In this document: in pieces, positions 1 to 64,000 of the stretch | Layout: each line of letters opens with the position of its first letter | How positions within the stretch are numbered: position 1 is the first letter of the stretch | NCBI GenBank assembly: GCA_958009085.1 | Contig: OY253682.1 | Location: forward strand, 310,001-374,000 | DNA from: Protoeuglena noctilucae | Taxonomy: Eukaryota | Direction of reading: 5' to 3' | DNA length: 64,000 nt | The notes under the pieces: generated by a model | Told to the model about the DNA's origin: nothing | The model's database searches: none | Seen by the model: only the letters and a program-made list of their open reading frames with translations | Position numbers and translations under genes: made by a program

Positions 1-3000
1 CGGCGGCGGAGGGGAGTGCGCGGGAGATGGAGGGGGAGGTGAGACAGGAGTGGGAGTGCCGGTGGTCGCGGAAGGAGTGCTGCGTTCAACTTTACTTAGT
101 AAATGGTTCTCTTCTCCCAGCTGCGGGAGCTGCGCCGGGCGAGGGAGTCGCTGCAGCGGGCGCTGGCGGCGGCGGAGGACGCGCGGCGGATGGCGGCGGA
201 GAGGGCGGACGCGGAGGCGGGGACGAGGGCGGAGGAGAGGGAGAGGGCGGAGCGGGAGGGGGCGGGGGCCGCGCAGGCGCTGGAGGTGAGGGCCGGGGGG
301 AGGGCTTGCGTTCGTATATCCGCAGTACAGTTAACAATCGCAATCCCCGCGACATCTGCGATGTCTGCACATACCGTACAGTTGTAATTTGTATATATTT
401 GTAATCGCAATCGCAGGCGGCGCTCCGGGAGCTGGCGGAAGCGAGGGCTGCGGCGAACGCGCTGCGCGAGCGTGCGGAGTCTGCCGAACGGGAGCGCGAG
501 AGGCTCGCGGGGGACAAGGCGGACCTGGAGGCGCGCGTTTCGGAGCTGCGGACGATGGCGAAAGAGTCGGAGGGGCAGCTCATCGACGTCCGGGAGCGTA
601 TGGGGGCGCTCAAGGCCAAGATCCACGAGGCAAGGCCGGCGATCGCAACACGTGTGCGATTGGCTGGATAATTCTATAAATATTCTATATCGCTACCAAA
701 ATATGCAAATAGCGATCGAATTCGCGCACATTCGCCCCCGCAGCTCGAGTCGAGCGCCGTGCACGATCAGGCTATCATTGAGGAGGCGTACTTGGCCCAC
801 GAGAGCAGCAGGCGGATGATGGACCTCCTGGGGCTGCAGGCGCAGGCGAGGGAAATAAGGGAGTTGCACTGGCTGTGTAAATATCTATCATCGCCTCCTG
901 CATAGATACTATACACATGGTGTTCTCACCCCACCTCCCCTGACCTCACCTCATCTCCCCGCACCGCAGGTGGAGCTGAGCAACGCAGACCTGGACGACC
1001 TGAAGCGTCGACTGGCGCTGGCGATGCTCAACGCCGGGGACCCCAACATTGCAAAGATGCCGCCACCCACGTCGCCACCCTCTAACACAGCCCGGGGAGC
1101 CCGGGGGGTGGCAGGGGCCGGGACAGGGGCTGCGTTCGCGATGAACCCGCCCAACACCCCCGCTACGCCCGGCCAGGGCGCGGGGTGGGGGGGGGGGGTG
1201 GGAGCGGGGAGGAACGGTGCGACTGGTATTAGTGGCCATGGTCCTGCGAATGGTGGTGGCAATGCCAATGGCTCTTATGGTCATTTGCGAGGTGTCGATG
1301 TCGACCATCAGGGCCCTCCCCGTCGCCTGGAGCGTCAGGGTGTGAGCGTGGCGGCGACGGCGTTTGAGTCAGCGGTGGGGGACAGCGAGGGGGAGGAGGG
1401 GGTGCAGGTGAGACGGGTGGTGGAAGCGAGGGGTTGTTGTGAGGGCAGGTGGAGCTGCGGTGGGTGCAGTGGTTGTGTTTGGTGCCACTGGCATTCATGA
1501 CATGCCATGGCGTGTGGTGCTGCCCCTCCCCCTCCATCCCATCCGCACAGCCAAGCCACGTCTCACCACATCCGCCACCTGTTATTCAAATCTCGTCCCA
1601 TCTCCTTCCCCCTACCGCAGTCCCCGTCCCTCGCCTCTCACGGCAGCGCGGTCGAGGGATCAAATCCCGCCAGCCCCGGCATGCAAAGTCAGGAATCGAA
1701 CCGGAGACCTCTGTTGGACGAACAAGGGCGCAGGATGACCCTGGCGGGGTGGGGCATGGAGGGCGGGGATGGTGGGGTGGATGTGGGTGGTGGGGGGGCG
1801 GGCGTGGGTGCGGGTGCGGCTGTGGCGCTGTCGGACGGTGCGCTGACGGAGTCGGATGGAGAGGGTGCGGCGTACCTCAGGCGAGCTGGGTTGGATGGGT
1901 AATGGAAGGACAATAACATAAATACGACTGATACGCACCTCCACCTCACCTTGTTGCCACCTCACCTCCTCCACCACACCTCCACCTCACCTCATCTCAT
2001 CTCCACTCCTCCACTTCGCCTGACCTCAAGTCCCCCCTCACCTCCACCCCCCCAGGTCGCAACTGGCCCATCTCCAGGCAGCCCTGACGTCTGTCCGCGC
2101 GCAGTGCAGCCAGCTCGTGGCCTCTCTCAGCAGAGCCGACGTCAATGGGTGCAGCCCCGGCGGCCTGAGTCAGGAGCGGCAGTTGGCGGGTGTTGTGCTG
2201 GAGGGGGTGACTGAGGCGCTGGGGAGAGCGGGGGTGGCGCGGGGTGGCGGTGCGGGTGGCGGTGCGGGTGCTGGCATGGGTGTGAGCGAGGGTGACAGTG
2301 AGAGTGACAGTGGGAGTGAGAGTGGGGATGTGGTTGATGGTGGGAGTGAGCGGGATCGTGAGGTCGTGGGACGTGAGCTGGCGGAGCGTGTGATGGTGCT
2401 CTTGGATGGTCTGGAGTCGGTGTTTGACGAGTCTGACGCCAGAGACCTGCGGCTGAGTCAGGCATTGGATGCTGCGGCTGCTTTGGAGAGGGCGGCCGAG
2501 GCTCTGACGGAGGCGATGGGAGATACCGAGGCGGAGAACGCGGGGCTGAGGGGGCAGATACGGTGAGTGGGGGTGGTGGTGAGGGTGAGAATGCCGGGCT
2601 AAGGGGGCAGATACGGTGAGTGGGGAGTGAGGCTGGCTGGGCAAGCAAAGAGGGACTATCGCACCATCCTACTTCTACCACAGCGCCCGCTCGCATCGCG
2701 AAACAGCAACTCTCCACCCTCCCATACGCACCCTAACCCTCTCACCCTCTCACCCCCTCACCCCCTCTCTTAGGGAGCTCGAGGACGCGTTAATATCCGG
2801 CGCAGCTGCCCTGGTGACGAGCGACAGCATGCTCTCGGTGGCGGCCTTCATGCAGCACGTGACGGCCTGGGGGTCGGGGCCGACCGCGGAGGAGAGGGCG
2901 GAGAGGCGCGCTTTGTTTTTAAAGGCGCTTGTGAGTTGGGGATTGATGAGGGTGATTGGCGCGCAGCAAGCAAAGCCATGGACACATCACACCTATCACA

Positions 3001-3936
3001 CCCCTCACCATCACATTCCACCCCCCGCCCCCACATGGCGAGCTGAGTCACCCACCCACCCCATACCAACCCCCCAACATCCCTGCAGGGCGAACCAAGT
3101 CAGTTACTTACCCACCCGCTCCCCCCCATACCCATCCCCCCCTTCCCAGGGCGAGCTGAGTCAGACCAAGCGAGTCCTTCGTCGCGCTGAGGAGGATGCC
3201 GCGACCCTTCGCGCCGAGAACGCCGCCCTATCCGCGGAGATACGCGATTTGAAGCACCTGCACGGCCTGAGACTGGCATTCGACGCCACGCCAGAACCCA
3301 CGCCGGGGGCAAGGAGGGCTGGGCAGCTCCCCGGGCCCCTCGGCGACGCTTCGGATTCTGGCAAACTCAATTCCGGCGCATTCGATTCTGGCAGGGCGTA
3401 CGCAGGGGCCGAGGGGGTCACGCCGGGCGCGACGCCGTCGCTGCTGGCGAGGTTTGATGCGGCCATGCCCGACAGCGCGGTGGCGGGGCCTGGGAGCTCG
3501 GAGACTCCGAAACGGGCGCAGGGGCCGACGCCGGGGCAGGTGCGTGCGGTGCGGGGGGCGTCGCTGCGGGTGCTGGACACATGGCGAGATGGCGTGATTG
3601 ACACTCTAACCCTGACTTGCGACGCAGGACGCGTGGGCAGCACAGGTGATGGAGACTCCCCGCGGCGATGCGCGGTCGGCGCATGGGACGCCGTACGCGA
3701 CGCCGAGGGACGTGAGCCCGGAGCCGCGGCCCTCCGTGGGGACGAGCGGTCCCGTCACGCGCACTGGCTCGGCTTCTTTACAACCTGGGCCCTCGACCCC
3801 GGAAGCGACCCCGGCCTCCGCTTCGGCCATGGCCGCGCTCATGTGGTCCGTCGCGTCGTCCGTGGCGCCCCCGGCCACGCGCCGCACGGACAAGAAGCGC
3901 AGGGCGGAGGGGACCGTGGACGTCCGGGGAGCGTAG
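1..3936 (+). CDS. Multi-exon coiled-coil protein of unknown function (5' partial)
   Basis: Inferred exons ~<1-38, 121-285, 417-629, 743-845, 970-1407, 1621-1880, 2056-2562, 2774-2929, 3150-3539 and 3646-3936, with GT/GC-AG ends. E/A/R/L heptad-like segments (LRELRRARESLQRALAAAEDARR; LAERVMVLLDGLESVF; GELSQTKRVLRRAEEDAATLRAENAALSAEIRDLK). Ends in TAG. Confidence 0.6.
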
Positions 3937-4359
3937 CTGCAGCGATCACGTTGTTGCGTCCCGGTGATTGCGCGGCCTGTTTGGGCACTGTGTTTGGGCG
4001 ATTGTTAGTCAAATTTCATGCAGCGCGTGCTAGGAGAGTGCAGCGCGAGAGCATTTCTTTGTTTTAGGGTCGCACAAGTGCGCGTGGCAACGCACCTGCG
4101 ATGCAGGTGCCTGCGGTCGGCCCAGCCGTGACTGCCATTCGAACGCTTTTCACTCGAATGTAATCTCTCACATAACATTTCAATCAGACGCGCCGCTGAG
4201 CCGCGACGCAGAGCCCAGGCGCGACGCCCGCCTTTGGCCCCTCCTTATCGTCTAGGGCTCGCGCCACCGGGCAGGTGCCCTCCCGGCAGCGCGGCGAAGA
4301 CTAGTCGAGACAAGATAGAGCGAGAGAGATGAGACCGGGGAGGTGTGGCGGGGTCGCCT

Positions 4360-7138
4360 TCATCGTTCAGGGGAAGGCGGCCCGTCTCTGGGCGTGATGA
4401 GACCTTGCTCCCAGACGTCCCGATCGCCCTTCAGCTCGTTCAGAACCTCGCTCAACGCGCTCTCGCATATCTCCTGGTCCACCTGCGGGCAGGGCGGCGC
4501 GCACGCGTCTTCCCCAGCAAAAGCCACAGCACCAACCGTCCTTCTCGCATCCTCTCTCCATCTCCAAACCTCCTCGTTTTTGTCAACCACGACAGAGGGT
4601 CTCCAACCCCACACATCCTCGCCTTTTTGAACTGCAGCTGCTCCGCGAGCTCCTTGGCGATGATGGAGGCGCTGTCAATGGCAGGGTCGAACTCAAACCG
4701 CAGCGTCAGCGGCCGGTCACCGTCCACCGCCTCCCCGGGGCCCGGCAGCCGCGAGAGCTTGGCCACCATGTCGAGCTTGCCGCTCGGCATGCGCCCCGTG
4801 GGGCTCTCGCCCTCGGCTCCGTGCACGCTCCCCGCCACGGTCGGCCGGCGCCCCCAGAACTGAAACATCCACTCCATGCCGGACAGCTGGCCCCGTTTGA
4901 AGTCCGTATCCGCGTTGAGGGAGTTGCGGCGCACGAGGCCGTCAGCAGGGCCGTTCGGGGAGTCGAGGTCGATCGTGCGGGGCGGGTGGCCCACGCGAGA
5001 TGCTGACCGCTCCAATGGGGGTCGGTCGTCCCCACGGCCGCTGATGCTGCGGGGGCGGGGGGCGGGAGAGGCAGGTGGGCGGTGGGAGGCAGAGACGGGG
5101 AGGCAAGAACGCAATGGCATGCATGCTGTGGCTCTGAGATCTGCGATGTGACCCTCACTTACACAGCCTGCCTCACACTACCGCTCCTCACCTGGTCCCC
5201 ACGCTGTGGCTCTCCGTAATGTGCCTCTCATTCACTCACACCCCTCTCACCTGGCCCCCACGCTGTGGCTCTCTGTGATGTGCCTCTCGCTGACCACGCG
5301 GCTCATGTCTGACCCGTCCCCAGGCCCCCCCTTGCGACGGAAGAAGGGGTGGTCCAGCAGATCGCCCGCGGAGGGACGCTGCTCCCTCGGACCCAGGCAC
5401 TGCAAAGGGAATCACGAGGTGATGCTTGTGAGATGCCACGTGAGGTGCAATGTGAGATGCCAACCTCACGCCACTCCACCCCACCCCACCTCACCTTGGT
5501 AATCAACTCAGTTACCCATCCGTATCACTGATGCACTTCACAAGCACCCCACCCCACCCGATGCACACCCCACCCCATCCCATCCCCACCTTGGCAATCA
5601 AGTCAATTACCCCTCACTCTGTCATTAACGCACCCCACGCCACGCCACCCCACCCCACCCCACCCCACCCCACCCCACCTTGGCGATCAGGTCGGCCGCC
5701 TCCGGGTCCCCCACCGCATCCAGCGCCCCCCTCAGCTCCTCGTCGCTGCACCCGGGGCTCAGCTGCTCAAGCGTGATGAGCTCCAGCATGCAGAGACCGA
5801 AGGCGAAGATGTCGACGCGCCAGTCGCCCTCATTGTCCTTGGTCTTCACGTTCGCGTCCAGGCTGGCCACATCGGGGGGTCCGTACCGCCTGGCCTGCAG
5901 CGTCGCCAGGCCCAGGTCCCCGATCTTGATCTCCCCGCGGTTGCCGTTCACGTAGATCTTGTCGCAGCGGGGGTCACCGTGCACGAGGGGGCGGCCGCTG
6001 TCCGTTTGGGAATGCAAGTACTGCGGGCGGGGGACCGAGGGCAGCGTTGCGTGGTCTCATTTGACAAGAGACACGCCCTCCCGCCCACTCCCCGACATGC
6101 CCCTCGGCGCCAGGGTGTGACTGGCTGTGACTAATGTGACCAGATTCCGCAACTAGCCCTGCTCCACCCGCACACACCTCCACCACCTCCACCACCCCCC
6201 ACCCCCACCGCCCCCACGCCTCCCCAAACACCCACCACCAGTCCCCGCCCTCACCTGCAGCCCCCCCAGGATCTGCCTCCCGAACTTGCGCAGCGTCTTG
6301 AGCTCCAGGTCCTTGTGTTTCTTGCGGAACTGCCTCAGGTTCCCCGACGTGAAGAGCTCGGTGACGAAGTTGACCGTGAGGTCCTCCTCGCCCACCCAGA
6401 CCTTGAGCATGCGGATGATGTTGTCGTGGGCCAGCGTGCGCCCCTGTGCCACTTCCTCCCGCAGCCTCTGCCGCTCCTCGTCATCCAAGTCCAGCCGCTC
6501 CACGTAGATCTTGCTCCACGCCACGTCCACGCCCTTGTTGTCGTCGAAGGCCTTGAAGACCTGGGGAAGGGTGGGAAACGGTAAGGGTGACGAGGGAGCA
6601 GGGGAGTGGGGTCGGAGCTGGGAGGGAGCAAGGGAGTTGGCACAGAGCAAGGGGGTCCGCACAGGAGGGCAGCAAGGGGGTCGAGACTGGAAGGGGGTGA
6701 GGGGGTCAACAGAAACATGGGGGCGGACAGGGACGGGCAACGCAGTGGCGGGTGGGAGGCAGCCAGCCACCCCAGACCGAAGTCGTGGTAGGTCGGCTGG
6801 GCACCCCTCGCCACAGCCCCAGGGGCCCTCACCGTCTTGAACTTCCCCTCGCCGATCGGCACGTCGTACCGCGCGAACCGGCCGTGCGGGTCTCGCTCCA
6901 CAATGCCCTCTTCCACATCGCCCTCTCGGAGGTGAAAGGGGCCGTGCAGTTGCGGCACCGGGTCGGCCGCCCCGTCGCGCGGCGTCGCGCTCTCCCGCAC
7001 CGAAACGCTCCGATGCTCGTACACCAGCGCGCGGCTCGGGTTGAGGGCGTGGGAGGCGTCGTCGGGCTGAGCCGAGGCCCCAGCGTCCCCCGCCGCGCCC
7101 ATTGCTGCTGCCGGGGGGCGCTGCAGGGCGATGCTCAT
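4360..7138 (-). CDS. WNK: WNK-family protein kinase-like protein (degenerate catalytic loop)
   Basis: Spliced: ERDPHGRFARYDVPIGEGKFKT|VFKAFDDNKGVDVAWSKI...NFVTELFTSGNLRQFRKKH...RQILGGLQ|YLHS...VHGDPRCDKIYVNGNRGEIKIGDLGLATL...VDIFAFGLCMLELIT...LLDHPFF. The C-terminal LRFEFDPAIDSASIIAKELAEQL resembles the WNK autoinhibitory region. Start codon uncertain. Confidence 0.85.
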
Positions 7139-7998
7139 CCGCGGCCGGGCGGCCGCACGAGGAACGAGCGCGCTACCGCAGCGGAGGATGCGCCGCCTGG
7201 TCCGGCCCACACGGGCGGGGAGACAGAGCGGCCCTGTGCCCGCCGCGACTCGACCGCCCCCGCCTCGCCGCGCACGGCTCGGGACGGCGCGTCACCCACT
7301 GGACGTCAATTACCGTGCGGCCAGGACCTGCACGCAGCACGTGCGGGCTCGAGGGTAGGTCGCTCGGCACCATGGGCGATTCGACTGCTGGCCTGGCATG
7401 GCGGGCGGCTGGGGCGGCAGCGGTGCAATGCCCGGAGCCCCGCACATCGCGTCGAGTCAAGCGCGAAACGAAGGCGCGGTGGACGGTCCGCAGCGAGCGT
7501 TCCAGGGCGCGGCGGCGATGGCGATGCTCCAAAAGACTGGGCGGGCTTGGGGGACCGGGCAGCCGCCATGGCAACGGATGGCCGACGACCGCGACGAGAA
7601 TCACGTCTTCAGTGAAACTCGCACCGGCATCGGGCGCAGGCGCGGCCGAGCGGACCGTCGCGGGACTCGGAAAAGCCAACAGAGCGTGGCACGCGATCGC
7701 CCGCGTCGCGCGGCGTAAAGTTGATGGTAGAGATCAGGCGGAGCGGGCAGGCACCTTAGGGAGGGGCCCCGAGGAGGAAGCACGCACGCCCACGCTGGGT
7801 ATGGAGTATGGCTGAAGATGAAACGGAGCGACGGTGGACAAGCCGCCCTTGGCTGCGTTCCTGGGCCGGCCGCGTCGGCGCTTCAACTCAGGCTGACAGC
7901 ACGCTGCACGGCGTGGCGCTGGCACACTCCTCGCGCCATCCGGAGATGCCAGAGCGCCGAGAGAAAGGCGGAAGTGCAGTCCGGATCTACTCTACGGA

Positions 7999-9022
7999 TC
8001 AGGGGGACCCCGGCCTCTTGGGAGACACGGGCGCCGTGCCGAACGACGCGCCCTCCCGCCAGAAGTGCACGTGGACGGCGTCCATCCCGTGCGCCTGCGT
8101 CTTCTGGACCTGCGGGAGGAAACGCGCATCCCGGCTGCTGGCAAGGCCTCCCCCTGCGCCCCCCTGCCCTCTGTGCATGCCCGCCGTCGACGCACCGTGC
8201 ACCGCCCCCCGTGGGGCTTGACGAGGAACTCCTTGCTCGCGTCCACGTTGTACTCGAGCATCTTCGGGTTCTCCGCGATCGCCTTCCTCGTCAGCGCCTT
8301 GTTCCGGTCGACCTTGTCCGCCACGTAGGTGATGATGGGGCGGAGCTCGTCCGGCGTCCGGCCCAAGAACTGCGCGCTGATGCTGCACATGTTGCAGATC
8401 TCCTGGCTCGTGAGACCGACGCTCTCTGCGACGGGCGCACGCGGGTCAGCGTTATAACTGCCATGGCTCCACGGGCCAGCCGCTTTCAGGCGGTTGCCAA
8501 CCGCACCCAAAAACTCCACGGCCGCCTTGGCCATCTTGGGATCCGTCTTCAGCACACGCCGCTCCATCTTGTCCGTAACCCTGCGAGGAACCGACGACAA
8601 GGCTCCGTCGCGCGCCGTCGCGGCCAGCAGAGGACCGGACAGATGGCCAGCTCGCTGCACGCACCCGTCGATCCAGTACGGGTGCCACTTCTTCTCCTGC
8701 GCAAATAAACGGCAGTGCAAATGAGATCCTGCTCGTTCCTCGGTCAGAGGCGCCGGGGCTAGGCTTCTGGAACGTCGTGTTCGAACTCGCCCACCTCACG
8801 CAACATCTTGGCGACCGCCGCGCTGTTCGCCAGGCCGTTCCCCAAAAACGCTTCCATCTGAGACGCCGAAGCCCTGCACGCCACGGCGAGCGGCCGCGCC
8901 GTCGTCATCCGCACGCATGCGCACCGCGGGGCAGCCCCGGCCGAGCGCATCTCCGCGGCGCTGGGAGCCCGCGCCACCATCGCCAGGGGCTTTGCGATCA
9001 TGCACGAAATCATCGGCGACAT
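7999..9022 (-). CDS. Putative plastid-targeted protein, possibly with mTERF-like helical repeats
   Basis: A/R/S-rich transit-peptide-like N-terminus (MIAKPLAMVARAPSAAEMRS...VACRAS). Coding-like spliced exons (KKWHPYWIDG; AKAAVEFL; VGLTSQEICNMCSISAQFLGRTPDELRPIITYV; AIAENPKMLEY; HFWREGASFGTAPVSP). Family call is weak. Confidence 0.45.
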
Positions 9023-9608
9023 TTTGTCTGTTCCTAGCTACGACAGCGCTGTCTAGTCACGGTCGTTGAGGAGGTTCCTAAGATCCTAGCAGCGTCGCTC
9101 AAGTACAGGTAGGGTTCGGAAGTCGCGGTGGCTCCCAGACATCACGGCAGATGGCGTATGGGGCTGCCCTTCGGACCCTGAGCCGGGTCGCTGGCGGGAG
9201 GGCAACCCCTGGTCCCTGGCCAGACATCCTCGTCCCGCGCCGCTCCCCGTGCGTCTCCATCGCATCGCCATCCACCCCTCCTCCCCGTCTCACGTGCAGC
9301 GCGGGGCGCAGATGTCGGCGCCAGGCTGGATTTTGGCCCAGAGTGAGTTGCGCCTCCCGCTGCGGTCTTGTGGCCGATCTCACCGTCCGCGATGCGACCC
9401 GCGACTCGCACACGGCCCCTCCACGCTCTCGCGGAGGAAAGAGCATGCCCAGGGTTTCGCCTTCGCTCCCCTCGCGCGCCCGTCTCGATGGCCCCGCTCA
9501 CCGGATGCCTCGCATGTCGTGATCGATAGCACGGCGCCCGCGGATCCTGCGGCCGCGCGCCTCTCCCGATAGCGATTTCTGGGGAGTGTCCAGCCCGGCT
9601 GAAGCCAC

Positions 9609-12282
9609 ATGCCCTGTGACGACGACCGCATGGTCTCATCGCCGATAGCTGCGACTTCCGGCGCTCCGCCTTCGGCCCGAGACTGCTCCCCGAGTCCGCT
9701 CCTCTCCCCAGGCCCCCGCGCCGCGGTCCCTGGGGGACCTGGCGGCCCGAAACCTACGGCGATTGTTTCGCGTCGGCAATTCGTGCACGTGGGGTCCAGG
9801 CTGCGCGCTGGGGCAGCCACGCCGAAGAACGGGGCCCAAGGACTGGGAACGGTGGAGCCGGTGCGTCGCTGCGGAGTTCCGGATGCCGCCCGCTCTGCAG
9901 CCCTGGCATGTGTGGCCTTTTCCTCACCCTGGGACGGACTGCAAGGGGTCTCGGGGCGTGCCGATGCCCGGTTCCAGCACGCGCGTCGTGGGGCTGGCGC
10001 CTGCAGCGCCTCCTGGCGCCGGGCTGCCGTCCCGGGGCCACCGCCGGTGGAAGGAAACTTCTTAACTCTTCCCGCGCAGGGGGTCTCTGAGGCCGTGAAG
10101 ACGGCGAGGAAGGTGGATGCCAAGACGACGCCGCAGGACCTGCCGAGGAAGGAGATCGGGGCGACGGATGTCGTCCTGGACTCTCGCGTGGAGAAGGAGC
10201 TCCGGGAGAATGGTGGGCTCGCCGGAGATGCGCTACTCGCTGCGCCTGGTGGAGGAGGCAGGGCCCGACACTTGCTGCGCCCGCTCCCGCAGGCTTCCGC
10301 TCCACCCGCCGCACCAAGCTCATCTGCACCATTGGCCCGAAGACCGCGTCGACGGAGATGATCGAGATGCTGGCGGACAAGGGCATGAACGTGGCGCGCC
10401 TCAACATGTGCCACGGGTCGCACGCGTGGCACGGCGACGTGATTCGCCGGATCCGGGAGATCAACTCGCGCAGGGGCTTCAACGTTGGCATCATGGTCGA
10501 CACGGAGGGGGCCGAGGTGCGGGCGGCCGCCTCTCACGCCCTGCGGCGTCGCCGACCGTGCCGCGTGCTGTGCGCGGTTGCCGTACATGTGCCTCTTGCC
10601 GACTTGGCTCAACCTCGCAGCGTCCCGACGGGTGGGTGCCTCGCTTATTGCAGGTGCACACGCGCGAGCGCTCGTCCCCGGATCCGATCGAGGTGGAGGA
10701 GGGCCAGGACTTTATCTTCACGGTGCGCAAGCTGACGCGCGACGTGGACAACTGCCTTTGCGTCAACTACGACGGATTCACGGAGGACGTCGAGGTCGGC
10801 GACCAGATCTTCGTGGACGGCGGCATGGTGTCCTTCGCCGTGGTGGACAAGGCCGGGCCGGACGTGCTGTGCCGGTGCGTCGACCCCGGCCTCATCCTCT
10901 CCCGCGCCAACCTCACCTTCCGCCGCGACGATCGCCTCATCCGCGGGCGCAACTCGGACCTGCCCGTGCTCACGGCGAAGGACTGGAAGGACATCGACTT
11001 CGCCATCAGCGAGGGCGTGGAGTGGATCGCGCTGTCGTTCGTCAAGTCCGCCGACGTCCTCAAGAACCTCCGCAGCTACATCGCGGCCCGGTCCGACCGC
11101 GACATTTCCCTGGTGGCCAAGATCGAGTCCGTCGACGCCCTGCCCAACCTGCCCGAGATCATCGCCGCCAGCGACGCCGTGATGGTCGCACGGGGCGACC
11201 TGGGGGCCCAGGTGCCGATCGAGGACGTGCCCAGCGTGCAGAAGGAGATCGTGATGCGGTGCCGGGAGGCCGGGAAGCCCGTCATCGTGGCGTCCCAGCT
11301 CCTGTCCAGCATGATCCAGTTCCCCACGCCCACGCGCGCCGAGGTGGCGGACATCGCGGACGTGGTGAGGTCCCGCGCTGACGCCCTGATGGTCTCGGGC
11401 GAGACGGCCGTCGGCAAGCACGCCGACAAGGCCATGGACGTCCTAAGGACGACGGCGGCCGACGTCGAGGAGTGGGTGCGGCGGGAGAAGTACGGGTGAG
11501 GGGCGTGCGGTGGTGTTCCGTCAGAGTTGTGCTGTGCCTATGCATGTGGATGTGGGGGTAACTGAGAGCTGTGGCCGCGCGGACTGCGGTTGAGCAGCCC
11601 GCTGCCCTTGTTTGACTCGACACGCTTGCGACTCGCTTGATGCTGTCACGCCCGCAGCATCCTCCAGCTGAGCCGCCTGGGCTCCAGCGTGGACGGCATG
11701 GTGTCCGACGAGCTGTGCGCCGCGGCGGCCAACATCGCCAACCAGTTGGGAGCCGCTGCCATCTTCTGCTACACCAACCGCGGCAACATGGCCGGCTTCC
11801 TCTCCCGCCAGCGCCCCGACTGCCCCATCTTCGCTTTCACGCCGGACGCGACCGTGGCCAAGAAGATGAATCTGCGATGGGGCGTCATCCCCTTCCGGAT
11901 CGACTTTCACGAGGACCCTGAGTCGAACGTCGAGCGCACGTTCCGCCTCCTCACGGCGCGGAACCTCGTCAAGCCGGGGGAGCTCGTCGTCGTGTTATCC
12001 GACCTCATGGTGAGGGAGCGGAGCGCGTGGCGGTGTCAGCGGTGGCGAGGGTGGCAGCGAGGGTGGCAGGGAGGGCGGCAGCGAGGGTGGCAGTGGGGTT
12101 GGCAGCATTGGTGGCAGCGGCTGCAGCAGCGACAGTGTCCCGCGTCTCATGCCCCTCAGGTGTCGAAGGACAGCAAGGTGGGGACGGTCCGGTCGGTCCA
12201 GGTGCGCCGCGTGAGCTCTGGGGTCGAGGGCTTCCTCACCACCAAGGACGGCCACGAGGAGGGCCTCCTGAAGGCGACTTGA
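9609..12282 (+). CDS. PK: Plastidial pyruvate kinase
   Basis: Exons ~9609 (or 9630)-9860, 10080-10211, 10293-10516, 10654-11495, 11658-12009 and 12160-12282. Motifs [97 protein letters not shown]-terminal transit peptide. Confidence 0.95.
12040..12130 (+). repeat. Intronic 12-bp minisatellite (GAGGGTGGCAGC-like)
   Basis: About 7 degenerate tandem units inside the last PK intron. Confidence 0.7.
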
Positions 12283-13768
12283 GGCGGTCGCAATACGACG
12301 CGCCGCACGCCACGTGTTGGCACGCCGCCCCGTCGCATCGCGTCTCGATGATGCGTTGGCTCTGTCGCCCCGGGAAGAGGGCAGCGGTTCCGCACGCTCG
12401 CATAGGCCAAGCGGAGCCGCGATAACATGCCGGCGCGCCGCCCTCTTCGTCCCTGTCGTGCAAACATTATCCTGACCCTGCCTACTCCAGCTCCCAGCGG
12501 CACTCGGCCGCACCACGCCATGCCTGGCACGGCGCGCTATCGCTACTGCAACTGGGACAGCAGTTTTGTTCCGCAGCCGTCCCCAGCACCACTGAATTGT
12601 GAAAGTCAAAACAGGTCCCGCCAGCTCTTCCGGCTCTGGGCAGCTGGTATGCAGCATTTGGTCTCCCTGCCCGCTGTTGTGACCCGCGCAGCCCTCGGCT
12701 CGGCGGAGGGAGGCGAGCGGGGCTTCTCTGGCATTGCGTTTTCCTGCGCGCCCAGTCATGAGCTTCCTGTCGCGCGAGATAGGCCGCCCCTGCGCCGGCA
12801 TCGCTAAGATAGTCGTATCCTGGAGCTGGCAGTCGCTGTCCGCGCCCAGGAAGCGCTCTGGTTTGTCTGGAAAAGCGCGAGAGACCAGAGTTCGGCGCGT
12901 TTCTGCGGAGCCGCGGCGCTGCGCACCAACGCCTTCCGCCTGGGAGCTGCCATTGATCTATTGTTTCTGCCGTGAGCGTTGCGGGGTGGGCCAGAGGCCT
13001 CGTATGGCTCCCGGGCGTTGCCGGGCTTCTCGCCCCTGAGCCGGCGTTCCTGAGCAGCCCAGGTGCGTCTCTCCGCCAGCATCAGGTCGTTCGTTCCACG
13101 ATAATGCTGGGGAACAGGCCTCGCGGGGGCTGAGCCCCGCATGCGGGCACGCAGGCGTGTCTTGGACTCGCCGGTCGCTTTTCCACTTCTGGGGCCTTCC
13201 GGGCGGTGCGCCGACGCGCACAGACGTGTATTTCCCTTCAATTATCTCGCGACTGCGAGGCGGGGCATCGCGGCTGGCCCGATGAGCCCGGAAACTCGCT
13301 TTTCCGACCTTTTCCCGGCGACTGCTCGGGGGAGCCGGCGAACCGGGGAGCCGTGGACACGGCTGGTTTTGCGTGTCATGTTCAGGGCCATCGCGTAGGC
13401 CTGCGCGCCAATCCTTGCGGCTCTCTGCCCGCACCCCACCAGAACCGGGCCACGCGCCCCGGGGGGATTCCTGGCCCCCCCGTCGCTGTAGCGGCGTTGT
13501 TTATGGATAGGAGCTTCCTGCCGCGCCCTCTCGCTGGCGTCCGGGCTCTCGGGGGAGCGCCTCGGGGCGTCCATGAAGCAGGTTCCCGGGCTTGTCTTTG
13601 CTGGCCCCCTGCGCACGCCGGGGCCCCGGTCGCACCGCGCGCCCTCTTCGCTTCATTCTTTGCATTTATCTCGTGCGGCGGAGAGCCTCTCATGGCCGCC
13701 TCGGTGCCTCTGCGCGGACCGCAGGGGCACTCAGGCTTGTCGCTCCTCCCCGCGCGCAGGCGTTCACG

Positions 13769-14230
13769 ATGGACGCGGACGCCGATGCCGCGGACGCCCT
13801 TCAATTCCTCAGCGCCCCGGCTCCCCTGGAGCACGGCGCCGGGGTCGGGGCGGCTCCGGCGGGCGGGGCAGAGGGCGCCCCCGCGCTGGCCCCAATTGTC
13901 GAGCGGCTCAAGTGGGTGCAGTGCGACGCATGCCGCAAGTGGCGCATGATCCCCGCGTACATCGACGAGAACGACCTGCCCCAGAACTGGACCTGCCGGG
14001 ACAACCAGTGGGACCCGCTGCACAACACCTGCGAGGCGAGCCTGGGCACGCTTTGCCACGCACCCGGCCAGGCAGCCCGGCCGCGACGCCCCGCGGCGCA
14101 CGCTCACGGTCTACCCGCACTCCACCCGCAGGCGATTGAGCAAGGGGAGGACGAGCCTGACCACATCACGAATCCGCATCTGGCGGCGGCGCTCCTGCAG
14201 GGAGCCGCAGAGGCCGAGGCAGCGGCAGCT

Positions 14231-14267
<37 letters not shown>

Positions 14268-17200
14268 TCGACGCGGGACCGCGCGGCGGGGCGGGGACGG
14301 ACGAGGACGTCGACCCAGACGAGGACTTTGTCTTGGGATCGTCCGGGGGGAGGGCGGCACGCAAGAGCGCCCGGGCGCGCAACCCCCGCAGCCGCGCTTC
14401 CTCCCGCGGCGCCGGGGCCAAGGGCGGCGGGCGGGGCTCGCGCGCGGGCCGGTCGTCCCGGGGTGGCGGTGCGGGCGGTGCTGCCTCCCTGTCCGGCGCC
14501 CCCCGCGCCTCCCCCGGGGGCCACGGGGACTCGCTCCTGGACATCCTGAGCGCCGCGCAGGCGCTGGACGACGGCCCGCCGCGCCGCGCGCTGCCCAGCG
14601 TCCCCCGGGAGGTGCGCGCCTGGTGTCGCACGGGGCGCATCGTGTGGGCGAAAGTGGACGGCCACGCCTGGTGGCCCGCCAAGGTCATCCGCCGCCGCGC
14701 GGTCCCCTCGGATGTCCCGCCCCCGTGCCCCCCCGCCTCCGACGCCGTCCGCGCGCTCTTCCCCGCCATCTTCTTCACCCCGCGCGGCGTGCCGGGGGAC
14801 CCCACCGCCTGGCTTGCCGGCCCCGTGCATCTGCCCGGCGAGGACCACGCGGTGCCTTTGGATCGTGACGTCCCCGACGCCGAGTACGCCTGGCTGGACG
14901 CGGACAGCGTGCGGCCCTTTTTGATCGACGAGCACCACCCCGCCCACGACCCGCACCTGGCGGGGTCCATCGCGGCAGCCCAGCGGTACATCGAGGCAGA
15001 GCACACGGAGGCACAGCACATGTCGAGCTGGGACATGTCCGCGGAGCCGGAGCATCCGTCGGATTCGGATGGGGGCTGGGGGCCACCCCCAGAGATTATC
15101 GTGGCTGCGTATGCGGCCGGGGGGGCGCAGCACGGGGGGAGGCGGGGGGGCAGGAGGGGGCGCGGGAGGGGCAAGGCGTCGCGGAGCCGCGCGAGGCGAA
15201 GCGCGGCGCTCAGGTGGGGGATGTGATGGGTGGTGGTGCTGATGCTAAGTGCTGGGTGCGTTGTGGGTGCGGGGTGGGTGCGTGCCACTGGGTGGTATGG
15301 GTGCTGGTGCTTGTCCACTCATATGGTGGCACGTGGGTGCTGCGTCTCTATCACATGCTTGCCCATCGCCACTTAGCGATCCAGACCATCTCTGTTAGTG
15401 ACCATTCGCGTCCCTTCCCATCGCAGCATTGGGGAGGAGGACGAAGAGGAGGAGGCGCTCCCCTCTCCCCTGGGCGCCCCTGGGCCCACGGTGGAGGCGG
15501 TGCTGGGGTGGCGGCCCTTGCGACAAGCAGGCGAGTGGGGTGGGTTGTTGGGGTAGCAGTGGGTGAGGTGGGGCATTAAGAGCAGGCGACTGGGGTGGGG
15601 CATCAGGGGAGTGGGTGAGGTGGGGCGTCGGTGGCGGGTGGGGACGTGAGAGGGGGTGCAAGCAGGGAATATGCAGCTATCCAACGATGCCGTTTTGTTT
15701 AATAGCCACTATTATCGCGTGACAATGGGGTGGAGATGGTGCTGATAAAGTGACACATGACCATGACAGTCAAGCGACGCTCTCTCGCACGTGCAGATGG
15801 CGCGGAGGGTGCGCCCCTCGAGGGCCTGGATGGCGTGGAGGTGCTGGTGAAGTGGGCGGGCAAGAGCCACATCCACTCGGAGTGGATGGACGGGCCCTCG
15901 GCCGCGCGACTGGCGAGGCGCAAGGTCACGGCCTTCCTCGCGCGACACGCCAAGGAGCCGTGCTGCCTGCAGGACCCACAGGTGACTGTTTGCGAAAGTA
16001 GAGTGACTGTTTGTGTTATTGGGTGGCAGCCAGGGTCTGATATCACCCTAACCACCAGCTCTCCCACCCTACTTCATGTCCCATATGACCCACTCGCACC
16101 CACCCATCTCAATCCTTCCACCCCCAGTGGGTCATTCCCGAGTACTTCATCTCGCGCCGCCCCGCCATGGGCCGCCCCTGCTGGGAGGTCCTCGTCAAGT
16201 GGGCGGCACTCAGCTACGACCACTGCACGTGGGAGAGCGAAACGTCGCCCTTCATGCGACAGCCGCCCTTCACCGCCTTGCTCGCGGACCTGTGGAGCCT
16301 CCAGGCGCGCGTCATCAGCATCCACGCCCACCACGACCCTTCCCGCGACTGGGGCCTGTCCCTGGATCACGTGCGCCGACAGCCGCCCTTCGCCCGCGGC
16401 CCCGCGCTCCTCCCCCACCAGCGTGTCAACGCCGCCGCCCTCCTCCGCATCGCCCACCAGCGATCGGGCGCTTGCCTGGCCGATGAGGACGGCCTCGGCA
16501 AGGCGGCGACGGTCGCCGCGGCCGTGCAGGGGCTGCGGGAGCTTGCGGGGCGGTGCACCAAGCCGGTGCTGGTGGTGTCGTCGTTGTCGGGATTGGACCC
16601 CTGGGCATCGGAGCTGGCGCTCGCGAGGGGCGAGTCCGCGGCCGATTGCATCCGCGCGGAGCCGGACCCGGAGCCCGCCTGGGCCCGCCTGGCCCCGCGC
16701 CTGGCATCCAGGGTCGGCGCGCTGGGCCCCGACCTGCACCCGCGCTCGCACCGGTACGGCTTGCCGAGGCGGGGCGCGCGGGGGTGGCGCGACCGCGACC
16801 TGCCGATCCTGGTCTACCGCGGCAGCGCCCTGACGCGCGCGATTCTGGCGGAGGAGGAGCTGTGGCTGGAGCCGTGGTGCTTGGACGGGCGTGGGCCGTC
16901 CCGCGCACGCCCGCCCCCCTGGCTCAAGCAGCACCTGCCCGAGGTGTCTGCGGTGGTGGTGAGCCACGAGGCGGTGGTGGCGGACGCGGCTCTGTTCCGC
17001 CAGATCGACTGGCAGATGGTGGTGCTGGACGCCGAGGTGGAGGAGCGTCACCCGTCGATCGCGGCAAAGACCATGGACATCCTGCTCAGCCTGCGGTGAG
17101 TGGGGATGAGGAGTCATTGATGATTGATGGCAGGGGGGGGTGTGATCGTGGACATCCTGTTCAGCCTGCGGTGAGTGGAGAGGAGATTAACAAAGGGGAT

Positions 17201-20200
17201 GACGGATGGTACTGGTGCTGGTACTGTGCATGCCACCCTCGCAGCCACCCTCGCAGCCACCCTCCCACAACCCACCCTCTCACAACCCACCTCGCAAGCC
17301 ACCCTCTCACAACCCAACTCACAACTCACCCTTTACAGCCCACCTTCACAACCAGCACCACCTAAACCTGCCACCCACGCCCTCCCCCCCGCAGCACCGA
17401 GGCCCGCCTGCTCGTCAAGTCCCACCGCGGCCCATTCACCGACCTGGACGAGGCGTTCCGCCAGCTCTCCTTCCTGCGCCCCCACCTGCACGCGACCTGG
17501 GACGCGCTGGCGGCGGTGGCGGCGTCGACGTTTGGGGATTTGGACCCGGAGCTGGGGCGGTGCATGGCGCTGGAACAAGAACTGCGGCAGCTAAGCCTCG
17601 GGTGAGACGAGGGAGTGGTCAGGGGCAGTGGGTTGCTATGCAGGGGTTGCAGGTAAGAAGTGGTGTCGAATCGCGCATGTGCATGGGAAGCGATGGGAAG
17701 CCACGAGTAAGACAGGTCACGATGACTCACATACCCCAACCCCCTCACACCCCCCCCCCCCCCCCCGCAGCTTCCGCCGCCGCGCCGTGACCCGCGCCCC
17801 TCCCCTGACCCTCGAGGTAGCCGTGCCCGTGCGGCCCTCACCTTTCCAAGCCCAGTGCTACCGAGAGACAATGCTCCGCGCCCACGACATCCTGGCCGAC
17901 CACCGGCGGCAGCGCTACTCGGGGCAGCGCGTGGCGCAGCTGCGGGGGGTGCTGGAGGATCTGGTTTCGGTGTGCTCGCATCCGGCGGCGGCGCCTGGGG
18001 TGTTGCCGGATACGGGGGGCGACGACGGGGAGCTGCCGTGCGCGGTGCGGGCCGTGGAGGTGGTGGGCATGGCGGGGTTCCTGGGGTTCCTGTGGTGAGG
18101 GATGGAAGGGGGGTGGTATTTGATGGGATGGGATGGATGTCATGGCATGGTGGGGTTGATGGGGTTCTTTTTGTGGTGAGCGATACATGGGTGGGGATGG
18201 CATGGGATGGTATATGATTGCAGAGCATGGCGTGGTAGGGGTATCGTTGTGGTGCATGAAGCGTCGTCACTGCACTGCGACTGGATGTGAGCAACGTCAC
18301 CCCGTGACTGCCAATGGATACCCACCATGCTCTCACCCGATCCAATGCATTAGCACATGAGTGATGCAACGCACCCCACCCCACAAAACCCATCCCCACC
18401 CCACCCCCGACCCCCCCGCAGCGACCACGGCAGCGCCAAGGTGTCTGCCCTGACAGACATGCTGCGAGTGTACCGATCCATGGGACAGAAGGTCCTCGTC
18501 GTCTCTTCCTTCGACGCCACCCTCGCCGCCGCATGGGTCGCCGTCACCCACTGCTTTGGGGCAGGTGCCGCCACTTGCGCCCCCTCCACCGCCCCATCCG
18601 ACGCTCACCTACGCGCCCTGCACCGATTCCGCGGCTGCTCCGATCGGTCCGTGAGGCTCTTCGCGGGGAAGGCAGCCGCCCTCGCGCGCGTCTCGATGCG
18701 GGGGAGGGACCGCAAGGTGGCCAGGACGGGGGAGGGAGGGGTCGCGATGGATGCGCACGACAGCAAGGGGCAGGGAGCGTCGCCGGAGGCTGGGGCGGGT
18801 GCTGGTTCGGTGGGCGAGCGGGGAGAGGAGATGTGGGAGGGGTCGCGGGGTGGAGACGCGGAGATGGAGGCGGGTGGGGTGCCGATGCGTGGGGACAGCG
18901 ACGACGACGGTGGCGGGGGCGAGGGCGAGGGCGGGCGCGGGGAGGGGGAGGGTGGCGCGGGCGCGGCGCTGCAGGCGCTGGCGGCGGGGGAGGCGCGCGG
19001 CGGCGTCGCGGAGGCGTCCGGTCGCGGCGCAGGCGATGGGGTCTCACCCCGGGATGGGACCAGTCGCAGGGCCAAGCGCCGGCGGGGGAGCCGGCGAGGC
19101 TCTAGGAAGGGGCAGGGCGACGGGCGGGCCCAGGCGGTGGTGGGGCGCGTGTTGCGGGAGGCGCGGCGCGCGGCGCGGGCCGGGGGAGAGGATGAGAGCT
19201 TGGCGGAGCCTGGGGTGGTGGCGGCACGGCTCGCAATGCTGGCGGAGTGGCTGGAGGCTCGGGAGGGGCGGGAGGAGGGGCGGCGAGGGGCGGGGAGGGA
19301 CGCGGGGGCGGGGCTGGCGGAGGTGGAGGCGGCGATCAAGGCCTGGGGCAAGTCGCGGCGGGGCGGGGAGCGGGGACGCGGGGCGGGCGAGGGTGGCGGC
19401 GAGGGGCGGAGAGGGGTTAGAGCAAACGACGGGGACGCGTCGCTGGGATCGCGGGGCGCAGAGGACATGGCGACGGCGCTGGCGATGGCGTATGCGGCGG
19501 GGGAGAGCGCAGCGGTGGCTGTGGGGGGTGAGGCGGCGGGTGCGGACGGCAGTGACGGCGTTGCTGCGCTGGCGGAGGCGGTGGCGGCGGCTTTGGACGC
19601 ATGGGGATCCCCGGCGGGGCCTCGATTGGACGCCGAGGTGGATTTTCTGTCGGATGCGGGGCTGGGTGACGGTGAGGATGGGGCGTGGGCGGGCGCGATG
19701 TCTGGCGGGTCGTCCGATAATGAGGGGGACGAGGGGTGGGGGCCGCCGCCGTCGAATCTGGCATCGGAGGCGCCGTCCGACGGAGAGGGTGTTGCAACCG
19801 GGGACGGGGGAGCGTGGGGTGGGGCAGAGGGGGGTGAGGGCGAGGGCGAGAGTGAGGGCTTCTGGCGGCAGGTGCGGGAGCTGCTGGGGTCGCCGGGGGT
19901 CACTCCGCCGGAGCAGCTGCAGCGGTATGCGCGCGTGGGGGAGCTCTGCCGGGAGCGGTGGGGCGAGGGCGACTGGTGGGCGCGGGTGAGACCGTACACA
20001 GTCGCACCCCCAAGGCGGTTTCCTGGGAGCCAAGCCAAGGGAGCTGGGGAGCCCAGCAGTGGGGACGGGGTGGCCGGTGCTTGGGTGGAGGCGTTACGGG
20101 GCGTGGTGGAGTCGATGGGGGGGCGGGAGGCGGGGGCGGCGGGGGCGTGTGTGGGGCACACGAGCGCGGGTGACGGGGAGGGCGGTGGTGGGGCGGTGCG

Positions 20201-23200
20201 GGAGCCGTTCGTCTTCCTGACGCATCCGCGGCACCTGGGTCTCGCCACGGACCTCTCCTGCGTGGGGGCGGTGGTGGTGCTGGACGGGGTGGGGAGCGGG
20301 GGGGAGGAGTGGCGCGCGCTGGGGCGGGCGTTGGGGCTGGGCCCCGCCTCTCACCGCCACGCGATGCCCGTGTACCGCCTCTACTGCAAGGGCACCGTCG
20401 AGGAGCGCATGCTCTGGGCCAACCAGCACGACGAGGTGAGGAGTTTCAGTTTGTGTGTTTGTGTGTGTGTGTTGCCATCGGTGCTATCTGTGAACGCTTC
20501 ATGTGACTCGTGGCGATAGAGAGCGGATGGTGTTGTCATTATCACTAAGATGGGGTTCGCTACCTTCTCATTGGATTTGATAATAAGCATGTTTGAATGC
20601 TTCGGTGTCGGTGTGCACACCTTGCTAACACCAACTGTGACCTACCTTACCAACCCCCCACCTCCCCCGCAGCTGGCGGCCGCCCTGGCGCAGGTGGGCC
20701 CGGGCCCGATGTCGAATTCGCGAGTGGGCGCTGCGATTGAGGACTCCCTGCGATTCGGGACCACGTGGGTGTTCCACGACCCCCCAGCTGCGGCGGCAGA
20801 GGGTGGGGATGCGGGTGCGGGTGCGGATGCGGGTGCGGGTGGTGGTGCGGGTGGGGCTGCTGCAGAGGGCGGGGATGCGGGGGTTGATGCTCGCGTGGCG
20901 GATGGGAATGGGCAAGCCGAGGGCGAGGGGGCAGCGATGGAGGTGGAGGGGACTGCGCGTGAGGTTGGGCTGGGTGGGGGTGGGGGCGGTGCGAAAGAGG
21001 GCGGGGGGTTGGTGGAGGCAGCGGGAGGGGAAGGGGGAGCACCGGGGAGCACTGGGGTCGCTGGGGGTGATGTGGAGATGGAGGGTGGAGGTGACGGTGT
21101 GGGTGCGGGTGGCAGTGCGGGTGCGGACATGCCCCGGGCTGTGAAAACGGAGGGCGGCGCTGAGGGTGGCGCAGCTGTGGCGCCTGGCGACGAGGGCGGC
21201 GTGGCTGTCACCGATGCTTCTCCCGCAGAGGCGCACGAGGGGCAGGCCAAGCCGCAGGCGGATGCAGAAGCCGAGGGTGGTGGTGCAGCCAAGGCCATCT
21301 CAGAGAGCCAGGCAGAGGAGGGCATGCAAGCAGAGGCCACCCCAGCAGATGGCATGCAGGGTACCCAAGCAGAGGGCACGCAGTCAGAGGGTGGCACCCA
21401 ACCAAAGGGCGCTGAAGCAGAGGCCACGCCAGCCGAGGGTGATGGGGATGCCCCAGCAGAGTCGGAATCTGAAGAGGATGCGATCGCCAGGGGCCTGGAC
21501 GCATGCACCGCAGACGACGCCTCTCAGCTGGCAGTGGCACTGGCGACCGACCTGGCGGCGCTGTGTGCGTTGCAGGTCCCCCCGCCCCTCTGGCCCACGC
21601 TGCCGCCCGGGCGCGGCGGCGCGTGGGGCGCGCTGTGCGAGGCGTTCCGCTGCGATCGCGACGGCATCCTCGCCGCCCTGCGCCGGGCAGCAACAGTCGT
21701 GCAGGTGCGGCGGGTGCGCTTGGCCGGCCCTGCCCCAGAGTCCGCTGACCCAAGGGAGCGCGCGAGGGCCTACCAGGACGCCCTGGGCCGCAAGCGCTCC
21801 GGGCGCGGCGGGGCGGCGGCCGCGGGGGCGGACGGGGAGCCAGAGCGGCCGTCGGGGCGGTCGAGAGACACGGGCGTGGACACGCCTTCAGTGGGCCAGA
21901 GTGCGGAGTTCTGGTCTGACCTGCTGCTGCCGAGAATGGCGGCGTGGCAGGCCGCGGAGGCGGAGGCGGAGCGGCTGCTGCGGGGGGGTGCGGGGGATGG
22001 CGAGGGTGGGGACGGCGACGGTGCGGGTGCGGGTGGGGGTGCTGATGATGGCAGGGCGGATGGGGGGCTGTATACAGAAGAGCCCACGCCCCGGACTGCG
22101 GCGGACGTGGCTCCCAACGGCGACGACTCCCCGCAGCAGGACACGGCATACGCGGCGCCCAGGTGAGGGGTGGGGTGGATGGGGAGGTGGGATTGGTTGC
22201 GTGTGGGGGGGGGTGTGAGGTGACGGCGGGAAGTGGGGGGTTTGGCGGTAGCTATCAATCGACACTCGTATTGGCTATCATTGAATGACCTTGCCGCCGT
22301 CTCTGTTGATCTGTATCTCTCTGTCTCCTAGTCACCCACCTCGTCACCCCTCTCTCTCCTCTCTCGATCCCCAGGTCCAACCGCGGGGGCCGCCGCCGTC
22401 GCCTGGACACATCGATGGTTGCAGCGGAGGAGGCGACCGAGGACGGGGCTCACGGGGCGGCGCCGGACCCGGAGCCCAGGCCCAAGCGGAGGCGGGGGCA
22501 GCGGGGGGCGGCGGCGGCAGCGGCGACGGTGGCGGTGGAAGCGACACCGTCACAGATCGAAGAGGTGAGGGGTACACGGGGATGGGACAGGTATAGGTAG
22601 ATGTGTATATGCAATTTGTGCTCGCTGTCTCTTGCCTGTGCGGTGCGCCTTCGCAGAGCAGCGAGGCCGTACGTCACCCCACCCCCGCTTACCACCTCAA
22701 ACCCACCCCACCCACCCACCGCAGTTCGCCCGCGAGCGCATGTGGTTCATGGAGGAGATGCACCGCCGCGACGCCATGCTCCAGGCCATCCAGGACCCAT
22801 CCACACCGGAGGGTGCCGTGGCGATGCGGGCGCACGAGAGGCTGGCCGTTATTGCTGCGGACGTGGGGATGGACGCGCACACGCTGCAGGTGAGGGGCGG
22901 TGGGGTGATGGGAGGAGATGATGGCTGTGATGAGGAGTGGAGGTGTTAGAGGGTGGGCACGACGTGCACATGCTGCAGGTGAGGGGTGGGTTGATGATGG
23001 GGGATTATGGGTGTAATGGCAGAGGTTGTGGCAGTGGGGGGAGACAAGCCAGCGCTTACGATTGCCCTTCCCTATATGCAATGCGGTTTGATCCATTAGT
23101 AATCACTCTTGCCTCGCGCCTCACCTCTCCCGGCCTTGTGACCCGCCCTCTCATTCCCTCCACCACACACCCACACCCCCACCCACACCCCCCCCCCCCC

Positions 23201-26200
23201 CCCCCCCCTCCTCCCCCCCAGGTGGCCCAGCAGGCCGCCGAGGTCCTCCTCCTAATGCGCCCCGAGGGAGAGCCCGTCTCCGACTTCCAAGACTACACCG
23301 TCATCACCCTGGCAGCCGTCGCCGCCCACCTCACCGGCGCCGCTCGCCTGGGCCGCGCCTCGGTCGCTGCTCTGACGGACACGTACGGCCACGACCCCAC
23401 GGCCCTGGAGCAGGTATTCCACCACGTCGTGCACATCCTGGCCTACTTCCGCTCCCTCTGCATCCGGCGGCATGTCCTGGCGGACGAATCGGCACTCGAG
23501 CACGCCCAAGCGCTGGCGAGGGCGCAGGGCGCGCAGGGGCCGGGCGGGGCGGCGGCGTTGCTGGAGGGCCTGGCGCGCGCGGGGCAGCCCCCCGAGCCCG
23601 TCGTGCAGACGGTGGTTAAGTCGGAACTGGACGACTTTGGGGCGAGGATCCTCGAGCTGGCCACCGTTGACCTGCCGGAGCCACAGGCGAGGGACGGTGT
23701 GGATGGAGTGAAGGAGTTGAGTTGAAATAGCTGTCCATAGCTGCAGGCGAGTGGTGGATGCATGGGAAGTATATCTGCCGGAGCCACAGGTGACGCCACG
23801 GGTGGATGGGAGGTGGTTTGCTGGAACATGGGGAAGGCTGGCGTTGGGTGCGGGCATGGGCTAGCACATCTCTTTCCACCCACCCCACCCACCTCTCGCA
23901 CTTCCCTCACCCTCACCCCCACACCCACCCCACCTACGCCCACCTGCCCTTCTCCCACACCCACTTCACACCCACCTCCCCTGCTCCCCTCACCCCATAC
24001 CCCACCCGCCACCCACACCCCACACCACACCTCACCCCTACCCCCCCTCCCCAACCCCCGCAGCCCGTCCCCCTAAGCGACGACCCGGCCGAGTCTCTGG
24101 CCGCCCTGCGATCCCAGCAGCGGCAGCTGGAGGCCGCATTCAAAGAGCGAATGGCGTCGCTGCAAGCCGAGTACCAGGCGTTCGCCCAGGCCATGCAGCA
24201 GGGGCTGGTGCGGGTGTGGAGCGCGGCCATCGCCCCGCTCAACCAGACGTACCAGCGCCTATCGGGGGCACTCAACAAGGAAGCGGCGTGGGCGGAGGCG
24301 GCGGTGGAGGCCCGAAACAAAGCCCAAGCGCAGGCACAAGCGCAGGCACAGGCGCGGGCGAGGGCGGAGCAGCAAGCGCTGGCGATGATGGCCAAAGCCG
24401 AACAGCAACACCAGCAACATCAGCATCATCACCCGCACTCGCACCAGCAGCATGCGGTGGGGTGGACGGGGCAGGGCGGGCAGGGCGCGGCGTCCGGTGC
24501 GGGTGGCTCGGTGGGTATATCTGCAGGGGCGGGGGCCATGGCGATGCCGGTGGGGATGGCGCTGCCAGGGCAGCTGGCCGTCAGCATGTCTATGGAGGAC
24601 CTCTCCCGCGCCTTCCAGATCCAGCAGATGCAGGCGAGAAGGGGTTTCGTGTGAAGGGGACTGGATGTGTGCGGTGCGATGGGATGGGGTGGGGTGTGCG
24701 TGCTCACATGCACACCAATTGCGCCGCAACTGCCTAGCCACTTTCACGCTGTCTTGCACTAGAGACGTTCACATCATCGCTCTCCACATGACCGCCCTCA
24801 CCCCGCTCACTCGCCCGATCCCCATCTCGCCCCCGCAGCACCTGGTGCAGATGCAGATGGGTCGGGGCCTGGTCCTGCCGGCCCAACTGACGCTGTCGCC
24901 GCAGAACCAACAGCAGGTGCTGAAGCAGCTACAGGAGATGCAAGCACAGGCCCAGTCGCAGGCGCAAGCACAGGCCGCGGACGCCCCATCCCGCCAGGCA
25001 CCCCCGCAAGGCCCCGCGTCACCCACACCGGCCATACCCACCGCCACGCCCGCCGCCTCACCTGCTGCCACTCCCGCGAGCAATGCCGCGCATGCGGACG
25101 AGGACCGCAAGCCCTCTCCCGCGCGCACTGCGGGGGCACCAGCGGCGGCGACGCAGGCCCCCGCGCCCGCCCCTGCGCTGTCCACTGCGCAGTTGGCAGC
25201 CCCCGCCCCCACGCCCGCCTCCGCCCCCGCCGCTGCCCCCGGCGCGGCCTCGACTCAGCGGGCGGGAGTCCAGGAGGCGGGGGCGGAGGGTCCCTCAGTG
25301 GGTCCCATGCCTGTCCCTGCAGCCGCGGCAGGCGAGGGTCCCAAGGCAGGTGCGATGACGACGAATGCGGTCGCTGTGCATACCCAGTCGCCCCCGCCGC
25401 GTGTGGGTGGCAGCCACGTTGCAGGGTCGCCGGCTGCACGCGGGGTGGGGGCGGAAGCGAGCGGGGATGCGCTGGGCCCGGCGGGGATGGGAGTGGGAGT
25501 GGGAGTGGGAGTGGGGGTGTCACGTGTGAACGGGGCACCGGCTGCCACGCCTGAGCCATCTCCGGGGCCGGACCGCCCAGCGGCGGCCGTCGACAGCTCC
25601 CCAGCGGCCCAGGCGTCTGTGCAGGGGTCGAATCTGGGTGGCGCGGTGGCGGTAGAGGCCCCTGGGGGTCATGGCGAGGCAGGCACGGGTGCGGCTGCGG
25701 CTGCGGGTGGGGCATCGCAGGGTCCGTCGGCCCCGCTGCCGGCCGCGGCGTCCGCCGTCGTCCCGGGCGGGGAGGGCGGCGAGATCGGCGCGGCGCCTGC
25801 CACGGCCGCGAGCGCTGCGACGGCGGGGGAGGCTGCGGTGGCCGGTCCGGAAGCAAGGACTGGGGCCGGTGATGGCCGAGCGGACCGCCCCGCAGCGACG
25901 GAAGCGGCCAGCGCTGCGCCAGGTTCGGATCCCGGCCCCGCTTTGTCGCCCGCCGTCGCCCCGGCCGATGCCCAGCCGCCGTCAGGGGCGCCGCCCTCTG
26001 CCACAACAGGCGACGGCGCGAGCGGGACGCACGCGCATGCGCCAGGGGACCCAGCGGCGCAGGGGACTGCGGGGCCGATCACTGGCGATGCCGCGGGTGC
26101 TTCAGAGGCCCCGGCGGCTGACCCGACGCCGTCGTCGCACGCGGGCGCTGCTCCCTCAGTCGCCCTGCCCGGCTCGCCCTCTACGGGGAAGCTCAAAGTG

Positions 26201-26845
26201 AAAATCCGCGGGCTCGCGGGCGGTGGCTCGCGGGGCAAGAAGCGCGTCGCGGACGCGGCGGCGACGGCGGCGGGGTCGGTGGGTGGCGAGGAGGGGGCGC
26301 GTGGCGGGGTGGCGAATGTCGGTGCAGACACAACGACGGGTCCCGCGAATGCCAACGCCGCTGCCGGCCCCGCGGCTCTGCCCGCGGTGTCGTCGGCCGC
26401 GGGGATGCCTGCGAGCGGGGTTGCGAGGGAGGGGGTGGAGGGGGATACGGGCGGCAGGGCTGGTGATGAGCGGGGCGGGGCGGGCGGGGCAGCTGTGAGG
26501 GTGGCGCCGCTGGGGGTCCCGGAGCAGGCCTTGGAGAGCGACGGTGCCACGGAGGCCGCGACGCCGACCTTCCGGTTCCCGTCTGTCACTGCCAGCCCGC
26601 TGCTGTCGCCCCAGGTAAGATGCAAGGCAGGGGGCAGGGTGAGGTGTGGAGGGTGGCGTGGCGCCCGATTCACGCTCCCCGCGATGCCCTCTGTGCAGAT
26701 GACGCGGGCGGTGCCTTCGGACGCGCCGGCCGGCAAGGCAGCGGGGGCGGAGGGCACGACGGGGACCGGAGGGGCGGTCAGTGCGGCAGCCCAGAGTGGC
26801 GGGGACACCCCCAACGGCGACCACGCGCCCGGCGAGCTCTCCTAG
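13769..26845 (+). CDS. Large CHD-like chromatin protein: zf-CW + PWWP + two chromodomains + degenerate SNF2 lobes + coiled-coil/Q-rich and Ala/Pro-rich C-terminus
   Basis: zf-CW: KWVQCDACRKWR...WTCRDNQWDPLHNTCE. PWWP: IVWAKVDGHAWWPAKV. Chromodomains: VLVKWAGKSHIHSEW and VLVKWAALSYDHCTWE. SNF2-like: LLPHQ...CLADEDGLGKA, LEDLVSVCSHP, SAKVSALTDML...GQKVLVVS, FVFLTHPRHLGL, VYRLYCKGTVEERML. Many introns; full exon chain not verified and two genes cannot be excluded. Confidence 0.75.
14219..14266 (+). repeat. Coding (GCG)n poly-alanine tract
   Basis: Run of GCG/GCA/GCT codons in the CHD-like exon. Confidence 0.8.
17232..17310 (+). repeat. Intronic 12-13 bp minisatellite (GCCACCCTCGCA-like)
   Basis: Tandem gccaccctcgca / acccaccctctcaca units in a CHD-like intron. 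Confidence 0.65.
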
Positions 26846-27022
26846 GCATGGTTTTCGAATGCTGACACGTAGGTTCTGAGAGTGCTTTGTCCTGTTGCTT
26901 GAAAACGCCCATCTGACGTCACGCGGAATTGATATCGACAGCCCCTGGCTCCCGCTCGTCATTCCGATGTGGGTGGGAGGCCCCCAGGAGCCGCGCGTGG
27001 AAGCGCGTGCCGTGAACGCACG

Positions 27023-29240
27023 ATGTTTCTCGACGCCTGGTTCCCGATCGGGGTTCTGTTCTTCTGCGCTCTTTGCCTCCTCACCTATGGCGCCGTATCT
27101 CTCGTGGAGCTGTCTTCCAGTGACATCTTCAAGTTCGTCGCGGCGATATTCATCGGCGCCGGCGCGGGGATGGCGCTTTTCAGGTGGCACACTTGGAGCG
27201 CATTACGTGGCCTCGGCTGCGGCGGCTGGCGGTACCGGCGCCGTGCAGCCCGTCGATTTCAGCATCAGGGCATCTCTATCGTGTCCGCGATGGGCTAACG
27301 CTGGGACAATACAAAGAAACCGATGGGAATGGGCTTTCAACGCTTGCCCCCCGCAGCTTGGCGCACGCCGTGCACTTATGGCTTCACCCGCCGCTGCCGC
27401 TGCCTCCCCCTCGTCGACAGGTGATGCTGAGCGCTGCGGGCTTCGGCAACCAGCCGCGGCGCCCTAACCCTTGGGGTGCCCTCGGGGCTGGCGAAACGCC
27501 TTACGAAGGTCCTCTGCATGCCCTCGTCATTCCCATCGATTTCTTTTATTGTCTACGTCGTTTGGGAATGGATTCGCGTCGCTAGGCTCCCTCGCGTCGA
27601 GTGGATGTAGGGCACCGCGGCGCGGTCGCCACGTCCGCTAATCCGGAGCCATTTCTATCGTTTGGAGACGATAGTATGATCATCTTGTCGTCTGCGTATC
27701 GTTGAGCGGCGTTGGCTCTTCCAGTGCGTGACGCCACCAGTGCCCCCTTGCCCGCAGCGCCTGCGACAATCTCTAAGCATCGAGGAGGCCATTGAGCTTG
27801 GCCTGCTTGTGCTCAATCCCACCACCGGCATCCTCGGGTGACTCAAGGCGCCGCTCGCGCACGCAGCGCTCCGTGGCCCCACCCTACCCTCACGCGTGCT
27901 TTTGCAATGCCTCCCCGCAGCCAAGGCCCCAACGGGGAGAACGTTCACGTGGAGCTCGCGAATGACGGGAGGCTGCGCTGCGTGCCCGGCGAGGACGGCA
28001 GCGCGGAGGACAAAGGCATTGGCTTCTGGAGCTGCGACCTCGGGTGAGTGCCGCCCTGGCCAGGGGCTGCATGCCGCTGCCGACAACATCACCTCAAACG
28101 CCGCAGTCGCTCACCGCAAACGTCTCCACGCGCCGCAGGTACGCGGTGGAGCTCGAGCACAGCGTGCCGTGCCTCGCGTGCCACGACGAGGGAGTGGAGA
28201 CTTGGGTCTGCCGGGAGTGCGGGCGGGGGTGCCCCAAAGGCCACATAAACCCGAGCAGCCCGGTAGAGAGCTCCGCCGCCGCCCCGGAGGACGCCATCCT
28301 CATGGGGCCGCCACCTGAGCCGCGGCCGTGGCGGGCGGCGGTGAGCGACGCGACAGCCGCAGGCCGGGAGGTGCGGCGGGTGGACCTGGCGGCGCCGCTG
28401 TCAGCGACGGAGGGAACGGAGCGGCCGAGCGAGGAAGCGGGAGCCGGCACGGCATCGACGGTCCCGTCGGATCGGCCGCGGCGCTCGGACGCCGCCTCTT
28501 CCGCCACCGCTGCCGACGCGGAGCAGCCGCTGCTGGCCAGCCCCTGCGCCACGTGCGGCTTCCTGTCCTCGGACCCGGAAGCGCGGGCCCGGGTGTTCTC
28601 GCGGTTCCTGCGCGAGCCGGCGGGCGACGGGACCGGGCGCCACGGGTCGAGCGTGCGGCTGAGCTTCCACTCGGCATGGAGCGCTCTGAGGGACTCCATC
28701 TCGCGGCGCACGTCGCTGGCCGGGGCGGGGCGGGAGCGCACGTCGCGGACGGGGCGGGGATCGACGGATGGCGCTGGGACGGTGGCCAGGGCGCTGGGGC
28801 GTGCGTCTTCCGGACCCGTGTGGGTGGACCTGGAGGGCGGGCCGCTGCGGGCCGTGATGCGCGCGAGCGGCGTGGAGGAATCCGAAGCGACGCGCGCGCC
28901 GTCGCGGAGTGTGCGGGAGAGCGGCGCGGCGTCCGTGTGCAGCGCCGTGGTGCCAGTAGAGGCGGGCGTGGGAATGGAGCGGCGCAAGAGGTGGCTCGCG
29001 CTGCGGGGCTCGCGCCGCGCCCCGCGCGTCTCCGAGTCGGGGCGGGTCGGCGGCTGGGCGCGCGGGAGGGCGGGCCGGCCATCCCTCGCCGGGCTGAGCG
29101 CGGGGCAGGTCGACCTGGAGATGGGGCTGGTCGGGGACGGCGGGCCACGGGAGAAGGCTGACACGCCGAGAGAGGGAGGGAAGCGCGCCTTGGAGGAGCG
29201 CACCGAGACCGAAGCATACCGGGGTTGTCCTGCGTTGTGA
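27023..29240 (+). CDS. Membrane protein (two N-terminal TM helices) with Cys/His motif, paralogue 1
   Basis: Inferred exons: MFLDAWFPIGVLFFCALCLLTYGAVSLV...FVAAIFIGAGAGMALF|SLAHAVHLW..|..LGLLVLNPTTG|..|YAVELEHSVPCLACHDEGVETWVCRECGRGCPKGH...SPCATCGF...VDLEMG. Ends in TGA. Confidence 0.65.
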
Positions 29241-29400
29241 CTGGCGGCGTGCCAGATGTTGTGCTAGAGATCAGCGGAACGCGAGATAGTGTGGATTTAG
29301 AGATGCCAACCCGTAGAGTTTGAATCGCATCACGCGCCCCCGGGCTTGGAATGCGGGACGCGCGCTCCGCGAAGCCGTGCTGCTGCGCTCGCGACTCGCC

Positions 29401-30738
29401 ATGCCGCGCATCGCGCCCCTTGTTGCGCTGCTGTTCGCGTCTCTTGCGCTCGTAATCGTCGGCATCGTCTCGGCTGTGACGAGCATGACCTCGGGCAGCC
29501 GGAGCGGCAGCTTCCCCACCTTCGCAGCGACGCTGGCGGTCTTCGGTGGCATCTTGATGATCTACAGGTGACCAGACACAATATTGGACGGCTGGCTTCC
29601 CTCCAGGTATTCGCATCATCCCCGTATGCGGGGCTAGCACGATCCCTGCTTCCATGCCCTCGCAGTCTCGGGCACCTGCTCTTCCTGTGGATTATGGCTT
29701 ACCGATGGACGGGGAGAGGGACTCCACGCGAGGTGAGATGCTTTTGGGGCTTCGCAACCCTGCCTCTAAGCTGCGGGGTCACGCCGAGCTGTGACCAGCC
29801 AACCTCCCCTGCCAGGAGCCCGTGGAGCGCATCGAGCGCGGGGAGCACTTCCACGTGGGATCACTCGTGATTAATCCTGTGCGGTGAGGGGCCGGATGAA
29901 TCAGTGAGGGAAGGGAAGGCGACGTTCAGAATGAGCTGCTGCCATCTCTGCTTTCGGCGCCTCTGCGACGTTCGATTTCTTCACCGTTCCAGGAAGGAGG
30001 TGGATGTGCGAGCGCGTCTTGCGGAGGACATCCTTCGCCGGCAGAGCCGGCGCCCTGGGGTCGCACGGGCCAGCGACAGCACGGGGCTGCCCAGGGAGGT
30101 CCCCGATTTCGGGAGCGGCGACATCACTTACGCCATTCCAATCGAGTCCGTCGTGCCGTGCGCATCGTGCCTCGAGGAGGGCAGAGAGGTGTCTGCTGCT
30201 TGCCGATGCGGAACGTGATGCGCAGGGATGACTGGTTTTGTTCGGCTATGCTTAATGGACGAGGCACTTCACACCCTTCGCCTCTGCGTTTCCTCAGACT
30301 TGGGTGTGTCGGTCGTGCGGGAGAGGCTGCCCCAAGGGCCACGTCCAGTTCCCGTCCGCCCGCACGTCTGGCACAGAGGACCGCCCCGATCGTGAGCTGC
30401 CCGTGTCACTGCCGGTGGACGCCACGAGCGACGACGCAGGCGCAGCTTCCCAGCACACGCGTCCCCCGCTGCTCCCCACGGCCAGCCAGGAGCCCTGCAC
30501 GACGTGCGGGTGGGGCTGCAGCACGCCAGCACACCGACACTGGCGGCAGGCCGGCAGCGCCAACCAGGGGCCGTGCGCCTCCGTGGGGTCATTGCAGTCG
30601 GTCTGCTCTCATTCCCGCCGCTCGTCCCTCGCCCCGCTGCCCTCGTGGCTGTCGCGGCAGAGGGTGCACGTGGGAGCCGGGTGCAGGGCAGCGGAGGGGG
30701 ATGTGGAGATGGGGGGCGCGCGCGGTGGCCCCCCTTGA
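29401..30738 (+). CDS. Membrane protein (two N-terminal TM helices) with Cys/His motif, paralogue 2
   Basis: MPRIAPLVALLFASLALVIVGIVSAV...FAATLAVFGGILMIY|SLGHLLFLW..|..VGSLVINPVR|..YAIPIESVVPCASCLEEGRE|TWVCRSCGRGCPKGH...EPCTTCGW...GDVEMG. Ends in TGA. Confidence 0.65.
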
Positions 30739-30967
30739 CGGAGATTGCAGCTTGCGGACAGCGCTTCGGTGGGGACTGATCAGCCCTGGCTAGCACGCGT
30801 TCTAGATTAGACTCGCCGCAGTTGTGGTCGTGGCCAAGCGCACTGCAAGCAGCCATCATATGTTTTCAATCCCACCAGAGCCCTGGCAGGTCCGCGACAT
30901 AGAATACGCAGCCGCTGCGGTGGCATGCGGGAGCTACCAGCAAGCCAGCACGCAGCAACATCTGCCC

Positions 30968-31585
30968 TCAGACGGCCTGGTTGATGAGGTTGTTGCCGCC
31001 GAAACCGAAGCCGCCGCCCGACACGGCGTTGATCTGCGGAAGCGACACAGCGCTGGCTCTAGCCATGCATAATGAAACGCCTGCTCTGCCGGAAGCTCTC
31101 TCGACGGAGCACGAAGGTACGCTTGGCGCCCAGCGATGCAGTGAAATCGAAAACCTGGCAACACGGTTGCGCACCTGGCCCACGCCGCCGTAGCCGCCGT
31201 AGCCGCCATAGGGGTATCCGTAGCCCCCGTAGTAGCCGCCGTAGAACGGGCGCCCGTACCCGTACCCGCCATGCCACCAGTTCAGGGCGCGCCCGGGGCC
31301 GTCGACCTCCGAGATAGCTCCGACGGGACCCTCGAGGGCACCTGCGAGCTCCGTGAGTGCCGATACGATGATGGAAAGGTACCTCGAGCGGGAATTTCCC
31401 TAACCACCGTGCTTCGCATCCCCCTCCACAAGACCGGCTCCTAGCCACGCAGAGACCCGCAGCCACACCGCCGTCGTCTCGGACGGTCATGTTGTGCCAG
31501 GCGCGCCCCCGATTGGCCACTCACCGAGCGCGGCGGTGGCCAGGAGGGCGGCCAGGGCCGCCAGGACCAGGAGTGCGGCGCGCAT
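30968..31585 (-). CDS. Secreted Gly/Tyr-rich pre-pro-peptide A (~97 aa)
   Basis: Exons 31585-31525, 31341-31175, 31033-30968: MRAALLVLAALAALLATAAL|GALEGPVGAISEVDGPG-RAL-NWWHGGYGYGRPFYGGYYGGYGYPYGGYGGYGGVGQ|INAVSGGGFGFGGNNLINQAV*. GT-AG introns keep the frame. Confidence 0.85.
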
Positions 31586-34439
31586 CGTCGACGGTTCTTC
31601 GAGGGCGAGGGAGGGCGCGAACGATGGGTTTCGATCGGATACTGCGGACGGAGCTCGCGTCGGTGCCGGCTAGAGGGCTGACGAGCCGGGCCCGCGGCGT
31701 CCGACCTGCAGGTCATGCGGCACACCGCCCCGCGCCTGCGTTGACGGAGACGGTGCTGCGGTCATGCAGACCTGCCATCGACTGGTGTTGGGCCTGAACG
31801 AGCTGCCGAGATGCCGAGGAGGATGCGGGAGGGGCGCGGCGGGTCATGGCACGCACTGTGCTGCAGCTGTCGCCCTTGCCCTCGCCGCGCCTCTCCGGCG
31901 CCCACCGAGGGCCCAAGACATCGCGACCAGTAGATGCGGCGGCTAAAAGCGATTGCTTGGCTTCCCCGTGGCGCAGCAGTGCAGGGATTGCTGGGCGTGG
32001 CTCGCGCATGCCGGGCTGCCAGCGAGCGTGGGCCGATGGCCCGATGGCCGGGCACGCAGCGAGTGAGGTGACATGGCCAGTTGCTGCCGACGCTCCGCTC
32101 GGAGAGGTGCTAAGAGATATGTGAGGATTGGGCCTTCAATGCCGTCACTAGGGGCAGCTAAAGGCTACGCGCTAGGACAAGTAGCTCCTTGGCAGGTCGT
32201 CGAGAGTGGACGGGTCTGGACCCGCGGCAGACCATGGGTGCAACCATGGCGCCGTGGCCCAGCCCCGTGCGCTGGCGGTGGGTCTTCGGTCTCCGGTCCC
32301 CTGCTCCGTGGCGAGCCGCCTCAGAGCGCCTGGTTGATGGCGTTGTTGCCGCCGAAGCCGAAGCCGCCCGACAGCGCGTTGATCTGCAGATCAGGGCGGG
32401 TGGCAGGTTTTGGCAGGCTGAGGCCCCTCGTCAGCCAGACTTTCCCCTTGCAGCGCAGCGCAGGGAGCGAGCCATGCGCCTTAGGCGTGCGGAACAGGGG
32501 CGCCAGTTGGGCAGAGCAGTCGGTCTGCTCACCTGGCCCAGGCCCCCGCCGTAGCCGCCGTAGCCGTAGCCACCGTAGCCGTATCCACGGCCCCCGCCAA
32601 CAGCCTGCGAGGGGACAAAGAGGGAACTGCCAGGATGACGTGGCTGCGTGGGGTGAGGCGGGGTCGGTCCCAGCTCCGCTGCGCCTCATTGCTCTCGGAC
32701 CTGGTTGATGAGGTTGTTGCCGCCGAAGCCCCCTCCCGACAGTGCGTTGATCTGCAGGGGACCAAGAGCGCCTGTGGCATTGCGTTGCATTCAAGCAGCG
32801 CGTACAGGCGCAGGTCAGGCACTCATGAGCTCCCTCGGCACCATCCACCGCGCTTAGCCATGTCACGCGACTTGCCTGCCCGAGCCCGCCGCCGTAGCCG
32901 CCGTAGCCGCCGCCGACGGCCTGGTTGATGAGGTTGTTGCCGCCAAAGCCACCGCCGGCCAGAGAGCTGCGAGCCGTGGCCGGGGGCGGCGCGTCCTGCC
33001 AGCGACTGCTCGCTGCCGTGTGCTGCCGAAGCGCGTCGCATGGCCTCATCGCTCGTGCGCAAAGCCTTGGCACTGCAAAGCGCGCTCTCGCATCTCACTT
33101 GATCTGGCCGAGCTGGGCCAGCTGGCGACCGGGCGCCTCCGGGACGACGGCGTCGGCTGCGGTAGCGACGAGGGGCGGCGAGATCGTGGGGCGGCGACAG
33201 CGCGGGGCGGGAGGTGGGGCTGTGCCATGCAGCCACAGGCGCAGGTGCTGCCCGTGGCGCAGGGCGAGATCGGCAGAGCTGCGGGGACCCGCTGCGGCGA
33301 CATGCAGACCGAGACATGCGAGCGCAAATGCGCGTCCGCCGAGCCCGGCCCCGCGGCCCGCGCGCCCGACCCGGGAAGTGCTCGGGGGTGCGGACCGTCT
33401 CCGCGCCGCGCGCGTGCGAGACGGGAACGAGCGCGCGTCGCGACCGGCGTAGCGAGCTATGCAACCGCCGATGAGACCCTCCCGCGCGCTGCTCCCCCGC
33501 TCCCCGGCGCGGTCGCCCGGCCCCCGAGGCTGGACACCCAAGCACTCCGCTCGGCCTCGGCGCGCCGGATCCGCGGCGCGCGCCGGCGGGCGATACGCGC
33601 CGGCATCGCGCGCGCATCCCCTCACCGCACGCGAGCCCGACCAGGGCTGCCGCCATCGCCGCGGCGAGGGCCGCCTTGAGCATGCGGAGGGCCATGGTGC
33701 TGGTGGTGGTCGGCTGGAGAGGGGAGGGGCAGGGGGCGAATGTGCGGTGAGAAGGAGGACTGGGGCGTATATGAGCACCTTGGGCGCCGGGCCGCGGTGG
33801 ACAGCGCACGGTCAGACGGCCGACGGCGCCCCATCACCATGTGTCATGGGTCAGTCAGCCAGGAAGCGAGAGTTTCTAAGATAGCTTGGCCTTGCTGGGT
33901 ATACGGCATGTGATCCAACAAGCAGAGGTTGTCGTTTCAAGTTTTTACATCCAGCAGCGCCCACGCCAAGACGTTCTGGCAAGAGCCGTGCCAGCCTGGG
34001 AGGCCTGATTCCCTCCCAGTGCTTGCTTGCCTGGCGCTGATCGTCAATAAGTGACCGAGCCATCTCTGCTAGGCTTCTGTTGACATAGACGTTGTCTGTC
34101 GCCCGCTGGCCCACCCAGAGCGCTCGGTTCCAGCAGGGAGCTTGTCGGCATCCCGCGCCTTCTGCGGCGGACAAGGGGGAGCAGGATGTGGGACAGGACC
34201 ACGCAGGGGCTCAAGGCGGATGGCTGTCAGATAGATTACGGGAAAGCCGGTGCGTGCACGCCCACTTCTCATGCGTCGCCGCCCCACGTGCCGCACTCGG
34301 GCATGCTATCGCACGATGGTCGACATTGGATGCTGTTGATGCGGCTGAGCGCGCTGCGCCGCGGTGGCAGCGCGCACATTCCGAGACGGCCGGCTCGCGA
34401 CGGTAACTCCGATTCCACGCAGACTACTGGGACCAGCGG
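31456..34439. repeat. Large inverted repeat, left arm (2984 bp)
   Basis: Reverse complement of 37011-39994. Mirrored ORFs in the track have identical translations and coordinates summing to 71450. Both ends were checked base by base. Confidence 0.95.
32321..33695 (-). CDS. Secreted GQIN/NNLINQ-repeat Gly/Tyr-rich pre-pro-peptide B (~134 aa), left-arm copy
   Basis: Mirror image of the six-exon gene at 37755-39129. Confidence 0.85.
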
Positions 34440-35705
34440 TACACGGAGCGACCAGACGCATACGACTGGGTGAGGAGCGCCCTGATGAGCCGCTGAAGGC
34501 ATCCGCAGCGGTCGGGCCGTCGTACACAATGCGTGTCGAGACTGCAGCAGCTATTATGCGATGGTTCTCGCCCGCAGTGTGACTCGTGGGACAGAATGAA
34601 GCCGATTTTAGAGATGTTGCTTCCCAAGGACGCCTCGATCCTCCAGGCGAGCTCGCTGCAGCTGAAACAATGCGGGCAGTGCTGCGTGATGTGACTTCTT
34701 GACGTGCAAAGGCAACATTTGCGCTCCGTGCTCTGCAGGTCGGCGTGGGCAACAGCACCATGCAGATTGACATGGCACGCGATGGCTACCGCCACATTGA
34801 GAACACGGACATCTCGTCAGGTGCGGCGGCTGCCCTGGGAGGGAGCCTGGCTCATGTGGCGTTTGCGATTCGCCACATCAGCTCTGCAGCGTCTTTCCCG
34901 CCGTCTAGACTGCAGTGGTGGTCGACAACATGAACGCGAGCAACGAGTTCCCTGAAGTGCTGACGAATCGCGTTTCCGACTGCACCAACATGCCCGAGGT
35001 GAGCTGCCGGCATCTGACCCTGGCGACGCACTGCTGATGGCTCTGCGCTTTTTCCTGCATTGTGCTCTTCAAAGCCCTCGCCATTGCCACTCCGAGGGTG
35101 CGTCGTCCTGCTGCAGTATGCGGACGGTTCGTACGACATTGTGCTCGACAAGGGGACCATCGATGCGCTTCTGTGGTCCATGGACCCTGCGGGCAACGTG
35201 TACCGACTCCTGTCAGAGGCCAGCAGGGTGGTGAAGGAGGGGGGCACGTTCATGTACATTGGGTACGGGGTCCCAGACGCGCGCCTGCACCACCTCGCGC
35301 ACCCGGACCACCACTTTGACGTGCAGTTCTGGACCATCAATAAGCTGCCGGAGTTTATGCTCATCCAGGCCAAGGCGAGCCGCCGCGTGCATGAGGCTGG
35401 CTGTGCAGCGGCCATCGCCAGCTGCCGGCGCGATGGCAGAGCTCCGATGACCACCGCAGAAGCAAGGGACGCGGCTGCCGCCCGCCATCATCGAGGGGCC
35501 TTTCGATGCGCGGGACCGCGAGGCGGTTTTAAAGCACTCGGCGACCTATGGGATGCCCAAGGGCTACGAGCGCATGCCACGGCACCACTACATCTACGTG
35601 TGCCGGCGCAAGCCGGGGCCGAAGCCGGAGCAGCTGGGGCAGGTTCACGCGGTTGACCTGGGCTGGAATACGGAAGCAGCGGGTGCACCTCCGGGCGAGG
35701 GGTGA
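34186..35705 (+). CDS. Class I SAM-dependent methyltransferase, EEF1AKMT4/METTL13-like
   Basis: Spliced: IDYGKA|DYWDQRYTERPDAYDW|...ASILQ|VGVGNSTMQIDMARDGYRHIENTDISS|...DCTNMPE|YADGSYDIVLDKGTIDALL...EASRVVKEGGTFMYIGYGVP...|...HYIYVCRRK...GEG*. TGTAA at 35750 could be the chlorophyte poly(A) signal. Confidence 0.85.
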
Positions 35706-36095
35706 AGTAAGCATGGTTGCCCTGCGCTGCGACAGCCCAGCATAGCACGTGTAACCTGAAGAAGAACCCTAACCTGAGCATTTTGCAGCCATGATGCTTC
35801 CCCGGCATGCACTGATGGGGCACGGCCACGCCGTGTGTACAGGATGCCCCATCCCCGCCCGCTTAGCTAACTACGGCATCTCTGCACAAATAAGCTAGCG
35901 CGTCTCGACCCCCGACATCCATGCCCGACATCTGTGCCCGTGCGTCTGCCCGGCGATGTGTGGGCGTGCCGTGGGAGGTGTGCAGGCCCTGCAGTCGTCC
36001 TCTTCGGGCCTGCGGCAGACAGACGCAGATTGCATCGGCAAACCCATCGCATCATCGCAGAGCGTGCCTCTCCCGCGCCCGATCCTCCGCCCACG

Positions 36096-36591
36096 ATGCT
36101 CGCCATGCTGGTGCTCCTGGCCCTGGCCGCCCTCGCGGCTTCTGGCGCGCGCGGTGAGTGGGGAAGGAGTGCGCGAGAACCACGGCTGTCGCGACAGTAG
36201 CGGCGTCCGCGTGCGGGCAAGCATCGGGACCTTGAGCCTTGCTACGAGGGTGCACCCTCGTTGCCGGAGCTGGGGCCCGCGCAAGAGCAGAGCACCGCAC
36301 GCTTTACCGCGGACGATCCCACAACATCTCTTCAAGTCACATATGCATTCTCTACCCGAAGCATTGCAGCAATCCTGCCGGCCGAAGTCCCTCCCCGCAG
36401 GGCAACCGCAAGGCCCCGCCTTTGCCGCGTCCCGCAAGCTCAACTTGCTGGCCACAACGCCCTTCACGTACGGGACGGCCTCGCCCTACAACCAGCCCCT
36501 CTACGTCAGCTACCCCTTTGACTACGGCACCTACGCCCTGACGACCCCGACGACTGTGCTCAACCGCTCCACGCCCGATTACTACATCTGA
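36096..36591 (+). CDS. Secreted Tyr/Thr/Pro-rich pre-pro-peptide C
   Basis: Exons 36096-36153 and 36401-36591: MLAMLVLLALAALAASGAR|GQPQGPAFAAS-RKL-NLLATTPFTYGTASPYNQPLYVSYPFDYGTYALTTPTTVLNRSTPDYYI*. Confidence 0.8.
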
Positions 36592-37010
36592 GCTGCCACA
36601 AGACGCGCAGGTAGGTGGCACTCTGGCTTGGAGATCGCGCTTGTTCAAGATGGTCCGGCACGCGGCTCCCCTGACGTGCTTCGTGCTGTGGCTTGCGTCG
36701 CAGCAACCTCCCTACAGCCTGGACTGGATGGTGGCAATCCGGGCATATCAAGACCGCCCGCAGGCTGCATGGCCAGCGACATCGCACAGAGGAGAGCGAC
36801 GGCGCGCGGGGTTAGAATCAAGCCTAGCAGGGACGCTGGAGCAGCCCAGCATACCCGTGCGCACATCCGTGCGCTAGCCCTCGCCGCGCGTTGAATGCCG
36901 AAGTCTCCCGATCGATTGCCAGACCTTCGCTGTGCCAAGGAATACAGAGGCGGCTGCTTAACTGACTGACCCACGACACATGGTGACCAGGCGTCATTGG
37001 CCGTCCTGGG

Positions 37011-37264
37011 CCGCTGGTCCCAGTAGTCTGCGTGGAATCGGAGTTACCGTCGCGAGCCGGCCGTCTCGGAATGTGCGCGCTGCCACCGCGGCGCAGCGCG
37101 CTCAGCCGCATCAACAGCATCCAATGTCGACCATCGTGCGATAGCATGCCCGAGTGCGGCACGTGGGGCGGCGACGCATGAGAAGTGGGCGTGCACGCAC
37201 CGGCTTTCCCGTAATCTATCTGACAGCCATCCGCCTTGAGCCCCTGCGTGGTCCTGTCCCACAT
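37011..37264 (-). pseudogene. Truncated 5' fragment of the methyltransferase gene
   Basis: Copy of exon 1, intron 1 and the start of exon 2 (..DYWDQR), cut at the inner repeat boundary. Confidence 0.75.
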
Positions 37265-37754
37265 CCTGCTCCCCCTTGTCCGCCGCAGAAGGCGCGGGAT
37301 GCCGACAAGCTCCCTGCTGGAACCGAGCGCTCTGGGTGGGCCAGCGGGCGACAGACAACGTCTATGTCAACAGAAGCCTAGCAGAGATGGCTCGGTCACT
37401 TATTGACGATCAGCGCCAGGCAAGCAAGCACTGGGAGGGAATCAGGCCTCCCAGGCTGGCACGGCTCTTGCCAGAACGTCTTGGCGTGGGCGCTGCTGGA
37501 TGTAAAAACTTGAAACGACAACCTCTGCTTGTTGGATCACATGCCGTATACCCAGCAAGGCCAAGCTATCTTAGAAACTCTCGCTTCCTGGCTGACTGAC
37601 CCATGACACATGGTGATGGGGCGCCGTCGGCCGTCTGACCGTGCGCTGTCCACCGCGGCCCGGCGCCCAAGGTGCTCATATACGCCCCAGTCCTCCTTCT
37701 CACCGCACATTCGCCCCCTGCCCCTCCCCTCTCCAGCCGACCACCACCAGCACC

Positions 37755-39129
37755 ATGGCCCTCCGCATGCTCAAGGCGGCCCTCGCCGCGGCGATGGCGG
37801 CAGCCCTGGTCGGGCTCGCGTGCGGTGAGGGGATGCGCGCGCGATGCCGGCGCGTATCGCCCGCCGGCGCGCGCCGCGGATCCGGCGCGCCGAGGCCGAG
37901 CGGAGTGCTTGGGTGTCCAGCCTCGGGGGCCGGGCGACCGCGCCGGGGAGCGGGGGAGCAGCGCGCGGGAGGGTCTCATCGGCGGTTGCATAGCTCGCTA
38001 CGCCGGTCGCGACGCGCGCTCGTTCCCGTCTCGCACGCGCGCGGCGCGGAGACGGTCCGCACCCCCGAGCACTTCCCGGGTCGGGCGCGCGGGCCGCGGG
38101 GCCGGGCTCGGCGGACGCGCATTTGCGCTCGCATGTCTCGGTCTGCATGTCGCCGCAGCGGGTCCCCGCAGCTCTGCCGATCTCGCCCTGCGCCACGGGC
38201 AGCACCTGCGCCTGTGGCTGCATGGCACAGCCCCACCTCCCGCCCCGCGCTGTCGCCGCCCCACGATCTCGCCGCCCCTCGTCGCTACCGCAGCCGACGC
38301 CGTCGTCCCGGAGGCGCCCGGTCGCCAGCTGGCCCAGCTCGGCCAGATCAAGTGAGATGCGAGAGCGCGCTTTGCAGTGCCAAGGCTTTGCGCACGAGCG
38401 ATGAGGCCATGCGACGCGCTTCGGCAGCACACGGCAGCGAGCAGTCGCTGGCAGGACGCGCCGCCCCCGGCCACGGCTCGCAGCTCTCTGGCCGGCGGTG
38501 GCTTTGGCGGCAACAACCTCATCAACCAGGCCGTCGGCGGCGGCTACGGCGGCTACGGCGGCGGGCTCGGGCAGGCAAGTCGCGTGACATGGCTAAGCGC
38601 GGTGGATGGTGCCGAGGGAGCTCATGAGTGCCTGACCTGCGCCTGTACGCGCTGCTTGAATGCAACGCAATGCCACAGGCGCTCTTGGTCCCCTGCAGAT
38701 CAACGCACTGTCGGGAGGGGGCTTCGGCGGCAACAACCTCATCAACCAGGTCCGAGAGCAATGAGGCGCAGCGGAGCTGGGACCGACCCCGCCTCACCCC
38801 ACGCAGCCACGTCATCCTGGCAGTTCCCTCTTTGTCCCCTCGCAGGCTGTTGGCGGGGGCCGTGGATACGGCTACGGTGGCTACGGCTACGGCGGCTACG
38901 GCGGGGGCCTGGGCCAGGTGAGCAGACCGACTGCTCTGCCCAACTGGCGCCCCTGTTCCGCACGCCTAAGGCGCATGGCTCGCTCCCTGCGCTGCGCTGC
39001 AAGGGGAAAGTCTGGCTGACGAGGGGCCTCAGCCTGCCAAAACCTGCCACCCGCCCTGATCTGCAGATCAACGCGCTGTCGGGCGGCTTCGGCTTCGGCG
39101 GCAACAACGCCATCAACCAGGCGCTCTGA
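37755..39129 (+). CDS. Secreted GQIN/NNLINQ-repeat Gly/Tyr-rich pre-pro-peptide B' (~134 aa), right-arm copy
   Basis: Exons 37755-37824, 38294-38351, 38484-38574 (GC donor), 38699-38749, 38846-38917, 39067-39129: MALRMLKAALAAAMAAALVGLAC|ADAVVPEAPG-RQL-AQLGQI|NSLAGGGFGGNNLINQAVGGGYGGYGGGLGQ|INALSGGGFGGNNLINQ|AVGGGRGYGYGGYGYGGYGGGLGQ|INALSGGFGFGGNNAINQAL*. Confidence 0.85.
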
Positions 39130-39864
39130 GGCGGCTCGCCACGGAGCAGGGGACCGGAGACCGAAGACCCACCGCCAGCGCACGGGGCTGGGCCACGGCG
39201 CCATGGTTGCACCCATGGTCTGCCGCGGGTCCAGACCCGTCCACTCTCGACGACCTGCCAAGGAGCTACTTGTCCTAGCGCGTAGCCTTTAGCTGCCCCT
39301 AGTGACGGCATTGAAGGCCCAATCCTCACATATCTCTTAGCACCTCTCCGAGCGGAGCGTCGGCAGCAACTGGCCATGTCACCTCACTCGCTGCGTGCCC
39401 GGCCATCGGGCCATCGGCCCACGCTCGCTGGCAGCCCGGCATGCGCGAGCCACGCCCAGCAATCCCTGCACTGCTGCGCCACGGGGAAGCCAAGCAATCG
39501 CTTTTAGCCGCCGCATCTACTGGTCGCGATGTCTTGGGCCCTCGGTGGGCGCCGGAGAGGCGCGGCGAGGGCAAGGGCGACAGCTGCAGCACAGTGCGTG
39601 CCATGACCCGCCGCGCCCCTCCCGCATCCTCCTCGGCATCTCGGCAGCTCGTTCAGGCCCAACACCAGTCGATGGCAGGTCTGCATGACCGCAGCACCGT
39701 CTCCGTCAACGCAGGCGCGGGGCGGTGTGCCGCATGACCTGCAGGTCGGACGCCGCGGGCCCGGCTCGTCAGCCCTCTAGCCGGCACCGACGCGAGCTCC
39801 GTCCGCAGTATCCGATCGAAACCCATCGTTCGCGCCCTCCCTCGCCCTCGAAGAACCGTCGACG

Positions 39865-40367
39865 ATGCGCGCCGCACTCCTGGTCCTGGCGGCCCTGGCC
39901 GCCCTCCTGGCCACCGCCGCGCTCGGTGAGTGGCCAATCGGGGGCGCGCCTGGCACAACATGACCGTCCGAGACGACGGCGGTGTGGCTGCGGGAGCGGA
40001 GGATGCCCTTTCGGTGCTGGAGATTGTTGCGGTTACGGACCATGCGGCGGGCTACTTTCTAGCTCATACAGCGGCAGAATACCACTGCGACGTGCCCTGT
40101 GCTCCTCTCACACCTACCGCGTTTCGTGTTTGGCTTCAAAGCGCGCGTTCGCCGCATCCACCCTCTACTGCTGCCCACGCGGTCGCAGGTGCCGTGCCGC
40201 CGGCAGACGGATCCCCCGAGGTGGACGGCGTCGGAGGCCGCAAGCTCAACTGGTTCCACCGCCCGTGGACGTTGGGCTACGGGTACCCCGTCACCTATAG
40301 CACCTATGGCTACCCGTACGGTGGCGCATTCTACGGCGTCGGCTACGGCGTCGGCTACGTCGTGTGA
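39865..40367 (+). CDS. Secreted Gly/Tyr-rich pre-pro-peptide D (~79 aa)
   Basis: Exons 39865-39925 (identical to exon 1 of A) and 40189-40367: GAVPPADGSPEVDGVGG-RKL-NWFHRPWTLGYGYPVTYSTYGYPYGGAFYGVGYGVGYVV*. Confidence 0.85.
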
Positions 40368-40878
40368 GTAAGCGCCAAGCACCGTCCACCCCCCAGCGCA
40401 TGAGCTCACGTTGGCACAGCTTGCCAGCATCCCAGCAGCAAGCGTGCGATGCGAGTTTGCGATGCGCTGCGCCCCGTGCAGCTGACGGAGTTTCCAGGGA
40501 CGGTCGGGTTGGAGGCGTCCCCAGCCGCTTCGAGAGTCTTGCATGAGCATACGCTGCGTCGTTTGTGCGCCTACGCTTCGCATGTTAGCGCCTGTGCTGC
40601 GCATGTCAACTGCTAGCATGCCACTGCCCTGCTGCGTTGAATTGCCGTTGTTGCCACGCACCCGGGCAGAAAACGAGGCGCAAGGCGCATCATAGCGATC
40701 TGCCGGCGTCGAGATCGCGGCTCTTCGCCGGGGGAAGGCGCGCTGCTGGTGAGATGGGAGTCTGACGCTGATGTCAGCGCATGTCTGGCGGAGAGGCGCG
40801 CTTAGGAGGTCCGGGGACATCCGTTCCAAGGACAACCCGCTTCCTACCCCCACGCGTCCGCCCCTCCGGCCATCCAAG

Positions 40879-42577
40879 ATGTCGCGCCGCCTCTCCCTGG
40901 TGGCCCTCGTGGCCGCCGCGGTCCTCCTGTCCACGTTCGCCCATGGTGAGCATCTTGTGTCGCTTGTTTACATGAGTCAAATGGGGCCAGCGAGCGGCCG
41001 TCCCCCGCCGGCGGCTCTCGACGCGGGGACCGGCACCTTTGAGCCAGCCTGCCCCTGCCCCGATTGCCGCGGAGAGGCGCCCGGGGCGTCTGGGACGACC
41101 GCATATCCCCAAATCGATGCTGGTTTTAAGCATGGCTGTGGTCCTTGACGCGATTGGTGCATGCGTCGCGCCGCCGGGGTCCGCGTCCCCGGGCCTGGGC
41201 CCGTCGATCTCGCGCATCCGCCCCGAGGAGACCCCGCTCGCTATCCACATCCGCTAGGCCCTCGAATTACTGCCCATCGGTGTTGCGTGACCTGCCCCTC
41301 TCGCTTCTCCGGGGCCGAAAATTCGGCCGCCCTGCCCTGCCCCCAGCCGCGCCCGCCTGGGCGGTGACGGGCAGCCTCCTGGCCACGCGCCGTCTCGCTC
41401 AGCCTCGTACCAACGCCGTCAACCAGGTGGGGCCCCGCCGTTGGCCGGGGGGATCGCTGCGCGGCGCCCACGCAGCCGCGACATGCCAGCACGCTGGCCC
41501 ACGCAGGCCACGGGCAACCGGGGCGGCGGTGGCACGGGACAGATCAAGTGAGATGCGCCATTGCCATCGGCATGTGCCACCCACCCGCCGCGAGCTTGCT
41601 ACGCCAACAGTGGGACCTCATTTCGTGCCGCAGCGCCAACAACGGCGGGACCGGCAACAACCTCATCAACCAGGCGAGTGCGGGCCTGTACCCGACCATA
41701 GCCATGCGCATGGGTCGAGATAGGTGCTGGACCCCTCGACATCCAGCCGCTGGTCGCCGCAGGCGGTGGGCAACCGGGGTGGCGGCACGGGCCAGATCAA
41801 CGCTAACGCCGGCGGCGGCACCGGCAACAACCTCATCAACCAGGTGCGGTGGAGTTTGGACTGTTTCCCAGACGGCCCTGCCTGCGCCAAGCCGTGCAGT
41901 GACGACGCCACTGCATCGCGCGGTCGCAGGCCGTGGGCAACCGGGGCGGTGGCCTGGGCCAGATCAACGCCAACACGGGCGGCGGCGCCGGCGGCAACAA
42001 CCTCATTAACCAGGTGCGCGGCGGATGTTGAGATAGCTATGTGCCACGCTAGCCCTGGTCGGTGACTGGTCGGTGAGGATTTTGCTGCAATGCGGGCCCT
42101 CAGGCCGTGGGCAACCGGGGTGGCGGCACGGGCCAGATCAACGCTAACGCCGGCGGCGGTACCGGCAACAACCTCATCAACCAGGTGCGCAGCGGATGCT
42201 CACTTAGCCATGCCACGCTGGCACTGGTCGGTGAGGACGTAACCACGATGCGGGCCCTCAGGCCGTGGGTGGTAACCGGGGCGGCGGCCTGGGCCAGATC
42301 AACGCCAACACTGGCGGTGCCCGCGGCAACAACCTCGTCAACCAGGTGCGGGGCGGGTGCAGGTGGTGGCAGTCGGTGATGGCGCAATCTGAACGGTCTC
42401 TTCCACCCTTCACGCTTCTCACAGGCTGTCGGCGGCAACCGCGGCGGCACGGGCCAGATCAAGTGAGAGGGAGCACGGGCCAGGGGTTGTCTAACGGATC
42501 CCTCAGCTGCGCAGAGCGTGTGACCACCGCGCTTTCATTGTCACCCTCACAGCGCCAACGCCGGCCGCCGCGGCTAA
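40879..42577 (+). CDS. Secreted Gly/Asn-rich tandem-repeat pre-pro-protein E (mostly one repeat per exon)
   Basis: Exons 40879-40945, 41347-41426, 41507-41547, 41634-41673, 41763-41843, 41930-42013, 42104-42184, 42262-42345, 42425-42462, 42553-42577: MSRRLSLVALVAAAVLLSTFAH|AAPAWAVTGSLLAT-RRL-AQPRTNAVNQ|, then about 5.5 copies of AVGNRGGG(T/L)GQINAN(A/T)GGGxGNNLINQ, ending ANAGRRG*. Confidence 0.85.
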
Positions 42578-43508
42578 GCTCCCACGCACGGTCGCCAGGT
42601 CTTCCAGGGACGGCGCGTCATCTACTGAGGCTGCTTTGGCGCATGCGTTGGCTGAATTGTCGCAAAGGGCAGCTGGCCGCTTGAATATGCGATGCAAAGC
42701 AGACGGCACCGACACTCAGGCACGCAGAGCTGTGACAGCGCGTCGGGAGACACCCTGCTCTGGCAGCACGCGATAGCAGCATGCCTGCACGCTCGCCGGC
42801 TGTCTCGGAGGGCGCTGCTGAGGGTGTGAAGCTGGCCGCGTGGCCCTCGGTGCGTCGACGCTGGCTCATGCTGCGATGGCGCCCTCGCCCGTCTGGGCTT
42901 AGCTGGTATGCCTGCATGTCGCCTGAGATTGCCGGCCGCACGGAGAGACGAAGAGCTGGTTTTCAGTCCGCTGGTGCGGGGCACACATGGCCACAGCACA
43001 GCGTCAGGTCAACTGGCAGCTTTGAGCGGTGTCAGGCTGGCAAGCTGGATGTGATCATGGCTGAATCTGGGCTTGATAAGCCAGGGCCGGCTTGAAGGGT
43101 CGCTGGGGAGCTAGCAGGTGCATGCCACGCACCGTGCGACCCAGGCGCGTGCTGGCGGGCCACGTCAAACCCTGGGCTCTCCAAAGCACCAGGCGCCGGT
43201 CGGCGCATCTGGTAAACATGCAGCCTAGGGCTCGCATCGACGAAGGCTCGGCAGGGTGTCGAGGGACTCCTTGCTGCAGCGAGCGATGGTCACGCGGTGG
43301 CCAGCAGGGTCGCGCAGTGTGCCGTTGTCGCGACAGAGGGGACAGGCGGGCTTGTAGAGGTTCTGAGAGACTGGCATGCCTGAAACATGTCGTTTACCGT
43401 GCCGTCCGTGGCTCCGCATGCTGTGCATGACTTCAAACGCAGGTGCCAGCGCAAGTGCTCGCATGCCAAGCAGCTTCTCCATACTGCAAGCCTCGCGTCA
43501 AGGCCTCT

Positions 43509-44352
43509 TCAGAGGGCACTGCGAGCGAAGAAGGACGGATGGGGAAGGTGTGGCCAAGTGCCATCGCTGCCGAGCAAGCGCAGGGGTCGTCGCGAACAGG
43601 CGCATGCGAAAAAGGCTCACTTGACCTGGGCGACGCCACCGCCAAAGCCGCCGTAGCCGCCATACGGGAAGCCGTAGCCGTAGCCGTAGCCGCCGTAAGG
43701 GAAACCGTACCCGCCGAAGCCGCCGTAGCCGCCAACGGCCTGCGCCGACGCCCCAGCACTTGTGAAAAGCCGCGGTTGAGGAACGACTCTGTTCCAAACC
43801 TGCGCCTAGCTCGCCTGGTTGATGAGGTTGTTGCCGCCGCCGAACCAGTAGTTCAGCCTGCGGCCGTGCATGCCGTCGCCCTGGACACCGTCGTCCGCCA
43901 TGACGGGCATGGCTGCGGGAGGGGTCAGCAGGCTGGGCGCTCATTCGTCAGCTATGCGGGCCGACGAGTTCCTGGGTACCGGCAGACGGGGCTCGCAGCC
44001 GGCAGCGAGCCCTGCAGATGGCCCAGAGAGCCTAGGCCCTGCAGCCGTGTCTAGCGCTTCTAGATCACCTCCAGCAACAAAACCTCGCGCAAATGATTTT
44101 TTATAGCAATTTATATGGGTGGGGGGAGCAGAGTCGAAGACGTGCCGCAACGAAGGAGTGCGGGGCAGCAGGCCCCAACCGTCCTTTCCGCCCCGCGCGT
44201 CCAGCGACGAGGGCAGAGGCACGCCCGATGCAGCCATCGCATTTGAAACAACAATACTAGACGCGTGCGAGATGCTCACCGTGCGCGATCGCCCCCATCA
44301 GGGCGAGGGCGAGGACCGCCGCGAGGGCGACGCGGGAGAGGGCGAACGTCAT
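43509..44352 (-). CDS. Secreted Gly/Tyr/Phe-rich pre-pro-peptide F
   Basis: Exons 44352-44280, 43912-43815 (GC donor), 43739-43621, 43518-43509: MTFALSRVALAAVLALALMGAIAH|AMPVMADDGVQGDGMHG-RRL-NYWFGGGNNLINQ|AVGGYGGFGGYGFPYGGYGYGYGFPYGGYGGFGGGVAQV|NAL*. Confidence 0.8.
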
Positions 44353-44766
44353 CTTGGCAGACTGCGGCTAGCTACGTGAGAGTTCCTGGATGGAAATTGA
44401 CCAGGATCGAGGAGCGCGCCCGCGGAAGTAGGGCACGCGGCCCCCCCTCTGAAAGTTGCATCACCTGTCTGGCGCAGCCACGTCGTCGCGCTCTGCGGTT
44501 GGACGTGGCCACCATGCCACCGCTGAGGTCGCGGGCTGGGGCGCCGGGGACCCGCGCTGGAGGGAGGTGGGCACCCAGAGGGCGCCAATGGGTGCTGCCA
44601 CGCGGTGCGATGAGCAGAGCTGGTGGCCGTGTCACTGGAGTGTCACTAGATGGCTGGCGGAGGCCGTTCGACAAAAGCTTTCAAGCGGCTGTGCTTTGGC
44701 CAAGGCAGCGCGCTGGCGGCATGCAGGGTCGGCCCGAACGCTCCAGGCAGACCTAGAGGGCTTGCT

Positions 44767-45670
44767 TCAGTAGAAACCCCGGCGACCGGCGAGAGCGTTG
44801 ATCTGCGCGGGTCAAGAGCAGCGCTGTCTGCCTGCCGTGTGGCGGCCTGGCAGCCCTGGAGCCGCCACGCCCTGGAGCCGCCACGCCCGCGAGCGCATCC
44901 GCCGTCACCTGGCCCACGCCACCGCCGTAGCCACCACCCACGGCCTGGTTGATGAGGTTGTTGCCGCCGAAGCCACCGCCGGAGAGAGCGTTGATCTGCA
45001 GGGGAAAGCGGCCAGGTTGCCGTGCGTCAGCCATTGCCAATCAGTCTGCGCTACGGCCCCGCCCCATAGTGGCCAAGCCCACCTGGCCCAGACCGCCACC
45101 GTAGCCACCGTAGCCACCGTAGCCACCGTAGCCGCCGAAGCCGCCGCCGACGGCCTGCAGGCGGGGGGGGGGGGGGGGGGGGAGCAGCAGGCTGCGCGAG
45201 GCCCACATGTCGTGCTGCGGGTCCCGGCAAGCCGCGCAGCGGCTGAAGCCTCACCTGGTTGATGAGGTTATTGCCTCCAAAGCCATACGCCGTCAGCTGC
45301 CTCCCCGCAAGGCCATCCGGCTCCGCTGCGGGCGGAATGGGTTCCATGGTCAGCAGAGGCAGGTGGTCCCTGTGCGGCGCCGTCGTTCCATCAGGACCCT
45401 CGCCCGTCCTGTATCGTCTTAATTCGCTGAAAATGAGCGCGACAAGATGAGACAAGGTCAGCGGGGTGTTCTGGGATGGCCGCACGACACAAAAGCCGAC
45501 CCGGGAGATCTCGGGCGCGATGCAGGGCGCGCAGGACCTATCCGAGGTCGAACTCGCCATGATGGATGTCGAAGACCAAGCTAGATCGCAGCGCGCACCT
45601 TGGACGAGGCTTCCGAGGGCGATGAGGGCCGCGAGCGCCCACAGCTGCAGGAGGAAGGAAGCCGTGGCTG
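44767..45670 (-). CDS. Secreted GQIN/NNLINQ-repeat pre-pro-peptide G (start codon not located)
   Basis: Exons ~45670-45599, 45325-45255, 45154-45083, 44995-44909, 44802-44767: ..FLLQLWALAALIALGSLVQ|AEPDGLAG-RQL-TAYGFGGNNLINQ|AVGGGFGGYGGYGGYGGYGGGLGQ|INALSGGGFGGNNLINQAVGGGYGGGVGQ|INALAGRRGFY*. No in-frame ATG in the signal exon, so an upstream micro-exon is needed. Confidence 0.7.
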
Positions 45671-45961
45671 CTGGGAGGGAGGAGGCGACGATTCCGGGAC
45701 TCGGATCACCAAATTGCGTTCTAGACTCGTCGATCCACGCTGCTTTCAGGTTGCAACGAAGGGCGAGACCGCCACCTCAGGCGCCAGACATGCAGCGACA
45801 GCACCGTCTGACCGTGTCAGGGCCCCCAGAGTCGATAGAAAACCCATAGAAGCATTGAACAGCAGCGGAGGTGAAGCGCGCTAGGCGCACCAAGACGGTC
45901 CTGGAAGCCGCTGGCCGCACGCGAGTCGGCGGGCGCTGCATGCCGAGCGGGGCCTGCAAGC

Positions 45962-48793
45962 TTACATCAGGCGGATCTCCGCCATCGCCTCCTTGCGCCG
46001 GTGGGAATACCAGGCCACCAGCCGCCCCGCGCCCGCCGTTCCGGGCAGGCAGACGTCGACGCCGATGACCGCGTCCGCCAGCACCGGCTCCACAGAGCCC
46101 CGGGACGCCCCAAAGCCCGAGATGCTGGAAACGGTGCGCAGGAGTCGCGATCCGGGAGTCGAGTGCACGCCGCGAGGCCGCGAGACGGCCGTGTCGGCCT
46201 CGGCCTGCGCCTGGAGGAGGGGCGAGGGGGTGGGTGCGCCCAGCAACTGGCACCGCTGCGCTCGGCCCCGTGAACGCCCCCCGGCCTCACCTGCCCCCCC
46301 TGCTGCTCCTCCATGACCCAGCGCAGGTTGCCGCGGAGTCGCACGGGGCCCCAGAGCTGTTGGCACACGTCCAGCGTCACTGCGCTGGCGAGCCGCCCTC
46401 CGCACATGTCCACATCCGGGCTCAGCGCCGACCTGGCGCCGCTGCGGCCACCACGAGAGTCGCACGTTGCCGTCGACGGACTCTGCCACAGCTGTGGAAG
46501 CTCCACAGCAATCCATTCGCAGTGCCTTAGCCAGTCCCATGGGCCCACGCAGGCGGCTGCATGCACCCACCCAGGGTTGAGGACGGGCGCCGGGAGGCCG
46601 ACGTCCGCGCGCACGGACAGGGACGTGAAGTCCAGGAAAGGCCGCGAGAAGCCCCCGAGCTGCGCCGAGACCATCCCAGACGCAAACACGCGCGCCGACG
46701 ACGCCGACACCTTCTCCCTGCAAAGGGGTTGCAAGATCGTCGCTCATTTGTGTGGTTTGAAGTCTCACTTCCAGTCGATCGCCCAGCCAACCCGGAAGCG
46801 AAGTCTGAACGAGGCGCTTGCCCCGTCCCGCTCAGCGCAGGTCACCCTGCCGTATCGTCACCCGCCCGCGTGAGCATCCCAGTGACACTCGCCTGACTCC
46901 GTTGCTGGCCGATCGCACGAGCTGCAGGGCCCTGGTCATGACCGCCGTGGCTGCGGACCCTTGGGCCTTGCCCTCCGCCTCCTCGGTCAGCGTCGGGAAG
47001 GCGCGGTGGCGTGGCGCGCCGGACAAAGGCGTCCCGACCGACAGGCCGCACGCGCCGCCGACGGACAGGTGCGGCCGGGGCACGAACACCGACATCGGGA
47101 AGGGCGCCTTGTGGGGCTTGAGCTCCTGCTCCAGGTGCAGCTCGCCCGGGTCGCTGGAATCTGCAAGAAACATGAGGAAAGCACGATTGCCGCGAGGTGT
47201 CTGGCAGAGACGCATGGCTGCCCTGAAGAGGGCGGGATTCAGCAAACGTACGTGATTCACATCATTGGCCACATAAGCAAGTGCTTTCATCACGCAGAAA
47301 CACCTCGCTTCATGCCCAAGAGGTCGACTCACCGTTCCCCTCCAGTATGGGCATCTCGCCCTCTCCCAGGGGCACCGACGTCCGCTTCACTCGCCCCGGC
47401 GACGCCCGCGCTCCCCCGCTGCCCCCGGAGCCGCCCTGTCCGCCCAGCAGTGTCACGGACCCCTCCGCCATCACCGCGCCCTGCAGCGCCGCCCGCGCCG
47501 CCCCGCGCTCCCCCAGCGCGAGCCCTCGCCGGCGCTCCACCACGCGCGCCGGCGCGATCTCCCCGTCGGACTGCGATCCCCGCGAGGGGCTGTCGTCCGA
47601 TCGAGGCGCAGCGGGGCCGCGCGACGGGGACGCCTTGCTCGGCGGGGTCAAGCGGATGGCCCCGAGGCGATACGTGATGCCGGCCCGGCCCGACTTGACG
47701 GGCCGCAGGTCCAGGGACACTTGCGAGGTCGGGGTCGTGACGGCGCCCGAGCCGTGGGACCGCATGCGCTCATTGAAAGACGCCGACAGCTCCCACCGGT
47801 GCCCCAGCACCGCGGGTGCCTGCGTGCAGGTGCACCACCCTGTTGGAAGCCCACGCGAGAGCCGGTAGGGCTTTGCGCTAAGCGATGTGTGGACGCGTGT
47901 TGAGGCTGAGCACGGCAAGGAGTGACGTTCGGCGCTCGGACTGGCACCTCTGTTCACGCGCCATGTCAACCGATGCAAGTGTTAAACGCCATCCATTCAT
48001 AACAATCGTCACGTCGCGACGCATGGCACGTCCCGTGCGCTCACCTTGAGCGTCAGGCGCCCCGCCGCCCGCCTGGGCCGCGACGCCTCAGGCATGGCAT
48101 CTCCACGGACGAACGCGGCTGCGGCGCGCATCACGCGCGGCAAGTCATCCGCTCGGCCCAGGTGTAGCTTCCCCAGCGCCTTGGCGCCCCACGGCAGCCG
48201 GGCCACGCCCTTGGCTGCCAACGCGTAATTCTCCACATCCCCCAGCACCTGCATGTGGCGCAGACCTTGCCGGAGCTGGCCCCAGGCGCGCTGGGCCCTG
48301 CGAAGAGCGAGGCGGTGCGGAGAGGTGAAGCGGCCGGGCTGCAGAGCGGCCGGGGGCGGGGGACAGAGCGCTGGCAGCCCTTGCCGGAGGCGCCCGACGA
48401 CGTTGCACCATGCAGCCTGGTTGCCGATGCTCGCGAGGGCGCGGTCGAGGACGAGTCCGCCGTCTTCTAGCGCAAAGGACGGGACGCACGGCAGGTCGCC
48501 GTAGCTCTGCGCCAGGAGAACCTGCTGTTCGCGGGAGAGCCCCGAGGGTCGCGTCAGCTGCGTCGGCGCGGGGTCGCCGGGGGGCAGCTGCACGACGCCC
48601 GTGAGGTCCGAGGGCGAAGATACTTGCTGCGAGGATTGAGACGATGCATCGGCTCAGAGTCGCGCGGGGAAGGCACGTGGACTGGCAGGGGGCGCGGTCG
48701 GCAGCTTGCCTGGCCCCAGAACTGCGCATCGATGCAAGATCGGACGCCTGTCACAGCCTCTCGGTGCTCGGGAACGATTGGCGACGATGGCAT
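45962..48793 (-). CDS. TGD4: TGD4-like (DUF3769) chloroplast outer-envelope lipid-transfer protein
   Basis: N-terminal VRSCIDAQFWGQ|QVSSPSDLTGVVQLPPGDPAPTQLTRPSGLSREQQV...PCVPSF and C-terminal CQQLWGPVRLR...RLVAWYSHRRKEAMAEIRLM* match the TGD4/DUF3769 pattern as I recall it. Confidence 0.75.
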
Positions 48794-49264
48794 GGACGCG
48801 AGCGCCCGCGTCGACGCCGACGGGCACTCGAGTGTCCTCCCGGCCAGAGCAGTGGGAGAAACACAGGCTCAGAGCCAGCGATGATGCGATGGGAGTGGCA
48901 GCATCAGACTGACGTTCTATGCGAGGGTATCGCTCGTCGCTAGTTTCCTCCTCTTGGCCCAAACGCAACGCGACACGGGGATGGGCTTAGTATGCGCAAA
49001 CGGAGGCCGATGCCGCGTCCTGGCTAGCCCTGTCAGCAATCATCGCCGGTGCATGCTTTCGGAACGCAATTCCGGTGGCTGATGAGGCCGCTCTGTTGCC
49101 CTTCTGACGCTTGCGCTGGCGTGCTCGATGCCTCGTGCAACTATCCACGGCCCGGAGACGTCCGCGACGCAGCTACTTGAAACACCGCGCTGTAGCTGTC
49201 GTGATTGGCACGCGGGAGAGGTCAGAAGGCCGGGGTTGCCGCTGTCACGGCCCTGGGGTGCCCC

Positions 49265-52200
49265 ATGAAGCTGTTGGGCACCATCCTCAGCCTGTCTAGC
49301 GACCTCGTGGACACGTGCTACGCTGCCGGGGTCGAGCCCGCGGGCGCCGGCGACGCGCCCAAGGCTAGCCGGCTGCGGAGTGTGAAGGATGCTGGGCAGG
49401 ACGAGAGTTTGAGAGCCTCGCAGCCGGGCGAGGGGCATGGCTCTTGCGGGCTCTGCGGGGTCGAGGGCTTCGCAAGCCGGGAGGAGCAGATTGCGCACTA
49501 CAAGGGCCGGTGGCATGTCCACAACGTGCGCTCGCGCGTGCGGGGCCGCGCTCCGATCAGGCGAGACTGCGCGGGCGGCAGAACATGTAGCTGGTTCGCC
49601 GTTCTGTCAGCTCGCATGCACCTGCGCGCGACTTGAAGTGCGGGCGAGGCGTAAATCCGTCCGGGACGACAGCCGTGCTGCATCCTGCCTGCTCTGGAGC
49701 ACTGTTCAGGATGGCGTTTGCGTATCGCCTTCGATGCAGCGAGGACGAGTACGCGGCGCTTTTCGAGTCCCGCGCGGAGGACGGCTCGTCGTCGAGTGGC
49801 GAGTCCACGAGCGGTTCCGAGGACGAGGTGGACGATTTGTACAATGCTTCGCGGTCAGAACCAAGCGTCGGCATTTCGCTGGTGCGTGCGCATTTTGCCA
49901 CCCAAAGGCCGCGCCCCCGCGCCGGGGGGCGTCTGGATAGGCACGTGTCTGCTTTCGTCCCGCACTCAGGGTTCCGAGGCCACAGGCGTCGATTGGCGGG
50001 ACCAGGCGGCACGAGCTGTCCTAGTCGCGCCCGGTGAGCGCGCTTCCCAGTATCTGCGCAGCTCTGTCGTCGCCATCTCGTCTGTGCCCGTCACCCCTGC
50101 CCTCTCGCTTCCCAGGCCAGCCGCCCAGAGCGTTTGTCCTGTACCGTGCGGCCCTCCCGCCGCCTTCCGGGACCGTGGCAGAGGCCGGATGGGAGGCTGC
50201 GGCTCTCCGTGCCGTGGCGGGGGGCCTCGTGCAGACGTGGGTGGTCGTGCTGGCCCGTGGCGGTCACTTCGCGGCGGCCGTGTTTGAGGTCGCCGCTGGG
50301 AAAGAGCACCAGCAGCGGACGCGAAGCGGAGCCGTGGAGGACACAGGTGGGACCTGGGTGCACAATACCCTGGGGGGGAGGGGCGCCGTTTTTGACGCCC
50401 GCATCGTAATGGAGAGCAGCGTTGCCACAGCGGGCGCATGGTGGCACGCGCTGGTTCTCCTTGGGATTCTCCTGTCCTTCGTGCGTCCCTGAAACCGTGT
50501 GTCCCTCTTGCTCGCTGCAGGTGTGCCCGGCGTGGTGTGCCTTGCGCACCGGGCCATCCACCGCTACGTGGTGCGGGCCAAGCAGGGCGGCAGGCAGTCC
50601 GTGAAGGACCAGGCGAAGCCGGGCATCAAGTCCATGGGATCGCAGCTGCGGCGCCACAACGAGGAGGCGCTCGCCAGGGACATCACGAACGTGCTGCTGT
50701 CCTGGCAGGCGCACGTGGCCAGGGCACACCGCATCCTCCTGCAAGTGGTGACCGCGACTGGCGATGCAATCGAACCTCCGGCGTTTGCTACCAACTTGCT
50801 TATCCGCCCCTCTCCCTGTGCTTGCTGTGCCATGCCTGTGTAGCATAGCGACATCCTCAACCACAGCCCACCCTCGTGTCCCGCCCCACTCTTCAGAGCC
50901 GCGCCGACCGCCCCGCCGTCCTCGCCGGTCTGCCCCCCTCGGACCCTCGCCTGACGCGAGTGCCATTCTCGGCAGGGCGCCCCACGTATGCCGCCACCGT
51001 CGCTGCGGCTGCCGAGCTCCTCCGCGTCCGCGAGTGCGCCCTCCCCGGCAGCTCAGACCCGAGCCAAGCCGCGTCGACGCTGGCGAAGGATCGCGCCGCG
51101 GGCGGTGCAGTGTCGGCGGCTTCAGGAGCGGAGGGCGACGGGAGGGCAGCTCGCGCTGGGCGGGGAGTGGGGGCGGGTCAGAGAGGTGCGGGTAGGGCGG
51201 GGGCGGAGACGTCTGGGCGGAAGGGGGCTGGCGAGGATGTCCATAACGGTGTCAATCCAGCAGCAGAACCGCGGTCGGTAAGGGATGGCGTTCATGACGT
51301 TGCGTCTGCGGGCGGTGCTGGCAGCATCGAGGCATCAGAGGGCGCAGGGGAGGCTGGCGTCGAGGAGAGGCGGGGCAAGAGCAACCGGCAAAGGTGAATG
51401 TGGATGCGTGCAAGAGCTGCCACGTCAGGTTTCAGGTTCTTACGGACCCGCTTTAGTTTGCAAGAACCCACCCCTGACGCAGGGCCGCCGAGAGGGCTGC
51501 CAAGCGGCGCGAGAGGGAGCAGGCGCGGCAGGCGGAGTATCGGGAGGCCAGGCAGGCTGCCGCGTCTGCGGGTGAGTGAGCCGTTGAGCCAGCTCTGGAT
51601 TGCTGCAACACATGACACGCATGTGTCATGGCGTAACACACTCCACCATGTTAGAGATGTCATGTTCGAGTCGGCTTGTGCCTTGCAGCCCTGAACCCGG
51701 TGGCCCCAGCCCCGCCTGGTGGGGAGGACGAGGTCGACGTGGCTGCCCGACAAGCGGCCCGGGAGGCGGCGAGGAATCCGGCCGCGTATCGCGTGGGGAA
51801 CTTCTTGGGCGGTCCAAGTCGCGGGCCGGGCTCGGGTCGCGGCGCGGCACCTGCCCGGCAACCGCAGCTATCGTCCCACGCGCTGGGGGATGTGTCGGCA
51901 GATGAAGAGGACGAGGCACTGCAGATGGCCATCCTGATGAGCCTGAACAATGGAGAGGCGGCGGGGGCCGGAAGTGGGGTTGCGGGGGGTCCGGGGCAGG
52001 GGCGCGGGAAGGGTGGGGCAGGCGACAGGGACGGGGCAGGAAGCCGGGGGGCGCCGGCCGCTGGGAGACGGCGCGGAGGCGCGGGAACGGGCGCGGGAAC
52101 GGGCGCGGGGTCGGCGGTGGATCCACGGGAGGACCGTCGAAGGAGGTGAGTGCGTGTTATGAGTGTCGTGTCGGGTGTGAGGTGGCCTATCGTGCTGTGG

Positions 52201-52303
52201 AAGACACCATGACGCCCGAGAGCGTCGCGGTTGCAGGATGCTCGAGGCGGCGGAGGCCAGGATGCGTTCAATGAGCGTAAGGCAGGAAGGGGACGCAACA
52301 TGA
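49265..52303 (+). CDS. ANKZF1: ANKZF1/Vms1-like ribosome quality-control factor (C2H2 finger, VLRF1 domain, C-terminal VIM)
   Basis: SCGLCGVEGFASREEQIAHYKGRWHVHNVR; WVVVLARGGHFAAAVF; HRAIHRYVVRAKQGGRQSVKD...KSMGSQLRRHNEEALARDI; DPRLTRVPFSAGRPTY. Last exon RRRRMLEAAEARMRS...GDAT*. Confidence 0.85.
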
Positions 52304-52409
52304 GCGAGCGGCTTGCAAGCGTGCATGCGTTCGTGATGAGGTTTGCGCAAGCGAGGCAGCAAGCGAGGCACCAGGCGCTTTCCTTGAAGCGTCGTCAAGC
52401 GACGGAGCT

Positions 52410-53821
52410 TCACTGCTTGACGTAGCCGACGAAGTACTCCTTCACCTGGTCGAATACGCCGTCGGGGTGCTGCGGTGGCAACAACGAGGCGCGGAGAGGT
52501 TCCGGGACACTGTTACTGATGGCGGAGAGCAGATATTATATGCAGTTCACTGGATCAAACGCGCGATGGTGCGCAAGCATGCTCAGCGGCGCACCTGAGG
52601 GCCGTAGAAGCCCTCCGTGGCCTCAGCCCCGGCGTGCTGCATCAGCGCGGCGTCGCCGCCGGGGTGCTCGTCGATGAACTTGGTGAGGTCGTAAATCTTG
52701 AGCTTGCGCTTCGGGTCGGCCTCCTTGCGGTCCTGCGCGCGGCGCGGGTGCACTTGCGGGCTCGCATGCACGAGCACGGACGCGCTGCCCGGCAGCCAAA
52801 GACGCTTAATCAAACGAACGTCGGTATCGCAATGTATCGAAGATTACGCGAAGGAATTGACAGCAGCGATCGCTGGCTTCCGCGGCGCGCAGAACTGCCG
52901 TCCCTGCCCCCCACCTCGATGATCAGCCACAGCGAGTCCGTCGTGTTGTGCTCCGCGACCTGCTGCACAGTGTAGAACTTCTCCTCCTCCTTCTTCTCCT
53001 CCTTGGCCTCGGCCTTCTTCTCCTTGGCGGGCCTGGCGGGAGCCTGCGACCCCTCCACCATGTCGCCCAGCTTCCAGAGGATGATCGTGAGGACCATGCA
53101 CAGCACCAGGAACATGATCGTACCGGCGTTGGCCCCGAGCGCGCCGGGGAGCTTTTGCAGGAACTGCGGGGGGCTCCGCGCGCGGGCCTTGGCGCCTTGG
53201 CGCAAATGGTAGTTTGAAAGCGGCCGCGGAGACGCCCGTCCGCCCGGGGTGCTCACCAGGGGCGTGTACCTCCTCAACGCGTTCTCGAGCGTGGGAAAGA
53301 TCGGCTTGATGTCGACGGCGGCCACTTTCGCGGCGGTGATGGCCGCGCCCTTGCCACCTGCCGCGGCCCCCGCCGCGCCGCCCGCCGCAGCTTTCCCGGC
53401 GCCGGTCACCGCGCCGGTTGCGGCGCCCGAGGCGGGACCCGCAGCGCCAGCCGTGCCCTTCGCAGCCGTGCCAGCAGCGCCCGCGGCCCCGCCCGTCGCC
53501 GCTGCCGTGCCGGCCTTGGCTGCGGCAGGGGCAGCCCCCGCGGCGGTCCCCGCGGCGCCGGCCGTGCCCTTCGCAGCCGTGCCTGCCGCGGCAGGGGCGC
53601 CCGCAGCCGTCGCCTTGGTGGCCGTGTCCATCGTGGCCTTGGTGGCCGCCCCGCCCGCAGCGGCGCCCGTCGTCGCCTTCGCAGCGCTCGCTGTCGCGGG
53701 CGCAGCAGAACCAGCAGCCGCGGTCTGCGAGGCGACAGGCACATGCTCAACAGTCACATGGCGAGGAGATCAAACACGCATGGCATCCATGAATGTCTGT
53801 TGAGACGCTGCTCACCGACAT
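52410..53821 (-). CDS. Cytochrome b5-like heme-binding protein with N-terminal Ala-rich region and TM anchor
   Basis: MS|TAAAGS... Ala-rich region, [20 protein letters not shown], then [21 protein letters not shown]|..[54 protein letters not shown]. Confidence 0.85.
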
Positions 53822-54249
53822 CGTGCTTGCCCGGAGTTCTGCTCGTAGGTCCGACGAGAACCTGAGAAGCGTGGGCTCGGGCGAGGGACGGCGTGCGCCA
53901 AAAGCGAGGATCCGCGCTCCTCTGACGGTGCGCTGGCAAGTGACGCCAGTCCTGCTTTTGACCGGGGGGCTCATCCGCGCAGTAGCATGCATCACTCGTC
54001 CCAACATCGCGAAATCTACCTGCCATACAACCTGACCTTCGTTTCCGCCGCCGGAACGCGTCGAAATTGCTTCAACAGTCAGCACCCCACCTCCCGGCCG
54101 ATCGTGTCGTCGCCGCCGACCTTCCGAACCCGTTGCGGACTGTTTACTCTAAGCCATTTCAGGGGGCGGCACGAGGGGCGCAGGAGGCCCCGCAGAGGCG
54201 GGGAGGGGCTCGTGGCGCCAACCGCGCTGGGTGCCAGCGGCCGTGCGCC

Positions 54250-55594
54250 ATGAGATACAACGTGCGCGACCTCGCCCAGGGCTTCCTTTGCCCCATCTGC
54301 AAGGATGTGATGATTGAGCCCACGATGACGACCGACTGCGCCCACTACTTTTGCCGGTGACGTTTGCGTGCCTCTGCAGCAGGCCCTCCTCTCAGCGTCT
54401 GCATCCCGACGCGACGCGAATGCAGTCGTGCTTCTTTTATCGCAGCGCGTGCATCGATAAGTCGATGGAGGAGCAGCTGGAGGCCCTCGGGAGGGCCGCG
54501 TGCGTGGTGTGCGACGTGCCGCTCGTCAAGAACGCCCACGAGGCCAACAACGGCGGCCTCCGGTGTGTTTTTCGACTGGCCTACTTGGGGTATAGAAAGC
54601 CTGGCCTGGATCCCTGCGCCGACCCGGTAACGAGCTGCCGACGTTGTTCGCATCCGCAGATATGCTGCAAGGAAGGACTCGGTCATCAGGAAGCTCTTTC
54701 CCCGTCCAGACCTGTATGCGGCGGCCGACAAGGAGCGGGAGGAGAGGTGCGGATCGCTGCTGGGGCTCGGAAGACGAATGCGAAGCGTTGTGGCACCCGG
54801 CCGTGTCCAGAGGTTGCCAGAAGAAATTGACTCGCAAACTCACCTGTCGGCCCTGCTTGCGCTCGCAGGGAGGCGAAGCGCAGGGAGCTGAAGAGACTCG
54901 CGGGCGGGAACGACCCGAAGATGACAGAGGAGGAGTACTACCGGCGGCGGACGGGGACCGTGAGTGCTGATTTTCAAGGAGATTCTCTCGAATCTGCCCT
55001 GTTGCTCTGCACCAAGACCAGGGCCGTGTGCTTGTTACGCCACTTAATAGCCATGCTAACCTCGTCGCCCTGCGCAGAAGCGGATTGGCGTGGACAAGGC
55101 GCGGTTCAAGCCCGCACAGCAGAAGGCACTGCGCGGGGGGCTGATGAACTGCAAGGCCCTGGCGCTTTTCATGGTCCCCGACGAGGACGTCCGAACGCCC
55201 GCCGGCGAGCTCTCCCTCCCACGGCTGACCAAGTCGGTGTGGATGGTGCCCGCCAACATGCCTGTCGGCACCCTGCGCATCTTCCTCAAGCAGGTCCTGC
55301 CCGACCACCAGGTGCGTGAGATGAGAGAGGTCAGGACCAGATGGGTGCGTATCAGGCGCTCTTTATGCGACTGGTGCGGTTGCCGGGCGACTGCAGGTGA
55401 ACGCGGAGAGCGTGGTGCTCAGCTGCAACGGGGTGCAGGTTCAGGAGATGGACTGGACGGTCGGGTCGGTGCACGACCTCTACTGGAGGCCCTACTACTC
55501 GGAAGGCAGCACGATGGTCGTCCACTACGCCGATCCTGCACGCTGCGGGCCGGGGTCTGCACGGACCAGGGCGGCTGCTGCCGTGGCGACGTAG
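54250..55594 (+). CDS. RING finger plus RAWUL-like domain protein (PCGF/BMI1-like)
   Basis: C3HC4 RING CPICKDVMIEPTMTTDCAHYFC|SACI...ACVVCDV. C-terminal LPRLTKSVWMVPANMPVGTLRIFLKQVL..|..VVLSCNG...TVGSVHDLYW...MVVHY resembles RAWUL. Confidence 0.7.
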
Positions 55595-55884
55595 CTTGCT
55601 GCGTGCAGCTTGGTTTGGCTCGGCATCGTCCAGCGTTTGGTTTGCATTTGCACCGTGCAGGGTGGGACTGACGGTGCCGCTGTTGGTAATTGATGTGACG
55701 GCTTGAAGGCGGCCGACGCTACGCTGGCCTGTTGTTAGTCTGCATGTGAACTTGGCGTGCACGCCCGCGCGGGAGCTGGCGCCCCAGATTCCAGCTGCAA
55801 GCTCCTTGGAAGGGAAGTCGGGGCTGTGCGGAGGAACAGGTGTCCGGCGCCTGGGCCGGGCCCCGGGAGCTGAACTTGCCCAAC

Positions 55885-58800
55885 ATGATGCTCGATAAAC
55901 CAGAATGGGTGGTACACCCGGAGCGGCTCTCGTCCATCAACTCGGTCAGCATCGACTACAAGGTGGGAACCCCCGCCCTCGCGCTGCGGCCTTCGCAACC
56001 GCACTTTCACGGCATCGGACGCAATTGGACGTATTTAAACTTCGTGTCGCACTGGTCATCGTGGGCCATAGATGTCGCGGGGCGTCCCAGCGCCCACCAC
56101 GCAGCGCACAGCGTGTTCCGTGCCGCGCGCGTCTCACGTGGCTCGGCGTCTCACGCGTGGTGCGGCTTTGCGCACAGGGACATCGTGTGGCGACGGCGGG
56201 GGGGGAGAGGGTCGTCGTGTGGTCGCTGGGCCCCATCCTTCACGCAGCGCGCGAGGTGGCCGAGGATGTGTGAGTGCCCGCGCGCCCCGGAGCCTCGCCT
56301 GGGCCTCCTGCCCGTACCATCATACACATCTTAGGATCATAAGTGTCCCCGGGAGATGTTTGAGCGCTGTCGCCGACGCTGCGCTCCCATCTCGCGGCAG
56401 TAGTGCCACTCCCCAGCCCGGACTGCTCTGAGCTGGCGCTCCCTGCCCTTGTCCGGCGTTCCCAGGCACAAAACGCTCGCGACGCTGCGGGACCACACCG
56501 AGGTGGTCCACACGGTGCGGTTCGCCAGCCGGTCTTTGCAGCTGGCGAGCGGGAGTGAGGACGGCACCTGCCTGGTCTACGAGCTTCGCCCGGGCCCTGG
56601 CCCCAAGACGTTCGGCACGAAGGAAACAGCCAGCGTTGAGAACTGGCGGGTCAAGTGAGGCATTTGGCGGGCACGGGGTGGCATGAGCACGGGGTCACTA
56701 AAGACCTGACGCACCGTGCTTTCATTTTGCTACTTGCTGGTGGTGTGCTTTGGTGCCGTGCATACAACCATGTCTGAGGACCATGTCTGACCGAAGAGCA
56801 CGGTTCCTGCTTTGGACTGTCCAAAAATCTGAGGCTTTCAGAGACTTGGCTCCCCACTCACCCACCCCTCAGGCTGACCCTGAGGACCAAGACCCGTGGC
56901 GGTGATGAACGGCTCACCGCGGGTGTCCCCGCGGTAGCCTGGTCCGCCGACGACGCGCTCGTGGCCCTGGGATCCTTCGACAACACCGTGCTGCTGTTTG
57001 ACGCCAAGACAGGGGCGTCCGTGGCTACGCTGGGGTCACCGAGCCCCGAGCCGGGGGTTCCGGTGGACGTCGACGCTGCTGAGAGGCGGACGGGGCACTC
57101 AGGGCACGTGCGCGGACTCGCGTTCGACCCGGTGGGGAAGTACCTCGCCACGCAGGGCGCGGTGGACGGCAGCGAGCAGGGCGTGATTGTGTGGAACGCA
57201 GGTGAGTGCTTGGTGCAGTGGTGCAGAGCGTGCGGTGCATGCTGTGGTCATGGGCCATTGCACGCACCCCCTTTGCAGTGCGTCCCGCAATTGTACGGAC
57301 TTGGACCTCACTCACGCAGAGACGTGGACGGAGGAGGCGAGGGTCGTGTCCGTGTTTCAGGACGCGTGCGGGGTGACGTACTACCAGCGCCTGGCGTGGT
57401 CGACGGACGGATCGCGGCTGTGCGTGGTGGGGGCGCTGAGTCAAGGCAAGCCTGTGGTGGCGCTGCTGTTCCGGCGGGGCCTCGACACTGACGATCCCAA
57501 GTACCAGCCCTGGGGCCTGGACTTCACGGTGGCAGGCCACCGCCACAGCACGACCGCCGTGGCGTGCGGGCCGCGACTGACGGTCCGCAAGGACGGCGGT
57601 GGAGAGGGCATCCCAGGGTTCCTGACGGCAGTGGCCAGCATGGATCTCAAGGCGAGGGCCAAGCAGAGCACGTCTTTGTGGTCTGTGCTGGTGCTCCCTT
57701 TCTGCTGTCGTGGTGCGCGCGATGAGAGGCATGCCGTGATAGCCCCGGGGTTTTTGAGAGTGTTTCCGTTGCTCCCTTGTTGCATTGGCGCCCCAGTTGC
57801 TCCCTTGCTGCAAGGGCACCCCAGTTGTCCCTCTGTTGCAATGTCACCTCGGCCATACCATTGTCCACCATTGTCCACAGGTGTCGGTGTGGCACACGTC
57901 CCTGCCTCGCCCCGTGGTGGTGCTGAAGAACGCGTTCAAGCAGGCGGTGGTCGACCTGGCGTGGACCCCGGACGGCCGGACCCTCGTGGCGTGCTCGACG
58001 GACAACTCGATCGCGGTCATGCGGTTCGACGACGCAGAGATAGGCGTCCCCATGTCAGACAAGGAGATGGAGATCCACATGCGGGAGACGTACGGGGCCA
58101 GGCAGGGAACGGCACAGGCGCCCGTGCTCGAGGCACTGGCGGCAGGTGTCGGCACGGCAGGTGAACGGTCGACACCGGGGTGGGTGGGGGGCTATGCGGC
58201 ATCGCTTCCATGGGTGTGCTGGCCTGCATGAGTGTGCTGTCTTGCATCGGTGTGCTGTCTTGCGTCTGTGTATCGATGCATTACGTGCCCGGGACAGACA
58301 GCGCTTCCGCTGGCAGATGGCACGCGAAGTGGTGAACCATCGAGTACTCACACACTCGTCTGATCGCAGGCAACGGGGCGGCCAACGGAATGCCGGGGTC
58401 AGGGACCCCTCGGCCTGCTCAGGGAGCAGCCGCCAAGCGCATCGCACCTGTGAGCGTGGGGTCGGGTGGTGTGGCTGGGTCGGCAGGGGTGGGCCTGGAT
58501 GCGAGGCTGGGCAGGGGCAGGGACGCGTTCGGGACGCCCCGGCTGCCCCAGTCCGACAACCGCGTGCTGACTGCGCGCGCCGTCAACGTGGGGCCTCAGC
58601 CGGGGCCTGGGAGCGGGGCTGCTGGGGCGGCCAGGGTACCCGACAGCGCAGCGCCGGCGTCCGCGAATCCCGGGGCGGCCCCTGGGGGGCTCCTGCCCCT
58701 TCCCAAGGCGGTCAATCCATTGGTCGTTCCCATGGACAAGCCAAAGGCGGTCGACCAGGTGACTGCCGCTACGCTGTCTGTGCGACACGCTAGCCTATTG

Positions 58801-60709
58801 ACAGGTGACCAGTTACGTGGGCAGAACCCCACTCACAGCTGCTGTGTAGTTACTTATCCCTCACCAGTGTCACAATTGTTATTGCGTACCTTACCTTGTT
58901 GTTTGTCCTCTCAGAGTGCGGCCCCTGCGGCCCCGGCCGTCCACGGGACGGAGCTCCCGGGCAGCCCCGCCCCGCAGCCATCGGACTGCTACGTGGAGTT
59001 GGTGAGCGGGCGCGGGGCCCGGGGAGAGTGCTGCTCCGTGAAGCTGCTGCAGGGCGGGGAGGCCGCGTGGCAGGACATCGTGCAAGGGACGGGCGTGGCC
59101 GGGGCAGCCACGCGACGCTTCACGGCGGTGGGGACGTCCGACGGGGTCCTTCATGTCTTCACGCCGTGCGGGAGGAGAGCATTGCCGCGGGTACAGCTGG
59201 GGCTGCCGGCTGCGTATCTGGCCACAGGTGAGGGCGCGAGGATGGCGAGTTGATGGCAACTGGACTGCCGAGGTCACAGCAGGTGTTGGTGTGTGCCGGT
59301 GGGGTGCTGGTGGCTTAGGACTGTCGGGGTCATAGGCGGGTGGCAGTCAGGGCAAGTGATTACGCTCTTGTTGCCCGGCAGATGGTGATTGGCGGCTGGC
59401 GGTTCTCGGGGCCGACGGGTGGCTGACGGTGTGGGACATGGCGGCACGCAAGAGCACGCTGCGGGCGTCGGTGGCGGCGCTGGTGACGCCCCCGCGGTCA
59501 CCCGGAGACTTCGCCGGGATCGCGCTGGACCGGGATGGCCGCCCACGTGCCGTCGTGGGCTCGGAGGTCTTTATGTTCGACCCGGGGATGGGCGTGTGGA
59601 TGTGCCTGGCAGACCGCAACTTCCCGCTCAGCTCCTTCGCCGTGGCTGCCCTCGCCTCTGGCGACGAGGCCGGCATGGCTCGCATCGCGGAGCTTGACCC
59701 AGTGCCAGGTGATTGAGTGGCGGGGATGGTCGCGGTGGGATTGGGACGACGGGGTTGCGTAGGTGCCAGTGCATTGGATACCCGGCCCTCTCTCTGAGGA
59801 AAGAGCTCTCACCGTCGCGTGACCTCGCTTGTTGCCACTAGAAATTGACTTTTCCCGGTAATACCCAAGACACAGGGGGGCCTGGGCCATCTCTCGCCCA
59901 CCTCGCTGCCACCCTACCCCGCCACCACCCCTCGCTGCTGCCCCTCCCGCAGCACGGCACAACACCCGCGCTCACCTCGAGTCGCTCATGTCCACTGCCG
60001 CCCTCATCGGGGACGGGAAGGCGTACGCCCAGTGGCTGCGGACCTACGTCACGCTGCTGGCGTCTCACCAGGAGCTCAAGAGGCTTCAGGAGCTACTGGA
60101 GGTGAGGGGACGGTCGGCAGTCGCATGAACGAGTGCAGGGCTGTTCCACTCACACTGCCAGATGCTGCAAGCAGTAGGACATATGACTGAGCCAGTCGCG
60201 CATGCAGTCTGGCTGCGCATTGTGCACAGGCAGACGTCGCGAACGATGCCAGCCGCACTGTTGCCACCGCAGGATCTCTTGGGACCCTCCCCTGCGGAGG
60301 CGGGCCGCTTGGATGTGGAGATGGCGGATGACGACGACGCTGGCCCTTTAACGACGGGCGCCGAGAGGAACGGGGTGCTGGGGAAACGAGCGGGGCGAGA
60401 GGACTGGCAGTCGGGGGTCGGGGGTATCGACAAGGCATGGATGCTGAAACAGGCGAGGGAGAGAGAGAGGCTTTGCATGACCCACGGGACATGCTCGTGC
60501 GAGGCTGCAGAGCGTAGCGTCGAGGCATGCGATGCGCAACGATTGGCGGTGCCTGGATGCATGGGCTGGTGTTCCACACAGGTGTGTACGGTGCATGCGC
60601 GCAGGTCGCCCTGCCCGCCGCCATGTCTTCCCCTTCGTTCGCCAGTGATCGGGCCTTGGTGCGTCTCGTGACTGACATGACCGAGGCGATGGAGGAGAGG
60701 GGCCTCTAG
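55885..60709 (+). CDS. HIRA: HIRA histone H3.3 chaperone (WD40 + B-motif + Hira domain)
   Basis: MMLDKPEWVVH; LATLRDHTEVVHTVRFA..LASGSEDG..SVENWR; GHSGHVRGLAFDPVGKYLATQ; YQRLAWSTDG; PRPVVVLKNAFKQAVVDLAWTPDG; B-motif AKRIAPV; TPCGRRALP; TRAHLESL. Confidence 0.9.
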
Positions 60710-60816
60710 CAGCGTGCTGCGATCTGCAGTGCACACTGCATGCATCTCGTGGTCCATCTCTCGCGCGCTACGGGCCGCCCTTGGTCGCGTCTCGGCGCTC
60801 CTCTCCGCCATTCAAT

Positions 60817-61600
60817 TCATTCGTCGCTCTTAAACGGATACTCCTCAGGCTGGTGGGCCAGCAGGCGCACGCGCACCGAGTAGTTGGTGTCGCCCGCCAG
60901 CATGTCCCGCTCGAAGTGGCACTCGACGCGCACGTTGACTGCCTCGAGGCTGCCGCGGATGGCGCCGCAAAGGAGCTGGCTGAAGCGCAGGCCGTTGAGG
61001 TGGGGAGGGACCTCCGCAAAGTCCGCCAAAGGGTTCGTGTCAAACGCCACCGAGCACTCGGTCCCCTCCGCCGTCATCGCTCCGACCTGCGCCTGAACCC
61101 CGAGGAACATCCGAAGCCCCGCAGATACCGCCTCCATCGCCTCGCGGAAACTGCAGGCGTGAACGACAGAGCAGCGGCTTCGCGAGGGTCGCTGGGCGGG
61201 CGCCCCGGGAGGCCTCCGCGCCGCGTGGACACGCACCTCGCACACCGCTCCGTCCCTGAGCGCGCAAGGAACTCATCCACGATGCGCGCGCCGATGTTAT
61301 GGCCGATTTTGTCGAGCTGCTCGTTCACGCGCTCCACGTCGCCCAGGTCGTCCACGAGCTGCCGCACCTGTGCAGGGCAGCGACAAGCTGGTGGACGTTC
61401 ACATGCGCTTAGCACAGCGGCGCCCTTCATCGCTCATCGCTCGTCTCTGAGACGCGTCTCGAGCAGGTGGGAGGACGTGCCAGGGCGCCTGCCGGCGCCT
61501 GCGCACGCAATCTCACCAGAGCCCCATACGTCAGCGACAGGACTTCCGAGTTAATGGTTTCCAAAGTCCCGGGGACGAAAGCGCGCTGCTGGCGTGACAT
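60817..61600 (-). CDS. BET3: TRAPP subunit Bet3 (TRAPPC3)
   Basis: INSEVLSLTYGAL|VRQLVDDLGDVERVNEQLDKIGHNIGARIVDEFLARSG..|FREAME..GLRMFLGV..FDTNPLADFAEVP..LRFSQLLCGAIRGSLEAVN..EEYPFKSDE*. Confidence 0.95.
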
Positions 61601-62094
61601 CTCGCCGGGGTCGCCACGCGAGGCACTCCGCTGGGCCCCTGGAGGGGCCAGGAGGCTGAGGGGAGCCAGGCCGCGATCACAAGCAGCCGATGAAGTATCT
61701 GTCGTCCGCTCGCACGGGCCGTTGAGGTTTTTGATGCGCAGCTTAAGCTCTTAGAGCCGATGACTGCGATCTGGGAGCCTCAGCGAACGCAGCGCAAGAG
61801 TGTATCGGGGATGATGGTGGGAGGGGACTGCTGGTTGAGAACAGCCGGGCACTGGCACGGTGCGTGCCAGTACAGTACACACAATTACGTTCAACAGCGA
61901 CCCCGGTGACCCAGGTGCCAGCAGAAGGGCGATTCACTTGCACCGGGGTGTGGAAGACGGATACGTGTGCATGCCCGTGGTTTTACCAGCAGAGGGGACC
62001 GCAGGTTCGAACTTTTCCGTGGGGCGCAGCGAGATGGGATATCAGAGGATAGGATGCTGATTTCTCGCCGGTGTCGCCGCGTGCAGGGTTTAAA

Positions 62095-64000
62095 ATGACC
62101 AAGGAACCCGCTGTCACCATTGCATGGCGGAATGTCACGGTGAGCGCGCGGGGAAATCGACTTTGTTCATCCATGAGCACATCCCTGAGGCCCGCTGCCC
62201 GCTTGCTTATTCGCTTATCTCCCACGACCAGCGCTTTGTAAACGTACGTGGAAGCGCTTCGTGCGCGTGTTTTCCCGATCGTGTGCCAGGATCGCCCGCA
62301 TCCACACCGTTGTCCCCGATCCTGCAACATGACCCAGTGGATCGCGATCTGGGCCTGCGCCGCCGCAGGTGGACGCCGTGGACAGCAAGGGCAATGCGAA
62401 GCAGATCCTGAAGGGCGTGGACGGCTACTGCGAGCCGGGCCACATGCTGGCGATCATGGGTCCGTCGGGGAGCGGCAAGTCGACAATGCTCGACACGTTG
62501 TCAGGGCGCATGACCGGCAACGTCCGCATCGACGGCGAGATGGCCGTCAACGGCCGCGCCGCGTCGCTCGTCTACGGCAAGGCGGCCTTCGTCTCCCAGG
62601 TGACAGGACGCCCTGTTGCAGTCCATGACCCACCAACACCGCTGCCAGCCGCAGCCAGAGGCTCACCTTCCTGCGCGGCACGCCAAACACCACGCACAGT
62701 GTGCGATGAGGTGCACGATGCCTCAGCTGCGCTTTAAACCTCAGCTGCGTTCCAACCCTTACCATGCACATCAACATGCTTGTGCCCGCAGGACGATGTG
62801 CTGATTGGCACCCTGACGGTCCGCGAGACGCTCACGTTCGCCGCGAACATCCGCGTCCCCGGCCTGACCGTCGCCGAGCGCCGGCGCCTGGTGGACGGCA
62901 TCCTGGAGGACCTGGGGCTGACCACGGCCGCCGACACGTACGTCGGCAACTGGCACCTGCGGGGCCTGTCGGGTGGGCAGAAGCGCCGCCTGTCCATCGG
63001 CGTCGAGCTCATCACGTCGCCCCGCCTCATCTTCCTGGACTAGCCCACCTCGGGCCTCGACTCGGCCGCGTCCTACTACGTGATGCTCGCCGTCCGCCGC
63101 ATGGTCGAGGAGGGGCGCACCGTGGTGTCGGTCATCCATCAGCCGCCCTCGGAGGTGTACGACCTGTTCGACAAGCTCCTTCTGCTGTCGGAGGGCCGCA
63201 TGGTCTACTTCGGCGACGCCAACAAGGCCTCGATCACCTTCAAGGAGGCGGGGCTGGTCAAGCCCCCGAACCAGGGTGAGCAATGAGCGCGGCGGGAGTG
63301 CGTCTGATGGGTACCCGAGCAGCGGACCTCGCCGGGGGTCGTCATGATTGCATTTGTCCCGCCGTCGCCATGCTGTGTGAGGGTGCATTGTGCTGTGGCC
63401 CATGACTGCACTGCATGTGGCTGGTCCTCGCAGGCGAGGCGGACTTCTACCTCCACTGCATCAACAAGGACTTCTCAAACGCAAGCGAGGGCGTCGGGGG
63501 CGCCGTCAAGGTCGACGTCGAGGAGACCACAGAGTGAGTGACACTGACTCGTGACAGGGCGATGTGTGGTAGTGAAACAGTGGTCGTTGGTGGGGTAGTG
63601 AGTGGCGGGGCAGCGCAGTGAGTGGTGGGGGAGTAAGTGGTGGGGCAATGACTGGTAGTGCAGTGAGTGGCGGGGCACTCACGAAGGCACCCGGCATCGT
63701 GATCGCAACCCCATAATCACCGTCCGCCCCGCCCGTGTCCCAGGAAGCTGATCTCGACCTTCCGCAAGAGCAAGCGGTTCGGGGAGGTCCAGGACAAGGT
63801 AGACCGTCTGATGAAGATGGACGGGGAGCCTGCCCAGCCGCAGCCCACGCGGGGGTGGCTGACGCAGACGTACTACGTCACGCTGCGCTTCCTCTACGAC
63901 TACTCCCGCAACATGGGGGCCTTCGGGCTCCGCATGGGCATGTACACGAGTGAGGGCTGGGCCGCTATCGGCTGCTGTGCTTTGGCAGGGTACTGCGAGG
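62095..64000 (+). CDS. ABCG: ABCG (white-type) half transporter, 3' partial, with an in-frame TAG at 63041
   Basis: IAWRNVT|..ILKGVDGYCEPGHMLAIMGPSGSGKSTMLD; AFVSQ|DDVLIGTLTVRETLTFAA; signature LSGGQKRRLSIG; LIFLD*PTSGLDSAA; H-loop VIHQP; ADFYLHCINKDF; later WLTQTYYVTLRF..YSRN. Confidence 0.85.

Follow-up and report, generated by a model that had tools for sequence, protein, structure and literature searches.

A cluster of genes for small, putatively secreted glycine-rich repeat proteins as candidate cell-covering components of a marine green alga

A cluster of eight gene models, seven of them distinct, was found at positions 30968–45665 (about 14.7 kb) of the window, that is, the whole 64-kb stretch of DNA analyzed here. 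The evidence supports the conclusion that these genes are real and have the layout of secreted pre-pro-proteins. We tentatively propose that their products are small, secreted, lineage-restricted extracellular matrix proteins that are processed by removal of a propeptide and then self-assemble, an explanation that we consider quite possible but short of probable. Structural proteins that are secreted and rich in glycine are familiar from land plants, animals, and bacteria; to our knowledge, hardly any protein parts have been described for the cell coverings of small marine green flagellates. The cluster provides a concrete candidate set, expressed in nature, for such green-flagellate cell-covering proteins. 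The repeat module is new here. The cluster also shows a processing-like site that is conserved, and its architecture, in which one exon equals one repeat, is very clean and illustrates the growth of such proteins by the duplication of exon units.

All eight models were in frame when translated from their coordinates, and the splice signals were intact in all 30 of their introns, 26 of which are of the GT-AG type and 4 of the GC-AG type. The original prediction had ascribed one architecture to the genes, and it was observed in each of the eight models: a hydrophobic first exon, a phase-1 intron directly after it, a short piece ending in R-x-L, and a Cys-free remainder. The best 12-residue Kyte-Doolittle mean of the first exon was 2.3–3.0 across the eight models, where "signal peptide" denotes a candidate called from the first-exon hydrophobicity and the gene layout alone. 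The pro-region, expected to be about 10–20 residues long, was recovered in all eight models, with R-x-L located 11–20 residues past the first exon, and the site follows the consensus R-[AQKR]-L-[NAT] in all seven distinct genes. The piece before R-x-L is acidic; apart from two Asp residues in gene C, all Asp and Glu residues lie upstream of R-x-L, and no Cys, Lys, or Glu occurs downstream in any model. The predicted mature part is 39–167 residues long, and the Gly share is 32–42% in A, B, E, F, and G, 23% in D, and small in C. The predicted number of eight genes corresponds to the eight models built; however, only seven are distinct, since B' duplicates B exactly.

The family was shown to be constructed from repeats of a single coding unit. 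The 64-kb window contains 15 matches to the DNA pattern for GNN[LA][IV]NQ, all located at 30977–45275 and none elsewhere, and no match was obtained in 100 dinucleotide shuffles. The number of full modules per gene ranges from 0 to 5, and single exons each carry at most one module. The 22 internal introns occupy only three positions in the repeat: 10 of them follow NQ, 7 follow GQ, and 5 interrupt the QI-N/QV-N codon. The proposed distribution of modules and linkers was reproduced, in that E has no Tyr and combines modules with GNRGGG linkers, the module is absent from C and D, and A, B, F, and G mix modules with aromatic linkers. GGY/GGF/GYG runs are present in A, B, B', F, and G and absent from C and D, and the linkers of E are of the GGG type. 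As for the description of C and D as aromatic-rich and module-free, the absence of the module was found in both; C is rich in Thr, Tyr, and Pro and not in Gly. After R-x-L, the E, F, and G products open with the second half of a module and close with the first half, and such half-module termini would suit head-to-tail pairing. In F, G, and B, R-x-L falls on the GQIN half of the module when the two are aligned, and there it could represent a variant first strand instead of a cleavage site.

Gene E (40879–42577, forward strand) encodes 206 residues in 10 exons, with five full modules and a pI of about 12. Its exon-plus-intron units form a tandem array with a period of 161–174 nt, in which the exons are 81–98% identical and the introns 53–70%; the exons are thus better kept than the introns, and therefore the coding part is under constraint. 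Gene F (43509–44352, reverse strand; exons 44280–44352, 43815–43912, 43621–43739, and 43509–43518, with a GC donor in intron 2) encodes 99 residues, comprising a half-module, a linker rich in GY, GF, and Pro, and a short QVNAL end. Its final 10-nt exon (43509–43518) is a guess and is given as tentative, with an alternative stop in frame at 43618–43620. Gene G (44767–45665, reverse strand; exons 45599–45665, 45255–45325, 45083–45154, 44909–44995, and 44767–44802) consists of 110 codons for a half-module, a GGY linker, a full module, and a half-module. It begins with ACG at 45665–45663, where the other genes have ATG; there is no in-frame ATG between the ACG and the upstream stop, and the ACG is retained in two RNA runs.

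The remaining genes lie in or beside a perfect inverted repeat, the arms of which (31456–34439 and 37011–39994) are 2,984 nt each, 100% complementary, and separated by 2,571 nt. The first arm contains the first exon of A and the whole of B, and the second contains B' and the first exon of D. Gene A (30968–31585, reverse strand; exons 31525–31585, 31175–31341, and 30968–31033, with GT-AG introns in phases 1 and 0) encodes 97 residues, with a signal exon, a Gly/Tyr-rich exon, and one C-terminal module. Gene D (39865–40367, forward strand; exons 39865–39925 and 40189–40367) encodes 79 residues, in which the signal exon of A is followed by a Tyr/Gly/Val-rich part; the first exons of A and D are identical because both sit in the arms. 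Gene B (32321–33695, reverse strand; exons 33626–33695, 33099–33156, 32876–32966, 32701–32751, 32533–32604, and 32321–32383, with a GC donor in intron 3) encodes 134 residues with three modules and GGY linkers between them, and its copy B' is at 37755–39129 on the forward strand (exons 37755–37824, 38294–38351, 38484–38574, 38699–38749, 38846–38917, and 39067–39129). Gene C (36096–36591, forward strand; exons 36096–36153 and 36401–36591, the start of the second exon being corrected to 36401) encodes 82 residues, with a signal exon, R-K-L, and a Thr/Tyr/Pro-rich part.

Expression was assessed using marine metatranscriptome contigs aligned to the cluster (RNA runs including X1, X2, and X3, with X7 as a DNA run), where gene A lies outside the aligned stretch. 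For G, the joints 44802>44909, 44995>45083, and 45325>45599 are present in two to three RNA runs of one study and absent from X7. The 590-nt record 13 of X2 is placed in pieces on 44576–44802, 44909–44995, 45254–45325, and 45599–45728, and its letters 315–385 fit exon 3, so that three joints are listed and the fourth is implied by the contig letters. A poly-T loose end before 44667 points to a likely poly(A) site of G. Intron 5 of B/B' is represented in X3 by the joint 38914>39064 (cut shifted by +3), one side of which is only 27 letters long, and introns 1, 4, and 5 are also spanned by unspliced contigs. For C, record 14 of X3 aligns to 36400–36605 starting with its 20th letter, consistent with the acceptor at 36401, and the joint 36605>36759 indicates an intron in the 3' untranslated region. 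Record 12 of X2 covers the 3' end of D (40323–40497), and no joint for intron 1 of D is among those listed. Only unspliced RNA contigs, of low depth and from run X1, were obtained for E (41397–41683 and 41675–41968) and F (43734–43961); X1 also covers intergenic DNA, and its unspliced pieces on E and F say nothing either way about splicing. RNA-labelled runs X8–X11, which carry the same species label, contained almost none of the sequence words searched. The predicted junctions were thus confirmed for G, one intron of B/B', and the acceptor of C, but E and F have unspliced cover only. In natural seawater communities, transcription and splicing were shown for at least G, B/B', and C.

No named family had been recognized originally, and the homology searches agree with this. 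A Pfam-A hmmscan at E ≤ 10 returned no family for 11 exon translations (24–62 residues, each searched alone) or for P0003, an unspliced two-module open reading frame from another locus or organism; the Curlin repeat (PF07012) was likewise unmatched by these single exons at this threshold. A profile of 12 exon pieces was searched against 5.8 billion proteins, where 8,000 candidates were scored and four matches had E ≤ 1, three being open reading frames of the window itself and the fourth P0003. Against 1.84 billion representatives, four matches had E ≤ 0.001, of which two were self-matches and two, P0006 and P0007, were rejected as unrelated repeat proteins. The profile search suggested in the original prediction thus yielded the window's own reading frames and one unspliced relative, and no characterized family. 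A 40-residue query around exon 3 of B' found, among the longer proteins searched, only P0001, an unspliced open reading frame of the window. In the JGI metagenome collection, none of the 162 peptide-pattern matches was confirmed, and a two-part DNA pattern had no match. Four single matches to a 23-nt string in prokaryote genomes, in unrelated contexts, were judged to be chance. A 30-residue exon query gave no usable match in the ESM Atlas, and the module motif strings did not occur in the literature searched. Among 60 long open reading frames of the window scanned with Pfam, pyruvate kinase, zf-CW/PWWP, protein kinase, and WD40 were identified, together with one methyltransferase match just under the cut-off and one sub-threshold DUF3769 match; none of these 60 was identified as an oxidase, peroxidase, or subtilase. 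The neighboring pyruvate kinase places the organism, which belongs to the marine plankton, in the core chlorophytes, and the family may be restricted to its lineage.

The proposed matrix proteins would be formed as follows. The N-terminal hydrophobic exon would take each product into the ER, and the acidic propiece of 11–20 residues would be cut off at the conserved (G)-R-x-L site to leave an almost uncharged polypeptide of 39–167 residues, composed of Gly, Asn/Gln, and Tyr/Phe. Within the module, a Gly loop lies between two short segments prone to form strands, QINA.. and NNLINQAV; these segments could pair within and between chains as an Asn/Gln-laddered beta structure, which is the least certain step. 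The GGY/GYP/GFP linkers would provide aromatic stacking or oxidative Tyr cross-links, and the members would assemble together as an insoluble layer outside the cell, for example a cell coat, the wall of a cyst or resting stage, or an adhesive. The module number is variable because exon-plus-intron units were duplicated in tandem, and the gene number would have risen by local duplication, including the perfect 3-kb inverted repeat. Judging from composition, amyloid-like or beta-arch assembly, dityrosine cross-linking, and co-assembly in a coat, scale, or cyst wall are reasonable proposals. Should the module prove to form ordered beta assemblies, eukaryotic algae would have a rare counterpart to functional amyloids of the curli or chaplin type, and materials work would gain a compact, uncharged building block.

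The main rival is that the genes encode Gly/Tyr-rich antimicrobial pre-pro-peptides for defence or allelopathy, the propiece of which is removed on secretion and whose diversity would have arisen through local duplication, driven by bacteria, viruses, or grazers. The small mature sizes (39–167 residues), the acidic propiece ahead of a processing-like site, and the tight cluster with its very recent duplication suit defence peptides equally well. A precedent is the recently duplicated nlp-29 cluster of Gly/Tyr-rich antimicrobial peptide genes in C. elegans (PMC2453101), and the E product, at a pI of about 12, is strongly basic. However, the other mature parts have only 0–2 basic residues (pI 5.5–9.2), unlike most cationic antimicrobial peptides, and the composition following R-x-L, taken as the predicted mature part, matches that of insoluble structural Gly-rich proteins and not that of strongly cationic peptides. 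The conserved module that most members have in common and the terminal half-modules also suggest mutual assembly, not diversification against targets. We regard the defence role as unlikely but deserving of serious attention; if correct, few such peptides would have been known from planktonic chlorophytes before. This reading did not appear in the original prediction and draws on composition to the same degree. A more elaborate form of assembly is a eukaryotic functional-amyloid-like system unknown until now, in which the modules would stack as a beta-solenoid-like fibre, E, F, and G would polymerize head-to-tail by strand complementation, cross-linking or capping roles would fall to the Tyr-rich linkers together with C and D, and G would be translated from its non-AUG start (ACG); this is rather improbable.

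It is very unlikely that these are expressed but dispensable orphan genes, partly decaying and with a gene number that is in part an effect of the assembly. In line with such a view are the lack of an ATG in G, the unspliced cover of E and F, the scarcity of relatives in very large databases, the 100% identity of B and B', and the uneven depth of the DNA contigs (43.5 in the spacer, 105 in the arms, and 121–143 in the flanks). On the other hand, all eight frames are open with splice signals intact at 30 of 30 introns, the exons of E are kept well above its introns, and transcripts of G in natural samples are accurately spliced and polyadenylated, with the ACG of G kept in two RNA runs. Moreover, the contigs of the DNA run end at 37011–37040 and 39965–39994, which are the edges of the second arm, as expected of a true repeat, and loose ends in the DNA and RNA runs point to additional paralogues. 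A transposon or simple-repeat artefact was rejected in view of the accurate splicing and the open frames.

Signalling pro-peptides, that is, secreted ligands processed by an S1P-type protease in the manner of plant RALF, are highly improbable: the order of signal peptide, propiece, and R-x-L-x fits the layout of S1P-processed RALF described in PMC11062432, but Cys pairs and a conserved receptor-binding core are absent, and extreme low-complexity repeats with 0 to 5 modules are atypical of ligands. Equally doubtful is a role in ice binding or other surface activity, whether as Gly-rich polyproline-II bundles or as peptides active in foams and at interfaces. The GGY/GGF triplet runs resemble the Gly-X-X repeats of the snow-flea antifreeze protein and the organism is marine plankton, but neither sequence nor fold gives support, and such proteins are not known to have anything like the Asn/Gln module. 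Plastid targeting was rejected, as there is no Phe-type motif after the signal and the organism is a primary green alga.

Compared with known systems, the nlp-29 cluster, described as six glycine- and tyrosine-rich antimicrobial peptide genes in 12 kb that evolved by recent duplication (PMC2453101), resembles the present one in kind only, with eight small Gly/Tyr-rich genes in 14.7 kb and a 100% identical duplicate. No homology to nlp-29/cnc was found, and the algal proteins, most of them near-neutral, contain the Asn/Gln module. RXXL/RXLX is given as the propeptide site of S1P, the plant site-1-protease-type subtilases (PMC11062432), and R-[AQKR]-L-[NAT] is similarly located between the propiece and the predicted mature part in the seven distinct genes. 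Diatom wall proteins, the silaffins and cingulins, are described as having an RXL proteolytic motif soon after the signal peptide and as defined by Lys-rich K(X)nK regions and Ser-richness (PMC9650480). The position of R-x-L, 11–20 residues past the first exon in all eight algal models, is similar; however, the algal mature parts have no Lys and no Ser-richness, and they come from a green alga, without any connection to silica. Y-type cingulins are Tyr-rich, and small secreted functional amyloids are represented by CsgA (Curlin repeat), the chaplins, and the Ustilago repellents. Curli repeats are strand-loop-strand units of 20–30 residues rich in Gln, Asn, and Gly. The algal proteins differ from curli in their introns, a presumed eukaryotic ER route without CsgG/E/F-type machinery, and no match to the Curlin repeat profile at E ≤ 10; they are alike as small proteins, secreted or predicted to be, of Gln/Asn/Gly-rich repeats, in the G-x-G-N-N..Q appearance of the module, and in having subunits encoded together, as with the major and minor subunits of curli. 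We know of no plant glycine-rich protein with the Asn/Gln module QIN..NNLINQAV. A tyrosine-rich cell-surface protein has been described in the diatom Amphora (PMC4220933), and the plant class I glycine-rich wall proteins, such as bean PvGRP1.8, are reported to have a signal peptide followed by (GGX)n repeats, where X is Tyr or Phe, and an extracellular structural role (PMC5298957). In comparison with the latter, the algal proteins have no detectable sequence relationship (no Pfam family for the exons at E ≤ 10), are much smaller, and carry an acidic propiece with R-x-L, but they share the hydrophobic first exon, in all eight models, and the GGY/GGF runs, in A, B, F, and G.

The cluster encodes a repeat family that is real, expressed, lineage-restricted and undescribed, and its general kind is familiar. 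The stretch 30500–46400 was read and translated in six frames, and eight gene models (A, B, C, B′, D, E, F and G) were assembled from the coordinates, all of which translate in frame; the window is GC-rich (63–73% per 2 kb) and eukaryotic. The module described in the original prediction is real, consisting of a QINA-type piece, a Gly loop and then NNLINQAV. Its DNA pattern gave 15 matches, all within 30977–45275, with none in 100 shuffles, and the motif has no match outside the cluster elsewhere in the 64 kb window. Full modules number one in A, three in B and five in E; G carries one full module and partial ones, F carries partial ones only, and C and D carry none. Half-modules are situated at the ends of E, F and G.

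The 30 introns of the eight models all have an AG acceptor, and their donors are GT in 26 cases and GC in four. The first exon of every model comprises 19–24 mainly hydrophobic residues (best 12-residue Kyte-Doolittle mean, 2.3–3.0) and is directly followed by a phase-1 intron. The 22 internal introns occupy only three positions of the repeat, with ten after NQ, seven after GQ and five within the Asn codon of QI-N or QV-N, which indicates that exons match pieces of the repeat; this exon-repeat design is unusually tidy. In E, the exon-plus-intron units form a tandem array with a period of 161–174 nt, where the identity between units is 81–98% in the exons but only 53–70% in the introns. This indicates growth by unit duplication with the coding part under constraint. 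The GC donors belong to intron 3 of B and its B′ copy, intron 4 of E and intron 2 of F; these GC-AG introns, at 38575, 32875 (the copy), 41674 and 43814, start with GCAAGT, GCGAGT or GCGAGC, each straight after ...CAG, and none of the four is supported among the RNA joints listed. The final 10-nt exon of F is a guess, modelled on the identical AA|GTGAG splice of B and E.

The eight predicted genes stand as eight models, but B and B′ are identical copies because both lie inside a perfect inverted repeat, whose arms (31456–34439 and 37011–39994; 2,984 nt each) are 100% complementary and separated by a spacer of 2,571 nt. The outer ends of the repeat fall within the first introns of A and D, so that the two genes have a common promoter and predicted signal exon, after which they diverge. 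The spacer contains a multi-exon methyltransferase-like gene (34400–35700, + strand), for which Methyltransf_11 scored 21.1 bits, just under the cut-off of 21.2. The 5′ end of this gene falls within arm 1, and a truncated copy of that end is therefore found at the start of arm 2. The contig depth in the DNA run X7 was approximately 43.5 in the spacer, 105 in the arms and 121–143 in the flanks. This departs from the expected 1:2:1, perhaps because of structural heterogeneity or perhaps because contig depth is a poor measure here.

Three marine metatranscriptome runs from a single study (X1–X3) contain 14–34% of the sampled sequence words; for DNA runs of one organism the figure is 99%. Contigs of X1–X3 and X7 were compared with 35900–45800, a stretch that begins beyond A. 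The predicted splice junctions were borne out for G, for intron 5 of B/B′ and for the acceptor of C, while E and F gave unspliced contigs only. For G, a 590-nt X2 contig has listed pieces that match four of the five exons at their modelled borders, and the rest of its letters agree with the fifth exon. Of the four joints, three are listed; they come from two or three RNA runs, and the DNA run shows none of them. A poly-T loose end before 44667 probably marks the poly(A) site, about 100 nt beyond the stop. Intron 2 of G contains a run of about 20 G (45149–45196), where reads are apparently cut, and this is a possible sequencing trouble spot. The joint for intron 5 of B/B′ comes from X3 and is short on one side (27 letters); unspliced pieces also occur. 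For C, an RNA contig begins at the acceptor of exon 2 (36401), and a 3′UTR intron at 36606–36758 is given by the RNA joint 36605>36759 (GT..AG, cut +5). The RNA cover of E and F comes from X1 only, unspliced and at low depth; X1 spans intergenic DNA too, so these pieces speak neither for nor against splicing.

In G, the ATG of its relatives is replaced by ACG (45663–45665, − strand), and the context, gccACGg, is strong. From this codon back to the upstream stop, no ATG occurs in frame; the only uORF, at 45791, is 4 codons long. The ACG is retained in spliced RNA contigs from two runs. G is either initiated at a non-AUG codon or a transcribed pseudogene.

That no named family was recognizable agrees with the Pfam search, which returned no family at E ≤ 10, Curlin repeat and plant GRP models included, for 11 exon translations, each tested as a single exon, and for P0003, an ENA protein. 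A profile made from 12 exon pieces retrieved, from 1.84 billion representative proteins, only two ORFs of the window and two unrelated repeat proteins, and from a 5.8-billion set three ORFs of the window plus a single relative, P0003, which is an unspliced ORF carrying two modules and a linker of the TDPKKTG type. Neither of two scans of JGI metagenome contigs gave a confirmed match, the Atlas search gave no usable match, and the module motif strings did not occur in any of the papers searched. Four single matches in prokaryote genomes were judged to be chance. The databases searched rely on prokaryotic-style gene calling on genomic DNA, which easily misses intron-rich relatives, and absence from them is therefore weak evidence. 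Odd joints and loose ends occur at repeat words in the DNA and RNA runs alike, indicating further paralogues elsewhere in the genome. A DNA-run loose end from the same organism (loose ends at 38507–39086) encodes a linker very like that of P0003, and X3 contains a paralogue-like RNA contig with a depth of about 103. These sequences indicate that the family has more members outside the window.

A transcript-derived protein matches the pyruvate kinase exon at 10678–11430 with 100% identity. Among named organisms, Pedinophyceae sp. YPF-701 comes closest at 72% identity, with trebouxiophytes next at about 65%. The alga is therefore a marine core chlorophyte that has no closely related sequenced species in the database searched. 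The Pfam scan of 60 long ORFs of the window identified a plastid-type pyruvate kinase (10099–11499), a zf-CW + PWWP chromatin reader (13577–15226), a protein kinase (6153–7172, − strand) and a WD40 protein (56778–57491), and no oxidase, peroxidase or subtilase that would suggest a partner in processing or cross-linking. The stretch 18354–22166 (+ strand), which has a strong GC skew (0.25–0.32), contains very long open frames of 721 and 548 aa; they have no Pfam match and may be a gene for a large low-complexity protein.

In all models, R-x-L occurs 11–20 residues beyond the first exon, mostly as G-R-x-L with N, A or T as the next residue. Asp and Glu are located upstream of it, with the sole exception of two Asp in C, and Cys, Lys and Glu are absent downstream of it in every member. 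The Gly content past R-x-L is 32–42% in A, B, E, F and G and 23% in D; C has little Gly and is rich in Thr, Tyr and Pro. The maxima are 23% for Tyr (D) and 22% for Asn (E). Alignment places the R-x-L region of B, F and G on the first half-module, so that in these three it may be a variant strand instead of a cleavage site.

As to function and structure, we infer tentatively that these nearly uncharged proteins would lose a propeptide and self-assemble as parts of an extracellular layer, a reading preferred because of the near-absence of charge, the shared module and the terminal half-modules of E, F and G. The main rival, that the cluster encodes defence peptides, would account for the small size of the proteins, and nematode Gly/Tyr-rich antimicrobial peptides are described as clustered (PMC2453101). 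The acidic propiece, the basic character of E and the clustering with recent duplication also speak for defence peptides, which we regard as less likely.

Curli-type repeats consist of Gln/Asn/Gly strand-loop-strand units, and the cluster proteins are like them in composition and layout. Plant class I glycine-rich wall proteins are described with a signal peptide plus (GGX)n (PMC5298957), and S1P-processed propeptides with RXXL/RXLX (PMC11062432). Diatom wall proteins are described as having an RXL processing site in addition to their signal peptide (PMC9650480), but their defining Lys-rich regions are missing from the cluster proteins. By composition and layout, the predicted proteins resemble several known kinds and are members of none.
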